Virus record (IMG/VR): IMGVR_UViG_3300028293_000001
Span: 1-54,630 of that record
Strand: one strand, 5' to 3'
Length of the DNA stretch: 54,630 nucleotides
Source: a virus
Lineage: Duplodnaviria; Caudoviricetes
Shown: positions 1-54,630 of the stretch, piece after piece
Position numbering within the stretch: the stretch's first letter is position 1
How the letters are laid out: each line of letters starts with the position of its first letter
Translations under genes and position numbers: made by a program
Notes under the pieces: generated by a model
What the model saw: the letters and a program-made list of their open reading frames with translations, nothing else
Databases searched by the model: none
Told to the model about the DNA's origin: nothing

Positions 1-127
1 GTCCGCTCCGCGCTCGATCTGGTAGGACCGTGGGAAATCGTGGGCGGAGAAGAGCTCGCGCGGCTGGAGCATCCGCATCCCGATATCGACGATCACGTGG
101 GGCTCGCCTTCGACAGTCACAGTCACC
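1..127. repeat. Terminal direct repeat, copy 1 (circular assembly overlap)
   Basis: Bases 1-127 are identical to 54504-54630, and a CDS runs in frame across the junction. Confidence 0.95.
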
Positions 128-1320
128 AGCGCCAGGCTATCGTTCGCGACCACGGTCGGCATCGGCGCCTTGAGGCTCGCGAGCTGCCCGCCGTCGCGGT
201 GGTACTTCGTCAGGAACGCCCGGACTTCGGCGAAGTGGTTGCCCTGGGCGCTTACCGTCCCGAGAGGTTTGGTGACCGGCTGGCCGTCGCGGCAAGTGCC
301 GCGCAGCTTGACGATGCTCAAGGCGACCAGCGCTTTCGTATCCCGGCCCGTGACCGTCGCCATCGGCGCTTCGAGCCGCTGCCCGGTGGCTTCGTGCCCG
401 GCGTTGTGCTTCGCGAGTAAGGTTGCCACCAGATCGCCACGGTTCGAGGTTGGCACCATCGTCGGCATGGGGCGCTCAAGCGAACGGCAGCGAGGATCCT
501 GTCCCAGGCCACCGTTGCGCTTCGGATCCGCCGCATGCATCACGGGCACGATGAACGGGTCGTGTTTCACATACTTCTCGATCCCGCGGGCTATCCGGCG
601 CTGGGTTTTCTCGGCCAGGGGTTTCTTTCGCTCGAAGATCGAAGGGCAGGAGTGCGACAAGTCGATGCACTCCGCGGCCGTGCGCCAGGCCTGCGATCGC
701 CCGGGACCATGGGTCGCCTGCGGCCACACGATCGGGTTGCCGTCGCAGCGCGCGATCAGGAACAAGCGCTTCCTCGAGGTTGGGGCGCCGAAGTCGGCCG
801 CCACGAGCTCGCGGTGCTCGACCACGTAGCCCAGGTTCTCTAGCTGGCGCTTGAACCGCTGAAACGTGGTGCCCATCCTGGCCGGGCACGGTGTGCCGTC
901 GGCGAGCAGTGGACCCCACTTCTGAAACTCCTCGACGTTCTCGAGCACGATCACCCTGGGCTTCCTCGCCTTGAGGGCCTTCACCCAGTAGACCGCGATC
1001 CAGGCAAGAGACCGGATCTTCTTCGACTTCGGCTTCCCGCCCTTCGCCTTGCTGAAGTGCTTGCAATCGGGCGACAGCCACATCAGGCCGACCCGCCGGG
1101 CGCCGCAGACCTTGCGCGGATCCGCGCGCCACACGTTTTCGATGTAGTGCTGGGTGCTCGGGTGGTTCACCCGGTGCATCGAGATCGCTTTCTTGTCGTG
1201 GTTGATCGCGACGTCGGGCGAGCGCCCCAGGGCCCACTCGATCCCCACCGAGGCTCCGCCACCGCCGGCGAACAGATCAACGATCATCTCGTCCTCGCCG
1301 AATAGGCGCAGCTCGCCCAT
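1..1320 (-). CDS. dcm: DNA cytosine-C5 methyltransferase, 5' part (continues across the origin to 54384; about 479 aa in total)
   Basis: Not in the ORF track because it wraps. Manual translation from ATG 1320 gives MGELRLFGEDEMIVDLFAGGGG (motif I), LSPDCKHFS (catalytic Cys motif IV), VLENV (motif VI) and RKRLF (motif VIII). It is in frame with the 54384..54629 ORF containing RMCGNSV (motif X). Confidence 0.93.
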   Translation of the reverse strand, partial: MGELRLFGEDEMIVDLFAGGGGASVGIEWALGRSPDVAINHDKKAISMHRVNHPSTQHYIENVWRADPRKVCGARRVGLMWLSPDCKHFSKAKGGKPKSKKIRSLAWIAVYWVKALKARKPRVIVLENVEEFQKWGPLLADGTPCPARMGTTFQRFKRQLENLGYVVEHRELVAADFGAPTSRKRLFLIARCDGNPIVWPQATHGPGRSQAWRTAAECIDLSHSCPSIFERKKPLAEKTQRRIARGIEKYVKHDPFIVPVMHAADPKRNGGLGQDPRCRSLERPMPTMVPTSNRGDLVATLLAKHNAGHEATGQRLEAPMATVTGRDTKALVALSIVKLRGTCRDGQPVTKPLGTVSAQGNHFAEVRAFLTKYHRDGGQLASLKAPMPTVVANDSLALVTVTVEGEPHVIVDIGMRMLQPRELFSAHDFPRSYQIERGAD

Positions 1321-1321
1321 G

Positions 1322-1627
1322 TTACCTCGCGAAGTTGCTGGTCGGGATTCGTTCGACGGCCACGGCCACGCTCGAGCGCGCCTGGATGGCGTTCGCCCAG
1401 GCGAAATAGGCATCACGGTCGACCTTGCCCTGACCTGATCGCCAGACCGAAAAGGCGCCATTGTCGAGGAGGAGCATCCCGTTCTGGTCCTGGAGTTCAA
1501 GGATCCGCTCGAGCTGTCGCGGCGCGGCGAAGCTCACGCAGAACGACTCGCCACGCAGTTGCTCAAGGAGCGCTGCCGGGGTGATCGGCGTCCCGTGGAT
1601 CACGCGGGGCTTGAGGTAGAACTTCAC
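1322..1627 (-). pseudogene. Short, probably truncated TGT/DpdA-like protein (101 aa)
   Basis: GTG 1627 overlaps the upstream TGA. HGTPITP...FCVSFA...LLLDNGAFS resembles the N-terminal part of TGT/DpdA-like barrels, but the ORF ends early. Confidence 0.5.
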
Positions 1628-2232
1628 GCCGCCCGCCGCTCGTCGCGCTTCAGGATCTCGCCGCCATATTCGCGAGCCTGCTCCTCGGTGAAGGGGCTCG
1701 GGAGATCGTAGAACCTGGCCGAGTCTGGAAAATAGATCGACAGGTGTATCTTGTTGTCGATTCTGCTCGCGCTCACGTTCCAGCCCTTGCCGCCGGTCGA
1801 CTGGCATCCGAGCCTGAACTTCATCCCGTTCTCGAGTTCGTAGCGGGCTGCGATCTCGCAAACCTTGGCGCCCTCGGCGGATCTCAACCAGGCCCGAACT
1901 TCCGGCATCGCCTCCTTGTCGGGTTCGCCGTCATAGCCGCGCCAGATCATGTTCCCGCCCTCGACCGCGGCGAAGACGTCCTTCGCGTCGAAGAGGTAGG
2001 GGAAGGCGAGCGCCACGATCGCCCAGTTGCAGTCCTCCTCGTACCACTTTCCGATCGCGTTTTCTCCGGCGTAGGTCTTGATCGCGGCGAGTCCGGAGGG
2101 CATGCGGGCCTCCATGTCTTTGGTGACCAGAAAGCCGCCGTGGGATGGGGTCGAGTAGAACATCACGTAGATCGAAGCGCTGCCGCTGCCGTACCGCTTG
2201 CTGTGATCCGCTTTTCCCCAGGGAGTGTTCAC
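1624..2232 (-). CDS. Hypothetical phage protein (DUF7007-like)
   Basis: TPWG...STPSHGGF...WYEEDC.WAIV pattern; 4-nt overlaps with both neighbours. Confidence 0.7.
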   Translation of the reverse strand: MNTPWGKADHSKRYGSGSASIYVMFYSTPSHGGFLVTKDMEARMPSGLAAIKTYAGENAIGKWYEEDCNWAIVALAFPYLFDAKDVFAAVEGGNMIWRGYDGEPDKEAMPEVRAWLRSAEGAKVCEIAARYELENGMKFRLGCQSTGGKGWNVSASRIDNKIHLSIYFPDSARFYDLPSPFTEEQAREYGGEILKRDERRAA

Positions 2233-2513
2233 GATGCCTCCTTTAGAAGTTCAACTCCGTTGCAGATTCCGCCCATGCTGCGCGGGGTCCCGTTGACCGG
2301 CGGAAAGAGAAGACTTCCGACCCGAGAACCCTGCGGGCTCAGATATTCCTTTCCATCCCAGACGTCCTTGTCGATCAGGACGACGTACCGTTCGCAACCC
2401 CCGACCCACTGAAGAGCTCGCACGGTACCCTCGGCGTAGCACTGCTCGCGCGATCCGCCATCCCGATCTGGGAAATCGTAACTACGCACTCTGTCTCCGA
2501 TCCCGATGGCCAT
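2229..2513 (-). CDS. Hypothetical protein (94 aa)
   Basis: Tightly packed ORF; start directly follows the upstream TAA. Confidence 0.7.
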   Translation of the reverse strand: MAIGIGDRVRSYDFPDRDGGSREQCYAEGTVRALQWVGGCERYVVLIDKDVWDGKEYLSPQGSRVGSLLFPPVNGTPRSMGGICNGVELLKEAS

Positions 2514-2687
2514 TTACATGCTCCAGGAGGATTTGGCGGCCGGGCCGCCGATGATCGCACCGGACATCTCGACCTGACTTGCCGGTGAGAACTTGACCGA
2601 CCGGGCGCCCATCTCGAACCCGGCAGCCAACAGGAACAGCGCCGCGAGGGCCGCTGCCATTCCGAACTTCATCGACTTCGCTTTCAT
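2514..2687 (-). CDS. Small hydrophobic protein (57 aa), first gene of the leftward early operon
   Basis: AAAGGAG RBS upstream of ATG 2687; MKAKSMKFGMAAALAALFLLAAG hydrophobic stretch. Not in the ORF track. Confidence 0.7.
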   Translation of the reverse strand: MKAKSMKFGMAAALAALFLLAAGFEMGARSVKFSPASQVEMSGAIIGGPAAKSSWSM

Positions 2688-2717
2688 CTCGATCTCCTTT
2701 CAAATCCCACAGGACCG

Positions 2718-2760
2718 ATGGTAAAGCAAACTTGACTTGGAGTCAAGAACACTTTACTAT
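2718..2760. promoter_or_regulatory. Overlapping divergent sigma70-type promoters with two operator-like boxes
   Basis: Plus strand: TTGACT(2732)-17-TACTAT(2755). Minus strand: TTGACT(2746)-17-TACCAT(2723). Boxes GTAAAG-N4-CTTGAC (2721-2736) and GTCAAG-N4-CTTTAC (2742-2757). Confidence 0.85.
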
Positions 2761-2783
2761 GGCGACATGAAAAGGAGATCCAG

Positions 2784-3419
2784 ATGAGACTGAACAACAA
2801 AGCAGATCGAGCGGCCTACCGGGCCGCGATGATCCCCAAGGGAGCCGAGCGCGACCCGCGCTCGAGCGACCTGGGTGAGGCCTACACCTACCAGGAAGCG
2901 AGCCGGTTCTCGGTTGGCGACCCGGAGAAGATCGTGTTCTACGGGATCGCATTCTGGGGATCCGCAGGTCGACCGCTCTTTCACTACAGATTCCGCTCGG
3001 AGGCTGACCGCGCGAAGAAGCTGGATAACTTCTTCGCGAGCCTGGCGATCAACGTGGCCTCGAAAGCAGCACGAGCGGAAGAGCGCAAAGCGAGCGGACG
3101 AGGCCTCGAGGTCGGGGACGTGCTGGTTAGCTCCTGGGGTTACGACCAGACCAACATCGACTATTACGAGGTCACCCGGCTGATCGGCGAGAAGCAGGTC
3201 GAGATCCGCAAGATCGGGGCCGAAATCGAAGAGACCGGATGGCTGCGTGGTCGGTCAGTCCCGGCGCCAGGCAAGTTCATCGGCGAGCCGATGGTGAAAC
3301 TCGCGCGGAACGGATCGGTGAGCATCGCGAGCTACGCCTCGGCGAGCAAGATGACACCGGTCGCCGAGATCGCCGGGAAGAAGATGTACGAGTCGAATTA
3401 CTGGAGTTCCTACGCCTGA
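2784..3419 (+). CDS. Hypothetical phage protein (211 aa)
   Basis: AAGGAG RBS; GDVLVSSWGYDQTNIDYYEV motif typical of phage accessory proteins. Confidence 0.8.
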   Translation: MRLNNKADRAAYRAAMIPKGAERDPRSSDLGEAYTYQEASRFSVGDPEKIVFYGIAFWGSAGRPLFHYRFRSEADRAKKLDNFFASLAINVASKAARAEERKASGRGLEVGDVLVSSWGYDQTNIDYYEVTRLIGEKQVEIRKIGAEIEETGWLRGRSVPAPGKFIGEPMVKLARNGSVSIASYASASKMTPVAEIAGKKMYESNYWSSYA

Positions 3420-3430
3420 AAGGAGGCGCC

Positions 3431-3694
3431 ATGTACGGCATCGAAGTGAAGACGAGCGGGGGGGCCTGGAAGGCGGTGAACCCGCCCGGTGGGCCACCGC
3501 CTTACTGTTTCAAGACCGAAGCGGAGGCCGAGACCCTGGCCCGGATCCTGTATCCGGAGCTCATACGGGTGAAGGCCGAGGGCGGCGAGGAGCTGATCCG
3601 GATCGCGACCGACGGGGTGCGCGAAGCCGGGAAGATCAAGCAGACCAAAGCCCCGGCAGGCTGGGACGAGGTCGAAGGAGGGCCGACACCATGA
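3431..3694 (+). CDS. Hypothetical protein (87 aa)
   Basis: AGGAGG RBS before ATG 3431; ATGA overlap with the next gene. Confidence 0.7.
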   Translation: MYGIEVKTSGGAWKAVNPPGGPPPYCFKTEAEAETLARILYPELIRVKAEGGEELIRIATDGVREAGKIKQTKAPAGWDEVEGGPTP

Positions 3695-4590
3695 GCGAAA
3701 CCTACGGAGGCGCCCTCGTCAAGTCGGTCTCGATCGAGAACCTCGTCAACCAGCGCGCCGCGGTGCTCGAGCGCATCGGCAAGGCGACCGAGCTCCTGCT
3801 CGAGGCACAGTCGATCGCCGGCCAGGCCGGGGTCGGCTTCCCGGACGTCTGCATGACCGCCGGCTACTCGCGCAACATCGAGCACCGGCTGACCGGGCGC
3901 TACCGCGATGACGACTCGAAAGGCTTCATGGACGCAGCACGCACCGCGGTCGACATCGGCGGCTGGTCCTACCTGATGAACGAGTCCGGGATCCGCTCCC
4001 TGATGGACGCCAAGGCCCGCGCGGAGTGGGACAAGCAGCTGGGCGAGAAGAAGGTCCCCGAGCTCACCGCGGAGAATATCCGCCAGACCTTCTCGAACCT
4101 CTACCAGGCGCGGGGCGACATGTTCGAGCGCGGCGTGCTGAATGTCTTCAAAGAGCTCTCCTGGAACTTCAAGACCAACCGCCCCTTCTCCTTCGGCAAG
4201 CGGATCGTACTCCGGGGGCTGCGCTCCTCGTGTAGTGGAGGCCGCCCTGACAGCTTCGGGTACCTGAATCATCGCACCACCGACAAGCTAGACGACCTGG
4301 TGCGGGTTTTCTCGATCCTCGACGGAAAGCCCGAACCCGATCACCGGGACACGTTGTGGTCGAAGATCTCGCAGCAGGAACGGGCCGAGTTCCGGGTGGG
4401 ACGCGCGAACGAGCTCGATATCGCCTACTTCCACCTGCGCTGGTTCAAGAACGGGAACGGGCACCTGACCTTCAAGCGGCCCGACCTGGTCGAAAAGATG
4501 AACCAGATCCTCGCCAAGCACTACCCGCGGGCGCTGCCGGAGGATGGGCACGAGACCGCGACCGAGTTCGATCCTGTAAAGGTAGCTTGA
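3691..4590 (+). CDS. DUF4942-family protein
   Basis: FERGVLNVFKELSWNFKTN..FGKRIV and WFKNGNGHLTFKRPDLV motifs. Confidence 0.75.
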   Translation: MSETYGGALVKSVSIENLVNQRAAVLERIGKATELLLEAQSIAGQAGVGFPDVCMTAGYSRNIEHRLTGRYRDDDSKGFMDAARTAVDIGGWSYLMNESGIRSLMDAKARAEWDKQLGEKKVPELTAENIRQTFSNLYQARGDMFERGVLNVFKELSWNFKTNRPFSFGKRIVLRGLRSSCSGGRPDSFGYLNHRTTDKLDDLVRVFSILDGKPEPDHRDTLWSKISQQERAEFRVGRANELDIAYFHLRWFKNGNGHLTFKRPDLVEKMNQILAKHYPRALPEDGHETATEFDPVKVA

Positions 4591-4616
4591 CTTCGCGGTC
4601 AAGTCGCCTTTACTAT
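4576..4616 (+). promoter_or_regulatory. Sigma70-type promoter with two operator-like boxes
   Basis: TTGACT(4587)-18-TACTAT(4611); GTAAAG-GTAG-CTTGAC (4576-4591) and GTCAAG-TCGC-CTTTAC (4598-4613). Confidence 0.8.
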
Positions 4617-4650
4617 TTGGAATTGAGCGGGAAATGAGAAGGAGGCAGAG

Positions 4651-4875
4651 ATGACCAAGCAAGAACAGTACGCGAAGGGCCTCCAAGCCATCGGCTACGT
4701 TGAGCAGGAAAGCGTGAGCGCGCGGTATCGGATGTTCTACAAGGAAGGCTCCAGCGTGGCCTATATCTTCCTCGGAAAGTCCGGCGCGGTTCGCCACAAC
4801 GCATTCAAGCGGATCACCGGAGCAGTCGCAGCTTCCGAGCGTACCAAGCTAGCGATTCTTGCCAGAGCCGTCTAG
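4651..4875 (+). CDS. Hypothetical protein (74 aa)
   Basis: AAGGAGG RBS downstream of the promoter. Confidence 0.75.
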   Translation: MTKQEQYAKGLQAIGYVEQESVSARYRMFYKEGSSVAYIFLGKSGAVRHNAFKRITGAVAASERTKLAILARAV

Positions 4876-4907
4876 CCCCCTCCACCACAGCACAAGGAGA
4901 AGAAGGG

Positions 4908-5222
4908 ATGAGCACACGTCGCGACTATTTCGCAGCTCACGCACCGGCGGAGATCCCGAGCTGGTTCGCACACGAGCAGCCCAAGCGGGATCTCCCGCCG
5001 ATGCCGGACTACCGGAAGTTGGATCCGGCCCATCAGGATATCGCCCTCGACTGGCAGCGCGACGGATGCTTTGATCTCCCCGAAGAGATCGCCTGGTTCG
5101 GCAAAGAGGTCGAGGCCCATCGCGAGGCGAAGGCCGACTGGGATGACGCGAACTATGCCGCGCGCTTCTTCCAGTGGCGCTGGTACTACGCGGACATGAT
5201 GATCGTGGTGGGTGCGGCATGA
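4908..5222 (+). CDS. Hypothetical phage protein (104 aa)
   Basis: AAGGAG RBS; RDYFAAHAP...YADMM pattern common in phage early genes. Confidence 0.75.
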   Translation: MSTRRDYFAAHAPAEIPSWFAHEQPKRDLPPMPDYRKLDPAHQDIALDWQRDGCFDLPEEIAWFGKEVEAHREAKADWDDANYAARFFQWRWYYADMMIVVGAA

Positions 5223-5479
5223 GTAGCTTCATCATCTGGCTCCTGCTCGTGATCGGGTTGGTGGTCGAGATCGCCTTCGCCGTGAAGCTGGACGCGACCC
5301 CCGCGCCCTACGCCGTGGTTCGGGAAGAACTCACCACCTGCCGGGACGACACCTGGTCGCGCGCCTACATGATCCGCCGGCCAGGCGATCCGCATGGCAT
5401 CGAGTGGTGCGAGCACATCGCGCGCGGCGGTGCTGCCCGTTTTTCCACCCCTATCCAGGCCAAGGAGGCCGCAAGATGA
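5219..5479 (+). CDS. Hypothetical membrane protein (86 aa)
   Basis: ATGA overlap; N-terminal hydrophobic helix FIIWLLLVIGLVV. Confidence 0.65.
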   Translation: MSSFIIWLLLVIGLVVEIAFAVKLDATPAPYAVVREELTTCRDDTWSRAYMIRRPGDPHGIEWCEHIARGGAARFSTPIQAKEAAR

Positions 5480-5754
5480 CCACATCGGACGTAGTTCAAA
5501 CCCTGACCCCGCGCGAGGGCTTCGGCAGTCAGGCCACGCCATTCGCCCAGCATGGCGACCCCAGCGCACCAGGGGCCTGCCTGTGGTGCGGCAAGAAGCT
5601 GCGCTTGGCGAAGATCGCGAACCACCCCACGATCGACACCCACCGCGACGCGCGCGGCGACTATGGCGATAACTCCTTCTGCGGGATCCGCTGCGGCTAC
5701 GCCTTCGGCTCGCGCATGGCCGTACTCGGGAAACGCCTGCAGGTGAAGACGTGA
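5476..5754 (+). CDS. Small Cys-rich, possible Zn-binding protein (92 aa)
   Basis: AAGGAGG RBS; CLWC...FCGIRC. Confidence 0.65.
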   Translation: MTTSDVVQTLTPREGFGSQATPFAQHGDPSAPGACLWCGKKLRLAKIANHPTIDTHRDARGDYGDNSFCGIRCGYAFGSRMAVLGKRLQVKT

Positions 5755-6008
5755 GCACGACCCTGTCGAAGAAGAACTGGCTCGAGCCCGTGCGCGAGTC
5801 GGGCGGGGTGATCGAGCGGCGCCGCGGTGGGGTGACCTCCTCCTACTGGAACAACTACTGGACCGCGCCCAGCCAGCCCGAGCCCCCGGTGTGGCACCTC
5901 CAGCAGTGCACAGTCGCCGTGCTTTTGAAGGAACGCCAGCTCATCGTCACCGCGCGGCGGCGCGGCATGCCCAGCCGGTGCGCCATGCCTTCGGTGGTGA
6001 AAGCCTGA
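5751..6008 (+). CDS. Hypothetical protein (85 aa)
   Basis: GTGA and TGATG overlaps with both neighbours. Confidence 0.55.
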   Translation: MSTTLSKKNWLEPVRESGGVIERRRGGVTSSYWNNYWTAPSQPEPPVWHLQQCTVAVLLKERQLIVTARRRGMPSRCAMPSVVKA

Positions 6009-7165
6009 TGGCCGAAGAACTGAAGATCCAGCGCGCCGAGCGCAAGCAGGCGCGCCTGCGCCTTGCCGTGTCCGCTGCCTCGGGCGGTGGGAAGACGGCC
6101 ACGTCCCTCGAGCTCGCCTTCGGGATAGTGGAGGAATATCTTTCCCGCGGCCTGCTGCAGGGCACCCTCGAGGGCAAGGTCGGCGTGATCGACACCGAGC
6201 GCAAGTCCTCGATGCTCTACGCCCACCGCGGGCCCTTCGACGTCGTCGACCTGGGACCGCCCTACACGGTCGACCGCTATATTGCGGCGCAGCAGATGCT
6301 CGAGCGCGCCGGCTGCTTCGTCATCATCGAGGATTCGATCTCCCACGCCTGGGCGGGTGAGGGCGGCGTGCTCGACCTGCTGAGCACTCTCGAGGATCGT
6401 CAGCGCTTCTCGGCATTCGGTACCGAGGTCAACCCGGCCCAGAACAGGTTCGTCGATGCGATCCTCGCCTCGCCTTGTCACATCATCGCGACCATGCGCT
6501 CGAAGACCGCCTGGGTGCTCGCCGACACCGAGAAGAAGAACCGCGATGGCAGCTACCGGACGGTGAAGGAACCCAAGCGGATCGGCATGGCCCCCATCCA
6601 GCGTCCCGGGATCGAGTACGAGTTCACCACCTTGCTGGATCTCGCGACCGACACCCACTTCGCGACCGTGCTCAAGAACCGCTGCCGGGTGTTCGAGGAA
6701 TGGACCCCGCGGATCCTCACCCGGGAGCACGGCCGGCAGCTCGCCTCCTGGCTCCTGGAGGGCGCGCCACCGCCATCTGCCCCGCTTTCGGGGTCGCCGC
6801 AGGAACGGGCCGATGCGCGGCTCGCCGCAGCCCTGCGTGCGTTCGAACGAGCTCAGACGGTGCCTGACCTCGCCGTCGCCTTCGAGGGCGCTCAGCGCGA
6901 TCTGAGGGCCTTCCCTCCCGCCGTGGCGATCGAGCGGATCCGTGAGATGATCGCGACCCTGGTGGAGGCGAAGGACCTACGCAAGGACGCCCTGCGGCCC
7001 GTGGGCAAAGCGCCGGCGGCGGGCGACATCCCACCTGGTGCGCTGGACAAGCCTGCCTCGCCACCACCGCCGGGCCCGAAGGAGGTCCTGAACAAGACCA
7101 TCGAAAAGATTGCTTCCAAGCGCGGCGGCTTCTTCGCCGATATGACCGACGACGTACCCTTCTGA
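6008..7165 (+). CDS. AAA/RecA-like ATPase (AAA_24, Sak4-like recombination protein) with SSB-like acidic tail
   Basis: Walker A ASGGGKT, IDTE, Walker B IIEDS.SHAW; ends FADMTDDVPF. Confidence 0.8.
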   Translation: MAEELKIQRAERKQARLRLAVSAASGGGKTATSLELAFGIVEEYLSRGLLQGTLEGKVGVIDTERKSSMLYAHRGPFDVVDLGPPYTVDRYIAAQQMLERAGCFVIIEDSISHAWAGEGGVLDLLSTLEDRQRFSAFGTEVNPAQNRFVDAILASPCHIIATMRSKTAWVLADTEKKNRDGSYRTVKEPKRIGMAPIQRPGIEYEFTTLLDLATDTHFATVLKNRCRVFEEWTPRILTREHGRQLASWLLEGAPPPSAPLSGSPQERADARLAAALRAFERAQTVPDLAVAFEGAQRDLRAFPPAVAIERIREMIATLVEAKDLRKDALRPVGKAPAAGDIPPGALDKPASPPPPGPKEVLNKTIEKIASKRGGFFADMTDDVPF

Positions 7166-7180
7166 AAGAGAGCACCCAAG

Positions 7181-8119
7181 ATGAACCTGAAAGAGCGTTA
7201 CCTGGATCAGCATGGCGACCCGCGGCTCCTTGCGCTCGTGCGCGACATCGCCGCCGTTGTCTTCGCGATAGTCCTATTTGCGATCTGTTGGCCCTTCTAC
7301 AGCGTCCCCACCGGCAGCCGCGGCGTGGTGACCCAGTTTGGCCGGATCGTCGGGGTCGAGGCCGAGGGGTTGGCCGTGCTCCCGCCTTGGCAGCGGCTCT
7401 ACAACTTCAGCATTCGAGCTGAGCAGGCCGACATCGACCACGCCGAAGGGGCGACGAGCGACACGCAGCCGGTGTCGGTAAGCATGACGGTGCGCTATTC
7501 GATCGCCACCGACAAGGTCGCGGAGGTCTTCGAGAAGTACTCGCACGACGGCAACCTGGCCTCCTACGTGCAGACGGCCACCCAGGAGATCTTCAAGGCG
7601 GTCACGGCTCGCTACACCGCGGTCGATCTGATCTCGCAGCGGGCGAAGGTCTCAGCGGACATCGGGGCGGCCCTCCGGGAGAAGCTTGCGATCTACGGCG
7701 CGCAGGTCATCAACATCGACATGCGCAACTTCGCCTTCTCTCCGTCCTACATGCAGGCGATCAACGACAAGGTCACCCAGGAGCAGCTGCGCCTAGGCGC
7801 CGAGAACAAACTGAAGACCGTCGAATCCGAGCAGAAGCAGAAGGTCGCGGTGGCCGAGGCCGAGGCGAAGGCCGTGAAAGCCAAGGCCGACGGCGACGCC
7901 TACGCCAACCTGACGATCGCCAAGGCCCAAGCCGAGGCCTTGCGCGTGCAAAACGCGGCGCTCCGGGAGGCGAAGGACGTGCTCGAGCTGCGGCGCATCG
8001 AGGTCGAGAAGATCAAGGCCGAGCGCTGGGACGGTGCGCTGCCGGTCAACATGTACGCTGGCACGCCCATCCCGTTCATACAGCCGGCCGAATACAGCCG
8101 GAAAAAGAAAGAGGAGTGA
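7181..8119 (+). CDS. SPFH/band-7 (prohibitin-like) membrane protein
   Basis: N-terminal TM, VPTGSRGVVTQFG, AE-rich coiled coil, terminal RWDGALP. Confidence 0.9.
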   Translation: MNLKERYLDQHGDPRLLALVRDIAAVVFAIVLFAICWPFYSVPTGSRGVVTQFGRIVGVEAEGLAVLPPWQRLYNFSIRAEQADIDHAEGATSDTQPVSVSMTVRYSIATDKVAEVFEKYSHDGNLASYVQTATQEIFKAVTARYTAVDLISQRAKVSADIGAALREKLAIYGAQVINIDMRNFAFSPSYMQAINDKVTQEQLRLGAENKLKTVESEQKQKVAVAEAEAKAVKAKADGDAYANLTIAKAQAEALRVQNAALREAKDVLELRRIEVEKIKAERWDGALPVNMYAGTPIPFIQPAEYSRKKKEE

Positions 8120-8121
8120 CC

Positions 8122-8634
8122 ATGGAATTCGTACTCGCTGGCGCCAAGGTGCGCCTCACCCACAAGAACGACCGGATCGAGGCCCACGGCGAGGAGAAGA
8201 TCCTCGCCTGCGATCTCGACTTCCTCTTCGAGACCACGAACGACGTGCTCAGCCAGTTCAACCCGGCCATGCACGCCGCGTTCTACATGCGCCCGGATTC
8301 GCCCCAGGGTGAGCTCGCCGAGGATCCCAAGCACATGACCGCGCTCCGGCTGCCGGAGATCTCCGGGGCCCTGGCGCTCGACGGTCGGATGAAGGGCGAG
8401 TTCAAGCTCGGGACCGGCGGCAAGAAGGACATGGTGCTCCCGGACTGCACCCTCACGAAATTCAAGGTGGAGTGCAAAGAGGGCGGCACGGTGGTCGTGC
8501 ACTTCCAGGCGAAGACCCGCCCCGACGAGGGGCAAGCCGGCCGGATCTCCGGGTTCCTGCGCGACAAGCACGTGATCGTGACCTTCACGCCCGCGGAGGA
8601 TCCACAACGCCCTTTGGCCGGCCAAGCCGCGTAG
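8122..8634 (+). CDS. Hypothetical phage protein (about 170 aa)
   Basis: GAGGAG RBS 5 nt before ATG 8122. Confidence 0.75.
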   Translation: MEFVLAGAKVRLTHKNDRIEAHGEEKILACDLDFLFETTNDVLSQFNPAMHAAFYMRPDSPQGELAEDPKHMTALRLPEISGALALDGRMKGEFKLGTGGKKDMVLPDCTLTKFKVECKEGGTVVVHFQAKTRPDEGQAGRISGFLRDKHVIVTFTPAEDPQRPLAGQAA

Positions 8635-8677
8635 TCCTGAACCCGGCCGCTGGCTGGCCCTTTCCGAAAGATCCACG

Positions 8678-9325
8678 ATGATCGACGCCTATCCCCTGCA
8701 GTGGCCGGTTGGCTGGCCACGTACGTTGAACCGCAAGCGCGCCCAGTTCAGCAAGATGGGCTGGAGCGGCACGCCTGGTGCCGAGGACAACTACAAGGTG
8801 AGGCGCGAGCTCACCATCGACAGCGGCACCGCGCGGATCCTCGGTGAGCTCGCTCGCCTTGGCGTTGAGCGGAAGACGGTCGTGATCTCGACCAACCTAC
8901 GCCTACGCCAGGACGGCCTGCCGATGTCCAAGCAGCGCGCGCCGGATGATGTCGGGGCCGCTATCTATTGGTCGGACCGAAGCGGGGCATCGCGCTGCAT
9001 GGCGATCGATCTCTACGACCGGATCGCTGACAACCTGGCGGCGATCGCGGCCACGATCGAGGCGATGCGCGCGATCGAGCGCCACGGCGGCGCGCGGATC
9101 CTCGAGCGTGCCTTCACCGGCTTCACGGCGCTACCGCCTCCGATCGCCACCCGCGCCTGGTGGCAGATCCTCGGCATAGCTCCCGATGCTACCGAGAACG
9201 CCCTCGAGGCCGCCTACAAGACGATGCGGTCCAAGCACCATCCCGATCACGGCGGGGACAACCAGATGTTCATTGAGGTGCGTCGGGCCTACGACCAGGG
9301 GCGCACGGCGCTGGGGCTCAGCTGA
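8678..9325 (+). CDS. J-domain (DnaJ-like) phage protein
   Basis: YPLQWP.GWPRT N-terminus; C-terminal WWQILG...HHPDHGG (HPD motif). Confidence 0.88.
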   Translation: MIDAYPLQWPVGWPRTLNRKRAQFSKMGWSGTPGAEDNYKVRRELTIDSGTARILGELARLGVERKTVVISTNLRLRQDGLPMSKQRAPDDVGAAIYWSDRSGASRCMAIDLYDRIADNLAAIAATIEAMRAIERHGGARILERAFTGFTALPPPIATRAWWQILGIAPDATENALEAAYKTMRSKHHPDHGGDNQMFIEVRRAYDQGRTALGLS

Positions 9326-10236
9326 TGGCCGAAGAATCTGGCATCGCCTGGACGCGTTCGACTTTCAATCCCTGGATCGGGTGCACGAAGGTCGGGCCGG
9401 GCTGTGATCACTGCTACGCCGAGGCGCTAGACAAGCGCATGCGCTACGGGAAGGCGGTGCATTGGGGCACTGGCGTGCCGCGCTTCCGGACGAGCGCAGC
9501 CAACTGGCGAAAGCCCTTAATTTGGGATGCTGGCGCCCAGTTTAGCGAGTTCGCAGGTCGCCGGGGCTTCTGGCCGGTGTTCTGCGCCTCGCTCGCCGAT
9601 GTCTTCGACAACGAGGCGCCGGAGGCCTGGCGACGCGACCTGTGGAACCTGATCGACGCGACTCCGAATCTGTCATGGCTGCTCGTGACAAAGCGCATCG
9701 GCAACGTCGAGCGCATGGTGCCTTCGTTCTGGCTCTCCCGAGATGGTTTTCCGGCCAACGTCCGCCTGCTCATCACCGTCTGCAACCAGGAGGAGGCCGA
9801 CCGCGACATCCCGAAGCTCCTCGCGCTGCCGTTCAAGAACGGCATCAGTTATGAACCCGCGCTCGGGCCGGTCGACTTCGAGCGATATTTTGATCAGTGG
9901 CCGGATCACAACGGCGTCCGCGTCGTGCAGAACCATGTGGGGATCGATTGGATCATCGTCGGCGGCGAGAGTACGCAGGGCGCGGGGAAGGCGAGGCCGT
10001 TCGACCTCGCCTGGGCGCGGAGCGTGATCGCACAAGGCAACGCCGCCAGCGTCCCGGTATTCGTCAAGCAATTAGGATCGACGTCATTTGAGGTTGATCC
10101 GGACCCGCTTCGTGGCGGATACAACTGCGCGGGGGATTACAAGATGCGTCGCGCGTGGTTGAAATTGAAAGACCGCGCCGGCGCCGATCCAGCCGAGTGG
10201 CCGGAGGATCTGCGCGTGCAGGAGTTCCCGGCGTGA
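9325..10236 (+). CDS. DUF5131 (phage Gp37/Gp68 family) three-Cys protein
   Basis: IAWT.STFNPWIGCTKVGPGCDHCYA, SLADVFD, LVTKR, WIIVGGES, VPVFVKQLG. Confidence 0.9.
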   Translation: MAEESGIAWTRSTFNPWIGCTKVGPGCDHCYAEALDKRMRYGKAVHWGTGVPRFRTSAANWRKPLIWDAGAQFSEFAGRRGFWPVFCASLADVFDNEAPEAWRRDLWNLIDATPNLSWLLVTKRIGNVERMVPSFWLSRDGFPANVRLLITVCNQEEADRDIPKLLALPFKNGISYEPALGPVDFERYFDQWPDHNGVRVVQNHVGIDWIIVGGESTQGAGKARPFDLAWARSVIAQGNAASVPVFVKQLGSTSFEVDPDPLRGGYNCAGDYKMRRAWLKLKDRAGADPAEWPEDLRVQEFPA

Positions 10237-10664
10237 TCGGGGTCGCGCTCTCCCTGCGCCAGCCCTGGGCCGAGCTCGTGGTGGCCGGCTTGAAGCCGAT
10301 CGAGAACCGGGGCTGGTACACCACGCACCGGGGCCCGCTTTTCATCCACGCGTCGACCTCGGTGGACGTCGATGGCCTGGTGTGGATCAACGACAACGCG
10401 GAGCAGCTGTGCCTGCCTCCTGACGTGCGCGCTTCGATCAATTGTCCGCGGCGCGAACTCGAGCGCGGCGGCCTCATCGGCCTCGTGGATCTGGTCGGGG
10501 TGATACGGGCATCGGAGTCGCCCTGGTTCTTCGGTCCTTACGGCTTCGTGCTCGAGCGACCCGCGCGACTCCCCTTTCTGCGGATGCACGGACAGCTCGG
10601 GGTCTTCAATGTTGCGGTGGCGTCCTCGTATTCAGTGCGCGGAGTCCCGCCACTGCTTGCTTGA
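10233..10664 (+). CDS. ASCH-domain protein
   Basis: LSLRQPWAELVVAGLKPIENR.W..HRG.L.IHAS; GTG 10233 overlaps the upstream TGA. Confidence 0.88.
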   Translation: MIGVALSLRQPWAELVVAGLKPIENRGWYTTHRGPLFIHASTSVDVDGLVWINDNAEQLCLPPDVRASINCPRRELERGGLIGLVDLVGVIRASESPWFFGPYGFVLERPARLPFLRMHGQLGVFNVAVASSYSVRGVPPLLA

Positions 10665-11589
10665 GGTTGTCCCAGTCGAGGGCTTGCTGCTCGGCGACGA
10701 CAAGGAGTTCTCCAACTCCCGCCTTATAGTCAGCAACCGCTGCTCGAGTGTCTCGTTCAGCTTTCTCCAAGGCGTCAGAAAGTCGTGAATTCCCGTCGGC
10801 GCCATCGCAGACGCGGGGAGCTGCTCGAGCTGGTTCCGCTCCTTGCTTGGCGACACTGTCACGTTCTGCGCGCACCCGGGCAAGAGCAGCAGTCCAACCA
10901 GCATTGCTGTCCGCCAGCGCTTTCTCACGCTCATGGTCTTTCTCCTGGATGATGGTCTTGCTCTGGGCGGCTTTCGCCGCGTCTTCGGCCGCGTGCACCG
11001 CCTGGGCTGCAGCGACCTCGGTCTTGAAGCGCTCGAGCTCGGCGCGCGGCGCGCGGCCTCCCTCGTGGTAGATCGCGCCCGTGTATCCGACGAAGGCGAT
11101 GAAGGCGGCGATCCAGCCCACGAGCTGCAGCTGGGCGAAGCCCTCTTGCTTTTTGATCCCGTTGGCGGCGGTGGAGATCTCGTCCCGCTTGGCCGCGCGC
11201 TCTTCTGGGGTCCAGACAGCCTGGTTCGCCTTGTTCACGAGGGCGTCGATGGCGAAGCCAGTGGTGAGCCCGAGATTGATCACGGCGGTCCAGCCTGCTC
11301 CCTGGACGAGGCCGCCCACGGTCGCGGTGAGCGCCCAGCCGCACAGCACGAAGAACGCGAGCGCGGTCGACTTGGGGTGGTCACGGAAGAGGTAGTTACA
11401 TAGCGACCCGCGGATGTCGTCCCGCAGGAACTTGAAGAGGTAGTTCCCAGCCATGCCGAGCACGCCCGAGGAGAGGAGCACCCACATCTGGACGAGCTCG
11501 CGCGATCGCCATACCGCCTGCACGTAGTTCGTAAAGTCCCCCTGCTCGGGCAGGGATTGCTGTACCGCCGCCAGCGCTTCACCGATCAT
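10606..11589 (-). CDS. Holin-like domain fused to an Rz-like i-spanin
   Basis: Directly downstream of the endolysin. About three N-terminal hydrophobic helices, then a TM helix and an Ala-rich coiled coil that contains a nested lipoprotein gene. Confidence 0.7.
   Translation of the reverse strand: MIGEALAAVQQSLPEQGDFTNYVQAVWRSRELVQMWVLLSSGVLGMAGNYLFKFLRDDIRGSLCNYLFRDHPKSTALAFFVLCGWALTATVGGLVQGAGWTAVINLGLTTGFAIDALVNKANQAVWTPEERAAKRDEISTAANGIKKQEGFAQLQLVGWIAAFIAFVGYTGAIYHEGGRAPRAELERFKTEVAAAQAVHAAEDAAKAAQSKTIIQEKDHEREKALADSNAGWTAALARVRAERDSVAKQGAEPARAAPRVCDGADGNSRLSDALEKAERDTRAAVADYKAGVGELLVVAEQQALDWDNLKQAVAGLRALNTRTPPQH
10632..10934 (-). CDS. Rz1-like o-spanin lipoprotein, nested in another frame
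   Basis: MSVRKRWRTAMLVGLLLLPG-C lipobox, entirely inside the i-spanin part. Confidence 0.7.
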   Translation of the reverse strand: MSVRKRWRTAMLVGLLLLPGCAQNVTVSPSKERNQLEQLPASAMAPTGIHDFLTPWRKLNETLEQRLLTIRRELENSLSSPSSKPSTGTTSSKQWRDSAH

Positions 11590-11619
11590 TGGCTTCCCCC
11601 TCCTCGTTGAAAACGTGTT

Positions 11620-12225
11620 CTACGTGATCGCGGTTTTCGCTGCCTCCCAGGTAGCCAGGCGATCTTCCTGGCCGTTCAGGCCCCCGTTGACCGCGAAGGT
11701 GATGCCCCTGAAGTCCCCGCGGTCGGCCAGCTCGTTCAGGTTAACACCTACGGGCACCCCGTACATCCGTGCCGCGACCGAAAGGCGCTGGCCGGCGCCC
11801 ACCGTCCAGAACCAGCCGGCGCTCCTCACTGCGTGCTCTGGGATTTCCAGGAGTTCTGGGCTGCGCTCGAGGGGCAGGTCGATCGCTTCCCCGCAGGCCG
11901 CGTAGTTCGCCCGGCCAGTGATCTGGATAAGGCCGCGCCCGCGGTAGCGAAAGCCGTCCCCCGTCTGGCTGTTCCCCAGGTCCATGGCCTTCCTCGATGG
12001 CGGCTCGTAGGCCTTCTGCGCGGGGCTGGGGCCCCAAATCTCGCGCATCCACAGGAACCCGTTCGACTCATGGGCGACCTGGGCGAGGAAGGCCGACTGG
12101 CGCTCCGGGTTGTCGATCGCGAACTCGCCGAACATGGCGTTCAGTGGATCCAGGAAGAGCGCAAGCCGTACCCGGTTCGTCTTCGGGGCGACCGCCTGCA
12201 GCTCCTCGAGGGTGATCGGGCTCAC
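11620..12225 (-). CDS. Endolysin, glycoside hydrolase family 19
   Basis: AFLAQVAHES, LGN...DGFRYRGRGLIQITGRANY, VNGGLNG..DR. Confidence 0.93.
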   Translation of the reverse strand: MSPITLEELQAVAPKTNRVRLALFLDPLNAMFGEFAIDNPERQSAFLAQVAHESNGFLWMREIWGPSPAQKAYEPPSRKAMDLGNSQTGDGFRYRGRGLIQITGRANYAACGEAIDLPLERSPELLEIPEHAVRSAGWFWTVGAGQRLSVAARMYGVPVGVNLNELADRGDFRGITFAVNGGLNGQEDRLATWEAAKTAIT

Positions 12226-12641
12226 GCGGCGGCTGGCCTCTCTTGGGCTTGGGCTGCCGCCGCCGCTTCGGCCTCTGCGATGGCCTCGGCGATGCGCTGC
12301 TTCTCGAGTTCATCTGCTGCCGCAATAGCGGCCTTCTTGTCGGCGACCCTTTTGATCGCGGCCTCGGTGTGGAAGAAGGGGAGCACCCCGATGACCTTGG
12401 CCCACTCGTCATCCGGGATCGGACCCCATGGCGCCCCCGGAATGTCGGATTGCTGCTTCGGCATCGCCAGATGGTCCTCGATCTCTTTCCTCGCTCGAGC
12501 CGGATCGTCACCGGGCGTCAGGTTGATGCTGTGGAAGTGCTCGTGGATGACGTCCTCCCCGTCCATCGTGAGAAGGGAAAGGCGCGCACGCACTCCGCCT
12601 TGGCGGTCGGTCCCGATGCAAATTACGATCTGTTTTTCCAT
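12222..12641 (-). CDS. Hypothetical protein (possible fiber-associated chaperone)
   Basis: GAGG RBS; lies directly after the tail fiber gene. Confidence 0.6.
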   Translation of the reverse strand: MEKQIVICIGTDRQGGVRARLSLLTMDGEDVIHEHFHSINLTPGDDPARARKEIEDHLAMPKQQSDIPGAPWGPIPDDEWAKVIGVLPFFHTEAAIKRVADKKAAIAAADELEKQRIAEAIAEAEAAAAAQAQERPAAA

Positions 12642-12653
12642 CGAAGCATCCTC

Positions 12654-13886
12654 TTAGTTTAGGGAGTGGCAGCCAGCGATCAGCGCCTGGGCTCCCGCTT
12701 GAAAGACGTTGGTGGTTCCGTCGGAGGCCGAGTTCGCAGTCCGGGCCTTCATGGTCATCAAGGGCGTCGTATCGAGGCTCGCGGTGATGGAAACGAGAGA
12801 GGTGGCCGAGCCCAACATCCGCGTGGCGAACGGCGTCTGGTCCCCGCCGTTCGAGAATGGGAACCCGGACAACTGGCTTTGGCTGCCGTCCCCTTGCGCG
12901 TTGATCGACACCGCGATGCGCAGGTAGACCAGATCTCCGACCTTCGTGTATTTCGCAAGGCGCTGGGTGTAGGTCGTGGTGGTCGCGCCCTGCAGGCTGA
13001 TCGTGAAGGTGCCTTCCTCATAGTCGTCTAGCGTATTCGGATCGGCGGATGGATTTTGCGTAGCCGGAAAGAGGAGTTGACCGATCAGCAGCGAAAGCAC
13101 CCCGGCGGAGGTGAGGACAACTTTCTGCGTGCCCGCGATATCCAGAGAGACCGTGGCTCCGTTGAGAATAAGGTCCTTGAATGAGGCGCTTCCCGTGTTG
13201 TCGACGGCTTCGACGCTGCCGGTCGTTCCACTTGTGCCAATCCGCACTCCGGCGCCGGTGCCGCGAACCAGGATCTTCGTCGACACGTCCACGCTCGTCG
13301 TGCCAAAAATCGACGAGTCCCCGGAGACCTGGAGCGTGGTTCCAACGGTGAATGCGCCAGAGGTCTTGCCAGCACCGACGACGTCCAACGCGACGGCGGG
13401 CGCGTTCGTGCCAATCCCCAAGCGGTTGTTCGCGTGGTCCCAGAATAGCTTCGTAGGATCCTGCGTGGCCTGCCCGGCCGCGCTTCCGAACACGATGCCG
13501 CCGCTGACGAGCAGACCGGTGAATCCCACCCCGGCGAAGGTGATCGCGGTGGTGTCGGGGATGATCGGATCGGCGGTAGTAGTCACCTGCCACAGGCCGA
13601 TCTGGGTTCCCCCGATCACGAGCACCATGCTGCCGCTCGTGATGTCTCCTGGACCATCGAAGTCAGGCTCGCGAGACCAGTCTCCCGTCGACACCGAGTA
13701 GATCCCATTCTCGATGGAGGAGGTCTGGTTCTTCACCAGCACCCGATCGCCCTCGACCAGGGCCACGCCATCGACGGTCTGCTCGCCGTGAAGGACGAGG
13801 TTGCCGAGGCTCGCGGACAAGCACGGGATCTTCAGCGCGAGGCCAGGGGAGAGCGTGCCCTGGCGGCTTACGGAAACTGACGTCAT
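12654..13886 (-). CDS. Tail fiber protein
   Basis: QTVDGVAL..GDRVLVKNQT...ENGIY N-terminal module, NNRLGIGT..P repeat, NTLDDYEEGTFT and YTKVG..V C-terminal fiber motifs. Confidence 0.8.
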   Translation of the reverse strand: MTSVSVSRQGTLSPGLALKIPCLSASLGNLVLHGEQTVDGVALVEGDRVLVKNQTSSIENGIYSVSTGDWSREPDFDGPGDITSGSMVLVIGGTQIGLWQVTTTADPIIPDTTAITFAGVGFTGLLVSGGIVFGSAAGQATQDPTKLFWDHANNRLGIGTNAPAVALDVVGAGKTSGAFTVGTTLQVSGDSSIFGTTSVDVSTKILVRGTGAGVRIGTSGTTGSVEAVDNTGSASFKDLILNGATVSLDIAGTQKVVLTSAGVLSLLIGQLLFPATQNPSADPNTLDDYEEGTFTISLQGATTTTYTQRLAKYTKVGDLVYLRIAVSINAQGDGSQSQLSGFPFSNGGDQTPFATRMLGSATSLVSITASLDTTPLMTMKARTANSASDGTTNVFQAGAQALIAGCHSLN

Positions 13887-14098
13887 AGCCGTGCTCCTTG
13901 TTGTGCCGCAACAATGATGAACCCGGTGCCGAGCACGAGGGCGACAGCGCCGATCCCGTACCAGGCCCAGGCATTGTCGGCCTGCTCGGGGAAAAAGACG
14001 AGAAGCGCGTTACCGGCCGCCCACACCACCGCCGCGGCGATCGCGCTGCCAGCCGCGAGCACGCCGTTCACGAGGAGGAAGGCGGCGAGGCTCCTCAC
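13883..14098 (-). CDS. Small two-TM membrane protein
   Basis: Two hydrophobic helices; 4-nt overlaps on both sides. Confidence 0.6.
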   Translation of the reverse strand: MRSLAAFLLVNGVLAAGSAIAAAVVWAAGNALLVFFPEQADNAWAWYGIGAVALVLGTGFIIVAAQQGARL

Positions 14099-16683
14099 CT
14101 AGCGATCACCTTCTGCAGGTTCGGCGCGCGCTCGGGCGCTGGCTCACCCGGACGCCACCACCAGTCCTGGCCGTACTCGCGCTGAGTCTTTTCCCTGATC
14201 GTGGCGAGGTAGCCGGGTGAGAGCGACTCGAGCACGTTCTGCCAGATCAGGTGGTCGAGGGCCGCCTTGGTGTACCAGATGTTGCTCCCGGGAATGAAGC
14301 CCTTCACGTCCTGCACCATCTTCGCGGCGAGGTGCGTGTCCTTGTGATCCATCGCCTGCTTGGCCGCGGTGAGCGGCTGGACGATCCCGAACTCGAGTAG
14401 CGGTCCCATCGTCGGACCCGAGAGCGCCTCGATCGGCCCGGACCCATATCGGGTCTGATTGACCGAGTAGAGGAAGTCGCCATAGATCCCCAGCGCCCCG
14501 CCCTGCAGGAACGCCGCCCCCCAGAACTTGTACCAGTTCTCGTCGGCCATGGTGCGCGGATCCTTGCCGGCCAGCATCTCGCGGGTCTGCAGGATCATCG
14601 CGCCAGCGACGGTGGTGGCGGCCACGAGCCAGGCGGTCATGGCAGCCTTCGATCCCGGGGTGTTCTGATTCGCCACCATGTCGATGCCGCGCTGCATGAA
14701 GGCCCAGGGGAAACTCTTGAACTGGAGCACCGAGCGTGCGATCTCGCCGATCGCCGTGCCGCGCTGCAGCGATCCGTAGAAGGCCGCCCGCTCGCGCCAG
14801 CCCGGGTAGACGATCGCGAACTCGCTCTCGGTATTCACCACTCCCAGCAGCTTGACGGTGGCATCGCGCCGGATCGCGTCCCCCGCGGCGGCCTCTTCGG
14901 CGGGCCCGAGGATGTGGGCGGCCTTCAGCTGATCGTCGGTGATCCGCGCGATCGCGTCGGGCATCAGCATGTTGTCGACCCCGCGCCAGGTCTGGGGCTC
15001 GGCGAGCTGCCAGATCCGCCAGTCGACCTCGTTGATGCCGAAGTTGCGAAGAGCTCGGACGTCCGAATCAGGCAGGTCGGCAAAGGCACGCCCGCTCGCG
15101 ACCTCCTTGCCGATCGAGGCGAACATGTTCAGCCCGAAAGCGCCCTTCCTGATGTCGTTGATCGCGTTCATCCCGGTGATCTTCATCACCGCGTTCGCGA
15201 TCTTGCCAGTGGTGCTCGACTTGCCCAGCCCCTCGTAGAAGCGCTGCAGGCCCGAGCGGATGTTCTCGACCATCAGGCCCTGGCTCTGAATCATGCGCCG
15301 GTCGGCGCTGTTGGCCGGGTTTAGCAGCGTGAGTTCGGTGCGCCAGCGCTGCAGGAGCGGCATGTCGTTCATGTGCGACACCGCCTCCATGGTCACCTTG
15401 TCCCCGAAGAGCGAGGCGAGCATAGCACCGCCCAGCTTCCCGGCGACGTTCAGGTTCGCGATCCCGTCGGCCACCCCAACCATGGTGAGGTTCGCCGGCG
15501 GCTTCATCTTCCCCGCGGCGTAGCCGTACAGGTTGTCGAGCTTCACGGCCTGGCCCTGGAGCGCCTCGGTCTGGGTGGGCTCGGCCATCGCGGCGTCCTT
15601 GAGCGCCGTGTCCCGCATCGTCAGGTAGGTCAGGTTCGGGTTCGGCCCGAAGTGCTCGAGGAAGGCGATGTCGCGCGCCATGGTGCCGATGTGCCCGTGG
15701 AGGATCTCCACCGCGGTGCGCTCGCCGAACACGTTCCAGTAGTCGATGACGCTCTGGGCGTCCTTGAAGTGGATCTGTCGGTGTTCGGCGTGGGAGTTCG
15801 CTCGAGCGCCGATTCCGCTTCCCTTGCCCGGGACCAGGTTCGCCAGGCCATCGGTCGCGATCGTGTCCCAGGCGTGGCCGAGGAAGTCGCGCATCTGGGT
15901 GTCGGTGAAGTGCTGGCCCAGGTCGTCGACGTAGCGCTCCCGATCGAGCATGGGCAAGATCGTGTCGATCCAGGGCTCCTTGCCAGCCGCGGCCACCTTG
16001 GTCTGGCTGTGGTGCTGCGGCATCCCCCAGTCGTCCAGCCGCCCGATATCCCCTCCGGCCGCATTGAAGGCGACCCTCGCCTCCTCGGCCACCTGGTGGT
16101 AGGCCTCGGCGCCCTTCTTCGCGAGCGCGTTCCCCGTGTCCTCCCCGCGCAGCTCGCGCACCAGGTCGAGGAGCTTCGCCCGGTCCTGGAAGACGCCCAG
16201 GAAATCGGTCCCCAGCGCGTCCCAGGCGGGGAGCAGCTTCGCCTCGAAATAGGCCTTCTCGCCCGCAACCCGCTGCTCGAGGCTCTCGATCGAGAACTGG
16301 CCGGAATAGTCGCGCGCGATCGTGTTCTTGACCGCCTCGAGGCCCGCGAGGCCCTTCGCCTTCATCGCGCTGACGTCCCCCAGGCGCGCGGCGAGCTTCG
16401 CCATCTGCAGATTGGCGTTCCGCTCGGCGATGATGGCCTCGTGCACGAGCTGCTGTGAGGCCTCCTCGGCAGCGCGCTCGATCACGCCCCGCATGTCCTC
16501 AGCGCCCGCGGTCCCGAGGTTGAACTCGCCCTGGGTCTTCCCGCTCATCTTGGCGGGCGTCCTGCCAGCCTTGATGTCGAGGGCAGCCTTGTGGATCCGC
16601 TCGAAGATCCCGGCGATCTCCTCATCGGACAGGTCGCGCCCGGCCGCGCGGGTGAGGGAGGCGAGGCACTTGGCGTAGCTCAT
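14095..16683 (-). CDS. Large internal virion (ejection) protein
   Basis: 862 aa, helical; QFKSFP and GGALGIYGDFL motifs of podoviral ejection proteins; position in the late operon. Confidence 0.75.
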   Translation of the reverse strand: MSYAKCLASLTRAAGRDLSDEEIAGIFERIHKAALDIKAGRTPAKMSGKTQGEFNLGTAGAEDMRGVIERAAEEASQQLVHEAIIAERNANLQMAKLAARLGDVSAMKAKGLAGLEAVKNTIARDYSGQFSIESLEQRVAGEKAYFEAKLLPAWDALGTDFLGVFQDRAKLLDLVRELRGEDTGNALAKKGAEAYHQVAEEARVAFNAAGGDIGRLDDWGMPQHHSQTKVAAAGKEPWIDTILPMLDRERYVDDLGQHFTDTQMRDFLGHAWDTIATDGLANLVPGKGSGIGARANSHAEHRQIHFKDAQSVIDYWNVFGERTAVEILHGHIGTMARDIAFLEHFGPNPNLTYLTMRDTALKDAAMAEPTQTEALQGQAVKLDNLYGYAAGKMKPPANLTMVGVADGIANLNVAGKLGGAMLASLFGDKVTMEAVSHMNDMPLLQRWRTELTLLNPANSADRRMIQSQGLMVENIRSGLQRFYEGLGKSSTTGKIANAVMKITGMNAINDIRKGAFGLNMFASIGKEVASGRAFADLPDSDVRALRNFGINEVDWRIWQLAEPQTWRGVDNMLMPDAIARITDDQLKAAHILGPAEEAAAGDAIRRDATVKLLGVVNTESEFAIVYPGWRERAAFYGSLQRGTAIGEIARSVLQFKSFPWAFMQRGIDMVANQNTPGSKAAMTAWLVAATTVAGAMILQTREMLAGKDPRTMADENWYKFWGAAFLQGGALGIYGDFLYSVNQTRYGSGPIEALSGPTMGPLLEFGIVQPLTAAKQAMDHKDTHLAAKMVQDVKGFIPGSNIWYTKAALDHLIWQNVLESLSPGYLATIREKTQREYGQDWWWRPGEPAPERAPNLQKVIAR

Positions 16684-17699
16684 GCGGCCTTCCGTTCAGC
16701 AATCAGCGGCACCACCGCGGCGGCGATCAGCATCAGCTCCTCCTCTTCGCGTCGGCGGCGAAGCTGGATGATCTCAGCCCGCGGGCGCCAGCCATCGAAC
16801 CGGCGCGCGGCGTGGCCGGTCGGCACCCCGACGAGGATCGCAGTCGACCGGCCCGCGGCGCTCATGGCTCCGGCCGACTTGCTGGCCCCGGCAGCGGTCG
16901 CGCTCGAGGTACCGGCGGCGTTCAGAGCTCCAGAGGCGGCGCTCGAGGCGTTCCCCACCGCTACGGCCGTGGAGGTGCCGTGGGCGTTGAGGGTGGTCTT
17001 GTCCAAGGCCGCGCCGCGCGCCGCTGCTGTGGCGCTGCCTGCCGCGTTCAGGACGGTTTTATCGAGGGATGCCCCTGTTGCCTTGGCCGTGGCGACACCG
17101 GCCGCGTTGAGGGCCGTGGCGTCCTTGGCCGCCCCCACCGCGATCGCGCTCGAGGTACCCGCGCTGAATAGGGCCCCGGAGGCGGCCGAGGCCGTGGATC
17201 CGACCAGGATCCCGGTCGAGGTCCCGGCCGCGTTCAGGTTGCCAGCTGCCAACGCCTGGCCGACCGCGGTGGCAAGCGAGGTCCCCTGGCTGAAGGCATC
17301 CCCAGATGCGGTCGTCGCCGTGACCGTCAGGAGGGCCGGGTTGAGCCGACGTAGGATCGGCTGGGTCCAGCTCGGGGCCCAGGTGCCGACGATCGCGGCG
17401 AAGCGCCCGGTTCGGTCGTCGTCGATCGAAGGCGGATTATCGACCGATTGCGGCGGGGTGAGTTTCGGCCGGACGAGGAACTTCTCCGGCGGGCGGAACT
17501 CCGGGTCGAGGAAGAGGATGTCCGGGTCTTGCCGCTCGGGCGGATCTACCGAGAGCAGGCTCGGCGGCAGCTTCCGTGGCGCTAGGGGCTGCCGCCCGCC
17601 GATAAAGGCGTTCGGGGGGTAGATCGTGAAATGCGGGCCGACGATGAGCTCGATCGTATTCTCATCGCGCCCGCGGTTCCCGAAGAGCGGATCGGTCAC
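16680..17699 (-). CDS. Ala/Ser/Thr/Gly repeat protein, probably a virion appendage
   Basis: About 7 imperfect 20-22 aa repeats of the form LNAAGTS(S/T)A.A.G. Confidence 0.65.
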   Translation of the reverse strand: MTDPLFGNRGRDENTIELIVGPHFTIYPPNAFIGGRQPLAPRKLPPSLLSVDPPERQDPDILFLDPEFRPPEKFLVRPKLTPPQSVDNPPSIDDDRTGRFAAIVGTWAPSWTQPILRRLNPALLTVTATTASGDAFSQGTSLATAVGQALAAGNLNAAGTSTGILVGSTASAASGALFSAGTSSAIAVGAAKDATALNAAGVATAKATGASLDKTVLNAAGSATAAARGAALDKTTLNAHGTSTAVAVGNASSAASGALNAAGTSSATAAGASKSAGAMSAAGRSTAILVGVPTGHAARRFDGWRPRAEIIQLRRRREEEELMLIAAAVVPLIAERKAA

Positions 17700-18583
17700 G
17701 CCGTGAGCACCTTCGGCTTCGCCTCGTGGGCGGCCATCGCGTCGTTGTACAAGCGCAGCATCTCAGCGATGATCCCGTCCCCGTGCACGGTGAACTTGGC
17801 CGCGCCCTGGCTCGTCTTCAGCAGCTTCTCGAACTCCCAGGCCTGCACCGCGAGGTAGTTCGGGGTGCGGAAGACGCGCGCCGTTTCCTCGTCCATGCCG
17901 ATCTTCATCCCGATCACCTGGGCGCTCGTGCCCTGGCTGAACTCTTTCTCCGGGTCGTTCAGGGGGAAGGCGTGCATGGCGCTCGTGTTCGGATCCAGGC
18001 ACGAATCGAATCCGAAGAGGTGCTGCTCGTAGTACCCGAGGCGGTTCGCGATGTCGATGCAGCGCAGGCCCACCGTGCTGCCGCCCCCGCACAGGGTCGT
18101 CTTCTCCGGTGGCACGATCCCCTGCAGGATGTCGTCCCCGTTGAGCTTCCCGCCGCAGTGCCACATCGTTACCGGGTACTCCTTCAAGTGCTCGAAGACC
18201 CCCTTGTCGCACATCGAGGCCACCAGGTAATTGCACGTGGGACTGCGCCGGGATAGATAGCTCACCACCTGATCGGGCGTCGGGTCGACCAGCACGCAGT
18301 AGGTCGCGCGCACGCCCTTGCTGATGGCGAAGTCGTGGGCCGAGCCAGCGAGGATCACGGTCTTGAATCCGCCGATCTCCGAGAGGGTGTAGCGCAGGGA
18401 CGGCCCCGCCGCGACGATCGCGACCGGCTCGCCGTACTTGCTCTTTTCCCACTCCGGCAGCTGGTCTATCTCCGGAAGCCGCAAGGTCATTGCGTGGCGG
18501 ATATTCGCCCTCGCGGTGTCCCGGTCCACTGCCATGTTCTCGACGGTCACACCGCCGAGCCTCGCCCAGTTCGTCTTCGACAT
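17696..18583 (-). CDS. Maf/DUF115 (MptE-like) protein, candidate nonulosonate transferase 1
   Basis: VAIVAAGPSL, VLVDP, GGSTVGLRCIDIANRLGY..QHLFGFDSC. Confidence 0.75.
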   Translation of the reverse strand: MSKTNWARLGGVTVENMAVDRDTARANIRHAMTLRLPEIDQLPEWEKSKYGEPVAIVAAGPSLRYTLSEIGGFKTVILAGSAHDFAISKGVRATYCVLVDPTPDQVVSYLSRRSPTCNYLVASMCDKGVFEHLKEYPVTMWHCGGKLNGDDILQGIVPPEKTTLCGGGSTVGLRCIDIANRLGYYEQHLFGFDSCLDPNTSAMHAFPLNDPEKEFSQGTSAQVIGMKIGMDEETARVFRTPNYLAVQAWEFEKLLKTSQGAAKFTVHGDGIIAEMLRLYNDAMAAHEAKPKVLTA

Positions 18584-18587
18584 CGTC

Positions 18588-19094
18588 TTACACCTCTCGG
18601 AAGATGCAGCCCCAAGCCCAGCCGGTCAGAGTTGCGGGAGTGGACGGGAATTGCATCTCCAACCCCATCGCCGAGGCGCTGGTGACCGCGGCGTTGGCCG
18701 GCATGACGATCGACTCCGGCGGGGTGGGGACGTGCAGCCATCCATTCAGCACGTTGAAAGCGTCCTCGTGAATGATGTTCGTGGTGCCCGCGCCCTCGAC
18801 CGTGGCGTTGATGCCGGCGCCCGCGAGCGCGTTCGACACGAAGCCCGCGATGATCGAGGCGGTCTTGTCCTGCTGCTTCAGGCTCCGCGGGGTGAAGGCG
18901 GCGACCGTCGGCCAGGAGCTGATCTGGGTGCGCAGGTTGACCCGCTGCTGGGCCGAGGTCGCGTTCGCGTTCTGGCTGATCCAGAAGCGCAGAAACTCGA
19001 TGTTCGGGTTCGGCGCGCTCGCCGGCAGTAGCAGGATGAGGGTGGTCGTGCTGATGACCGTGGAGTTGCTGATCGAAACGATGAACTCACGCAT
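18588..19094 (-). CDS. Putative virion structural protein (168 aa)
   Basis: GGAG RBS; beta-rich, Ser/Thr/Ala-rich; lies within the virion gene block. Confidence 0.65.
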   Translation of the reverse strand: MREFIVSISNSTVISTTTLILLLPASAPNPNIEFLRFWISQNANATSAQQRVNLRTQISSWPTVAAFTPRSLKQQDKTASIIAGFVSNALAGAGINATVEGAGTTNIIHEDAFNVLNGWLHVPTPPESIVMPANAAVTSASAMGLEMQFPSTPATLTGWAWGCIFREV

Positions 19095-19995
19095 GGGGGT
19101 CTCCTAGACGAACTGCCTTCCGTTCCACCTCTTGAAGCCTTGGGCTGTGAAGATGCGGATCTTTCCCCCGCGCCTTTCGATCCTGCTCGCGTACTCGCCG
19201 GTGCGATGACCGTTGGCGAGCACCTCGAAACAATACTCCCCCCTGGGGTCGGAGGCGCCGTAGTTGCGCGCGAACTCCATGCCGAGGGTCCAGACGATGC
19301 CAGCCTCGTCGATGATGATCAGGGCGGGCGGGGAGCTGACGTAGCTCTCGGTGATGTACTTCTGCGGCCCCGTCGGGGCCATGTAGGGCTCGAAGTTCGC
19401 GTCCCTTACGCGAAAATCCATACGTTCTCCTTGTCCATGAAACCATCCTCTTTCCTGGCGGCGTGGGCGAGGGCGGCACGGCCGACCCGCTGTCGGCGAG
19501 CCCGACCCTGATCGGCGGGACGATCGTCGCATCGCTCGGTGATCCGAGGGAGGCGTTCGTGAAGCCCGCCGTGAAGTCTGTGCTCACGAAACGACCCACC
19601 CCCGAGGCACCCGTGCCCCAGTGATCCGACTCGGTGTCCCCGTTGCTCGTGATGGCGAACACGTAACTCACCCCGCCCGTCAGGGTGATCGGGTTCGGGG
19701 TGATGTTGCCCTGGCCGATGTGGCCCTGCCAGTTGTCCGCGGCTCCGGCCGCGGCCTGCGCGGCCGTCCCTTGAGCGATCAGCGTGGTCTGTGCGACGTC
19801 GAAGATCGCGAGGCGGAAATTGTACGCGGTCACCCGCTTGATGAAGGCCGAGATCTCGGTCACCACCTGCGGCCCGACTCCGGGACAGACGAAGGCGGTG
19901 GTGTTGTTCCAGTCCGTTTCCGGTCCGCCCGTGCCGACACTCGTCGCCCCGGTCGGATTGCCGGCCGCATCGCACAGACCGAAGTACGTGGTCAC
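19087..19995 (-). CDS. Putative virion protein, Gly/Thr-rich, with an apparent read-through tail
   Basis: The first ~185 aa look like a structural protein; the rest overlaps the whole 19104..19421 gene in another frame. Confidence 0.6.
   Translation of the reverse strand: MTTYFGLCDAAGNPTGATSVGTGGPETDWNNTTAFVCPGVGPQVVTEISAFIKRVTAYNFRLAIFDVAQTTLIAQGTAAQAAAGAADNWQGHIGQGNITPNPITLTGGVSYVFAITSNGDTESDHWGTGASGVGRFVSTDFTAGFTNASLGSPSDATIVPPIRVGLADSGSAVPPSPTPPGKRMVSWTRRTYGFSRKGRELRALHGPDGAAEVHHRELRQLPARPDHHRRGWHRLDPRHGVRAQLRRLRPQGGVLFRGARQRSSHRRVREQDRKARGKDPHLHSPRLQEVERKAVRLGDPHA
19104..19421 (-). CDS. Hypothetical protein (105 aa)
   Basis: AAGGAGA RBS before ATG 19421 (MDFRVRDANF...). Confidence 0.7.
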   Translation of the reverse strand: MDFRVRDANFEPYMAPTGPQKYITESYVSSPPALIIIDEAGIVWTLGMEFARNYGASDPRGEYCFEVLANGHRTGEYASRIERRGGKIRIFTAQGFKRWNGRQFV

Positions 19996-19998
19996 GCA

Positions 19999-20451
19999 TC
20001 AGTCCTCGGTGATGGAGCTCGCGGTCGTGACCTGCGGGGTCACGCCCTGGCTGAAGTTGATCACCGGGGCCACCGTGCCGCTGTAGATGGCCGAGCTGCC
20101 CTGGGCGTTCGAGCTCGGGAAGACCGAGAACCAGCCGAAGGTGCCCGTCGAGGTCGTCGCCACGCTCTGCGGGAAGTTGATCGTCCCCACCGGACTCGCG
20201 CTCGCGACCGCGTTGCTCGTGCCGCTCGTGATCGCCCAGCCGCTTGCTGCGGTCGACCGATCGGTGGCGACCCGGGTGTACTCGTTGTAGCCGCCCTCGT
20301 TCGCCGTGGATCCGGCATCCCCCGGGTCGGCGGTGTGCAGGCCGATCCACAGGGAGGTTGTGCCCGAGGTGGTGCCCAGGTTCGGGAGCGCCACGCCGTT
20401 GAAGATGAGGCGCAGTACGTCGTACTCGAATTTGTCGCTTTTGCCTGCCAT
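19999..20451 (-). CDS. Ser/Thr-rich virion structural protein
   Basis: LWIGLHTADPG...E..Y..Y.RVA motif seen in phage fiber/appendage proteins; AAGGA RBS. Confidence 0.7.
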   Translation of the reverse strand: MAGKSDKFEYDVLRLIFNGVALPNLGTTSGTTSLWIGLHTADPGDAGSTANEGGYNEYTRVATDRSTAASGWAITSGTSNAVASASPVGTINFPQSVATTSTGTFGWFSVFPSSNAQGSSAIYSGTVAPVINFSQGVTPQVTTASSITED

Positions 20452-20453
20452 GG

Positions 20454-21038
20454 CTAGGTTCCTTTGGTCGGGACAAGGGTGACGCTGCGCAGCTCACCCG
20501 CCGCGTCGCGGATGATCTTCATCTCATAGGTCGGAGGCTCGACCGGACCGCTCGGCTTGAGCGTGGCGAGCGCCGTGGTGAAGCGCTCCTCGGCCGCCGC
20601 ACGCGCCTGGCGCTCCGCGGCGATGTTGCCGTCAGCCTTCTCCACGCGAGCGCGCAGGCCTCGCAGTTCTCCTTCCGCCGCGTATCGCCCCTGGGTCTGC
20701 TCGAGCAGTTGCTCCTGGAAGCTATCCGCGCGCGCGCGCTGTGCGTCAGCGGCCTCCTCAAGGTCCTTGTTCGCCTGGAGCGCTGCATCGAGCGCCGTCT
20801 GGGCTTCCTGGATGTCGCGTTCGGCGGTGTCGGCCCGGCTGGTAGCCGCGGCGAGATCGGTCTCGAGCTGCTCTTCCCTCGCCTCGAGCTCGTCGCACCG
20901 GGCCTGCATCTCCTGCAGTTGCCCTGTGAGTATCCTGTGGACAAGTTGATGGCCGTCTGCCTCGTCCTTCATGGTGGCGCCAGGGCGCATGCGGGCCACG
21001 TCCTTGCCGGACAAGAGGGATTTCACGGTTTCGGTCAT
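20454..21038 (-). CDS. Coiled-coil protein
   Basis: GGAGG RBS, TGATG coupling; long E/A/Q/R heptads; C-terminal IIRDAAGEL. Confidence 0.7.
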   Translation of the reverse strand: MTETVKSLLSGKDVARMRPGATMKDEADGHQLVHRILTGQLQEMQARCDELEAREEQLETDLAAATSRADTAERDIQEAQTALDAALQANKDLEEAADAQRARADSFQEQLLEQTQGRYAAEGELRGLRARVEKADGNIAAERQARAAAEERFTTALATLKPSGPVEPPTYEMKIIRDAAGELRSVTLVPTKGT

Positions 21039-23830
21039 CAGGCACCTCCCATCAGGCACTCGGCTGCGGCTGTGAATAGTTTGGCATCTTCCATCGCCTG
21101 ATCGGTGCTGGCGCGGGCCTCATCGAGCACCTGGGAGGCGCGCTTCTGGATGGGGTCTCCGTTCGCGTCCTGGCCGGTGGTGATCATCAGGTCCGGGTTC
21201 TCGGTCGCGAAGCGCTGGGCCGCCGCGGCGACAGGATCCGGTGGCGCTGCCTGGGCTTCAGCGCGAGGCGCGGCTGCTTCCGCCGGCGTGGCGAAGGCCT
21301 CCCTGATAGTCTTCGCGCCCTCGATCGTGCCAGCGTCGTCGAAGTTCTCGAGGCCCTTCGCCTTCAGCTGAGCGCGCAACTCCTCGAGGGTCCGGGATCC
21401 GACGAGCTTCGCCTTGTAGCCGCGCTCGGGGAATGAGTAGGCCACTTCGTCCTTGCGTACCACGCGCCCGGGGCCCTCTTGGGCGCCTGGACGCGCGCCG
21501 GTGAGGCCCTCGTACTTGCCGAATGGCTGGTCGAGGGTGACCTCGTAGGCGAAGACCTTGGTCGCCTTGCTCGAGACCGGCCCCATGGCGTCCTCGGTCC
21601 CCATGATGTGGCGCGCGACCGCGTCAGCGTTCCCGGCGTTGCGGTTCGCGATCGCGCCGGCGGTCTCCCCCATCCGGTAGACGATGAAGGGCCTACCAGG
21701 CTCGGGAGGTGCTCCGGCGCCGCCTACTTCGTCGACTGGTCTTGCGCCTGCTTCTGGGCCTGCTTGAGGTTCTCCAGCGCCACCTGCCCGAGCCGCTTCG
21801 CCCTCTCCGCCGGCGAAAGACTGCGTAGTTCCTCGATGAATTCCTTCGCTGATGTTGCCGGCTCTGAGCTCTGCATCGAGGGTCTCCTTCAGGCGTGGGG
21901 ATAGGTTGTCGAAGTTCAGGCTCTTGACCAGCGCGCCGACGTTCTTCGGCTCGACGATCTGCACGTCGCCCTTCCCGGCAGATCCGTTGTCGAGGAGGAC
22001 GAACTGTACATGATCGTTCCCCTCGTAGTGCTTGATGAGGGCCTCGATCGTCGCGGCCGAGCCCTCGTGGGTCTTCGCGTGCTCGACAAGGGGCACGGTG
22101 CGGCCAGTCCGGGTCGCGCGACCCAGCGCGCGCTTGAGCGCCTCGATCGGGTCGGCGGCCACGTAGATCACGTTCACCTGCTTGCCGGCCTGCAGCCCCT
22201 GGTCGATCTTCTGGATCGCGCTCTTCTCGCTCGCGAGGTTCGTGTCGTAGACGATCTGCGAGGCCTCGACGATGTGGGAGGCCAGCGGCACCGCGCCGAG
22301 CGCGGTCGTCTTGCCGGCACCGGTGCCGCCCGCGGTGAAGGTCACCATGTTCAGGCCGTTGGGGTCAGGCTGAGCGAGAGCACGCGCGTAGAGTTCCTTC
22401 GTGAGCGCCGAGGCTGGCTCGTGCACCGAGGGCGAATGGATGTGGCGCGCCTCGCGGTAGTCCGGGAAGAGCTCGCGCGCGATGTCCGTGTTGATGATCT
22501 TGCCGCCATCGGATTCAGGCAACTGGGCATAGGCCTGTACCTGGCCCTCCAGGTCGGCCTGGACCTGACCCCTAGCCTTCGCCTCGACGACGCGCTGATC
22601 GGGGCTCAGCTCCTCAGCGAAGGGGATCCGCAGCTGTTTTCCAGGGGTGGTGGCCGGAAGCCCAGCGCGCCACTGCTCGGCCAGCTGCTTGAACTCCTCG
22701 GGCCGCTCCTTGAAGAGCTCCTCGGCGTTCTCGAACCCGCGGGTCTTGGCCTCGTGGTTGAGGAAGGTGATCTGGTCGAGCTGCTGCTGCTCGAAGGCGT
22801 CGACCTTGGGCAGGCCCTCCTCGACCCGGATCCGCTCGGCCTCGGCCTGGAGGAACTCGAGGTTCTTCTGGCTCTGGGCGACCCGCCCGGGGTCGGGCTC
22901 GGTGTTTGGCGCGGGATGGTCGCTCAGCTCGACTGGCTCGTTTCGCGCGAGCTGCTCGATCGCGGTCTTCAGCCGGTCGACGTGCGCGATCACGTCCTCC
23001 GGGCCCACCACCTTCCCCGGGACGCTGTCGACGTTCATGTGCTCGGCCTGGCGCAGGGTCGCGACCGCGTCGATATCCGAGACCCGCCATCCCTTCGTCC
23101 AGGTCTCGATCTTCTTCCACGCCGCGGCGCCATGCGCGCGCTGGGCGGGCGAGATGTGGGCGTAGCTGCCGAAGGCGAGCCCGAGGAGCGCATCCAGCGT
23201 GATCGCCGAGCCGTCGAAGGCGTGGTAGTCCTCGCTCGCCGGGGTCTCCTTGAGGATCTGCTGCTCGGCGCTGCGCACGGCCAGGCCCTGGGCTAGGTTG
23301 TAGCCCGCCCCGCCCAGGAGCGCGCGTTGCCATAGGTTCTGGCCGAGGATCGGCATCCAGATCCCAAGGCCGAGCGAAGCGGCCTCCACCCCGCCCACGA
23401 GTTGCGCCTTTTCGGCCGAGACCCCGCGCTTCACCAGTTCCTCTCCCGAGCCGAGCTGGGCGGACAGGAGCGCGAGCTCGGGGGCGGTGAGCACGGTGGG
23501 CAAGGTCGAGGCGAGCGTGCCCACGACCTGGCCGGCTACCCCGACCTCGCCGGGCTTCGGGGTCCAGTAGTCGACCGCGTTCCCGAAGACCTCGTCGTGC
23601 TCCTTGAAGTACCGGTCCTGGGCCTCGGTGCCATCGGTGAAGGTGTCCTGCACGATCGGGGCTACCGCGCCCACTAGGTCGATCGCGCGCGCCGTGGTGG
23701 CGAACCCCCGCATGGTGTACATGGCGCTGCCGCGCACGAACCCATCCCAGGGGCTCGAGTCTGGGGTTTCGACCCCAGGCATCGTGCTCAAGCGATCGAG
23801 GGTCTCGCGGCGGTAGAGATCTAGCGGCAC
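21038..23830 (-). CDS. Internal virion protein carrying a zeta-toxin-like P-loop kinase domain
   Basis: 930 aa within the ejection-protein block; FTAGGTGAGKTT, VYDTNL, RALGRA..GRTVP. Confidence 0.7.
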   Translation of the reverse strand: MPLDLYRRETLDRLSTMPGVETPDSSPWDGFVRGSAMYTMRGFATTARAIDLVGAVAPIVQDTFTDGTEAQDRYFKEHDEVFGNAVDYWTPKPGEVGVAGQVVGTLASTLPTVLTAPELALLSAQLGSGEELVKRGVSAEKAQLVGGVEAASLGLGIWMPILGQNLWQRALLGGAGYNLAQGLAVRSAEQQILKETPASEDYHAFDGSAITLDALLGLAFGSYAHISPAQRAHGAAAWKKIETWTKGWRVSDIDAVATLRQAEHMNVDSVPGKVVGPEDVIAHVDRLKTAIEQLARNEPVELSDHPAPNTEPDPGRVAQSQKNLEFLQAEAERIRVEEGLPKVDAFEQQQLDQITFLNHEAKTRGFENAEELFKERPEEFKQLAEQWRAGLPATTPGKQLRIPFAEELSPDQRVVEAKARGQVQADLEGQVQAYAQLPESDGGKIINTDIARELFPDYREARHIHSPSVHEPASALTKELYARALAQPDPNGLNMVTFTAGGTGAGKTTALGAVPLASHIVEASQIVYDTNLASEKSAIQKIDQGLQAGKQVNVIYVAADPIEALKRALGRATRTGRTVPLVEHAKTHEGSAATIEALIKHYEGNDHVQFVLLDNGSAGKGDVQIVEPKNVGALVKSLNFDNLSPRLKETLDAELRAGNISEGIHRGTTQSFAGGEGEAARAGGAGEPQAGPEAGARPVDEVGGAGAPPEPGRPFIVYRMGETAGAIANRNAGNADAVARHIMGTEDAMGPVSSKATKVFAYEVTLDQPFGKYEGLTGARPGAQEGPGRVVRKDEVAYSFPERGYKAKLVGSRTLEELRAQLKAKGLENFDDAGTIEGAKTIREAFATPAEAAAPRAEAQAAPPDPVAAAAQRFATENPDLMITTGQDANGDPIQKRASQVLDEARASTDQAMEDAKLFTAAAECLMGGA

Positions 23831-23831
23831 G

Positions 23832-23845
23832 GTTTCACGTGGAAC
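23832..23845. promoter_or_regulatory. parS-like palindrome
   Basis: GTTTCACGTGGAAC fills the 16-nt intergenic gap and matches the inner 14 bp of the bacterial parS consensus. Confidence 0.45.
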
Positions 23846-23846
23846 G

Positions 23847-26366
23847 TCATGGGCCGGAGGGCGACATCTTCTCGGCCGTGGTCCGCGCCTCAGCCGCAGC
23901 CACCGCCTGCTTGATCGTGTCGTAGGCCGGGAGGATCGCCCCGCGCTTCATCCGCGCCTCGGCGCGTCGGACAGCGAGTTCTTGCTGCTGACCCGTGGGC
24001 TTCTCGCCGGCAAGTAGCGAATCGACTCCCTCCTGGCCCTGGACGAGCAAGGGGATGTTGGTGGGCTTGCCCGCGTTCAGGCGCGGGTCGCGCACGGTGA
24101 TGCTGAGTTCGGTCGAAACGCCACCGTCAGGCCGCTGCAGCACGCCCAACTCACCGCGGCGCGCGTCCTCGGGCGTAACAGGCTTGTTCAGGTCGAGGAT
24201 GATCGGCAACTTGTCCTTTCCCACCAGGACCGCGTCGCCAGCGCGGAAGACATAACGCCCATCCCCGACGTTCTCGAGGGGCAGATCGAGCAGCTTGTCG
24301 CGCGAGACCCCAGGGGCGACCCGGCCGGAGGTCACGAGCTCGTTCACCCGCTCGGCCACCCCGTCCTTGAACTTGTCGTACTCCATGCCCCAGGGCATCA
24401 CGACCGACTTGCCGCGATAGCGCTCGATCCCGCCGGTGGCGAGCTTGATCGAGTCGCGCCACCTGGTGCTGTCGACCACCCCGCTCGCGTCCCCGGCCTC
24501 GGCCGACTTCGCCGCGTAGATGGCCATGGCGGCCTGGTAGTGGTCGCTGCGCGCCTGCGGGTGGGCGGCGAAGGCGTCCCGCTCGTAGTCGTTGAAGAGC
24601 TGCTGCATCGTCTTCTCGTCCTGTCCCTGCGGCATCGGCCACAGGCGCCCCTTGTCCGGGGTGCCGTCCTCCTTGCGGTTCGGCTTCAGGATCGCCTGGC
24701 CGCGCAGGATCAGGTCGGCCACCTGGTTGCCCTTCTCGTCCTTCACGCCGCGACCCGCGTAGATCCCGGCGATCGCGGTGACCGGGTCATCGGGGGCGAG
24801 CTGCGCCATGATCGCCGAGTAGGCCTCGGTGTCCTGGCCGGTCGCCTGGGCGAGCGAAGCGAAGTAGTCGCGCTTGGCTGGCGTTGGGGTCTGCCGCAGG
24901 ATGCCGGCGAGGGTGTCGGTCTCCTCCTTCGTCAGGATCTTCAGGGGCGCCTGGTACTGGGCCTGCATGCCGCGGGCCACGCTCGCGCGCGCGGCGATCG
25001 CCTCCCCGGCATCTGCAGGCTTCGAGAGGTCGATCGGCTGCACCCCGTCGGTGAAGCCCTGGCGCACCGCGAAGCTGATCGGGTCGGCCTGGATCTGCTT
25101 TTGCTGGCCATCGTAGATCGAGCGCATGCGCTGCACGACCCGGATGTCGAACTTGGTCGGATCCTCCCTGACCTTCGCCTCCATCTGCGAGAGGTAGTTC
25201 TCCTGCTGCACTGGGGTCGCCAGGCGAAAGCGCCGGGTGGCATTCGCGACCGCCACCATCTCCTGGGCCTCACCCTCCATGGCCGTGCCCCTGGCAGCCT
25301 CGAGGATGGGCTGCAGCTGCTCGATCGAGGGCTCGAAGCCCTGCAGGGTGTTCGCGTTCACCTGGTCGATCGCCTTCTTGACGGTGCGGTCGTTCCGGTC
25401 CTGCTCCACGAGCGCGCGGCGCTCGAGCAGGTCCTTTCTCGAGGCGATGCGGCCGGCGAGGATGTTACGGTTGCCCTCGTCTAGGCGCTCATCTGCCTGC
25501 ACGCGGGTGTCGAGCTCGTCCAGCCCCTTCGCGCTGTCGCGCAGGAGCAGGTAGTCGCCCTGATAGCCGTTCACGAGGTTGCGCTGCTCGCCCTTCTTGA
25601 TCTCCCCCAGGAGCGCGGTCTGGGTGTGCAGATCCATGTCCTTCTTGTGCGCCTTGAAGTACTCCTCGGCGTAGGGCGTGTTGCCGTTCGCGACCGCCGA
25701 GGCGATGACCCCTGTCGTCAGCTGGGTGAAGGCGGCCTGGCGCATGGCCTCGGCCTCTTCGGGTGGGCGCCCGTTCAGCTTGACGTCGTTCTCGATCGCC
25801 ATGTCGATGCGATCGCGCGACATCTGCAGCGCGTGCGGGTCGTCCCAAGCGACCTGGGCGTTCCTCACCTCGGTCTTCACCGTGCCGTCGAGCACCTCCT
25901 TGCTGTAGGCGTTGCCCTCGGTGATCACGTGCTTGAGCACGTCCTGCTTGAATTGGACCTCGGCGATCGCCGCGCGCCGGTTGAACTTCTCACGCTGCTG
26001 ATCGTTCTGCAGGCTCGTCGCGATCGACTTCTGTGCCTCCTGGAACTTGCCTGAGTACTGCTTCAGGAGCGGCTGGGTGACGGCGTCGGCGCCCTTCTTC
26101 GTCGCGAAGCCGTCCGGGCCCACCGACAGGTCGGTCTGCTGATCGCGCAGCTTGTTGAGCGCGTCCTCGGCGACAGTCGTATCGAAGCGGTCCTGGGCCG
26201 CTGCGATCTCGCCCGCGCCGGCGACGATGTGCGAACCCGCCTCCATCTCCGCAGCGGGGATCTTGAGGCCCGCATCCAGGCCCGAGGTGTCGATCCTCGA
26301 GTTGATACCAGGCGGCCGTGGTACCGGGCTCTCGCCGAGGGCAGTACGGTCTGGGATCCTAGCCAT
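23847..26366 (-). CDS. Internal virion (ejection) protein, T7 gp15-like position
   Basis: 839 aa, helical, MARIP start, follows the gp14-like gene. Confidence 0.7.
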   Translation of the reverse strand: MARIPDRTALGESPVPRPPGINSRIDTSGLDAGLKIPAAEMEAGSHIVAGAGEIAAAQDRFDTTVAEDALNKLRDQQTDLSVGPDGFATKKGADAVTQPLLKQYSGKFQEAQKSIATSLQNDQQREKFNRRAAIAEVQFKQDVLKHVITEGNAYSKEVLDGTVKTEVRNAQVAWDDPHALQMSRDRIDMAIENDVKLNGRPPEEAEAMRQAAFTQLTTGVIASAVANGNTPYAEEYFKAHKKDMDLHTQTALLGEIKKGEQRNLVNGYQGDYLLLRDSAKGLDELDTRVQADERLDEGNRNILAGRIASRKDLLERRALVEQDRNDRTVKKAIDQVNANTLQGFEPSIEQLQPILEAARGTAMEGEAQEMVAVANATRRFRLATPVQQENYLSQMEAKVREDPTKFDIRVVQRMRSIYDGQQKQIQADPISFAVRQGFTDGVQPIDLSKPADAGEAIAARASVARGMQAQYQAPLKILTKEETDTLAGILRQTPTPAKRDYFASLAQATGQDTEAYSAIMAQLAPDDPVTAIAGIYAGRGVKDEKGNQVADLILRGQAILKPNRKEDGTPDKGRLWPMPQGQDEKTMQQLFNDYERDAFAAHPQARSDHYQAAMAIYAAKSAEAGDASGVVDSTRWRDSIKLATGGIERYRGKSVVMPWGMEYDKFKDGVAERVNELVTSGRVAPGVSRDKLLDLPLENVGDGRYVFRAGDAVLVGKDKLPIILDLNKPVTPEDARRGELGVLQRPDGGVSTELSITVRDPRLNAGKPTNIPLLVQGQEGVDSLLAGEKPTGQQQELAVRRAEARMKRGAILPAYDTIKQAVAAAEARTTAEKMSPSGP

Positions 26367-26369
26367 CGC

Positions 26370-26951
26370 TTATCCCGGTCCAGGCCCAGCCGTTGAGGCA
26401 TCGTAGCCATACGATGGGGTGCTCATCGGCCGGTTCGTCACGCTCGCCGGGCTGTCGTACCCGTAGCGCGCGAACATGGTCGCAGCCTCCCCGGCGATCC
26501 GCCCGGCTCCGCCGATCTCCAGAGCTCGAGCCGAAGCGAGGGTAGCGCCTGCGGAGATGTCACCGCTCATCCGATCGGCTGCGGCGGCGATGCGCAGTTG
26601 GCGCGCCTTCTCTTCGCCCTGGTACAGGGCCACGTTCTGACGGTAGGCGCCCTCGCTCGCGATCCCGCCGATGATCCTGAGCACGGTCGGGTCGGTCGCC
26701 GTGCCCCCGCTCGCCGCGGCAAGGGCGATCGCCCGGGACTGGACGAGTGCCGTCTGGCGGCCCTCCACCATCGCTGTACGCTGGCTGGCTGCCTTTTCTT
26801 GCCCCGCCTGGACCTCGAGTTGTCCGGCCTCGAACTCGGCCGCCGCGCGCTTCTGGGCGGCGATCTTGTCCGCCTGGCGCTTGGCGTCTACGGTGCCATA
26901 TGCCTGAAGGGCAAGTCCGGCAACCGCTATCGCTGCGCCGGCTACTGCCAT
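26370..26951 (-). CDS. Internal virion protein, T7 gp14-like
   Basis: Hydrophobic Ala/Gly N-terminus; Ala-rich helix with RAIALAAASG. Confidence 0.7.
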   Translation of the reverse strand: MAVAGAAIAVAGLALQAYGTVDAKRQADKIAAQKRAAAEFEAGQLEVQAGQEKAASQRTAMVEGRQTALVQSRAIALAAASGGTATDPTVLRIIGGIASEGAYRQNVALYQGEEKARQLRIAAAADRMSGDISAGATLASARALEIGGAGRIAGEAATMFARYGYDSPASVTNRPMSTPSYGYDASTAGPGPG

Positions 26952-27295
26952 GTCGTCCTCCAGTAGGTCTCGCCTTCCAGGTGGCGGAAGCCCAGGTGCT
27001 CGAGGGTCCTGCGCGAGCTCGGCACCGCCGGGTCAGCGTAGGCCACGATGGGCGCGCGGATCCGCAGGGCCTGCGCGAGCGCGCGCTTGGCACCGCGCAG
27101 GATCGTCTTCGGCCACGCCCGCAGTTCCGGGGAAATCCTGGCGTAGAAGACGAGCTGGCCGTGCATCTGGAAGTACCCGCAGATCCCGATCGTGCGGCCC
27201 TGCAGCACTGCGGCAAGCGCCCGGCCAGCGCCACGCGGGTGCTCGTCCATCTCCTCGAGGTGCGCGTTGCTCGCCTGGACGATGCTCGGGCTCAT
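26942..27295 (-). CDS. T7 gp13-like / GNAT-like virion assembly protein
   Basis: ATGA-coupled to tail tubular B; IGICG...RRTLEHLGFR GNAT-like tail. Confidence 0.6.
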   Translation of the reverse strand: MSPSIVQASNAHLEEMDEHPRGAGRALAAVLQGRTIGICGYFQMHGQLVFYARISPELRAWPKTILRGAKRALAQALRIRAPIVAYADPAVPSSRRTLEHLGFRHLEGETYWRTTWQ

Positions 27296-30030
27296 ATCTT
27301 CTCGTTCGTTTCTACCGTGGGCACGATCCCGAGGAGCTGAGCCGAGCGCGGCGCCATGCCGCGTAGGCAGATCCTGGCGTCGCTTTCGAAGTCCCCGTCG
27401 AACTCGAAAGACACCTTGTCGTAGTCGGACCACACGAAATCCGGGTCGACCGCCACGCCATCCTCCATCTGCGGAAGGGAGTCGAGGTTGTCGAAGTCCA
27501 TCCCGTACTTGAGCCCGCGAGCGTGCAGGTGGCGCGCGATGAGCGCGAGACCCCCGATCTTCTTCATCTGGGCGAGGGCGGTCCCGAGCATGGCCGCGTA
27601 CGCCATCTTCGTGCCCTTCCAGTCGGCGTTGTAGGGTAGGCCCACGACAATGTCCGAGGCGGCCACCGCGAGGTCGATGAAGCCGCCGGTCACGGTGTAG
27701 ATCAGGGCATCGCTCGCGTCGTAGCCGACGTCTGCGCCGTCGGCCCAGACCACGACCTGCTTGCCCTCGAGGTGCGCGACCGGCACATGGGTGATGGGCG
27801 CTCCGTGGTAGACGATGAAGGCGTCGCCCAGCTTGCTGACGGTGGCGTTGATGCACTCCATCTCGCGCGCCCAGCGCTCGAGGAAGCGCTTGGTGGCACC
27901 GTTGATCGTGCGCTTGACCGAGTAATAGACCTCGTCCTCGCCCGATCCTGGAAGCACCGCAGCATCCTCGATGAGCCCGTCTGTCTCGACCAGCACCCAG
28001 CAGGCGACGTTTTCCACGTGATCGAAGATGAGCACGGCCACCTTGCCGTCGGCCCTCACGCAATGGATCCGCGTATCTGGCTTGCGCTGGACCGCCACAC
28101 GCACGATCGTCAGATCTAGGCTGTCGTCGTCCGGGTCCTCGAAGAGGTCCGGGACGATGGCGCTCGCGTCGCTTGAGCTGAAGTCGTTCGCATTGGCGTC
28201 GAAGGCGAGCTGGTAGAGGCGCTTACCTCCCTGCCGCACGAAGAAACCCATGGTGTCGGCCTTCACCGCCTGGACAGGATCCGAGCCCTGGGTCGAAGGC
28301 GGCCGGATGTCGAAGTTGGTCGGGGTGATCGGCTCATCGAGGTTCGAGGTGATCATCTGGAACTCGGCGAGCTCGCCACCCATCAGCAGGCGCTGCAGCG
28401 AGAGCATCCACTGGATGTTGTCGACCGGCCCGGAACCGATCGAGCGCGCGATGGTGCCGCTGTCGCCCTCGACCGTGTCGTCGAAGCTGAAATAGCCGTC
28501 CGAGATCGAGCCCCACTCCTTGCCTTTGCCAGCCCACCACATCCGACCGCCGTGCAGGACCCCCGCCGACGGGTAGCCGCGGAACGGCGACCAGGCGCCC
28601 TCGCTCCATAGGGCTGTGTCGCCGTTGTCTCCGAGGTGCTTGATCACCACCCCGGTCACGCTCGTCGCGCTTCCGAAGGCGAGCACGCGGACGACCCCTG
28701 TGATCGGCTCGAGCTTCCCGATCAGATCGAGGGTTGTCGAGCGAGCGCCGACGTAGACCGTGGTGCGCAGTCGGTAAAACCAGATCTCGTTGTCCAGCCC
28801 GTCGTTGAAATTGAGGCCGATCTGGTCGAGAACGTAGGTCGCCACGTTGGTCCAGTTGGCGATGCCGTCGGCGCTGCGCTCAAGCACGACAGTTGTGCCT
28901 CCCGATGCGGTCACGTTCTGGACGTCCACGGTCACATCGCGATCGGTGCCTACTCCGATGACGCGCAAGGGATCGGTGAAGACATTCAGCCCGCAGGCGA
29001 TCACCTTCACGACCGAACGCGCGCTCGAGGTGACCCGGAACAGCATTCCCACCTGGGTGGCCTTGAAGATGGGCTTGTTCGCGTTTATAACGACCGACCC
29101 AAAAAGATCGCTCACTTGCACAACGGTGGTCGTGAGGTTCTCGGTCAGGAATGGGCCATCCTCCGGCTCGTAGAGCACGACGGACCAGGACCTGGTGCCG
29201 CGGCGCTCGATCGTCCTTTGCTGGTAGGCCGCAGCCCCGGTAGAGCTCCCGCAGGCCACGAAGATGATGTCGCCTGAGATGTCGAAGCGTACGAGCTCAA
29301 GGTCGGCAGCCACCCAGGGCGTGGGGAGATCCATCGCGCCGGCGGCCTCGATCGTGATGTTGGAGATCTTGACCGGGTAGTCGAGGCTCGACTTCACGCG
29401 GATCCAGAAGTTACCGGTCGGGGTGAGGGCGAGGGAATGCGTCCCGGTCCCGAGGGTGGTCTTCGTGATGTAGTCCTCGAGGCCGCTCGCCGAGCCCACC
29501 TGGAAAACAACCGGCCCGCGGGCCACGACGATGCGGATCGCGTGCTCCTTGTTCAGGTCAGCGCCCGCCACCACCACCTGCTGCTCGCGGATCGAGGCGT
29601 TGAAGCCGTCCCCGAGGAGTTGCATGTCGTTCGGGGCCACCCAGCTCGAGACCGCGCTTGGCTGCTCGTCGAGGTCGGTCCAGTTGTTGATGTTGGCCGG
29701 GAAGGTGCCGTTCACGGTCTGGGTGGCCACCGCGACCCGGGTGACTAGGCTCCCGTTGATCCACACCCGCATGTGCTGATCGGTGAGCTCTACCAGCGCC
29801 TTGTCGCTCAGGTTGAAGACGAAGGGGATGTGGAAGGCCTGCGCGTCGGCGCGGCTGTCCCCGAGGAAGCCCAGCCCTGGCCGCACCATCATGCCGCCCA
29901 GCACCCGGCTCATCCAGTTGGTCTGGATCTCAGCGGCGAGCGCGGTGCGCTTGAGGTCGATCCTGGCGAGGCCGCCCTTCGACACCAGGCCCCGGTTGAA
30001 GGCGATCAGGGGGACGTTCTGGATCGCCAT
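27292..30030 (-). CDS. Tail tubular protein B (nozzle/stabilization protein)
   Basis: AFNRGLVS, GGMMVRPG, WSEGAWS..RGYP....HGGRMWW; 912 aa, beta-rich. Confidence 0.85.
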   Translation of the reverse strand: MAIQNVPLIAFNRGLVSKGGLARIDLKRTALAAEIQTNWMSRVLGGMMVRPGLGFLGDSRADAQAFHIPFVFNLSDKALVELTDQHMRVWINGSLVTRVAVATQTVNGTFPANINNWTDLDEQPSAVSSWVAPNDMQLLGDGFNASIREQQVVVAGADLNKEHAIRIVVARGPVVFQVGSASGLEDYITKTTLGTGTHSLALTPTGNFWIRVKSSLDYPVKISNITIEAAGAMDLPTPWVAADLELVRFDISGDIIFVACGSSTGAAAYQQRTIERRGTRSWSVVLYEPEDGPFLTENLTTTVVQVSDLFGSVVINANKPIFKATQVGMLFRVTSSARSVVKVIACGLNVFTDPLRVIGVGTDRDVTVDVQNVTASGGTTVVLERSADGIANWTNVATYVLDQIGLNFNDGLDNEIWFYRLRTTVYVGARSTTLDLIGKLEPITGVVRVLAFGSATSVTGVVIKHLGDNGDTALWSEGAWSPFRGYPSAGVLHGGRMWWAGKGKEWGSISDGYFSFDDTVEGDSGTIARSIGSGPVDNIQWMLSLQRLLMGGELAEFQMITSNLDEPITPTNFDIRPPSTQGSDPVQAVKADTMGFFVRQGGKRLYQLAFDANANDFSSSDASAIVPDLFEDPDDDSLDLTIVRVAVQRKPDTRIHCVRADGKVAVLIFDHVENVACWVLVETDGLIEDAAVLPGSGEDEVYYSVKRTINGATKRFLERWAREMECINATVSKLGDAFIVYHGAPITHVPVAHLEGKQVVVWADGADVGYDASDALIYTVTGGFIDLAVAASDIVVGLPYNADWKGTKMAYAAMLGTALAQMKKIGGLALIARHLHARGLKYGMDFDNLDSLPQMEDGVAVDPDFVWSDYDKVSFEFDGDFESDARICLRGMAPRSAQLLGIVPTVETNEKI

Positions 30031-30033
30031 CTT

Positions 30034-30681
30034 CTACCCGAGCAGGCTGCCGCGGTTGCCTCCATCCCGCCAGCCGCGGTTCAGCCCGCGGCGAGCGGCG
30101 GTCCATCGGCCCTCGGCGAAGGAGGTGCTCGAGTCGGCCATGGCGTTCTTCGTCTTGGCGTCGCGCAGGCACTTCGTCATGTAGGCCTCGGCCTTGTCGG
30201 CCTTCTTCTTGTCCTGGGTGAGCGGGATCGCGACCAGGAACCCCATCCGGGCCTTGAAGTACTCGACGAAGGTTGGCGGCCACAGGCTCATGTCCCCGCC
30301 GTATCTCGCGTCGTTCGACACGTAGCGCACGAAGATCGTGTCGAGGCTCGCATACCAGAATCCGGCCTCCTCACGCACGTCGAGGAGCGGCGTGTTGAAC
30401 ATCTCGTCCTGGCAGACCGCCGTGGTGCGGATGTGGTCGGTGGGCACCTCGAAGACCCGCTTGAACCCCCAGTCCGGCGTGATCGAGGGATCGTAGGTAA
30501 TGCGGACCGAGCGCGTGGCGAAGTACCACTGGCCAGCCTCGAGGACATCGTCGATCGCGCCGTCGTCCCAGACGCGGTCGAGCGCGCGCCGGCTGGGGCG
30601 TTCCTCCGTGAGCGAGGCGAGCGGGCGCTGGCCGATGACGTCCAGCGCGCCGTTATAGATCCTCAGCTTGGTCGTCGCCAC
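30034..30681 (-). CDS. Tail tubular protein A (adaptor)
   Basis: IYNGALDVIG...W.FA...F..PTD pattern of T7 gp11-like adaptors. Confidence 0.82.
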   Translation of the reverse strand: MATTKLRIYNGALDVIGQRPLASLTEERPSRRALDRVWDDGAIDDVLEAGQWYFATRSVRITYDPSITPDWGFKRVFEVPTDHIRTTAVCQDEMFNTPLLDVREEAGFWYASLDTIFVRYVSNDARYGGDMSLWPPTFVEYFKARMGFLVAIPLTQDKKKADKAEAYMTKCLRDAKTKNAMADSSTSFAEGRWTAARRGLNRGWRDGGNRGSLLG

Positions 30682-30693
30682 CGGTGCTCCCGG

Positions 30694-31266
30694 CTAGGCG
30701 TCGACAGTCTTCAGGTACTCCGTCAGCCAGCTGCCGGCCTCGGCTTTGGTCTGGCAGTCCTTGTGCATCGTCTGCCGGTCGCTCTTTCGGATGACGTGCC
30801 AGCGCAGGCCGGGGGTGTGCTTGATCTCGAACTTCGAGCTCGCCGCGGCGGCCTCGGTGATCGCGACGTCCTGGGTGGAGAGGTCCCACCAGTTGAGCAC
30901 GTGCACCTTGGCCCAGGTGCGATCGCACGCTAGGACAAGGAGTTCGGCGAAGTAGGTGCCGTCTTCCGCCCGGACCTCGATCCGGTCGTAGGGCTTGAGC
31001 TTCGGGCCGACGTGGGCCCAGTAGGCCGGGTCGATCATCTCCTCGAGGCCATGGCCCGAGCCCGGGGTGGCGACGTGGATGATGCGTTCGAACTCGGCGC
31101 TTCGCAGCCGATCGACGCCCAGGATGGGGCGCGCCGGCTCCTTGACCGAGGCGTCCTTGGTGGCGTCGGTGGCGCGCTTGGCCTCCTCGGCTTGTCTCAG
31201 GCGGTTGCGCGCGTTGGCCACGCGCATATCTACGGGGCTGGGGGTGAGGGTCTTCGGGTCGGCCAT
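30694..31266 (-). CDS. Hypothetical protein (190 aa)
   Basis: AAAGGAGA RBS; lies in the head-tail gene block. Confidence 0.75.
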   Translation of the reverse strand: MADPKTLTPSPVDMRVANARNRLRQAEEAKRATDATKDASVKEPARPILGVDRLRSAEFERIIHVATPGSGHGLEEMIDPAYWAHVGPKLKPYDRIEVRAEDGTYFAELLVLACDRTWAKVHVLNWWDLSTQDVAITEAAAASSKFEIKHTPGLRWHVIRKSDRQTMHKDCQTKAEAGSWLTEYLKTVDA

Positions 31267-31299
31267 GCTCGTTCTCCTTTGGTCTTTCGTGAAACGTGC

Positions 31300-31329
31300 A
31301 AGGCCCGAGGCCTTTCGGCCCCGGGCTTC
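31300..31329 (-). terminator. GNRA-capped hairpin after the capsid and decoration genes
   Basis: AAGCCCGGGGCC-GAAA-GGCCTCGGGCCTT on the minus strand; only a weak U tract. Confidence 0.5.
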
Positions 31330-31363
31330 TGGTGTTGCCGTCCCAGCTGACCTACCCCGCCTA

Positions 31364-31819
31364 CTACAGGCTCGAGGCCCTGGTCGAGGAGATCGAGCCG
31401 AGCGTGGTCAGGTTGAAGCCGCCCGAGCTGTTGGTGGTGGTGAGGATACCCAGCAGCACGATGAAGCTGGAACCTGCCGACGTGTACTGCGCGTTCAGCA
31501 GCAAGTCGCCCACCTGCATGCCGAGCTGCTGGCCGTCGGTGAAGAACCCGGCGCCCGTCAGGTCGGTGGTCAGGTTGGTCGAGATGTACTGCCACAGCCC
31601 CAGGCCGCCCGCACGGGTGACCCCTGAGCTCCACGCCGTGAGGGAAGAGGTGCCCAGGATCGAGCGCGCGCCCGCCAGGCGCGAGAGCAGCACCGGCGGG
31701 TTGGCGACCGAGGAGGCGGCGGTGGTGCCCGAGTAGGCCATCGACGCGAAGGTCGGCAGGCCGAAGCGGACACCCAGCAGGTAGCAGATGCTCGCCAGGA
31801 TTTGCGTGAGTTTCTTCAT
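31364..31819 (-). CDS. Putative capsid decoration protein, Ser/Thr-rich, with hydrophobic leader
   Basis: Directly follows the capsid gene; AGFFTDG..LGMQVGD motif. Confidence 0.65.
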   Translation of the reverse strand: MKKLTQILASICYLLGVRFGLPTFASMAYSGTTAASSVANPPVLLSRLAGARSILGTSSLTAWSSGVTRAGGLGLWQYISTNLTTDLTGAGFFTDGQQLGMQVGDLLLNAQYTSAGSSFIVLLGILTTTNSSGGFNLTTLGSISSTRASSL

Positions 31820-31892
31820 GGTTGTCTCGATGGGTTCGGCCCGGAGTGGGCGGGTCCGGTGAGTTGGATCCCGCCCCTAGCAGGCCAGTGGG

Positions 31893-32960
31893 TTAGGCGT
31901 AAGCCGACCCGTCGTGGGTGATGACCACATCCCCTGCGTTCTGCAGGAGCTTGGCCGCCATGAAGATCGAGCACCGCGCGTAGCTGTAGTTCTGCTCGTC
32001 GTTGTACCCGACCGCCGTGTCGACCTCGCCCGTGTTGGCCGCGTGGCCGATCGCCGACTTATGGAACAGGAACGACTTCTCGCTCGAGGTGCCCTTGCCG
32101 GGAAGGTTCGGGTGCTCGACGATCAGGCAGTTCCTCCAGCGGTAGGCCATCGGCGCGTCGCGCCAGTCGGGGGCGTTGCCGGCGTAGGGCCGGATGTCCA
32201 CGTACTGGGCGTTGGCGAACTCGGGGGCCTGCTCGAGGTAGGCGAGGAATGAGGGCTGGCACAGCAGCGTGATGTTCGAGTCCCAGGGCACGCTCGCGTT
32301 GGAGAGCTTCACGCGGCCGTTCTGGAACATCGACACGTTGGGCACCTGGCCCGCGCCGCCGATGCTGACGGTCCCGTTGTTGAGCTCCTGGATGATGGTG
32401 TCGTCGATCTTGCGATTGATGACCCCCATCGAGGTGACCTGCATGATCCGGCGCTGGTCGCCCTGAGAGGCGAACACGTTGAAGCCGGTCTTGCGCACGA
32501 GGTCGTGCCATTCCTGGAGCACCGCGGAGAACTGGTTGTTGTTGTCCGCGCGGGCGGGGATGAGGCCGTTCACGCCTCGGGTCACCGCGGTGGCGCCGCC
32601 TGAGTCGGCGACGAGGAACACCGCCGTCTGACCCTTGATCACCGCCTCGGTCGTGACGCAGGGCCGTAGCAGCGTGGCGTGCGCCTCGAAGCCCTGGATG
32701 AACTCCTGGCGGTACTGGGTCTGGTAGGCGGTATCGAGCATGCTGGCGAACGAGTTGAGAGCTCGCTCCCGGAAGGGCTCGAACGCCCACCGGACGAATG
32801 GCCCGAAGATCTTCCAGGCCGAGGCTTCGAGGAACTGCGGCACCGCCTGGACGGCGGTGATGATGCTATCGCGAGTGGTTTCGGCAGCGTGGGCTGCGAT
32901 TGCGAGGCAGCTGGCGATGGTCAGTGCCACCACCGCTGCGAGGCGTTTCAGCTTGGCCAT
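31893..32960 (-). CDS. Major capsid protein with N-terminal extension
   Basis: Follows the scaffold; AAAGGAGG RBS; QYRQEFIQGFE...INRKID..I...FHKSAIGHA podoviral capsid pattern. Confidence 0.85.
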   Translation of the reverse strand: MAKLKRLAAVVALTIASCLAIAAHAAETTRDSIITAVQAVPQFLEASAWKIFGPFVRWAFEPFRERALNSFASMLDTAYQTQYRQEFIQGFEAHATLLRPCVTTEAVIKGQTAVFLVADSGGATAVTRGVNGLIPARADNNNQFSAVLQEWHDLVRKTGFNVFASQGDQRRIMQVTSMGVINRKIDDTIIQELNNGTVSIGGAGQVPNVSMFQNGRVKLSNASVPWDSNITLLCQPSFLAYLEQAPEFANAQYVDIRPYAGNAPDWRDAPMAYRWRNCLIVEHPNLPGKGTSSEKSFLFHKSAIGHAANTGEVDTAVGYNDEQNYSYARCSIFMAAKLLQNAGDVVITHDGSAYA

Positions 32961-33138
32961 GATGGCCTCCTTTGCACGTTGAACGAACCGTCGCTCGGGT
33001 TAGCCGTCCTGCCGCAGCCTGGGTTGGCCCTCTTTCGAGGGGGCCGGCGCGCGACCCTCTGGGGCCTCGCTACCTGGTCATCTTGTTCCGCTCACCGGGG
33101 CGCCTTTCATCGCGGGTAGCCGGTGGCACTTGGGGCGC

Positions 33139-33172
33139 ATCGTACCCGCGTTTGTGCGGGTGCACAAGAGCC
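33139..33172 (-). promoter_or_regulatory. Putative late promoter for the capsid gene
   Basis: GGCTC-TTGTGC-17-TACGAT; the same 12-mer precedes the 40418-40451 promoter. Confidence 0.65.
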
Positions 33173-33175
33173 GCT

Positions 33176-34186
33176 CTACTTCTTCGGGGCCTGGCTGTCG
33201 CGAAAGGCAACGAGCTCGCGGTAGCGCGCCTGGTTGGCCTCGGCCTTCGGTCCCGTCCAGTACTCGCTTCTCCTGTCGCCCATCATCGCGGTCAGCTTGG
33301 CGATCTCGTCGACGACGGTCGAGAGCACGTTCCCGCTCTCATTCGGGACGATCGTCGCCATCGGGTTGATCTTGAAGGCGAGGTCCCGCAGCCACTCGAG
33401 CACGCCGAAGTCGTTCAGGAACGCCCGGTCTTCGGGTCCACGGCCGCCGCGGATCCGCGCGGCTACCTCCGGAGGAGCGCTCGAGATGAGCGCGTTCACG
33501 AGGTTCCTGTTGCGCTTGGCGTCGGGTCCCCAGTGCGCGGTCATCGCCTCCACGGTCTCGGCCATGTGCTTCGAGTCGGCATCGGCCAGGGCCTCGAGCT
33601 GCTTTTCCTGGTCAGCGTGATACCAGGCGAGCGCCGCCTTCACCTGCTCCGGGCGGTAGTTCGCGGTGTGCGCGGCCTCCTTGAAACTCTCGATGTAGGT
33701 GGCATCGTCCTCCCCGAACACGATCCCCTCGGGCATCGGATAGTCCTTCGCGAGGACTGGGATCCCCTGCTCCTCGCGGTAGGCGGCCAACTGTTCGGCG
33801 GTCGCGTTCTCCGGCAGCGTGGGCCGGAGCTCGCCCGAGCGGATCCGCGCCTGGGCGGCGAAGTGCGAGTTGGCGAGATCCCGCGGCGAGGCGAAGCGCT
33901 CGAGTTGCTTCAGGAGTTTCGCATCGCCGCCTACCAGTTGCTCGCGCCAGTCGTCGGGCCAGACCTGGACGACGGGCGCAGCGCCAGACGTAGGCGCTGC
34001 AGCCGGATCCGGGGCCGGATCGTCGATCGCGTTCGCCGGCACCTGCGGGCGCGCGGCCGGTCCCGGCGCAGCAGGCTTCGCCGGCGCGGCAGATGGCGCA
34101 GCTGCAGGTGCGGCTGGTGCTGCCGGGGCAGCGGGAGCGGCAGGAGCGACGGGTTTGACGGGAGCGGCTGGGGCGGCTGCAGGCAT
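33176..34186 (-). CDS. Capsid scaffolding protein
   Basis: Between portal and capsid; Pro/Ala-rich N-terminus, WPDDWRE, helical acidic body. Confidence 0.8.
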   Translation of the reverse strand: MPAAAPAAPVKPVAPAAPAAPAAPAAPAAAPSAAPAKPAAPGPAARPQVPANAIDDPAPDPAAAPTSGAAPVVQVWPDDWREQLVGGDAKLLKQLERFASPRDLANSHFAAQARIRSGELRPTLPENATAEQLAAYREEQGIPVLAKDYPMPEGIVFGEDDATYIESFKEAAHTANYRPEQVKAALAWYHADQEKQLEALADADSKHMAETVEAMTAHWGPDAKRNRNLVNALISSAPPEVAARIRGGRGPEDRAFLNDFGVLEWLRDLAFKINPMATIVPNESGNVLSTVVDEIAKLTAMMGDRRSEYWTGPKAEANQARYRELVAFRDSQAPKK

Positions 34187-34190
34187 GGTC

Positions 34191-34499
34191 TTACCTCTTT
34201 CGTAGGATATCGGTGTTGATGCGGGAGAGCTTCACGATCTGGAGGCCGACCGATCTGCGCCCTTCGGCGAAGTCAGTGTCGCGCGCTCCGGTTGGACCTG
34301 GGCGGAACGATAGGTCGTAGGTGCCAGCCGCTTCCTCGATGATCCACCTCAAGGCGGCCTTCTGCTGCTCTGGGCTCGCGTTCCCTTCGCTCAAGGCCTG
34401 GATGGCGAGCGCGTGGTGTTCGTCCCAGGCGGCGGGGTGCCAGGCCTCGGCGGCCTTCGGGGCTGGGGCCTTCGTCTTGGAGCGCGGTTGTTCGCTCAC
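34191..34499 (-). CDS. Bbp19-like small head protein
   Basis: TDFAEGRRSVGLQI motif, directly after the portal. Confidence 0.7.
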   Translation of the reverse strand: MSEQPRSKTKAPAPKAAEAWHPAAWDEHHALAIQALSEGNASPEQQKAALRWIIEEAAGTYDLSFRPGPTGARDTDFAEGRRSVGLQIVKLSRINTDILRKR

Positions 34500-36145
34500 T
34501 GTACCGGCACGGGTTGGGCTTCAGCGGAGTTCTTTCTCGACTCGCTGATCGTCTGCGCCACGTCGGCGCCCTGCTGGGCCTGCTGCAGGAACTCGGCCGC
34601 CTGCTGCTTGCTGGCCGCGTCCTGGGACATCGAGTCGACCTCGCCCTCGTCCCTGGTCCACTTGGCTGGCACGCCGATCCCGGTCAGCGCATCGCGCAGA
34701 GCATCGACGGCCTTCGGGATGTACTGGGCGTTCTGGTCGATGCCCACGGCCTCGACGGTGAGCTGCTTCATCTGCATGAAGAGGTTGCCCTTCGCCTGCT
34801 CGATCGTGTCGTGTAGCGGCGAGCGGAAGCGGAACTGCAGTTGCTTCGCGGCGATCGCCTGCTGGAGTTTCCGAGGCATGACCGAGGTCGGGCCGAAGGC
34901 CCCGGCGCGCAGCATCTTCGCGAAGGTGAGCTCGCAGATCTGGCCATTGCGCTCGTCCTCCATGGGCTCGAAGAGCGGGAGCGCGCGCCGGATGTAGTCC
35001 TGGACGATCTGGCCCGCCTGGTAGGCGGTCATCTGCGGATCCGAGGCCGGGTTGAACGGCTTGAGCGCATTCAGGTAGAAGGCATCCGAGAGGATCTTCA
35101 TCGACTGCGCCGCCTGCTTCTCGCCCAGGGGTAGGCCGCTCTTGTCGTTCGTGAGCACGTGCAGATAGTCGGCCAGCTTGCCATCACCGTCGAAGTCCGC
35201 CCAGGTGAGGCCGCCGGCGAACATCGCGACGTCAGACCTGAAGATGTTCTGGTCGGCGATGAGCGGGGGATTTGTCGCCTTCTCGCCCGCCTCGAGCAAG
35301 GTCCAGGTCATGGCCTGCAGGAGGCGCGCCTCGGGCAGCGCTGCGACGGTGGCCGGGCTGAAGGCGTACTGGCTGCCGCTCACGGTCTGCCAGCGTTCCA
35401 CCGAGTAAAACAGGTCGAGGCTCGGGGTCTCCTCGAGCTTCGTTTCGTTCTCGACGTCGTAGTAGATCGACACGAAGGGGGTCGACACCTTCATGTCGTA
35501 CATGTCCGCGGCCACCACCATGTGCACGCACTGGATCTCGGCGGCCGGATCCTTCAGCATCTTGTCCCGCACCTTCTGGTCGACGGTCTTCGGAAAGAGC
35601 GTCACCAGGTCGCGGGTCGAGGGCTTCCACTTTCTCCAGATCGCGCAGATCTTGCCGTTCGAATCCTCGATCCAGCACAGGTCGCGCAGGTGCCACAACG
35701 TATAGACGAGGCCGTCGGCGTCGCGGTTCATCTGCACGCTGGGCACGGCCTGGCCGAAGGCCGCGTAGTCGTTGTCGCCCTGGCGCATCGCCTTCGAGAA
35801 GTTGGCGTTCCGGTCGTACATCGCTCGGCGCATCACGATCGCGAACCACTCGAGCCATCCCCGGACCTCGTCGTCCATCAGGCGCTCATCGAGCGTGCCC
35901 ATGTAGAACCAGGGCTTCTCCTTCGGGCGCAGCATCTGGCCGAATTGGTCGGCGAGCTCGCGGCGGATGAGCAGCGGATAGCTCGTCATCAGGTTCGAGG
36001 CGAAATCGGTTCCGAGCGATCGCTGCCACGTGAAGTCCGCCCGCTCCACGTAGAAGTTCATGGCGATTTCCTGGTGCAGCGAATCCAGGGCCATCTTCTT
36101 CGAGAAGAGGCTCTGGCCGTACTCGTAGAGCTTCTTCGCGTCCAC
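34496..36145 (-). CDS. Portal protein (head-tail connector, T7 gp8-like)
   Basis: 549 aa; AAFGQA, RWQTVSGSQY..SPA..ALP, EKATNPPL, MTAYQ. Confidence 0.88.
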   Translation of the reverse strand: MDAKKLYEYGQSLFSKKMALDSLHQEIAMNFYVERADFTWQRSLGTDFASNLMTSYPLLIRRELADQFGQMLRPKEKPWFYMGTLDERLMDDEVRGWLEWFAIVMRRAMYDRNANFSKAMRQGDNDYAAFGQAVPSVQMNRDADGLVYTLWHLRDLCWIEDSNGKICAIWRKWKPSTRDLVTLFPKTVDQKVRDKMLKDPAAEIQCVHMVVAADMYDMKVSTPFVSIYYDVENETKLEETPSLDLFYSVERWQTVSGSQYAFSPATVAALPEARLLQAMTWTLLEAGEKATNPPLIADQNIFRSDVAMFAGGLTWADFDGDGKLADYLHVLTNDKSGLPLGEKQAAQSMKILSDAFYLNALKPFNPASDPQMTAYQAGQIVQDYIRRALPLFEPMEDERNGQICELTFAKMLRAGAFGPTSVMPRKLQQAIAAKQLQFRFRSPLHDTIEQAKGNLFMQMKQLTVEAVGIDQNAQYIPKAVDALRDALTGIGVPAKWTRDEGEVDSMSQDAASKQQAAEFLQQAQQGADVAQTISESRKNSAEAQPVPVQ

Positions 36146-36147
36146 GG

Positions 36148-36489
36148 TCAGCCTCCCAGCGGCTCGTCTTGGCCGGTGAGGATGGTGGAGAGGCGCCCGC
36201 GGCGCGCGAGCTGCGCCTGGATTGACCGGCGGCGCGCGGATATGGCCTCGATCGTGTCAGGGCCCGGCACCGGCATTCTCTCCGGCGGCGGAGTCGCCGG
36301 CGTATCGGGCTGCACGGTAGGGCTCGGGTCGATGTGCCGGCGGATGGCGTCCGCTACGTCGCCGCCGCCGATTCCGGTATGAAAGATGGTGAGGGGATCG
36401 GTGAACGATTCGATGTCGGAGAGAGATCCGAGAGCGCCGGACGCGAATCGCCTGCCTGCGTTCTTCACTGACTTCGCTGCGTTCCCCAT
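36148..36489 (-). CDS. Small virion protein upstream of the portal
   Basis: C-terminal RRGRLSTILT...LGG typical of the gene preceding podoviral portals. Confidence 0.7.
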   Translation of the reverse strand: MGNAAKSVKNAGRRFASGALGSLSDIESFTDPLTIFHTGIGGGDVADAIRRHIDPSPTVQPDTPATPPPERMPVPGPDTIEAISARRRSIQAQLARRGRLSTILTGQDEPLGG

Positions 36490-36495
36490 GGACCT

Positions 36496-38094
36496 TTACC
36501 TCCTGCCGGTGAGCGGCCCACGGCCGCCCAGGATCGCCTTCGGCAGTCTTCCCAGGGGCCGGCGCATCGCCTGCTGCTGTGCGCGCTCAGCCCAGTCGAG
36601 GGCGTTCGTGATCTCTTTCGGTCCTGCGAACCACGCCATGATAACCGCGTCGCCCTTGTCCGTCGATCTACCTAGGCGCTCGGTCACGCTGTCCTTCGGC
36701 TCGACCTTGATGCCGTTCGGGGTCGCCTCGAAGGTTGACGCGGTCAGATCCGCCACCAGCTCGGGATCCTCCGGGAGCGCGATCGGCGATCCGCCTGGCT
36801 GGCCCGGGTCGAGCGCCTCGCGAAAGACCCAGTGCGCGGCGCTGCGCACGTTGGGGAAGCGCAGCTTCTTGTCGGAGCTGCGGCGCTCGGTGCCCTCGGC
36901 GCCCTTGTAGGCGTAGCATTCGATGTTGTTGTCCTTGCAGTGCTCGTAGGTCGCGCTGCCGTAGCCGCCTCCCATGTCGATCACCACGAGCGCGCTGTCG
37001 CGCCGGTAGCTGACGATCACTCCGCTGCAGTAGCTGCCGATGCGGTCGACCGGGATCTCCTTGCCCTCGACTACCACGAGTTCGGGGTACCAGCCGTCGT
37101 ATCGTGGTGCCAGGACCATTGGGTCATCTCCGCCACCGGAGCAGTCCACGCCGATCGCGCACATCGGCACATGCGGGGCTGGGCGCGTGCCCCAGCGTTC
37201 CTGGGCGAGGCGCACCCAGTCCGTGGGGATGGTCTGGTTCGGGACGTCCTTGAGGCTCGCGTCGAACCGGCCCTCGGCGTACGCCTCGCGCAAGCCCTTG
37301 GGCAATCCCGCCAGGCGACCCTCGTATCCGCTACCAGCGAGGTCAGGGTTCTCCTCGAGGCGCCCGCGGATGAAGGTGCGGCTCTTCGGGAGGATAGGTC
37401 GGCCGCGGTGATCCACGCCCCTCCAGTCAGCCTCCACCTCGGTGTCGACCCCGTCGATGCTCGTGTACCACCGGAGCTCGCCCGACTTCGCTGGGTTCGG
37501 GTGCTTCGGATCCAGCCATGGCGCCCAGCGCCTGAATACCCATAGGCCCGAGCCGGAGGTGGGCGGGTTCATCGTCGCGATGATGCGGCAGCGCTGGCCA
37601 GGCACGGCCGGGCGATTCCAGCCGATGATGAACGTGTACTGGCTCTCGATGAAGTCCTCGACCTGGTCGAAGACGATCAGATCGCGCGGGTCGCCCTTGT
37701 ACTTCTGCTTGTCGCCCTCGTGCTGGCAGCCCCCGAGGCGGATCCTGCGCGTGCCGTAGCGGAACGACCCGTAGCGATCGAACTCGGGTCGGGTCTTCAT
37801 GAACTTCTCGAACTCGTCGACCAGGCCCGCGACGTCGCTATTCTTGCGGCGCAGCAAGAGCGAGCGCTGGTGCTCGTTCAGCGCAAGGCCTACGGCGAGC
37901 GCGGTCTTACCCGGGCCCGCCTCGCCACCGCAGCCGATCTCGTCGGCCTCGGAGAAGTAGGTGTCGGTCTGGAAGCCTGGGTTGGGAAGCCAGGCGAGGT
38001 TCTTCGTGGCCTGCTTGGCGCTCCTCGTGATCTTCGAGCGCTCCCGCGCGCTCATGTGCGGGAGGCGTTCGATGATCTCCTCGAGGGCGCCCAC
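36496..38094 (-). CDS. terL: Terminase large subunit
   Basis: Walker A GGEAGPGKT, Walker B LIVFDQ, ATMNPP, nuclease IGVDCSGGGDD and RSTDKGDA. Confidence 0.9.
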   Translation of the reverse strand: MGALEEIIERLPHMSARERSKITRSAKQATKNLAWLPNPGFQTDTYFSEADEIGCGGEAGPGKTALAVGLALNEHQRSLLLRRKNSDVAGLVDEFEKFMKTRPEFDRYGSFRYGTRRIRLGGCQHEGDKQKYKGDPRDLIVFDQVEDFIESQYTFIIGWNRPAVPGQRCRIIATMNPPTSGSGLWVFRRWAPWLDPKHPNPAKSGELRWYTSIDGVDTEVEADWRGVDHRGRPILPKSRTFIRGRLEENPDLAGSGYEGRLAGLPKGLREAYAEGRFDASLKDVPNQTIPTDWVRLAQERWGTRPAPHVPMCAIGVDCSGGGDDPMVLAPRYDGWYPELVVVEGKEIPVDRIGSYCSGVIVSYRRDSALVVIDMGGGYGSATYEHCKDNNIECYAYKGAEGTERRSSDKKLRFPNVRSAAHWVFREALDPGQPGGSPIALPEDPELVADLTASTFEATPNGIKVEPKDSVTERLGRSTDKGDAVIMAWFAGPKEITNALDWAERAQQQAMRRPLGRLPKAILGGRGPLTGRR

Positions 38095-38095
38095 G

Positions 38096-39121
38096 TCAGC
38101 GGCGGCGCTTCGCCTTCGGTCGTTTCTTGCCCTTGCTCACGAACACCGGGATCGGGTCAGCTGGCGCTGCCAGGGCGCTATTCGCCGCGGCGATCGCTGC
38201 GTCCTTCTCAGCCTGCGACAGGACCGGTGGGACGAGCGCGAGCGGCGCCGGGATGCTCGACTGCTCGAAACGGTGGTACGCAGCCTCGAGCGGCACCGGG
38301 CGGCCGGCGACCATGGCCGCGCGCGAGATCGCATCCGACATCTTCAGGCCCGGGTCGAGGTCATCGGTCCAGGTCTGCAGGATGTAGTCGAGGTTGTCCA
38401 GCGCTCCCTTCACGAACTCGCCGTGCTGGGCGTGCTGCTGGGCTTGGCCCTGGTGCATCGCCAGACGTTGGGCGAGTTCGTTTCGGCGCATGAGCAGCTT
38501 CGCGTGCCGCGGGTGCACCTCGATCTGGCCGTAAGGCGTGGGCGGCTGCATAAGATCGCTCTCGAGCGGGAGGACGATCTGGATCCCCATGCTCGAGGCC
38601 AGGCCGATGAAGTGCTGGCAGGCAGGGCGCTGGAAGCCGTACTCCGAATGCGCCGCCATGTCGACACCCCACAGGCCGATCGCCCTGGGCCTCAACTTGA
38701 TCGCCAGGGCCAGCATGTAGGCCATGCTCGAGGTCCAGACGAAGGGCCCGAACTCGGCGCTCATCTCGTCGAACGGGTAGATCACCGCGCTAGGGATCGT
38801 GGGGACCTTCTCGGTCATGTAGACCGGGCCCTGGTGGCGCTCGAGGAAGCGCACGTACTCTGGGCTGAACCACGGCTTATTCGCCGGGTCGCGCGGGTCG
38901 CCAGGCGTGCTCGGCTCCCAGCGGTGCAGCTCGAAGTAGACGTCGGTGCGGCCGAACGGGATCTCGCCGTACGCACCAGGTGAGCAGCCCCAGATCGCCC
39001 AGCTCTTATCCCCGTAGGGCGCGAGCTTCACCGAGCTCGGGGCCGAGCCGATGATGGCGATCTTGTCGTAACCGTCCGGCCCCAGCTTGATCGTGGGGAC
39101 GTTGCCTTGTTGCTCCTGCAC
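38096..39121 (-). CDS. Sialyltransferase/Maf-fold protein, candidate transferase 2 (341 aa)
   Basis: GTG 39121 with GAGAGG RBS; KIAIIGSAPSS, WAIWG, YFELH, TSSMAYMLALAI, IGLWGVDM; paralogous to 48118..48996. Confidence 0.6.
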   Translation of the reverse strand: MQEQQGNVPTIKLGPDGYDKIAIIGSAPSSVKLAPYGDKSWAIWGCSPGAYGEIPFGRTDVYFELHRWEPSTPGDPRDPANKPWFSPEYVRFLERHQGPVYMTEKVPTIPSAVIYPFDEMSAEFGPFVWTSSMAYMLALAIKLRPRAIGLWGVDMAAHSEYGFQRPACQHFIGLASSMGIQIVLPLESDLMQPPTPYGQIEVHPRHAKLLMRRNELAQRLAMHQGQAQQHAQHGEFVKGALDNLDYILQTWTDDLDPGLKMSDAISRAAMVAGRPVPLEAAYHRFEQSSIPAPLALVPPVLSQAEKDAAIAAANSALAAPADPIPVFVSKGKKRPKAKRRR

Positions 39122-39177
39122 TTTCAACCTCTCTTTCTCATCTTGCGCGGTCGTCGCGCGGGTTGGGTGGCTCGGCG

Positions 39178-39660
39178 CTAGAACGTCGAGGTGAAGAAGT
39201 AGGCGCTCGAGCCGCCGCCGTTGCTCGAGGTGGGCCAGCCGGCGGTGAGCCAGTAGAGCACGCTCGTCAGCGCTGTCAGGCGCACGCTCGCACCCTGGGC
39301 CTGCAGGGTGATCTGGTTCGCCGAGCTGCCGGTAGTGGTGCCGATGTTCACGCCGGCGCCGCACTGGATCTGGTGGCCCAAGGTCGACGTGTTGGTCTGG
39401 GTGATCACCTTGTCGGTGCCCGGGACCGGGGCCTGGATCGTGTTGATGGCCGAGCTGGCGGTCGTGGTGGAAAGCTGCGAGTAGCCATGGCTCGCGAGCG
39501 AGCTGCCGCCGGTCGTGGTGATGAGCTCGACCAGCTTGCGGATGTCGGCGGCCCCGACGATGTACTCCTCGCCCACGGGACGGTAGTTGTCCAGGCCGAG
39601 GCGGCGGCCGTAGATGCCGGTCTTGATCTGGCTGCGGAGTTGCTCGAGTGACTGTGCCAC
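39178..39660 (-). CDS. Ser/Thr-rich putative virion protein (160 aa)
   Basis: AGGAGA RBS before GTG 39660; runs such as TTTGGSS, STTTASS, TTTGSS. Confidence 0.7.
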   Translation of the reverse strand: MAQSLEQLRSQIKTGIYGRRLGLDNYRPVGEEYIVGAADIRKLVELITTTGGSSLASHGYSQLSTTTASSAINTIQAPVPGTDKVITQTNTSTLGHQIQCGAGVNIGTTTGSSANQITLQAQGASVRLTALTSVLYWLTAGWPTSSNGGGSSAYFFTSTF

Positions 39661-39800
39661 GGTGGTTCTCCTGGTTCGGTTCTGCATCGCCCCTTTTCGG
39701 CCGCGGGGCGCGGCGGAGACACCCTCGCGGGTGCCCTGCTCTTACCTCCGACGTCGGCCGTTGCCGCGCATCGGGTTGCGATCTCGTTGTCGGTCGTGCC

Positions 39801-40139
39801 TCACTTGCCCCAGAAGCTGACGGTGACAAAGCCGCTCGTGGGGAAGGCGACCGAGTAGCCTGTGCTGTCGCCGGTGATTTGCCTCGTCACCGCGGTCGGA
39901 ACGAACTCGTTCCAGCCGCTCGAGAGCGTGGTGCCGCTCGAGTTGGTGGTGGGCACCTGCGCTCCGGTGCTCCTCCCGTTCAGGACGAAGGGGACATTGC
40001 CCGCCCAGGTCGCGATCTCCGCGCCTGCGGGGTAATCGAAGGCCACGATCGCGCCGGCGGTGGTGCCGATGATGGTGCCGATGGTGTCGGGGTTGACCGG
40101 GACCTGGTCGGTGGGATGCAGGGTGCCGTCGATTTTCAC
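39801..40139 (-). CDS. Ser/Thr-rich putative virion protein (112 aa)
   Basis: GAGG RBS; PTTNSSGTTLSSG. Confidence 0.7.
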   Translation of the reverse strand: MKIDGTLHPTDQVPVNPDTIGTIIGTTAGAIVAFDYPAGAEIATWAGNVPFVLNGRSTGAQVPTTNSSGTTLSSGWNEFVPTAVTRQITGDSTGYSVAFPTSGFVTVSFWGK

Positions 40140-40146
40140 GTTGGCC

Positions 40147-40329
40147 TCAGTAGTGCATCGCGGTGCGTTTCGGGGAGGTGCGCTTCGCGCGCCGCAGGCC
40201 CTTGGCGGTAGGCTTGTTGCCGCGCATCAAGCCGATCTTGTTCAGGGTGCCGTAGACCGCGCGGTTGTTCGAGCCGTATTCGGCCTTCAGCTTGCTCTCG
40301 ACCTTCGCAACTGCCGTTCCTGCTGGCAT
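40147..40329 (-). CDS. Small basic protein (60 aa)
   Basis: GGAGGGG RBS; first gene after a predicted promoter. Confidence 0.65.
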   Translation of the reverse strand: MPAGTAVAKVESKLKAEYGSNNRAVYGTLNKIGLMRGNKPTAKGLRRAKRTSPKRTAMHY

Positions 40330-40417
40330 GTCCCCTCCGATGTCGTCCCCGGGGCACTATCTGGCGAATGCCGCCCCGGGGGTTCTCTGGCGTCAGGCTG
40401 GTCGCAAGAATGGCCGC

Positions 40418-40451
40418 AGTGTAGGCGCTTCCGTGGCGCTGCACAAGAGCC
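40418..40451 (-). promoter_or_regulatory. Putative late promoter
   Basis: GGCTC-TTGTGC-17-TACACT; shares its extended -35 with 33139-33172. Confidence 0.65.
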
Positions 40452-41011
40452 TACTTCGCGGCCTTGACCTTCATGCGGCCGGCGAGCTCGAGCGTGAAGG
40501 CGATGCGGCGCGCCGAGCTCACCAGATCCTCCTCGTCCTCTTCGATCTCCGAGGGCGGCGGCGGGATCTCGGCCTCCGGCCTGAAGAGGCCTTTGTGCTT
40601 GAACAGGCGCTCGAGGCTCGCGTTCTTGTCGAGCACCTTGTAGCGGTAGGTCACGATCGTCTTCTTGCCGCGCTTCTCGACCACCCGCTCGATCCCGCCC
40701 ACAGCGGCGGCGGTGTCGTCATCCAGCTCCTGGGGCTTCTTCATCCGCCCATCGGCGTGGAACAGGCGCCGGGGGTCGAGAAAGGCAAGGCGGGTGGTTT
40801 CGCGCAGGATCCGCTGTACGTCGATCCGAGCGGCTCGCGCGGCCTCTGCCTCAAGTTCGTCGACTAGCTGGCGGACCTTAGCATTCGTGAGCAACCTGGA
40901 CCCGTTGACCGCTGCTGCCTGGTCGGTGTTGCAGTTCGGGTAGACAGCCTTGTAGGCGCGAGTCGCGTTGTGGTCCTTGGCGTACTCGCGAGCAAAGGCC
41001 CTGTACCGCAA
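40451..41011 (-). CDS. terS: Terminase small subunit
   Basis: FAREYAKDHNATRAY...AAVNGSRLL.NAKV, AFLDPRRLF, DK..SLERLFKH.GLF; exact start uncertain. Confidence 0.88.
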   Translation of the reverse strand: MRYRAFAREYAKDHNATRAYKAVYPNCNTDQAAAVNGSRLLTNAKVRQLVDELEAEAARAARIDVQRILRETTRLAFLDPRRLFHADGRMKKPQELDDDTAAAVGGIERVVEKRGKKTIVTYRYKVLDKNASLERLFKHKGLFRPEAEIPPPPSEIEEDEEDLVSSARRIAFTLELAGRMKVKAAK

Positions 41012-41043
41012 CAGGGCCTTGCTGATCGAGAGGCCGCGGCGCT

Positions 41044-42798
41044 TCAGAAAGCGCCCAGCCCTTGAGCCGGGCTGCCTGGCTGCAGGTGGAAGTCACCGCC
41101 GGCGCGGTTGACGAAGAGCGGGTCGATCGAGATCCCGGTGGGGTCGACCGAGGGCTTCGCAGCTCCGAACCAGTCGTTGCCAGCCGCGGTGAAGCCCACC
41201 GGAAAGCCGGTCGTCGAAAACTTCACGTCGGCGATGATGTTCTTCGTGAAGCTGACCGTCCCGATGATGTCCGGCTTGATCGAGCCTGAGTCCGGGATGC
41301 CGTCCAGGCCGCAGTCGGCGAACGTGTTGTTCGTGACCACCGCCTGGACCTTGCTCGAGGCGAAGCGCAGACAGCTGCCCGACTGGCCGGCATCGGTGCT
41401 CGGGCCCTGCAGCGCAGGGTTGCCCGTGCGCGAGACCACGTTCCGCTCCACGCGCGCGCCCGGGCCTGAGTTGCTCGACAGGATGATGCCGTCCAGGTGC
41501 ACGTTCCTGATCACGTTGTCGTGGATCCAGATGTTGGTCATCGAGCGCGTATCGGTGTCGCAGTAGAACTGGACCCCACGGCCGCCCGTCTGGTTGTTGA
41601 TCGTGTTCCAGCCGACCTCGTTGTCGTTCACCGTGGCCGCGCGGCAGTCCCCGTAGATCGCGTGGTAGAGCTTCGAGCCGCCGTTGTCGTGCAGGTTGTT
41701 GCCGAAGATGCGGATCCGCGTGCCGCTGAACTCGACCGCGGCTGCGCCGCCTGAGTCCTCGAAGTAGTTCTTGACCTCGTTCGCCACCACGCGCACATCG
41801 TCGTTGCCTTGCTCGGGCGCGATCGACAGGCCGTGCCCCTTGGCGTCGATGCTGAAGCCCGCGATGACAACGTGGCCGGTCGTCGAGAACATGTGGATGC
41901 CGCGGGACTGCGACGTGTACACGAAATTGCACGCCTCCCCCGGGTAGCACAGGAACGCCATGGGAGCGGCTGCGGTGCCGCTCTTGTGGTGGATCGAGAA
42001 GAACGAGCCGTATTGCGCATAGACGTCGCTCCAGGTCCCACCGCGAACGACCAGATGGTCGCCTGGTGTAAAGTCCGAGCGCTCGAAGGTCTGGGTGATG
42101 AGGCGGCAGGGCTTGGTGATGTCGTTCGGCGCGCAGGTCGCGTCGTTGCCGCCGAGGGCGACAAACCAGACCTTGCCCGGAACCACCGTGAAGGTCGCAT
42201 TGCTCGCCGTGCCAGCGACTGCGATCGTGCCGCTCGATACCCCTGGGCCTGGCTGAACGGTGATCCTGGTGTCCGACCATTGCTTGTAGGCGGCCACCGG
42301 CGAGCCGCCGATCGTAACGACCGAGGCACCCTGGGTGGCACCGAATCCCGCGCCGTAGAGCGTGATGTAGGCCCCGTTGTTGCCCTCGCCACCATTGTTC
42401 GGCCCGGTCACGACGTCGGTGTAGGAGATCGAGCCCCTCACTGCCGGCACAGGGCTGGGTGTCGGGTCTGGCGTCGGGGTTGGGACTGGATCCGGTGTCG
42501 GCGTTGGAGTGGGGGTCGGCACCGGGACCGGATCCGGGACGGTGACTGCCACGCATGGGGCCAAGCGCAGGGAGGGCGGCGCACTTCCCTTCAAGGCGTG
42601 CCACTCGGCCTTGCCTACGACCGACTGGGTGAGGGCTTCGCACGGATCGCCCACGTTCGCCCGGCCGCCATCGGGCTGGGTGGTGCGCTGCGTGGCGGCC
42701 TTGTTGCTCGGGTTGGGCGCGACCTGCCAGACGGTAGCGCCGTGGGCTGCAGCGGCTAGGAAGAGCGCAAGCGCGGCGGAGAGGCGGAGGGATTTCAT
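41044..42798 (-). CDS. Secreted protein: signal peptide, Pro/Thr linker, IPT/TIG-like domain, right-handed beta-helix
   Basis: AAGGAGA RBS; MKSLRLSAALALFLAAAAHG; (PT)n linker; ITLYG.GFG...WSDT.I; repeated I..N.I..N strands; DPLFVN...DFHLQ.GSP. Confidence 0.78.
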   Translation of the reverse strand: MKSLRLSAALALFLAAAAHGATVWQVAPNPSNKAATQRTTQPDGGRANVGDPCEALTQSVVGKAEWHALKGSAPPSLRLAPCVAVTVPDPVPVPTPTPTPTPDPVPTPTPDPTPSPVPAVRGSISYTDVVTGPNNGGEGNNGAYITLYGAGFGATQGASVVTIGGSPVAAYKQWSDTRITVQPGPGVSSGTIAVAGTASNATFTVVPGKVWFVALGGNDATCAPNDITKPCRLITQTFERSDFTPGDHLVVRGGTWSDVYAQYGSFFSIHHKSGTAAAPMAFLCYPGEACNFVYTSQSRGIHMFSTTGHVVIAGFSIDAKGHGLSIAPEQGNDDVRVVANEVKNYFEDSGGAAAVEFSGTRIRIFGNNLHDNGGSKLYHAIYGDCRAATVNDNEVGWNTINNQTGGRGVQFYCDTDTRSMTNIWIHDNVIRNVHLDGIILSSNSGPGARVERNVVSRTGNPALQGPSTDAGQSGSCLRFASSKVQAVVTNNTFADCGLDGIPDSGSIKPDIIGTVSFTKNIIADVKFSTTGFPVGFTAAGNDWFGAAKPSVDPTGISIDPLFVNRAGGDFHLQPGSPAQGLGAF

Positions 42799-43847
42799 GT
42801 TTCTCCTTTTCGTGGAATGGGCCCGCGCACCAATTCCCAGGTGAGCGGCTCGCCGGCGATAACGTCGCGGCACACCTTCATGCCGAGCAGTTGCTGCCGG
42901 TACTTCGGCGCCAGGCCATCTCCAGGTCGTAGCGCGCGCACATTATGCGCCGTGAGCTCGTCGCCCGCCTTCATGTCGTAGGCCACGTGCAGCGTACGGC
43001 GCAATTCGAGCATCGGCCGCTCGTCTTTCGTCGGCCCGAATGACTCGTTCCCGACCGCGTCGATCGCGTCCTTGATGGAGGAGATCATCGCGGCCATGAA
43101 TTGCGGGTTCAAAGAGAAGCCAACGTCGGGCGAGGCGAATTGTCCGTTGTCGCCTAGGCCGAGGTGCTTCTCGATCATGTCGGCGCCGAGGAGCGCCGCG
43201 GCGATCGCGGCTGCCGCGCCCTGGGTGTGATCGGATAGGCCCACCCGGCAGTGGAAGTGCTCGCGCAGGTTGTGCATGGTGATGAGGTTCGCCTCGCGCG
43301 GATCGGCTGGGTAAGCGCTCGTGCACCGCAGCAAGGTCAGCTTTCGTCCCGAGCACCCTCCGAGAGCGGCGGCTTCGACAGCGTCGGTGATCTCCTCGAG
43401 CGTGGCCATCCCGGTCGAGATCACCAACTCTTTGCCGGTCTCGGCAGCGTAGCGGATCAGGTCGAGATCGAGGATCTCGAAGGAGGCGATCTTGTACATC
43501 CGGCAGCCCAGGCGCTCGAGGAAGTCGACGGCCTCGCGGTCGTAGGGCGTGCTGAACGGCAGGATGCGCAGTTCGTGGGCGAGAGCGAAGATCGACGCGG
43601 TCCAGCTCCACGGCATCTCGGCGCGCTTGTAGAGGTCGAGCAGGCGCTCCTCTCCCCAGGGACCTCCGGCCGTGCGCGTGCAGTTGCGGTGCACCATGGT
43701 GTCGGCCTGGTAGGTCTGCAACTTGATGGCCTGGCAGCCGGAGGCGGCGGCAGCGCGCACGATCGCCAGCGCCCGGTCAGGGTCCTGGAGGTGGTTCGCG
43801 CCCATCTCTGCCACGATGAGCGGGTAGCTTTCGTAGACGAATTTCAT
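42795..43847 (-). CDS. pseI: Pseudaminic acid synthase (NeuB family with SAF domain)
   Basis: IVAEMGANH, AIKLQTY..DT, FSTPYD, YKIASFE, ISTGMA, CTSAYP, GLSDHT, IEKH, RRTL...RPGDG. Confidence 0.88.
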   Translation of the reverse strand: MKFVYESYPLIVAEMGANHLQDPDRALAIVRAAAASGCQAIKLQTYQADTMVHRNCTRTAGGPWGEERLLDLYKRAEMPWSWTASIFALAHELRILPFSTPYDREAVDFLERLGCRMYKIASFEILDLDLIRYAAETGKELVISTGMATLEEITDAVEAAALGGCSGRKLTLLRCTSAYPADPREANLITMHNLREHFHCRVGLSDHTQGAAAAIAAALLGADMIEKHLGLGDNGQFASPDVGFSLNPQFMAAMISSIKDAIDAVGNESFGPTKDERPMLELRRTLHVAYDMKAGDELTAHNVRALRPGDGLAPKYRQQLLGMKVCRDVIAGEPLTWELVRGPIPRKGET

Positions 43848-44362
43848 GTGCGCCCCCAGAGTTCGAGCGCCTGGGCGATCGACTCCATCGTGCCAGCCGA
43901 GAAGTCCCCGGTCGCGCCGGCGCGCCGCAGCGCGGCGATGTAGTCGGGGATGTTGCGCTTTTGCACCTGGACCTGCCGGTTGAGCTCGCCCTTCTTGAAC
44001 TCGCCCTCGTCGCTCTCGATCGGTTTGATGGCGTTCCGCGTGCCCTTCTCCACCACGCTCACGATCACGAAGGGCCGCGGCGGCTCGGCTGGCCTGGCGG
44101 GTACGGCGCGGCGGTTTCCCTGGGCGGGGATGGCCTCGGTTGCAGGGCGCCCTTGCGGCCGGTCGACCAGGATCTGCGGGGTCACCTTCAGGTAATCCAG
44201 GCAGGCGTCGTAGGCCAGGATGTCTTCCTCGCGCACCAGCAGCGTCATCTCCTCCTTCTCGTGGCGGATCTTCCATAGCGCGAGCTGCAGGACCCGGTCG
44301 CGGTCGCCCTTGGCGAACGTGTCCAGGGCATCAAGCGGTGGGGGGTTCTTCGATTTGGCCAT
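43844..44362 (-). CDS. Hypothetical protein (172 aa)
   Basis: GAGGAG RBS; lies within the sugar cluster. Confidence 0.7.
   Translation of the reverse strand: MAKSKNPPPLDALDTFAKGDRDRVLQLALWKIRHEKEEMTLLVREEDILAYDACLDYLKVTPQILVDRPQGRPATEAIPAQGNRRAVPARPAEPPRPFVIVSVVEKGTRNAIKPIESDEGEFKKGELNRQVQVQKRNIPDYIAALRRAGATGDFSAGTMESIAQALELWGRT
44080..44135. repeat. 56-bp exact direct repeat, copy 1
   Basis: Identical to 48874-48929 on a base-by-base comparison. Confidence 0.95.
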
Positions 44363-44819
44363 TGGCTGCTCCTCTTTCTGGCAGTTGGTAGGTGTGTTGG
44401 ATGAGCTCCGCCCCAAGGCGCTTGAATAGCGCGATCGAGGCCACGTTCTCCGGGTTGATGTTGGCGACGAACCTGTTGGGCACGATACCGGCCTTGCCCG
44501 GGAGCGGGTCGTGGCAGGAGATCAGCCAGCGCAGGGCTTCCAGGCCCCAGCCCTCGCCGCGGTGCGCCCTGCAGATCTGGATCCCGACCTCGTTCCTGAC
44601 GGTCAGGTACATCACCCCGATCCACTTCGTCCCGAGCGCGAGCACATAGCGGACCCGGTAGGGGTTGTCCTCGTCGATGTACCGGATATGCTCCACCATC
44701 GTCGGCATGCGCTCGTGGCTGATGTTGACGTAGTCCTCGCGCTCCTCGAGCAGCTTCCAGAGGAACTCGTGGCGGCCGTCCAGGTTCCGGGTGATCGGGA
44801 TGAAGCGTAGCGGATCCAT
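44331..44819 (-). CDS. GNAT N-acetyltransferase (PseH-like)
   Basis: EVGIQI...HRGEGWG..AL, ANINPENVASIALF.RLG; context in the pse cluster. Confidence 0.8.
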   Translation of the reverse strand: MDPLRFIPITRNLDGRHEFLWKLLEEREDYVNISHERMPTMVEHIRYIDEDNPYRVRYVLALGTKWIGVMYLTVRNEVGIQICRAHRGEGWGLEALRWLISCHDPLPGKAGIVPNRFVANINPENVASIALFKRLGAELIQHTYQLPERGAANGQIEEPPTA

Positions 44820-45568
44820 CAGTGCACCACCCTCGTTTCGATGCCGTGCTCCTTCAGGTAGAGCGCGGCGCCCGCCGGGGTCTGATCGGTGAACTGGAAC
44901 ATGGCGCCCGCGGCGACCGCGTCGGCCCCCGCCTGGAGGGCCTCGAGCATGTGCTGGTAGGTGCCGGCCCCGCCATGGGCGATGACCGGCACGCCAATCC
45001 GCGGCGCCACCAGGCTGATGAGCTGCAGGTCGTAGCCTTTCATGGTGCCCTCGCGCTCGACCGCGGTGAGCAGGATCTCCCCCGCCCCCAACATCGAGTA
45101 CATGTCGGCCACCTCGACCGCGCTCAAGCCGATCGCCATCTCGTTGCAGAACCCTCGGGCCCGGCCATCGACGTCCACATCCAGCGCAGCGACAATCGCC
45201 TGGCGCCCGAACTGGTCCGCGCAGCGTTTGAGCAGGACGGGGTTCCGGTAGGCCTCGGCCCCGATCACGACCTTGTCGGCGCCGGCGCGCAGCAGGTCCT
45301 TCACGTCCTGGGTGGTGCTTACGCCCCCTCCGACCGCAAGCGGCACGTGGGTATCGCCCGCGAGTTCGCTCACCAGTTCGAGGTCCGGGCTTCGGCCCTC
45401 CGGGGTCGCGCCGATATCGAGGAGGCAGATCTCGTCGACCCCGCGCATGGCGTGGATCTTGACGGCCTGCGCAGCGTTACCGACCACCCGCCAGGCGTCG
45501 AAGCGTTCACCTTTCACGAGCTGGCGCCCGCGGCACAGGATCGTGGGGATGATGCGCTTGCTGAGCAC
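44819..45568 (-). CDS. HisF-like cyclase-fold partner of the sugar amidotransferase (WbuZ/HisF2-type)
   Basis: KRIIP, LVKG..F, GVDEI.LLDI, PLAVGGG, GAGEILLT.V.REGT..GYD. Confidence 0.88.
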   Translation of the reverse strand: MLSKRIIPTILCRGRQLVKGERFDAWRVVGNAAQAVKIHAMRGVDEICLLDIGATPEGRSPDLELVSELAGDTHVPLAVGGGVSTTQDVKDLLRAGADKVVIGAEAYRNPVLLKRCADQFGRQAIVAALDVDVDGRARGFCNEMAIGLSAVEVADMYSMLGAGEILLTAVEREGTMKGYDLQLISLVAPRIGVPVIAHGGAGTYQHMLEALQAGADAVAAGAMFQFTDQTPAGAALYLKEHGIETRVVH

Positions 45569-45571
45569 GAT

Positions 45572-46657
45572 CTAAGCTAGTTCCTTAAGCGTGGGGGTGC
45601 GCTCGCGATTGGCGAACAACTCCCAGTTGGTGAAGCGATCGAGCACCGCGAACAGTTGATGCTCGCTCATGCCGATCCGCTCGAGCACCTCCCGGAGGCT
45701 GATCCCGCCGTAGAGGTACGGCACCCAGCCGTCGTAGGTGTGCACGAAGTCGAGCGCTTCGCTGCGGCTCACCTTGCCGCGGCGGATGTCGACTGAGAGC
45801 TGGGCGGCGGCACGGCCGTATCCGTATTTCCGATACATCGCGTGGTCGTGCAGTCCGGTCATCGCGTTGTCGAGGTTCTCGTGCTCCCACCAGTTGGCCT
45901 GGCAGGGCTTGTCCTGCAGCATGCCGTTGTCCCTCGCGACCTTGGCATTGCGCTCGGAGTCCCATTCGAAGAAGCTGCCGAGGAAGATCGCGCGCACGTG
46001 CCCGTAGTCCCCGGGTGCGTAGGGCTCCATATCCTGTTCCGTGAGCCCCTCGGTCCCCACCAGGTCGGCCGCCCGCAGCCCGAGAAAGCCGCCGAACTCG
46101 GTCACCCAGCGCCTAGTCATCTCCTGGGCCTCGTCGCTCCCCTCCGGGCCGCCGTAGGCCTCCTGCGGGTTCTCGCCGTAGATCACGATCGGGATCCCCA
46201 TCGCCTGGGCGATCCGCCAGGGAGTGTTGAAGATCGTGGCGTGCTCGGGCCAGCTGATGTCGCCCACGAGTTGCAGCCCGAGCCGGTTCAGCTTCGCGCG
46301 CACGGTCTTGTTCGGGGTGTACTCGAGGGTGGGGGCGAAGCGCGCGAGGTTGTCGATGTTCGCCCGCCCGATCGGGGTGAGCATGCAGGTGGTCGCGGTC
46401 ACGATGAGCGGCCGGTAGCCGAGCTCGATCACCTTGAGCACCTGCCAGTGGCTGTCCTTGCCACCGGAACTCGCCACGACGCAGTCGAAGGGCGACTCGT
46501 TCGCGTAATCGGCCATGAGTTCGTGGAAGTCCATCTCCTTGCGAGGCCAGTCGATCTTCGGGCGCTTGGCGAAGGACCTGCAGGCCGCGCACACTCCATC
46601 CCGGAACGGGGTATCCGGGCGGGTATCGGGGATGACGCACAGACGACAGCGCTTCAC
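45572..46657 (-). CDS. N-acetyl sugar amidotransferase (PseA/WbuX family)
   Basis: CRLC..PDTRP...GVC.AC, DCVVASSGGKDS (PP-loop), YGEN..E.YGG, NLDN...HD...YRKYGYGRA. Confidence 0.9.
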   Translation of the reverse strand: MKRCRLCVIPDTRPDTPFRDGVCAACRSFAKRPKIDWPRKEMDFHELMADYANESPFDCVVASSGGKDSHWQVLKVIELGYRPLIVTATTCMLTPIGRANIDNLARFAPTLEYTPNKTVRAKLNRLGLQLVGDISWPEHATIFNTPWRIAQAMGIPIVIYGENPQEAYGGPEGSDEAQEMTRRWVTEFGGFLGLRAADLVGTEGLTEQDMEPYAPGDYGHVRAIFLGSFFEWDSERNAKVARDNGMLQDKPCQANWWEHENLDNAMTGLHDHAMYRKYGYGRAAAQLSVDIRRGKVSRSEALDFVHTYDGWVPYLYGGISLREVLERIGMSEHQLFAVLDRFTNWELFANRERTPTLKELA

Positions 46658-46821
46658 GTGTTGCTCCTCGGGGGCACGAATGGGTTGGGCTTCAGTTCCG
46701 GGTAGGCCGCCTCGAGCTCCCGCAGATCGGCCGCAGCGTCCATCACGCCGTGCCAGTCGCCCTCGTCGATCTTCATCTCCAGGTAACTCAGGTAGCGCTT
46801 CCAGCGCTCCTCGGGGCTCAC
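46654..46821 (-). CDS. Hypothetical protein (55 aa)
   Basis: GTGA overlaps at both ends; YL.MKI...DWHGV.DAA.DLRE. Confidence 0.6.
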   Translation of the reverse strand: MSPEERWKRYLSYLEMKIDEGDWHGVMDAAADLRELEAAYPELKPNPFVPPRSNT

Positions 46822-47411
46822 GCGCGCCGCCCGAGCCAGTAGGTGCAGCGATCGAAGCCTGGGCACTCGTCCCCGTAATCCACGATCTTCACCTGGTGCG
46901 CCTCGAGCACGGCCCCGTAGTTGCGCCGCCACAGGAGATCCTTTTCGCCGCGGTACTCGATCGGCTCGTCCGCGCCCGATTCGCTCACGTACTCCACGGC
47001 GAGCACCCAGTCGACGCTCATCTCCACCAGGTGGCTGACAGTGGCGTGCAGGTTCTCGGGCGCCACGTGGATCAGCACGCCGGCGGTGAAGGCGAGTTCG
47101 CAGGGGAGGATGGCCGGGGTCTTTCCCTGGGGTTCGCGCAGGAGCACTGCGCGCAGGCCGGCCGCCCTCGCCTGCAGCACCGCGCGCTCGTTCACGTCCA
47201 CGCCGATGCACTCGATGTGGCGCTGCGCTGCGGCTTGGATGGCTGACAGATTCCAGCCGGCGTTGCACCCGAGTTCGTAGGCCGAGCGCACGCCGGTCTG
47301 CGAGAGGATCCGCTTCCAGAAGGGGATGCGGTCCCACCAGGTGACCCGGTTGCGCGCGGTGTAGGCGTCCCCGAACTCACCCGCCCAGGCTTCCTCTTGG
47401 CGGGTCATCAT
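46818..47411 (-). CDS. Pseudaminic acid biosynthesis-associated SAM methyltransferase
   Basis: QE..WAGEFGD.Y..RN, ELGCNAGWNL, GVDVN, FT.GVLIHV.P, EY...YRG....LW.RNYG. Confidence 0.88.
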   Translation of the reverse strand: MMTRQEEAWAGEFGDAYTARNRVTWWDRIPFWKRILSQTGVRSAYELGCNAGWNLSAIQAAAQRHIECIGVDVNERAVLQARAAGLRAVLLREPQGKTPAILPCELAFTAGVLIHVAPENLHATVSHLVEMSVDWVLAVEYVSESGADEPIEYRGEKDLLWRRNYGAVLEAHQVKIVDYGDECPGFDRCTYWLGRRA

Positions 47412-48121
47412 GTGAGCCTCTTTCCGCCCTCGACCAGCGCCGCGTACATCAACTCGGCGCGGATCCAGTCCTCCTCGGTGTCGATATCCTGGACCCGCCA
47501 GCGCGGGATCGGCACGCCGATCGAGGCAGGCGCGTAGATCTGCTCCTCGCGCAGGAAAGCCGAGGCCCTTCCCCAGTACCACTGGCCGGCGTCGTGCCAA
47601 TGCTCCTCGAGGTCCTGGGAGCGGGTATCGGCGTGTTCGGACCAGACCGGCCAGATCGCGCCATCGGACCTGCGGCTAAGAGCGCGCTGGACCGGGAAGG
47701 GGAAGGTGGTGACCGCGAAGGCGTAGGTCGGATTCCACTCGGTCTTCGTGAGGCATGTGTGGCCCAGGCGTATGTCCTGCGGGGTCACCATCGGTGCGGT
47801 CGCGTAGAGGCAACAGACCTCGTCGCCCCATCCAGCCTCGAGCTTCGTCAGGGCGTGGCGCATCACGGCCTGGGTTCCGGTTTTGTCGTCGGCCAGTTCG
47901 TCAGGGCGAAGGACCACGAGCGCCACGTCCTCCCAGTATTTGTTGACGATGGCGGCGATCTCGCGGTCCTCGGTGCTCACCCAGATGCCGTCGAAGAGCT
48001 GGCTGTCCCTGGCCGCGGCGATCGAGTAGTTGATGATCGGGATCCCGTGGAAGGGCTTGATGTTCTTGCGCGGGATCCGCTTGCTCCCGCCGCGGGCCGG
48101 GATGATGCAGAAGCGGCTCAC
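47408..48121 (-). CDS. pseF: CMP-nonulosonate synthetase (pseudaminic acid cytidylyltransferase)
   Basis: IIPARGGSKRIPRKNIK, VSTED, RP.ELADD, CLYATAP, RSQDLE...HDAGQ.YWG, VQDIDT.EDW. Confidence 0.9.
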   Translation of the reverse strand: MSRFCIIPARGGSKRIPRKNIKPFHGIPIINYSIAAARDSQLFDGIWVSTEDREIAAIVNKYWEDVALVVLRPDELADDKTGTQAVMRHALTKLEAGWGDEVCCLYATAPMVTPQDIRLGHTCLTKTEWNPTYAFAVTTFPFPVQRALSRRSDGAIWPVWSEHADTRSQDLEEHWHDAGQWYWGRASAFLREEQIYAPASIGVPIPRWRVQDIDTEEDWIRAELMYAALVEGGKRLT

Positions 48122-48996
48122 TTGGCCTCCGGCGGCTTGAAGTCGAGCGGCTCGACCACGAGCTTGCCATCCTGCCAGCGGTGGTTCCTGAACTGCATGC
48201 CGTCGTCGCGCGGCAGCGGGCCGTAGGTCGCCGCGTCCTTGTTCAGGTCGCGCGCCTCGACCACCAGCTTCACGTCGTCGTAGCCGTAGGTGGTGTCGCT
48301 CACCACTAGGTGGTACTGCCGGAGGATGTCGCAGTCGGGCATGGCCTTGACCTTCACCCCGCGGCCCTCGGCGAACCCGCACCAATACTCGAGACAGGCC
48401 CTCGCGCTGATCGGCTCGCCGCGCGGGGTATCGAGGGCAAGGCCCACACCGTGGAGCCCGATCTCGACCGCGCCGAGCGCGATCGCGTAGGCGACCATCA
48501 TGTCGATGCTGCCGGCGTGGTAGATGCCGCCGCGGGGCCCGAGCACCGTGTGCAATTGATGCCGCGGGAAGAGGTGCTCATTCGCCAGCAGGCCGTTCCA
48601 GGTATCGATCACGTAGAAGGGGACGGTCGGGTTGTTCTTCGACCAGTCGGCGTCCCAGATGATGTACTCGTAGCAGTCGCGGTTCAGGTGTGCGAAGCGG
48701 TGCAGGTTGAACATGCGCGCCCAGCGCACCGGTGCCCAGCGGTTCTGGGGCCTGTTGTCCGGTCTGATCGCGTTGAGGCCCCAGATCTCCCAGCTGTAGT
48801 CGTAGTGCGCGTGCAGGAAGTACTTCTCCTTGGCGCCGCCGGCGATGATGGCGACTCGGAGCGGGGGCTTCTCGCGGCTCGGCTGGCCTGGCGGGTACGG
48901 CGCGGCGGTTTCCCTGGGCGGGGATGGCCGGTCCTGGGCGGCGGCGAAGGCCTGCTTCTCTATGGCGCGGTCGTTCTTGGATCTCCTGCCGAACAT
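48118..48996 (-). CDS. Sialyltransferase/Maf-fold protein, candidate transferase 3
   Basis: RVAIIAGG, WEIWGLN, FNLH, SIDMMVAYAIALGAVEIGLHGV, RACLEYWCGFAEGRG; coupled to pseF. Confidence 0.6.
   Translation of the reverse strand: MFGRRSKNDRAIEKQAFAAAQDRPSPPRETAAPYPPGQPSREKPPLRVAIIAGGAKEKYFLHAHYDYSWEIWGLNAIRPDNRPQNRWAPVRWARMFNLHRFAHLNRDCYEYIIWDADWSKNNPTVPFYVIDTWNGLLANEHLFPRHQLHTVLGPRGGIYHAGSIDMMVAYAIALGAVEIGLHGVGLALDTPRGEPISARACLEYWCGFAEGRGVKVKAMPDCDILRQYHLVVSDTTYGYDDVKLVVEARDLNKDAATYGPLPRDDGMQFRNHRWQDGKLVVEPLDFKPPEAK
48874..48929. repeat. 56-bp exact direct repeat, copy 2
   Basis: Identical to 44080-44135. Confidence 0.95.
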
Positions 48997-49009
48997 CGCG
49001 TTCTCCTCT

Positions 49010-49405
49010 CTATCGGGCGTTGGGATCCATCGCGGCCAGGTCGGAGATTGCTTGAAGCACCTGGTCTACGACGTGGGCGGCCATGTACACGGGCTTGCGG
49101 CCGTCCTTGTCCATGCTCACGAGCATGATCGTCACGCGGGTGATGAGCCCCTCGCGCAGCCTGCCGGCAGCATACTGCATTCGCTGCTCCTTCGTCACGG
49201 CGCGCTGGATGTAGTCGGCCTCGGCGCTCATCGCGTCGGCCACGTTCCTCGCGCCGTTGGGGTCGAAGGCGACCCACAGCTTGGGCTCTGGGAAGCGCAG
49301 CACCACCTTGTCGGCGTCGTGCGCCACTATCACCGAGCTGGCGCCCGGGGCCCCCAGGCTCTTGAACTCGGGCGGCTCGTGTTCCTGGCCGTTATTCCCG
49401 CTCAC
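49010..49405 (-). CDS. Hypothetical protein (131 aa)
   Basis: Packed ORF in the sugar cluster. Confidence 0.65.
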   Translation of the reverse strand: MSGNNGQEHEPPEFKSLGAPGASSVIVAHDADKVVLRFPEPKLWVAFDPNGARNVADAMSAEADYIQRAVTKEQRMQYAAGRLREGLITRVTIMLVSMDKDGRKPVYMAAHVVDQVLQAISDLAAMDPNAR

Positions 49406-49706
49406 GGGCCTTGGCCTCGTCCGCGTCCAGAATCTTGCCGATCTCGACGATCTTCTTCGCCAAGGTGTAGGGATCGTGCTTTGCCCCGCAGGCGACTGCC
49501 GAGGCCATCACGGTCAGCCCGTGGTTGTAGGCCTGCTCGGCCGTGAGCGTCAGGAACTGGCCCCTGAAGGCCGGGCGGAAGATGAAGGCGATGCCGGTCT
49601 TGCGCGAGCCGACGATGTCGATGTCCTGCTTCTCGGTCTTCACGGCCTCGGCCGCCCGCGCCTCCGAGCTCTGCTTCTTGCGCCGCAGGATTTCGTTGAT
49701 TCTCAT
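49392..49706 (-). CDS. Hypothetical protein (104 aa)
   Basis: ATGA-coupled to the aminotransferase. Confidence 0.65.
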   Translation of the reverse strand: MRINEILRRKKQSSEARAAEAVKTEKQDIDIVGSRKTGIAFIFRPAFRGQFLTLTAEQAYNHGLTVMASAVACGAKHDPYTLAKKIVEIGKILDADEAKARERE

Positions 49707-50341
49707 TTGAAGATCTCCATCTGGGAAAGGTCGGGGTAGTCGTCGTTCGGCAAGTCGCCGCCGGCGCCGATGATCGGAAGGCGCACGAGGCCAGCGGCGG
49801 CGATCTCCGGGCTCATGTAGGCGTGCCAGCCTGCGAAGGTGAACACGTCGTCCTTCGGGGCCACGCCTTCGGCGCGGCCGTCAAAGCGCGCCCGGCGCAG
49901 CCAGGCATCGGCCTTGGCGTCGTCGTGCAGAATGGCGCCGCCCTGCTGGATCCCGAGGATCTTCGACCAGTGGAAACTTGTGCACAGCATGACCGACCGG
50001 TGGTCGACAGCTTCGACGGCCATCGTGTACATGTGGCGCGCGAAGCGCCTTGCGCAATCCCAGACCGGCAGGGGCTCTAGCCGGTAGGCTCCATGCCAGT
50101 CGTCGTCGCGGAATACCGGCCGCCCTCCAGCGTGGATGATGCTCATGGGCACGCTAACGTAGGTGCGCTTGGGGATTTCGATCGAATGCCTACCGGGATA
50201 TGTGCCCATGCCACGCAGATGCCACGCCACCGCGAGCAGCAGCGCCATCGTGCAGCTCGAGGTGGTCACAGCGTAGGGTGCGCCGGTGTAGTCGCACAGA
50301 GCGGCCTCGAAGTCCTTGACCACCTGGAAAGGGTTCTTCAT
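49703..50341 (-). CDS. Short DegT/DnrJ/EryC1/StrS PLP aminotransferase (PseC-like)
   Basis: FE.ALCDYTGAPYAV..SSCTMAL, TYVSVPMSI, DCA, SFHWSK (PLP lysine), GGAIL; only 212 aa. Confidence 0.8.
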   Translation of the reverse strand: MKNPFQVVKDFEAALCDYTGAPYAVTTSSCTMALLLAVAWHLRGMGTYPGRHSIEIPKRTYVSVPMSIIHAGGRPVFRDDDWHGAYRLEPLPVWDCARRFARHMYTMAVEAVDHRSVMLCTSFHWSKILGIQQGGAILHDDAKADAWLRRARFDGRAEGVAPKDDVFTFAGWHAYMSPEIAAAGLVRLPIIGAGGDLPNDDYPDLSQMEIFK

Positions 50342-51243
50342 ACCTTGGTGAGCTCCGTTCGAAGTTCCTCGATCGTCATCCTGGGGGCGTCGCAGGAGCG
50401 CCGAGGTCCCTCCGGCTCCCCCGCGGCGAGCATGGTCTCGTGTAGCTTCTCGTCAGGGCCGAGGACCTGGTCGACCCAGAGCCCGACCGGGCTCGGCTCG
50501 CCCTCTGGCAGCATAGCGGCGAGCAGGTCGCCAAGCCTGTAGGCTGGCAACTCCGGGACGATCAGGGTGCCAGACAGGGCGCGGGAGGCCTTGATCACGA
50601 GCTCGACCGCCTGGTCGGCGCGGATCCAGAATCGGGTCACATCCGGCGTGCGGATCGTGATATCGCGCTTGGCCGCGATCGCCGCGCGCCAGGTCGGGAT
50701 GACCGAGCCCGTGCTGCCGGCCACGTTCCCGTAGCGCACCGCGGTGAAGTTCGGACCGTGGGGTGCCATGGCCACCGCGCCCAGCATCAGCTTCTCGGCG
50801 ACGAGTTTGGTCGCCCCGTAGCAGTTGAGCGGCTCGGCCGCTTTGTCGCTCGACACGAACACGACCCGGTCGACCCCCGCGTCGATCGCCGCGTCGATCA
50901 CGTTCTGAGTCCCGAGGATGTTGGTCTTCACCATCTCGGTGGGGTTGTAGATCCCGACCTCGACGCGCTTCAAGGCCGCGGCATGGATCACCGTATCGAC
51001 CGATTCCATGGCTCGGGTGAGGCGCTCGCGATCGCGCACGTCCCCGATGAACCAGCGTAGCCGCGGGTCGTCGCCGAACTCCGCACGCATCGCTGCCTGG
51101 GCGGCCTCACCGCGCGAGTAGATGCACACCCGCTCGGTGTGCTGGTCGGCCTTCAGTTCGGTGAGGATGTGCCGCACGAGCGCCCGGCCGAGGAAGCCTG
51201 TGCCGCCGGTGATCAGCCAGCCGAGGCCCGGGGATTTCAGCAT
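50338..51243 (-). CDS. pseB: UDP-GlcNAc 4,6-dehydratase (PseB/FlaA1 family)
   Basis: ITGGTGFLG, YSR.E, FIGDVRD, HAAALK.V...YNP.E.VKTN, SSDKA..P.N.YGATK, RYGNV.GSTGSVIP, TRFWI. Confidence 0.9.
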   Translation of the reverse strand: MLKSPGLGWLITGGTGFLGRALVRHILTELKADQHTERVCIYSRGEAAQAAMRAEFGDDPRLRWFIGDVRDRERLTRAMESVDTVIHAAALKRVEVGIYNPTEMVKTNILGTQNVIDAAIDAGVDRVVFVSSDKAAEPLNCYGATKLVAEKLMLGAVAMAPHGPNFTAVRYGNVAGSTGSVIPTWRAAIAAKRDITIRTPDVTRFWIRADQAVELVIKASRALSGTLIVPELPAYRLGDLLAAMLPEGEPSPVGLWVDQVLGPDEKLHETMLAAGEPEGPRRSCDAPRMTIEELRTELTKV

Positions 51244-51247
51244 GTGG

Positions 51248-51296
51248 AAAAAAGTGGGCCCGGAGCGCTCGAGTGTCGAACGCTGGATCCAGGCCC
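51248..51296 (-). terminator. Terminator/attenuator-like hairpin in the late leader
   Basis: GGGCCTGG...AGCGTTCGA-CAC-TCGAGCGCT-CCGGGCCC followed by ACTTTTTT, 4 nt before the pseB ATG. Confidence 0.55.
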
Positions 51297-51339
51297 GGAG
51301 GTCCGGCTTGGGGCCGGAAGGGAGAAGAGAAGCGCGGAA

Positions 51340-51368
51340 ATTGTAGCGCCGGTCATGTTGCGTTGCAA
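51340..51368 (-). promoter_or_regulatory. Sigma70-type promoter heading the sugar/late region
   Basis: TTGCAA-17-TACAAT on the minus strand. Confidence 0.75.
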
Positions 51369-51373
51369 TGACA

Positions 51374-51883
51374 TCAGGCGTGCTCCTCGTAGCCCCATCG
51401 GGCTATCAGGATGGCCTCGGCGCGGTTGTGGTCCTTCTTCCGAGCCAGGTCGGCCTCGGGGTAGAAGCGCTGGGCGAGTTCGCGCGCCTTGCCCTTATTC
51501 TCCTTGCCGCCGGGGATGCTGAATGCCTTCTTCCAGCTGCCCGGGGTGACCTCGCAGTTCGGAAAGCGGCACGCCACAACGACGCCCTCAATGATCCCAG
51601 TGGTATGCCCCAGGCTAAAAACACTCGAGGTCCCCTGCGGCTTCGTGCCCGGAGCTCGGAAAGGGGCCTGGCGCTCGAGCACCACAAGAATGGCTTCGCG
51701 GTCGTAGTCACGTGTCCACTCCCTCAATAGCTGGGCGAGCGCGGCGGCGTTCACCTGGTTTTTCACCTTGGCCTCGCCGTTGCCGCGCGTCATGGTCGGC
51801 ATGTCGGCCACGGCCTCGAGGCCGCGCGGGCCCACCATGGCAAGCGCTCCCGACAGGCCCGGATCGACGCCGATGATCTGCAT
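51374..51883 (-). CDS. RuvC-like Holliday junction resolvase
   Basis: IIGVDPGLSGA, VVLE, F.LG...G, TP..WKK, DHNRAEA.LIA. Confidence 0.85.
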   Translation of the reverse strand: MQIIGVDPGLSGALAMVGPRGLEAVADMPTMTRGNGEAKVKNQVNAAALAQLLREWTRDYDREAILVVLERQAPFRAPGTKPQGTSSVFSLGHTTGIIEGVVVACRFPNCEVTPGSWKKAFSIPGGKENKGKARELAQRFYPEADLARKKDHNRAEAILIARWGYEEHA

Positions 51884-52278
51884 CAGAAGTTCACCCCGAC
51901 GTGCACGGTGCTGTTGTGGTTGATCACCGCGACCTCGATCCCGATCGTCACGTACTGCCAGGCCTCGCGCCAGCCACGCGGGAGCGCGTAGGCTATGCCG
52001 GCGTGCACCGCCGACCCGATGAGCGTGGCAACTGCCAGCTTCGTGCCGCTCGGGTTGCGACCCAGGAGCGGGTTGCTCTCGTGCATCTGGTGGCACACCG
52101 GGCCCCGCTGCTCCGAGCATGGCACGTTGCTATGCAGCAGAGCGTTGGTCTGGTAGGCATCGTAGGCGAACAGGCTCACGTTGATCGCCTCGCGCACCGT
52201 GTCGGCGTCGGTCCACTCGTCGTGGGCCGCAGCCGGCATGGCCATGGCGAGCAGGAGCCAGGCGCCGGAGATCCTCAT
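51883..52278 (-). CDS. Exported/membrane hypothetical protein
   Basis: Signal peptide MRISGAWLLLAMAMPAAA; D...T...E.NPLLG..P motif. Confidence 0.7.
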   Translation of the reverse strand: MRISGAWLLLAMAMPAAAHDEWTDADTVREAINVSLFAYDAYQTNALLHSNVPCSEQRGPVCHQMHESNPLLGRNPSGTKLAVATLIGSAVHAGIAYALPRGWREAWQYVTIGIEVAVINHNSTVHVGVNF

Positions 52279-52499
52279 CCCTCCCCCTGCTTCAGCTTGG
52301 CGACGCATTCGCCGTGGATCAGTCCTTGCGTATAGGCATCAAAGGCCAGACGCTCCATTTGCTCTCGGACGCTCTGAAATACATTGAACGATGCCTCATG
52401 GAATCGCACAATCGGGCTTACTTGTTCCCGAGCGACAGCGGCAATTTCCGCCGGAATCTTGACCGTCATCAACCCCAATCGTTCGGCGCGGCTTCTCAC
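52275..52499 (-). CDS. Hypothetical protein (74 aa)
   Basis: GTGA and ATGA coupling to its neighbours. Confidence 0.55.
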   Translation of the reverse strand: MRSRAERLGLMTVKIPAEIAAVAREQVSPIVRFHEASFNVFQSVREQMERLAFDAYTQGLIHGECVAKLKQGEG

Positions 52500-52678
52500 T
52501 TTCTCTCCTGCTGAGACATGGCGGCGTCGGCGAGCGCCTCGATCGCGCGCACGCCATCGCACTGGGCGGCGTGGGGCATGCCTTCGACCCGCCCGCAGAA
52601 GCGGCACACGTAGGCCGGGTCCTTCCAGTGGTGCCGGTAGGCGTAGAGGATGGTGCGCCGCGCCTGCTCGTTATCCAT
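52496..52678 (-). CDS. Small Cys/His protein (60 aa)
   Basis: GGAGG RBS; CRFC...H...C. Confidence 0.55.
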   Translation of the reverse strand: MDNEQARRTILYAYRHHWKDPAYVCRFCGRVEGMPHAAQCDGVRAIEALADAAMSQQERK

Positions 52679-53408
52679 GGACGGCCTCCCGCTCTGCCTG
52701 GATCCGGTGGGCATGGCTCGGGACGAAGGTCCCGGCCTCCAACTGCCGTGTCAGCCCTGCAAACATCGCCATGGGGTCGCGCACCGACTTCTCGCGCAGG
52801 ATCCCCTCGAGCTCATCCAGCAGGTTCTGGGCCTCTCTCGGGCTGATCGCCTCGAGGTAAGGTCGCATCGCCTCCTGCTGAGCGCTTGAGAGCCTTTGGG
52901 GGTAGAGCAGTTTCCTACCAGCCGCCGCCGCAGCCTTGGAGTTATCCACAGGCTTTGCCGGTGGCGCTTGCTTTGCTGCTGCGGCTTTGTAGTTGGTTCC
53001 TGACGGTTCGGCGGACATAGCTATGTCACCCCTTTGGGACCTGGGTGTCCGCCCCTGAGGGACCTGGGTGTCACCCCTTGAAGGGGGGGGAGACAACTTG
53101 TCCTCCCCCCCTGTGGATAAGTTTTCCTGGTTGAAGAGGGGCAGCGTTTCGATCATGTGGACCTGGTAGAGGTGGCAGCCGTTCGGCCCCTTGTTGCGTA
53201 GCGTTTTGAGCTCCCCAGCCGCCTCGAGGTGCCGCAGGGCGCGGCGCGTGTTGCGCTCGCTCATCCTGATCATGCGACCGAGGGTGGCGACCGAAGGCCA
53301 TGCCATGCCCTCGCGGTTCGCGATATCAGCGATCGCGAGGAGCAGCAGGAGCTCGGTGCCGCTGTGCTTCGAGTTCTCCCAGACGTAGGCGCTGACGTAG
53401 ACGCTCAC
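52671..53408 (-). CDS. Replication initiator (N-terminal winged HTH, lambda O-like position)
   Basis: LLLLAIAD.AN..G.AWPSVATL......SER..RRAL..LE..G; contains internal iterons. Confidence 0.82.
   Translation of the reverse strand: MSVYVSAYVWENSKHSGTELLLLLAIADIANREGMAWPSVATLGRMIRMSERNTRRALRHLEAAGELKTLRNKGPNGCHLYQVHMIETLPLFNQENLSTGGEDKLSPPPSRGDTQVPQGRTPRSQRGDIAMSAEPSGTNYKAAAAKQAPPAKPVDNSKAAAAAGRKLLYPQRLSSAQQEAMRPYLEAISPREAQNLLDELEGILREKSVRDPMAMFAGLTRQLEAGTFVPSHAHRIQAEREAVHG
52942..53120. other. Putative replication origin: iterons flanked by two DnaA boxes
   Basis: TTATCCACA at 52942-52950 and TGTGGATAA at 53112-53120; TGTC(A/CG)CCCCT-type repeats at 53024, 53046, 53069 and (degenerate) 53099; GGGACCTGGG at 53036 and 53059. 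Confidence 0.75.
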
Positions 53409-53602
53409 GGCAGGCTCGCGAAGCTGTAGCGCCTCGGCCGGCGCAGACCACGCACCCGCGGGTTGGTGCGCAGGCGCTCGCGCGCGGCGGCGGCGCGTAG
53501 GTCAGGCGGCCAGGGGCACTTCCCGTCCCACAACTCGATCGAATCGCTCGTGAGCCAGCGTCTGCTGGCGCTCGGTTCGGCCACCTGCTTCTCCTCTTTC
53601 AT
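53405..53602 (-). CDS. Hypothetical protein (65 aa)
   Basis: Fills the gap between cro and the initiator; GTGA overlap. Confidence 0.45.
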   Translation of the reverse strand: MKEEKQVAEPSASRRWLTSDSIELWDGKCPWPPDLRAAAARERLRTNPRVRGLRRPRRYSFASLP

Positions 53603-53618
53603 GGGCCGGTCACGCCTG

Positions 53619-53825
53619 TCAGGCGGCCAGGCGCTTCTGCTTGATCTTGTCGTAGATCTTGGGATCCACCACGAGCTTGCCCTTCGAGAGGACCTGGCAC
53701 TTGTAGGCGATGCCCTCGGGCACGACATCGCCCCAGCCGTGTACCGCCTGCTTGGTCACACCGAGCTTCGCGGCGACTGCCGGCTCGGTGCCCCCGAAGA
53801 ACTCGATCACGTCGGTTTTTTTCAT
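53619..53825 (-). CDS. Cro-like HTH regulator
   Basis: MKK.DVIEFFGG....A.KLGVTKQAV..WG..VPE; upstream of the initiator. Confidence 0.85.
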   Translation of the reverse strand: MKKTDVIEFFGGTEPAVAAKLGVTKQAVHGWGDVVPEGIAYKCQVLSKGKLVVDPKIYDKIKQKRLAA

Positions 53826-53831
53826 GGTTGG

Positions 53832-53876
53832 GTGAACTTTACTTGACCGGCTCGGTGGAAGTCAAGCCGCCTTTAC
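53832..53876 (-). promoter_or_regulatory. cro promoter with operator-like boxes
   Basis: Minus strand TTGACT-18-TAAAGT; GTCAAG-CCGC-CTTTAC (53861-53876) and degenerate GTGAAC-TTTA-CTTGAC (53832-53847). Confidence 0.72.
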
Positions 53877-54387
53877 CCGGCAGACACACAAGGTGTCCGG
53901 GTATGCCGCTGCGCTCGAGCGCTACGACGTTCCCTGCACCATACGCAACAAGGCAACTTGGCGCTCCTGCGCTCGCCTCTGCTCGGCGCCCGTCGCTGTG
54001 ATGGAAACGCAGCCGGCCGCGCAAAAAGAGCACGGCATGCGCCCCCCCCCAGACGTGCTCGAAGAACATATCGGTCTCGGTGCGCGCGAAAATGAGTGCG
54101 ATGGCGTTTCCGTGCGCTGCGGCGCGCGCAAGCCACGCCGCAGCTTGGGTGCCGTAAGGCGGATTGCACCAGACTCGCCCGAACCAGGGCTGCGCGAGTC
54201 CGTTGTCGAGGACGCAGAACGTCTTCGCGGCCGTCTTCCAAGGAGGGTAGATCGGTGAGCACGGATCCAGATCGAATTCGCCCAAGGCCCGAAGGATCTC
54301 GGGCGGGGTCAACCATTCATCGTGGGACAGTGAAGCGGAGAACCCGTCTTTCCGTGCTGGTAGGTCCTCACCGAGAAGATCGGTCAC
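53839..54387 (-). CDS. dam: Phage DNA N6-adenine methyltransferase
   Basis: DEWLTP, FDLDPC, VWCNPPYG, ARTET..F, FLRGRL.F. Confidence 0.88.
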   Translation of the reverse strand: MTDLLGEDLPARKDGFSASLSHDEWLTPPEILRALGEFDLDPCSPIYPPWKTAAKTFCVLDNGLAQPWFGRVWCNPPYGTQAAAWLARAAAHGNAIALIFARTETDMFFEHVWGGAHAVLFLRGRLRFHHSDGRRAEASAGAPSCLVAYGAGNVVALERSGIPGHLVCLPGKGGLTSTEPVK

Positions 54388-54630
54388 TCCACCATCTCCT
54401 GTTCGACCGCCACCAGGTTCGCCCGCACGATCGCCGCGGCCATGGGCGGGGGCACGCTGTTGCCGCACATCCTGACCTGGACCTTCTTGGTCATTGGCTC
54501 GCCGTCCGCTCCGCGCTCGATCTGGTAGGACCGTGGGAAATCGTGGGCGGAGAAGAGCTCGCGCGGCTGGAGCATCCGCATCCCGATATCGACGATCACG
54601 TGGGGCTCGCCTTCGACAGTCACAGTCACC
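54384..54630 (-). CDS. dcm: DNA cytosine-C5 methyltransferase, 3' part
   Basis: DIGMRMLQPREL...FP..Y...QVRMCGNSVPP; in frame with 1..1320. Confidence 0.92.
   Translation of the reverse strand, partial: VTVTVEGEPHVIVDIGMRMLQPRELFSAHDFPRSYQIERGADGEPMTKKVQVRMCGNSVPPPMAAAIVRANLVAVEQEMVE
54504..54630. repeat. Terminal direct repeat, copy 2 (circular assembly overlap)
   Basis: Identical to 1-127. Confidence 0.95.

Follow-up and report, generated by a model that had tools for sequence, protein, structure and literature searches.

In the present study, a genuine and rare in-frame fusion of two normally separate lysis genes was found in an uncultured soil phage. Within the window, the whole stretch of 54,630 nucleotides that was analysed, a single open reading frame of 327 aa (10606..11589, minus strand) joins a holin-like module, a linker, a fourth transmembrane (TM) helix and a periplasmic i-spanin domain. 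Its start codon is ATG, and a Shine-Dalgarno-like run, GGAGGGGG, lies 6-7 nt 5' of it. We lean towards reading the product as an uncleaved protein that couples most likely a holin or holin-class module to a spanin in one rare gene. Kyte-Doolittle hydropathy revealed four hydrophobic segments, at residues 35-55, 75-96, 99-119 and 150-174. In agreement, an AlphaFold2 model of residues 1-185, built from a 94-row alignment (mean pLDDT 88.3), contained helices at 30-55, 72-91, 100-120 and 149-175, with a linker helix at 128-145; an alignment of both families (A6) was left out of the folding, as the spanin TM segments were misaligned onto the holin region. The initial annotation had described one 327-aa ORF comprising a multi-TM holin-like module and an i-spanin made up of a TM segment and a coiled coil, with a lipoprotein gene nested inside it, and this description is borne out by the ORF, the helices and the matches to two families.

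Two otherwise separate families were revealed in this ORF by an exhaustive HMMER search. Outside the query's own cluster, the matches covered either residues 1 to about 150 or residues 150-327 and never both (best 150 of 179 matches, E ≤ 1e-3). The N-terminal half was matched by 94 and the C-terminal half by 67 of the 160 proteins collected, among which both halves were matched only by the fusion ORF itself (P0001) and by P0002; the fusion is confined to one 50%-identity cluster. A word-index search for longer proteins with alignment A1 also returned P0001 and P0002 only, and this search is not exhaustive, having missed the 293-aa P0141. No meaningful match to the fusion, to either half or to the family of the N-terminal module came from Pfam, PHROG or NCBIfam, and a tblastn search of 50,697 phage records with the 327-aa protein found nothing at E ≤ 1e-3. 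Scans of IMG/VR gave two pattern matches, neither of them confirmed, with the single fusion protein and three loci with alignment A2. In the JGI metagenomes, none of the 597 pattern matches to alignment A3 was confirmed, and P0003, the closest stand-alone i-spanin, retrieved only its own 1029-bp contig. In the GTDB genomes, none of the 106 pattern matches to alignment A2 was confirmed; alignment A5 led to three loci in Nevskia MAGs, of which L006 alone was examined. The relatives found by a host-directed look-up were only 37% identical and were spread over many genera.

The N-terminal module (residues 1-140; 11170..11589, minus strand) has three TM helices and resembles stand-alone three-helix phage membrane proteins of 100-170 aa. 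This family has at least 94 members, mostly viral, and is without a Pfam or PHROG family; a meaningful match to either, holin families included, was observed in none of 27 aligned members. Residues G45, Y66, D115 and N119 are invariant in alignment A1, and the conserved core terminates in N-K ... W-T-x-E-E-R. An extra N-terminal hydrophobic segment is present in 15 of the 94 members (12 signal-peptide-like, three with about 95 aa and a TM segment). Lys and Arg number five in the loop at 53-74 and six in residues 120-149, and the topology predicted from the sequence is N-out, C-in, with a basic cytoplasmic tail. In BFVD, the best structural neighbour (E 6.1e-4, target TM-score 0.68) has 130 aa and bears the name 'Holin', which is shared by other matches of low rank; the nearest ESM Atlas clusters, which serve as leads only, are viral hypothetical proteins of 126-139 aa (scores <0.9). 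With no Pfam, PHROG or NCBIfam match, the BFVD neighbour is the sole link to a described holin family. As expected of a holin, the module is a small TM protein in a lysis cassette, with three helices and the same cassette position in the window and in four of four related loci. Position, topology and fold resemblance make it most likely that the module serves as the holin of the phage or as another lysis membrane protein of the holin class, and it would presumably have hole-forming activity.

The genomic context is that of a lysis cassette. The fusion ORF begins 31 nt downstream of the end of a GH19 endolysin gene (11620..12225, minus strand; 201 aa), which matched the phrog_181 endolysin (E 6e-56) and PF00182 Glyco_hydro_19 (E 5.5e-10, above cutoff). 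In this enzyme no hydrophobic segment was flagged, that is, no N-terminal TM, signal or SAR segment. The N-terminal module is flanked by the endolysin and, on its other side, by the spanin domain; no TM segment is present in the adjacent 139-aa ORF. In all four related loci (L002, L003, L004 and L006), no more than 1.5 kb separates a member of the module family from an endolysin-type enzyme or Rz-like spanin, with cassette matches to phrog_181 (1.3e-69), phrog_90 (2.1e-37), phrog_1403 (8.7e-5) and transglycosylase-type enzymes. In L002, L003 and L004, another small TM protein is encoded directly upstream of the family member. In the window, a 71-aa two-TM ORF (13883..14098, same strand) lies 2.3 kb upstream, between structural genes, and has no family match. 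No RNA run is among the sequencing runs listed as containing the locus sequence, and a promoter and terminator scan of 10300-12800 gave nothing above shuffles.

The C-terminal part of the fusion is an i-spanin. The fourth TM helix (residues 149-175; 11065..11145, minus strand) is, according to hydropathy and the model, the i-spanin's own membrane anchor in the in-to-out direction, and it aligns with the N-terminal TM segment of P0003. Residues 156-321 match stand-alone TM-plus-coiled-coil i-spanins of 150-210 aa, and among the 67 proteins that match this half, 65 are stand-alone, 130-228 aa long and provided with one N-terminal TM segment. The periplasmic alpha-helical domain (residues 176-327; 10609..11064, minus strand) is assigned by homology to these proteins, and its single conserved Cys, C261, is invariant in alignment A3. 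Wholly inside the i-spanin coding region, in the +1 frame (offset 11589-10934 = 655), an o-spanin is encoded as a lipoprotein precursor of 100 aa (10632..10934, minus strand), with a lipobox L-P-G-C and an AGGAGA run 6 nt 5' of its ATG. Thus, the nested lipoprotein gene reported earlier is present. The o-spanin is 57% identical (E 5e-31) to an ORF embedded in the related i-spanin gene on L005 and weakly matches the Rz-like spanin phrog_11621 (E 0.0082). The features of an embedded two-component spanin are observed together, namely an in-to-out TM helix with a helical domain, a nested lipobox ORF and an adjoining endolysin, with the TM helix internal rather than N-terminal. In the periplasm, the coiled-coil domain should pair with the embedded o-spanin lipoprotein.

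The two parts meet at the motif KKQEGFAQLQL (residues 146-156; 11122..11154, minus strand), where the fourth helix begins on the cytoplasmic side (residue 149 in the model). The initial annotation had proposed cleavage between Gly and Phe at 11140/11139, and these positions are correct, with Gly150 encoded by 11142-11140 and Phe151 by 11139-11137. Residues 148-156 are identical to P0002 at seven of nine positions, compared with five of 20 in the preceding linker and four of 19 in the rest of the fourth helix. The pattern [KR]-[QA]-x-G-F was found in 9 of 11 fusions of the N-terminal module; in all seven lipoprotein fusions it precedes a hydrophobic segment, and K, G and F are invariant despite variable linkers. 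The conservation on which the cleavage proposal depended was observed, the Gly-Phe pair being kept in P0002, P0003 and seven of seven lipoprotein fusions of the same module. At position +5, Gln is found in P0001 and P0002, Val in P0003, and Asn, Thr, Gly or Ser in the seven lipoprotein fusions; Glu or Asp is found there in none of the nine G-F fusions. P0003, whose gene on L005 immediately follows that of a GH19 endolysin and overlaps it in an ATGA, starts seven residues ahead of the corresponding Gly-Phe, so that the junction motif is native to the N-terminus of this i-spanin clade. Among the 65 stand-alone i-spanin homologues, Gly-Phe and a hydrophobic run near the N-terminus occur in only four, two of them with a basic leader. 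The other fusions of the module bear their own export signals past the same junction (seven of lipobox and two of A-x-A type), consistent with the fourth helix as an internal export signal. The degree of conservation at the junction would not be needed for a mere n-region, and some specific recognition, possibly proteolytic, may take place at the junction. That the junction is better conserved than its flanks and that Gly-Phe is not a general i-spanin feature were counted against the uncleaved reading.

Several other explanations were weighed. It is scarcely credible that two adjacent genes were joined by an error of sequencing or assembly, through loss of a stop or a shift of frame, even if the fusion occurs in one 50%-identity cluster only and the two runs containing the sequence may be its source. 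The independent P0002 (328 aa, 67% identical over 99% coverage, on three contigs from another data source) has the same architecture in a single frame, and the fusion is therefore not an assembly accident. Moreover, separate Logan assemblies of two soil runs, which may be the source sample, cover 10400-11800 with no substitution and no indel, so that the stop or frameshift that might have separated two genes was not found in either. The in-frame GC3 is 0.77-0.97 over residues 1-210, the junction included, and drops only where the o-spanin frame overlaps (0.43-0.63). No remnant start codon is present at the spanin N-terminus, the Met of P0003 aligning with Gly144. An internal translation start near the junction, making a separate i-spanin besides or instead of the fusion, is very improbable as well. 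A GAGGG run in the K-Q-E-G codons is followed by an in-frame GTG (V157), but this GTG, the sole canonical in-frame start within residues 121-160, is 19 nt past the run and hence too far, would leave a hydrophobic stub of 17-18 residues without a basic N-terminus, and corresponds to an Ala in P0002 that cannot start translation. A stronger, though still unlikely, alternative is that the module is an antiholin, a regulator or an extended anchor linking the spanin to a separate holin elsewhere, for example the two-TM ORF at 13883..14098 on the same strand. This would agree with the phiCbK precedent and its interpretation in passages of PMC3556154, with the second small TM protein directly upstream in L002, L003 and L004, and with the holin-family HMMs that do not match the module. 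These observations were also counted against the uncleaved holin-spanin reading: no holin Pfam or PHROG match for the family, an upstream TM protein by which the family could be an antiholin or regulator, and a 71-aa ORF that could be the real holin. Against a separate holin, the 71-aa ORF is among structural genes, outside the cassette and without a family, whereas the N-terminal module is the only TM protein adjoining a signal-less endolysin and its best structural neighbour is annotated as a holin. A large-hole holin is needed because the endolysin has no signal or SAR segment.

The remaining alternative concerns the junction itself. A host prepilin peptidase of the PilD/GspO type might cut between G150 and F151 on the cytoplasmic side and free a single-TM i-spanin from the holin-like module, a prospect that we regard as doubtful. 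The same doubt applies to the wider proposal that the junction is a dedicated recognition or processing site of phage lysis polyproteins and that an intramembrane protease of the host, with the prepilin peptidase as the most plausible candidate, cuts at this bond. Gly and Phe occupy positions -1 and +1 of the site, basic and polar residues come just before it, and a hydrophobic helix follows. This helix runs in-to-out and the site is at its cytoplasmic end, the location at which such enzymes act according to passages of PMC8179133. After G150, residues 151-171 are mainly hydrophobic, as are the approximately 21 residues that follow the Gly or Ala of a class III signal (mean hydropathy about 1.6, with Gln at +3 and +5). 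The nine-residue island conserved between P0001 and P0002, the recurrence of the motif in 9 of 11 fusions and the seven-residue leader of P0003 ending in Gly-Phe also favour cleavage. In addition, mutagenesis of Pseudomonas pilin reportedly indicated that Gly-1 is the main cleavage determinant and that cleavage does not require Glu+5. Against this, the pilin N-terminal models PF07963 and TIGR02532 (IPR012902) gave no match at E ≤ 10 for residues 140-327, P0002 and P0003 (three of three junction-bearing sequences) or for P0083, a result to be read with the caution that HMMER filters may drop weak matches. Position +5 is non-acidic in nine of nine G-F fusions, and Glu is found there in none of P0001, P0002, P0003 or the seven lipoprotein fusions. 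The leader would be about 150 residues long with three TM helices, the site being at residue 150, whereas class III leaders are described in part of PMC8179133 as short hydrophilic N-terminal peptides. Spanin function does not need cleavage, judging from passages of PMC3556154; in the lipoprotein fusions a lipobox already gives release, and a literature search returned no paper connecting prepilin peptidase with phage lysis proteins. Thus, the reading of the junction as a class III (prepilin) signal in the initial annotation was not supported, the site being internal, never acidic at +5 and without a pilin-model match at E ≤ 10.

Herein, we favour an uncleaved four-helix protein to describe the fusion. 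The N-terminal three-helix module would be followed by a variable cytoplasmic linker of about 30 residues and then by the fourth helix, which would serve as the i-spanin signal-anchor and send the coiled-coil domain to the periplasm, where it would pair with the embedded o-spanin lipoprotein. The [KR]-Q-x-G-F motif would represent the cytoplasmic n-region and the helix start of this internal export signal. The protein would work uncleaved, with the i-spanin held by four helices instead of one, and the holin-like module and the spanin would be produced in a 1:1 ratio and stay together in the inner membrane. An i-spanin does not need cleavage because its TM helix is only a tether. For example, heterologous TMDs can stand in for the TM segment of Rz, and phiCbK-like i-spanins are naturally extended at the N-terminus by one or two further TMDs, as described in passages of PMC3556154.

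Several known systems resemble the fusion in part. Like lambda Rz/Rz1 and the embedded spanins of SpaninDB (described in part of PMC6139136), it has an in-to-out TM helix with a helical periplasmic domain and a nested +1 lipoprotein gene; the spanin pair adjoins the endolysin and a periplasmic Cys is conserved in the i-spanin. Unlike in these systems, a three-TM module of 150 residues comes before the i-spanin TM helix; lambda Rz showed no sequence match to the fusion, and only the o-spanin has a weak PHROG Rz-like match. The passages of PMC6139136 examined do not describe a holin-fused form. The phiCbK-like i-spanins of Caulobacter phages likewise have additional membrane helices ahead of the anchoring TM segment, suggested in passages of PMC3556154 to coordinate the spanin with the holin. 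There, according to the same passages, the additional helices amount to one or two TMDs without a named family and the holin has a gene of its own, whereas here the addition is a full copy of a stand-alone lysis-cassette family and no other TM gene adjoins the endolysin. Homology to the phiCbK proteins is not detectable, since tblastn against the 50,697 phage records gave nothing at E ≤ 1e-3. Class I holins such as lambda S105, as presented in parts of PMC3556154 and PMC6139136, share with the module three TM helices and a place in the lysis cassette beside a cytoplasmic endolysin; the N-out/C-in topology and basic cytoplasmic C-tail predicted for the module would also fit. The module differs from them in having no sequence or HMM relation to any named holin family and in its length of about 140 residues, the first 30 of which would form an amphipathic N-terminus in the periplasm. 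Class III signals, in passages of PMC8179133, are similar in Gly at -1 and Phe at +1, in the polar and basic residues that precede and the hydrophobic helix that follows, and in a location on the cytoplasmic face; the junction is unlike them in being internal, polar at +3 and +5, without Glu at +5 and without a match to the N-methylation motif, and it leads into a coiled coil instead of a pilin head. Finally, the Nevskia MAG prophages (L006) carry the same N-terminal module family (E 3e-10 to 1.7e-8 to the fusion query), placed after an endolysin-type enzyme, with a K-x-x-G-F junction before a hydrophobic segment. Their partner differs, being a lipobox-bearing lipoprotein about 95 residues long and releasable by signal peptidase II, and a separate 130-aa TM-plus-coiled-coil ORF lies 300 bp downstream.

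The catalogued spanin gene architectures are embedded, overlapped, separated and unimolecular. A covalent natural fusion of an i-spanin with a complete holin-like cassette protein is a further spanin arrangement, and it provides a natural construct for asking whether spanins and holins cooperate physically and stoichiometrically or only in sequence. If the junction were a cleavage site, phages would borrow the host enzyme of pilin maturation to time their lysis functions or keep them apart, and cleavage between G150 and F151 would be without precedent both as an internal class-III-like site and as the maturation of a phage lysis protein by a pilin peptidase; across the polyprotein family, one holin-like module would then be joined to an i-spanin, an o-spanin-like lipoprotein or a secreted partner. 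Moreover, the present study defines an unannotated three-helix membrane family of phage lysis cassettes that repeatedly gains exported partners behind a conserved short junction motif.

The window, a complete 54,630-bp IMG/VR virus record, carries direct terminal repeats and has a G+C content of 66%. Its minus-strand late operon closes with four genes, the first of them tail-fibre-like (12654..13886, phrog_11518), followed by a 139-aa ORF (12222..12641) lacking a TM segment and any Pfam or PHROG family, a GH19 endolysin (11620..12225; phrog_181 at 6e-56, PF00182), and lastly the 327-aa fusion ORF (10606..11589), which has a Shine-Dalgarno-like run ahead of its ATG; the next gene downstream is carried on the opposite strand. 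The tail of the 139-aa protein is rich in Ala and Glu. The best structural-protein relatives point to no particular host, being only 37% identical and scattered across many Gram-negative genera. The initial annotation, describing one ORF with holin-like and i-spanin parts, a lipoprotein gene nested in the latter and a G|F boundary at 11140/11139, was accurate on each of these points. The nested gene is a 100-aa o-spanin lipoprotein ORF in the +1 frame (10632..10934, minus strand), preceded by an AGGAGA run of its own and encoding a lipobox; a PHROG Rz-like spanin is its sole family match, and a weak one (E 0.008).

The two halves of the fusion protein (P0001) belong to families that are otherwise found apart. 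An exhaustive HMMER search of 1.84 billion representative proteins (E<=1e-3) returned 179 matches, and among the best 150 listed, each except the query itself covers just one half. When 160 proteins were re-scored separately against residues 1-140 (the N-module) and residues 151-327, 94 matched the former, 67 matched the latter, and only P0001 and P0002 matched both. P0002 (328 aa, 67% identity over 99% of the query) is likewise encoded in one frame and was observed on three contigs from another data source. A word-index search for longer proteins also recovered only these two, although it missed the 293-aa P0141 and hence was not exhaustive.

As far as sequence tells, the fusion is real. The stop or frameshift that might have separated two genes is absent from Logan contigs of two soil runs, possibly the source sample, which show zero differences across 10400-11800. 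The GC3 of the fusion frame is unbroken at the junction, with values of 0.77-0.97 to residue 210 and 0.43-0.63 over the o-spanin overlap, where such a drop is expected from dual coding. The Met of P0003, the closest stand-alone i-spanin (53% identity), aligns with Gly144 of P0001, so that no start codon is left at the spanin N-terminus. Within residues 121-160, the sole canonical in-frame start is a GTG at V157, 19 nt past a GAGGG run, and P0002 has Ala at the aligned position.

The 65 stand-alone homologues of the C-terminal half consist of a single N-terminal TM segment and a helical domain. The P0003 gene, on a 1029-bp metagenome contig, overlaps the end of a GH19 endolysin gene (ATGA overlap) and embeds a lipoprotein ORF 57% identical to that of the window (E 5e-31), which marks the i-/o-spanin pair as a conserved embedded-type spanin. 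Across 1..690, this contig has no membrane gene between the endolysin and the spanin pair; thus, the arrangement in the window looks like the product of insertion or fusion of a holin-like gene between them.

The stand-alone relatives of the N-module (100-170 aa) share a common core, and G45, Y66, D115 and N119 are invariant in the 27-row alignment A1, of which no member (0/27) gives a meaningful Pfam or PHROG match. For residues 1-185, AlphaFold2 with a 94-row alignment gave a confident model (mean pLDDT 88.3), with two short N-terminal helices, long helices at 30-55, 72-91 and 100-120, a linker helix at 128-145 and a fourth long helix at 149-175. In BFVD, the model is closest to a protein of 130 aa that bears the name 'Holin' (E 6.1e-4, target TM-score 0.68), and holin also appears in the names of several neighbours ranked lower, these names being annotations and not tests. 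ESM Atlas neighbours were viral hypothetical proteins of 126-139 aa, with scores below 0.9 that make them a lead only. P0001 has five K/R residues in 53-74 and six in 120-149, and 12 of the 94 N-module relatives add an N-terminal signal-peptide-like segment, features compatible with a predicted N-out/C-in orientation. Three further relatives (P0007, P0009 and P0010, 233-235 aa) carry a soluble domain of ~95 residues and one extra TM helix ahead of the module, reminiscent of holin/antiholin-type N-terminal extensions.

A family member lies in a lysis cassette in all four loci read. In L003, a GH19 endolysin (phrog_181, 1.3e-69) accompanies a TM-plus-coil ORF in which a lipobox ORF is nested; L004 carries an endolysin (phrog_90, 2.1e-37); L002 encodes an Rz-like spanin (phrog_1403, 8.7e-5), again with a lipobox ORF inside it; and in L006, a Nevskia MAG contig, a transglycosylase-type enzyme is directly upstream. 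In each of the viral loci, another small TM protein (L002 1363..1755; L003 2654..3004; L004 2684..3004) directly precedes the stand-alone family member and often overlaps its start, suggesting a two-gene holin/antiholin-type pair in these phages, of which the family could be one partner.

To survey the junction, the 82 of 94 N-module matches bearing the D...N[KR] landmark were scanned by script, and the other 12 were left out. The protein ends soon after the core in 71, and a hydrophobic segment follows in 11. The latter comprise the two i-spanin fusions, seven with a lipoprotein signal and lipobox (P0067, P0083, P0095 and P0154-P0157, two of them named as Nevskia MAG proteins), and two with an A-x-A type signal and a further domain (P0054 and P0141). 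The QxGF motif, whose conservation the initial annotation had proposed to check, persists as [KR]-[QA]-x-G-F immediately ahead of the hydrophobic run in nine of the 11 and is replaced by G-G-[RK] in the two Sec-type fusions. In the latter (215 and 293 aa, respectively), Q-P-G-G-[RK] leads into the hydrophobic segment, which terminates in a signal-peptidase I site of the A-R-A-Q type, and the domain beyond it makes for a third class of fusion partner. K, G and F are invariant in all seven lipoprotein fusions, and the linker ahead varies in length and sequence. Between P0001 and P0002, identity is 100/127 in the N-module, 5/20 in the linker, 7/9 around G-F, 4/19 in the remainder of the fourth helix and 101/152 in the periplasmic domain, making the G-F motif an island of conservation. 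Only four of the 65 stand-alone i-spanin homologues have G-F and a hydrophobic run near the N-terminus, just two of them (P0003 and P0056) with a basic leader. The L006 lipoprotein fusion (3501..4205), like P0067, P0095 and P0154-P0157, has a K-x-x-G-F junction, a lipobox and an Ala-rich domain of ~95 aa, and may be a holin/o-spanin-type fusion. It lies between the muralytic enzyme and a 99-aa ORF, beyond which comes a 130-aa TM-plus-coiled-coil ORF (4512..4904) that could, by its anatomy, be the matching i-spanin, a PHROG search giving no match to back this identity.

The initial annotation read the junction as a class III-like signal that host prepilin peptidase may cut. Such signals, as described in PMC8179133, begin at the N-terminus with a hydrophilic leader whose last residue is Gly or Ala; ~21 residues, mostly hydrophobic and with Glu at +5, come next, and the signal carries the IPR012902 motif. 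At G150|F151, just the Gly and the hydrophobic tract fit this description, and the site is internal, behind three TM helices. The Gln noted at +5 is indeed present in both i-spanin fusions; the nine G-F fusions have Q, Q, N, T, G, S, G, N and N, and P0003 has V. The pilin models PF07963 and TIGR02532 gave no match at E<=10 in the junction-bearing sequences. On this sequence evidence, membership of the class III signal peptides is ruled out. Cleavage itself is a separate matter, since the peptidase reportedly depends chiefly on Gly-1, and it would account for the kept G-F motif; however, it explains nothing else, and we consider it unlikely. Full-text literature searches found no link between prepilin peptidase and phage lysis proteins, and no natural holin-spanin fusion, although the supplementary tables of the spanin survey PMC6139136 might list one.

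The simplest model is instead an uncleaved four-helix protein, given that the Rz TM is reportedly a replaceable tether and that phiCbK-like i-spanins naturally bear extra TMDs (PMC3556154, section 21). The fourth helix would be the i-spanin's own signal-anchor, reused as an internal export signal behind a C-in three-helix module, and the sibling fusions would follow the same logic, each with the release device suited to its partner: the lipoproteins have a lipobox, the Sec-type fusions have an A-x-A site, and a membrane-anchored i-spanin has no such device. The uncleaved protein would supply the i-spanin and hold it 1:1 with, and beside, the holin-class module, a reading towards which we lean slightly. 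Within this uncleaved model, the N-module is a possible hole-former, and the strong retention of the G-F motif is left without a clear reason. An alternative holin candidate is a 71-aa ORF (13883..14098, minus strand; GTG start, two Ala/Gly-rich hydrophobic segments, no PHROG family) flanked by a large virion structural gene and the tail-fibre-like gene. Its product might serve as an additional holin or a pinholin-like protein, or else as an accessory protein of the virion or membrane. Throughout, the functional roles given are those that we infer. The components are of known kinds, namely a GH19 endolysin, an embedded two-component spanin and a holin-like membrane protein. As far as the searches show, the covalent holin-like/i-spanin fusion is new, and so is the pattern of an unannotated lysis-cassette module whose conserved junction links it to a range of exported partners.

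Follow-up and report, generated by a model that had tools for sequence, protein, structure and literature searches.

A near-complete CMP-pseudaminic acid pathway in an uncultured soil phage and its possible role in virion glycosylation

What use would a phage have for genes that make an activated nine-carbon sugar? In Campylobacter and Helicobacter, the sialic-acid-like sugar pseudaminic acid (Pse) for flagellin glycosylation is produced by the route PseB-PseC-PseH-PseG-PseI-PseF, with tailoring by PseA. A tightly coupled Pse operon of this kind lies on the minus strand (42795-51243) of the window analysed here, which is the whole 54,630-nucleotide sequence of a complete, uncultured soil phage, a 54.6-kb circular assembly with a 127-bp terminal repeat and a rated completeness of 100% (Table 1). 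The best reading, to which we assign about an even chance, is that this near-complete CMP-Pse pathway is used to O-glycosylate the phage's own virion proteins. The gene identities, their phage ownership, their conservation and the place of the transferase candidates within structural modules are observed directly.

Table 1. Features of the Pse operon and of the candidate transferase loci
Feature	Position	Strand	Basis
Maf-type (Pfam MptE-like/DUF115) protein, 295 aa, GPSL motif	17696..18583	-	PF01973 50.3 bits vs cut-off 34.6
Ser/Thr/Ala-rich repeat protein, 339 aa, candidate acceptor	16680..17699	-	S+T 0.17, A+G 0.29
ORF341, distant ORF292 paralogue	38096..39121	-	hhalign 97.6%, E 3.1e-12, 182 columns
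584-aa protein: signal peptide, Pro/Thr linker, TIG domain, beta-helix	41044..42798	-	Between PseI and terS
PseI, pseudaminic acid synthase, 350 aa	42795..43847	-	TIGR03586 357.9 bits vs 340.25
ORF172, conserved phage protein	43844..44362	-	84 cluster representatives; model pLDDT 94.4
56-bp exact direct repeat, native copy	44080..44135	.	Inside ORF172
GNAT acetyltransferase, 162 aa	44331..44819	-	PF13302 28.4 bits vs 25.4
WbuZ/HisF-like amidation subunit, 249 aa	44819..45568	-	PF00977 E 1.8e-51
WbuX/PseA-family N-acetyl sugar amidotransferase, 361 aa	45572..46657	-	TIGR03573 224.8 bits vs 203.2
ORF55, possible small gene	46654..46821	-	GC3 0.91, 4-base overlaps both ends
Pse-biosynthesis-associated methylase, 197 aa	46818..47411	-	TIGR03587 110.9 bits vs 112.05, E 8.6e-32
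PseF, CMP-pseudaminic acid synthetase, 237 aa	47408..48121	-	TIGR03584 272.4 bits vs 205.7
ORF292, sialyltransferase-fold, candidate nonulosonate transferase	48118..48996	-	Model fold and context
56-bp exact direct repeat, secondary copy	48874..48929	.	ORF292 N-terminal insertion, other frame
ORF131, conserved cluster protein	49010..49405	-	GC3 0.90
ORF104, small protein	49392..49706	-	GC3 0.92
Shortened DegT/PseC-like aminotransferase, 212 aa	49703..50341	-	PF01041 58.3 bits
PseB-like UDP-GlcNAc 4,6-dehydratase, 301 aa	50338..51243	-	PF02719 E 1.9e-69
Promoter-like site TTGCAA-17-TACAAT	51340..51368	-	130-nt gap upstream of PseB; weak

The cluster is genuine phage DNA. Composition is uniform, with GC of 0.62-0.70 across the genome and 0.66-0.67 inside the cluster, and with GC3 of the cluster genes (0.84-0.93) like that of the virion genes. 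In soil runs of two studies, Logan contigs reach every one of the 30 bins of 38000-54000, at an even depth of 18.3-21.2 in X1, and span both borders (RuvC/PseB and PseI/beta-helix/terS) in two runs, one from each study. Furthermore, eight or more other viral contigs show the same synteny, related complete phage genomes among them. The order PseB, short PseC, ORF131, ORF292, PseF, methylase, WbuX, WbuZ, GNAT, ORF172, PseI is found in G002, G003, L044, L005 and L050, and is partly kept in L049, L004 and G001. Virion proteins are 44-90% identical in the relatives with whole records (G001-G003). The tailoring genes for WbuX, WbuZ and the methylase are the most constantly kept part of the cluster. 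Nothing close is found in the sequenced phages of GenBank: three of 50,697 records hold a PseI homologue, each with less than 30% identity, in agreement with the statement in the preliminary description that no characterised phage with the whole pathway was known.

All eight enzyme families named in that description were recovered by profile searches on the minus strand of the operon. In common with the bacterial pathway, PseI, PseF and WbuX/PseA score above their family cut-offs and the methylase lies at its cut-off; the GNAT also exceeds its threshold, and PseI reaches only 261.3 bits against the NeuB model (cut-off 399.65). For PseB, the methylase and WbuZ the family assignments stood, with scores under the equivalog cut-offs. 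The best family for PseB is TIGR03589 (280.5 bits, cut-off 407.75; profile positions 8-264 of 324) and its top PDB match is FlaA1/PseB (2gn4, E 5.9e-63), while WbuZ scores 223.4 bits with TIGR03572 (cut-off 299.7). The DegT assignment held for part of the profile only (PF01041 positions 26-94 of 360; 33 bits with TIGR03588 PseC, cut-off 423.5). This protein retains the SFHxxK lysine, but some 35 residues of its centre and the C-terminal domain are missing, leaving 212 aa versus about 380 in bacteria; the shortened form is shared, at 57-67% identity, by G002-G005, L044, L005, L049 and L050. The GNAT has no NCBIfam family match and would fill the PseH step by position, outside the PseH family. 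Unlike the bacterial pathway, this one is phage-borne and has the conserved ORF131, ORF172 and ORF292 interleaved among its enzymes, and six-frame searches found neither PseG nor a GATase/HisH glutaminase. Judged by its genes, with PseC truncated as well, the pathway is incomplete, which counts against virion glycosylation.

Gene calls based on GC3 show adjacent operon genes overlapping by 1-32 bases or separated by 3-13 bases, and they revise several details of the preliminary description. A 493-aa reading frame (42795-44276) taken for PseI is a frame artefact of high-GC DNA; PseI starts near 43847, and its supposed N-terminal extension is the separate, overlying gene ORF172. A 227-aa frame (46654-47337) is an artefact of the same kind, with the methylase encoded in another frame. 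The promoter described as near-consensus matches at 9 of 12 positions, and such sites occur at chance level (2 in 14.6 kb versus 1.2 +/- 0.9 expected). Between the operon and terS lies the gene for the 584-aa beta-helix protein, so the two are not directly joined. No terminator-like sites were found on the minus strand from 54630 to 40000, which counts in favour of virion glycosylation. On this strand the operon is preceded by a replication initiator gene and a RuvC-like resolvase gene; hence, it could be transcribed as middle genes, and late timing with morphogenesis is presumed rather than established. Of the additional cluster genes, ORF131 has no family match and is 34-69% identical in G001-G003, L044, L005, L004, L049 and L050; ORF104 has neither a family match nor a tblastn match in relatives, and ORF55 has no relatives in the related contigs searched. 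The ORF172 model matched no known fold, and the protein, which occupies the position of PseG, does not look enzyme-like. The beta-helix protein is absent from relatives, has no phage or PDB relative, and its gene is a variable passenger.

The preliminary description named no transferase, and we propose three candidates: ORF292, ORF341 and a Maf-type protein. ORF292 has no match in Pfam, NCBIfam or PHROGs; none of its 124 homologues carries a Pfam domain and its closest Atlas clusters are 100% viral, so that the family looks virus-restricted. When its AF2 model (pLDDT 82.3) was compared with the PDB using Foldseek, sialyltransferases of the GT42 and GT29 families made up the top six matches and eight of the top ten, including CstII (2x63/1ro7; E 1.4e-4, prob 1.00), ST8SiaIII and ST6GalNAc2. 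These matches range from E 1.4e-4 to 3e-3 (prob 0.97-1.00), with modest TM-scores of 0.37-0.44. ORF292 shows no significant sequence similarity to these enzymes: the top PDB sequence-profile match is a CMP-Neu5Ac sialyltransferase at E 1.1, the weak alignment falling on a segment that belongs to the GT42 nucleotide-sugar-binding core. It lacks a GPSL-type motif, and profile comparison shows no relationship to the Maf-type family (hhalign 2.5%). The sialyltransferase link comes from one predicted model, which counts against virion glycosylation. Of the 12 viral contigs that carry a relative of ORF292, 11 have a Pse-type gene within the fetched flank. The paralogue ORF341, found in four of five relatives, stops 2 bases short of terL, and its homologue in a Microcystis phage lies directly before terS. 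ORF341 has no family assignment, and the sole cultured-phage homologue of the ORF341/ORF292 pair is annotated as a methyltransferase, again a point against virion glycosylation.

The third candidate resembles the Maf flagellin nonulosonate transferases in its PF01973 score and in its invariant GPSL, GG and FD..C..H motifs. Bacterial Maf proteins have large N- and C-terminal acceptor-binding parts, whereas the phage protein consists of the central domain only. Its gene, also unlike those of bacteria, sits in a tail-fibre module of a phage that encodes no flagellin, among a Gp80-like fibre, a tail-fibre phrog and a virion structural protein, and overlaps the gene of the repeat protein by 4 bases. 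The fibre/Maf/repeat-protein/fibre module recurs in contig L057 at 30-79% identity (65-79% without the repeat protein), with the Maf-type gene upstream of the repeat-protein homologue and 359 bases between them. Relatives in other phage-size contigs are found between head and tail genes: in L068, a major head protein (phrog_9953, E 6.1e-105) is followed by two tandem Maf-type genes and then a tail protein, and in L090 one Maf-type gene precedes a match to the same tail family. The small protein that precedes the Maf-type gene in the present phage does not resemble the proteins at the corresponding place in L068 and L090, and all five relatives searched lack the Maf-type gene, which is hence not a conserved partner of the Pse pathway; both points count against virion glycosylation. 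Mycobacteriophage transferases encoded near structural genes reportedly glycosylate capsid and tail proteins. Those phages combine ordinary glycosyltransferases with host sugar nucleotides, whereas here the phage also encodes synthesis of the nine-carbon donor. Maf proteins are reported to O-link Pse to Ser/Thr of flagellin (bioRxiv 10.1101/2023.12.03.569772).

The main rival, which we consider possible and clearly less probable, is that the phage enlarges the Pse pool of its host and tailors it anew (acetamidino, methyl), so that changed flagellin, pilin, capsule or O-antigen would block superinfection or prevent progeny from adhering to debris. Having no PseG or glutaminase, the pathway relies on the host for those steps, and PseB and most of PseC have been lost in the complete relative G001, which implies that the host must provide intermediates and probably bears Pse on its own surface; this keeps host-surface remodelling alive, as do the constancy of the tailoring genes and the early-type genes that precede the operon. 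Phage-borne enzymes that alter the Pse of host capsule are reported from Acinetobacter prophages (epaA/epaB; O-acetyltransferases; PMC12053666 and PMC6586298). Those prophages carry one or two tailoring genes acting on host capsule, whereas the present phage has a near-complete pathway and no detectable integrase (tyrosine integrase, six-frame search). Pattern scans of 185,579 species, one genome each, returned no portal or ORF292 relative, which leaves a lysogenic-conversion lifestyle unsupported. Remodelling is further opposed by the lack of a membrane glycan-assembly gene among the annotated genes, by the location of the transferase candidates within packaging and tail-fibre modules, and by the placement of Maf-type genes in other phages between head and tail genes.

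It is improbable that the operon provides metabolic support only, topping up CMP-Pse for a needed host process while ORF292 and ORF341 are not glycosyltransferases. The missing family assignments and the methyltransferase annotation noted above would fit, and pseI alone has been reported among the viral auxiliary genes of ocean viromes (PMC6359870). Against this, a set of 11 coupled genes, some of them for tailoring enzymes, is a heavy cost for a genome of this size, Pse-type genes accompany nearly all ORF292 relatives, the best fold matches of ORF292 are sialyltransferases, and a Maf-type gene is present at the Pfam level. Still less credible is DNA hypermodification, in which ORF341 would modify phage DNA prior to packaging with either the activated sugar or an intermediate. 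The proximity of ORF341 to terL, and of its Microcystis phage homologue to terS, speaks for it; a six-frame search found no thymidylate-synthase-like hydroxymethylase, and to our knowledge sialyltransferase and Maf folds act on sugar or protein acceptors only. Phages are reported to glycosylate DNA with diverse glycans (bioRxiv 10.1101/2023.12.21.572611), and that paper makes no mention of pseudaminic, nonulosonic, sialic or CMP. Finally, a host sugar island joined to a phage genome by misassembly, as the bacterial type of the enzymes and the exact 56-bp repeat flanking 4.8 kb of the cluster might suggest, is already contradicted by the even depth, bridged borders, overlapping or nearly abutting genes and shared gene order, and the 56-bp repeat should not mislead assembly given the longer 127-bp terminal repeat, assuming that the latter reflects the word size of the final assembly step.

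Virion glycosylation stays the best reading of this locus. Compared with the preliminary interpretation, phage ownership and rarity among sequenced phages were borne out and the three transferase candidates strengthen the case, while the pathway proved to be incomplete. In the following scheme we infer what the enzymes do, precisely which sugar results, when it is made and, most of all, which acceptor receives it. PseB, the shortened PseC-like protein and the GNAT would convert host UDP-GlcNAc to a diacetamido-altrose intermediate, and the UDP hydrolysis step of PseG would be supplied by the host or by an unknown substitute. PseI would condense the sugar with PEP, WbuX/PseA and the HisF-like WbuZ would turn an N-acetyl into an acetamidino group with ammonia from a host glutaminase or free ammonia, the methylase may add a methyl group, and PseF would activate the product with CTP. 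The sugar would then be attached to Ser/Thr of phage structural proteins in the cytoplasm, ahead of assembly, by the candidate transferases, with ORF292 and ORF341 as the conserved pair and the Maf-type protein, coupled to the repeat protein, as a probable accessory that moves together with the tail-fibre module. A phage that sugar-coats its own particle with a Pse-type nonulosonate would be the first for which this is shown.

The pseudaminic acid (Pse) cluster is phage DNA. The window, which is an entire IMG/VR virus record of 54,630 bp, carries a 127-bp exact terminal repeat and a rating of 100% complete, and GC content ranges from 0.62 to 0.70 across the window and from 0.66 to 0.67 in the cluster. 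The window stretch was found in two soil-metagenome runs from two studies (X1 and X2), one of which is possibly the source sample, and no RNA runs holding it were listed. Read coverage, which the preliminary description had proposed to check, is continuous: Logan contigs span 30 of the 30 bins of 38000-54000, at a depth of 18.3-21.2 in X1, and no differences were listed. A 49.7-kb contig from X1 runs from 48900 across the record ends to 44109, a 4.8-kb contig covers 44106-48903, and a 3.2-kb contig from X2 covers 48900-52097. The sole contig break point is a 56-bp exact repeat, as expected of a short-word graph. The cluster, which the same description had proposed to look for in related viral contigs, recurs widely as a gene order, in full in the complete genome G002 and in G003, L044, L005 and L050, in part in L049, L004 and the complete genome G001, and in a looser form in G004, G005 and L053. 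Compared over whole records, the virion proteins of G001-G003 share 44-90% identity with those of the window. PseI homologues were present in 3 of 50,697 GenBank phage records, all at less than 30% identity, one of them a Moritella record.

Since the window DNA has 66% GC and hence many long spurious ORFs, genes were called from third-position GC (GC3). Matches to phrog_51, phrog_2, phrog_332, phrog_3437 and phrog_376 indicate a podovirus-type virion module with T7-like terminase, portal, major head and tail genes, and neither tail tube nor tape measure genes are among the ORFs annotated in the window. Fibre proteins are encoded at 12654-13886 and 19999-20451. The closest cultured phages (pelagiphages and other podoviruses) are very distant, with portal identities of at most 28%, and there are no close DNA relatives among GenBank phages. 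The longest ORF of the major head protein begins with some 70 residues, among them a hydrophobic stretch resembling a signal peptide, that relatives do not match. Homology starts at residues 31-68 and the PHROG match at residue 72, and translation may in fact begin further inside the ORF.

Features of the window discussed in the text, with their positions and principal matches
Feature	Position	Remarks
Plus-strand early block	3691-4590, 7181-8119, 8726-9325	DUF4942 DNA-methyltransferase-like, SPFH/Band 7 and DnaJ-domain proteins
Maf-type gene (candidate transferase)	17696-18583	295 aa
Gp80-type podophage fibre domain	19999-20451	
Major head protein	31893-32960	phrog_3437, E 2e-43
Portal	34496-36145	phrog_332, E 7e-52
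terL	36496-38094	
ORF341 (candidate transferase)	38096-39121	ends 2 bases before terL
terS	40451-41011	phrog_51, E 7.1e-25
Beta-helix protein	41044-42798	584 aa; between PseI and terS
Pse cluster	42795-51243	minus strand
56-bp repeat, first copy	44080-44135	
ORF292 (candidate transferase)	48118-48996	
56-bp repeat, second copy	48874-48929	
RuvC-like resolvase	51374-51883	same strand as Pse cluster, upstream
O-like replication initiator	52671-53408	same strand as Pse cluster, upstream
Tail protein		912 aa; phrog_376, E 1.1e-129
Head protein		799 aa; lysozyme-like N-terminus
Virion structural protein		862 aa
Tail fibre (one)		

Family searches recovered all eight enzyme families named in the preliminary description, and an enzyme-by-enzyme HMM comparison placed them at different distances from their bacterial counterparts. 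Cut-offs were exceeded by PseI (TIGR03586, 357.9 bits against 340.25, with the NeuB model under its cut-off), PseF (TIGR03584, 272.4 against 205.7) and the WbuX/PseA amidotransferase (TIGR03573, 224.8 against 203.2). Scores below cut-off were obtained for the Pse-associated methylase, slightly (110.9 against 112.05 bits), for PseB (best family TIGR03589, 280.5 against 407.75, profile positions 8-264 of 324; top PDB match PseB/FlaA1 2gn4, E 5.9e-63) and for the HisF-like WbuZ subunit (best family TIGR03572, 223.4 against 299.7). The GNAT is generic, matching only PF13302 (28.4 bits), with no NCBIfam family at E <= 0.01, and falls outside PseH. The 212-aa PseC-like protein also falls outside its family (TIGR03588, 33.2 bits against 423.5) and, judged by its sequence, is no more than a relative within the DegT superfamily. 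Its alignment to perosamine synthetase covers residues 40-109 and 182-246 of the latter; the PLP lysine motif is retained, and about 35 central residues and the entire C-terminal domain are missing. Even so truncated, the protein is conserved in eight further contigs, with identities of 57-67%. Two functions gave no match at E <= 1 in six frames, namely PseG (TIGR03590, whole record) and the WbuY HisH-like glutaminase (GATase, PF00117). As far as sequence comparison goes, the cluster enzymes belong to known bacterial families or come close to them.

From PseB to the 584-aa gene that follows PseI, neighbouring genes overlap by 1-32 bases or are separated by gaps of 3-13 bases. Several details of the earlier gene map need correction: by GC3, the 493-aa PseI and the 227-aa ORF at 46654-47337 were partly in wrong frames; the near-consensus promoter agrees at 9 of 12 positions, a level of match found about as often as chance predicts; and the cluster does not run directly into terS, the 584-aa gene intervening. 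The product of this gene, which is coupled to that of PseI, carries a Sec-type signal peptide and contains a Pro/Thr linker, a TIG domain and a beta-helix. The relatives lack it, GenBank phages encode no related protein, and it matched the PDB through its low-complexity linker only; it may be a secreted protein that degrades or binds polysaccharide.

Among the small genes of the cluster, ORF131 is conserved, ORF104 and ORF55 are not, and ORF172 lies between GNAT and PseI, where PseG would be expected. A set of 1.84 billion proteins contains 84 cluster representatives of ORF172, which is thus conserved, and its predicted structure is very confident (pLDDT 94.4). The model corresponds to no known fold in the PDB (best match E 0.5), and its sole significant match in BFVD is an uncharacterised phage protein; a PDB profile search returned coiled-coil noise only, and the Atlas no usable match. 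As modelled, with helices and a long beta arm, ORF172 looks unlike an enzyme. It was rejected as a PseG substitute on the lack of a hydrolase-like fold and on that best PDB E value.

The candidate TRANSFERASES, new to this analysis, are ORF292, ORF341 and the Maf-type protein. ORF292 belongs to no Pfam (E <= 0.1), NCBIfam or PHROG family, and none of its 124 homologues carries a Pfam domain. Its nearest Atlas clusters are 100% viral, and the ORF292/ORF341 family looks virus-restricted. An AF2 model of ORF292 built from 43 sequences reached a pLDDT of 82.3, and in a Foldseek search of the PDB sialyltransferases (CstII, ST8SiaIII and ST6GalNAc2) made up the best six, and eight of the ten best, matches. 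This predicted model aligned to CstII with E 1.4e-4, probability 1.00 and TM 0.39/0.43, and to solved sialyltransferases in general with TM 0.37-0.44. Membership of GT42 or GT29 fails at the sequence level, there being no Pfam match, and the top PDB profile match, a CMP-Neu5Ac lipooligosaccharide sialyltransferase, is non-significant (E 1.1). A Pse-type gene lies within the fetched flank in 11 of the 12 viral contigs that hold an ORF292 relative, L051 being the exception. ORF341 is distantly paralogous to ORF292 (BLASTP E 4e-6; hhalign 97.6%, E 3.1e-12 over 182 columns) and was found in four of the five relatives searched. The sole cultured-phage homologue of the pair is in Microcystis phage Mvi-Yong1342-1 (locus L055, 5902-6705), just before terS; its annotation as a 'type 11 methyltransferase' may be a misnomer. 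Neither ORF292 nor ORF341 matches PF01973, and a profile relationship between ORF292 and the Maf-type family was rejected (hhalign 2.5%).

The third candidate matches PF01973 (MptE-like, Maf family) at 50.3 bits against a gathering score of 34.6, and at 51.4 bits in a six-frame search, and it contains the invariant motifs GPSL and FD..C..H. Its gene, surrounded by fibre genes, overlaps by 4 bases the gene at 16680-17699, which encodes a 339-aa Ser/Thr/Ala-rich repeat protein and has no DNA-level tandem repeats of note. The module of Gp80-like fibre, ORF105, ORF168, Maf-type gene, repeat protein and fibre recurs in L057, a 55.7-kb contig that differs from the window in GC content (0.56), at 30-79% identity, or 65-79% if the repeat protein is left aside. 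None of the five relatives searched has the Maf-type gene, which is therefore an accessory gene that arrived with the fibre module. No relatives of the protein were found in GenBank phages or, by pattern scan, in IMG/VR. Elsewhere, 17 of the 30 loci compared (including L062, L068, L070, L072, L073, L076, L080, L094 and L104) carry MptE-like genes in tandem as two or three paralogues of about 260-300 aa, often about 0.8-0.9 kb apart, with GC contents of 0.34-0.62 and many on phage-size contigs. In L068, a major head protein (phrog_9953, E 6.1e-105) is followed by two Maf-type genes and then a tail protein, and in L090 one Maf-type gene is followed by a match to the same tail family; L062, L069 and L094 look similar to these two in the layout of their ORFs. 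Some MptE-like homologues are fused to methyltransferase domains. ORF168, which precedes the Maf-type gene, was considered as a conserved acceptor and rejected, showing no similarity to the proteins at the equivalent position in L068 and L090.

The 56-bp repeat at which the contigs break is an exact direct repeat whose copies lie 4,794 bp apart, and it was not found in any related locus. The first copy is the native one, since it encodes ORF172 residues conserved in eight relatives; the second, translated in a different frame, falls within an N-terminal insertion of ORF292 that is missing from most homologues. Because the copies flank the GNAT-WbuZ-WbuX-methylase-PseF block, recombination between them could delete it. 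Logan contigs of both runs end exactly at the repeat, and the repeat unitig has a depth of 25.1, against about 18.4 in its flanks. One low-depth contig in X2 (2.3, compared with about 7) connects position 43937 with 48929 through 37 other letters and may represent either a variant from which roughly 5 kb of cluster sequence is missing or DNA of another organism.

The preliminary description had interpreted the cluster as a phage-encoded pathway for an activated sugar that probably coats the virion. This interpretation is supported in part: phage ownership holds, and the transferase candidates strengthen it; the pathway is not whole, PseG and the glutaminase being missing. By comparison with the bacterial pathway, UDP-GlcNAc would be converted by PseB, the PseC-like protein and GNAT, the PseG step would be supplied by the host or by some other protein, and PseI would form the nine-carbon acid. 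WbuX, whose family (WbuX/PseA) presumably serves acetamidino formation, would install an acetamidino group together with WbuZ, the methylase would possibly add a methyl group, and PseF would provide the CMP-sugar. Ser/Thr residues of virion proteins would then receive the sugar via the conserved pair ORF292 and ORF341 and the accessory Maf-type protein. We consider the chances about even that the three candidates attach the sugar to virion Ser/Thr. This reading draws on where the candidates are encoded, ORF292 within the sugar operon, ORF341 next to the terminase and the Maf-type protein among the fibre genes, and on the O-glycosylation of flagellin with Pse by bacterial Maf enzymes (bioRxiv 10.1101/2023.12.03.569772). 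More tentatively, we propose that ORF292 and ORF341 may found a CstII-fold family of protein O-pseudaminyltransferases, which with the accessory Maf-type enzyme would coat capsid and fibre proteins in soil podoviruses with phage-made, zwitterionic acetamidino (possibly methylated) Pse.

The same pathway could instead remodel host glycans rather than glycosylate the virion, an explanation that we regard as rather unlikely. It would fit the reliance of the pathway on host steps and the conservation of the tailoring genes, which is stronger than that of the rest, and it has a precedent in prophage genes reported to alter Pse in the Acinetobacter capsule (PMC12053666, PMC6586298). In the complete relative G001 (locus L031, 6100-8200, minus strand), PseB is gone, the PseC-like gene is reduced to its final residues, and an unrelated gene with a long Ala/Asp/Arg-rich repeat has replaced them; the hosts therefore probably make their own Pse, a further point for remodelling. 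However, a six-frame search of the window found no tyrosine integrase, non-exhaustive pattern scans of species genomes, made with the portal and the ORF292 family, found no prophage relatives, and the transferase candidates are located in structural modules. The remaining explanations are less likely than host-glycan remodelling: that the cluster gives metabolic support only is improbable, and that it modifies DNA is very improbable, no hydroxymethylase having been found. An assembly chimera of a host sugar island and a phage genome is hardly credible and was rejected on the uniform GC, the terminal repeat, the gene coupling, the synteny in relatives and the even-depth contigs.

Nonulosonic acids are bacterial counterparts of sialic acid; they occur on flagella, pili, capsules and lipopolysaccharide, and serve there as phage receptors. 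Freeman et al. reportedly described virion glycosylation in mycobacteriophages in 2023; there the sugars are ordinary ones, whereas the window phage has genes for an unusual donor sugar. What is new here is the phage carrier, the reduced pathway, the interleaved virus-specific proteins and the transferase candidates linked to virion modules. No description of a phage with this Pse pathway was found in the literature searched, which did not extend to subscription journals and supplementary files; in one virome report, pseI alone is listed as an auxiliary gene (PMC6359870). The compact enzymes, such as the 212-aa DegT-like protein in a pathway without PseG, could serve to test to what extent the Pse pathway can be pared down. 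If virion glycosylation with Pse is true, the particle would be the first of any phage to bear a nonulosonic acid, and two phage protein families, the ORF292/ORF341 family and ORF172, would gain a function. Virion glycosylation, so far a matter of simple sugars taken from the host, would come to include a complex phage-encoded donor, and the virion sugar would mimic the flagellar or capsular sugar of the host, so that adsorption, stability or recognition could change.
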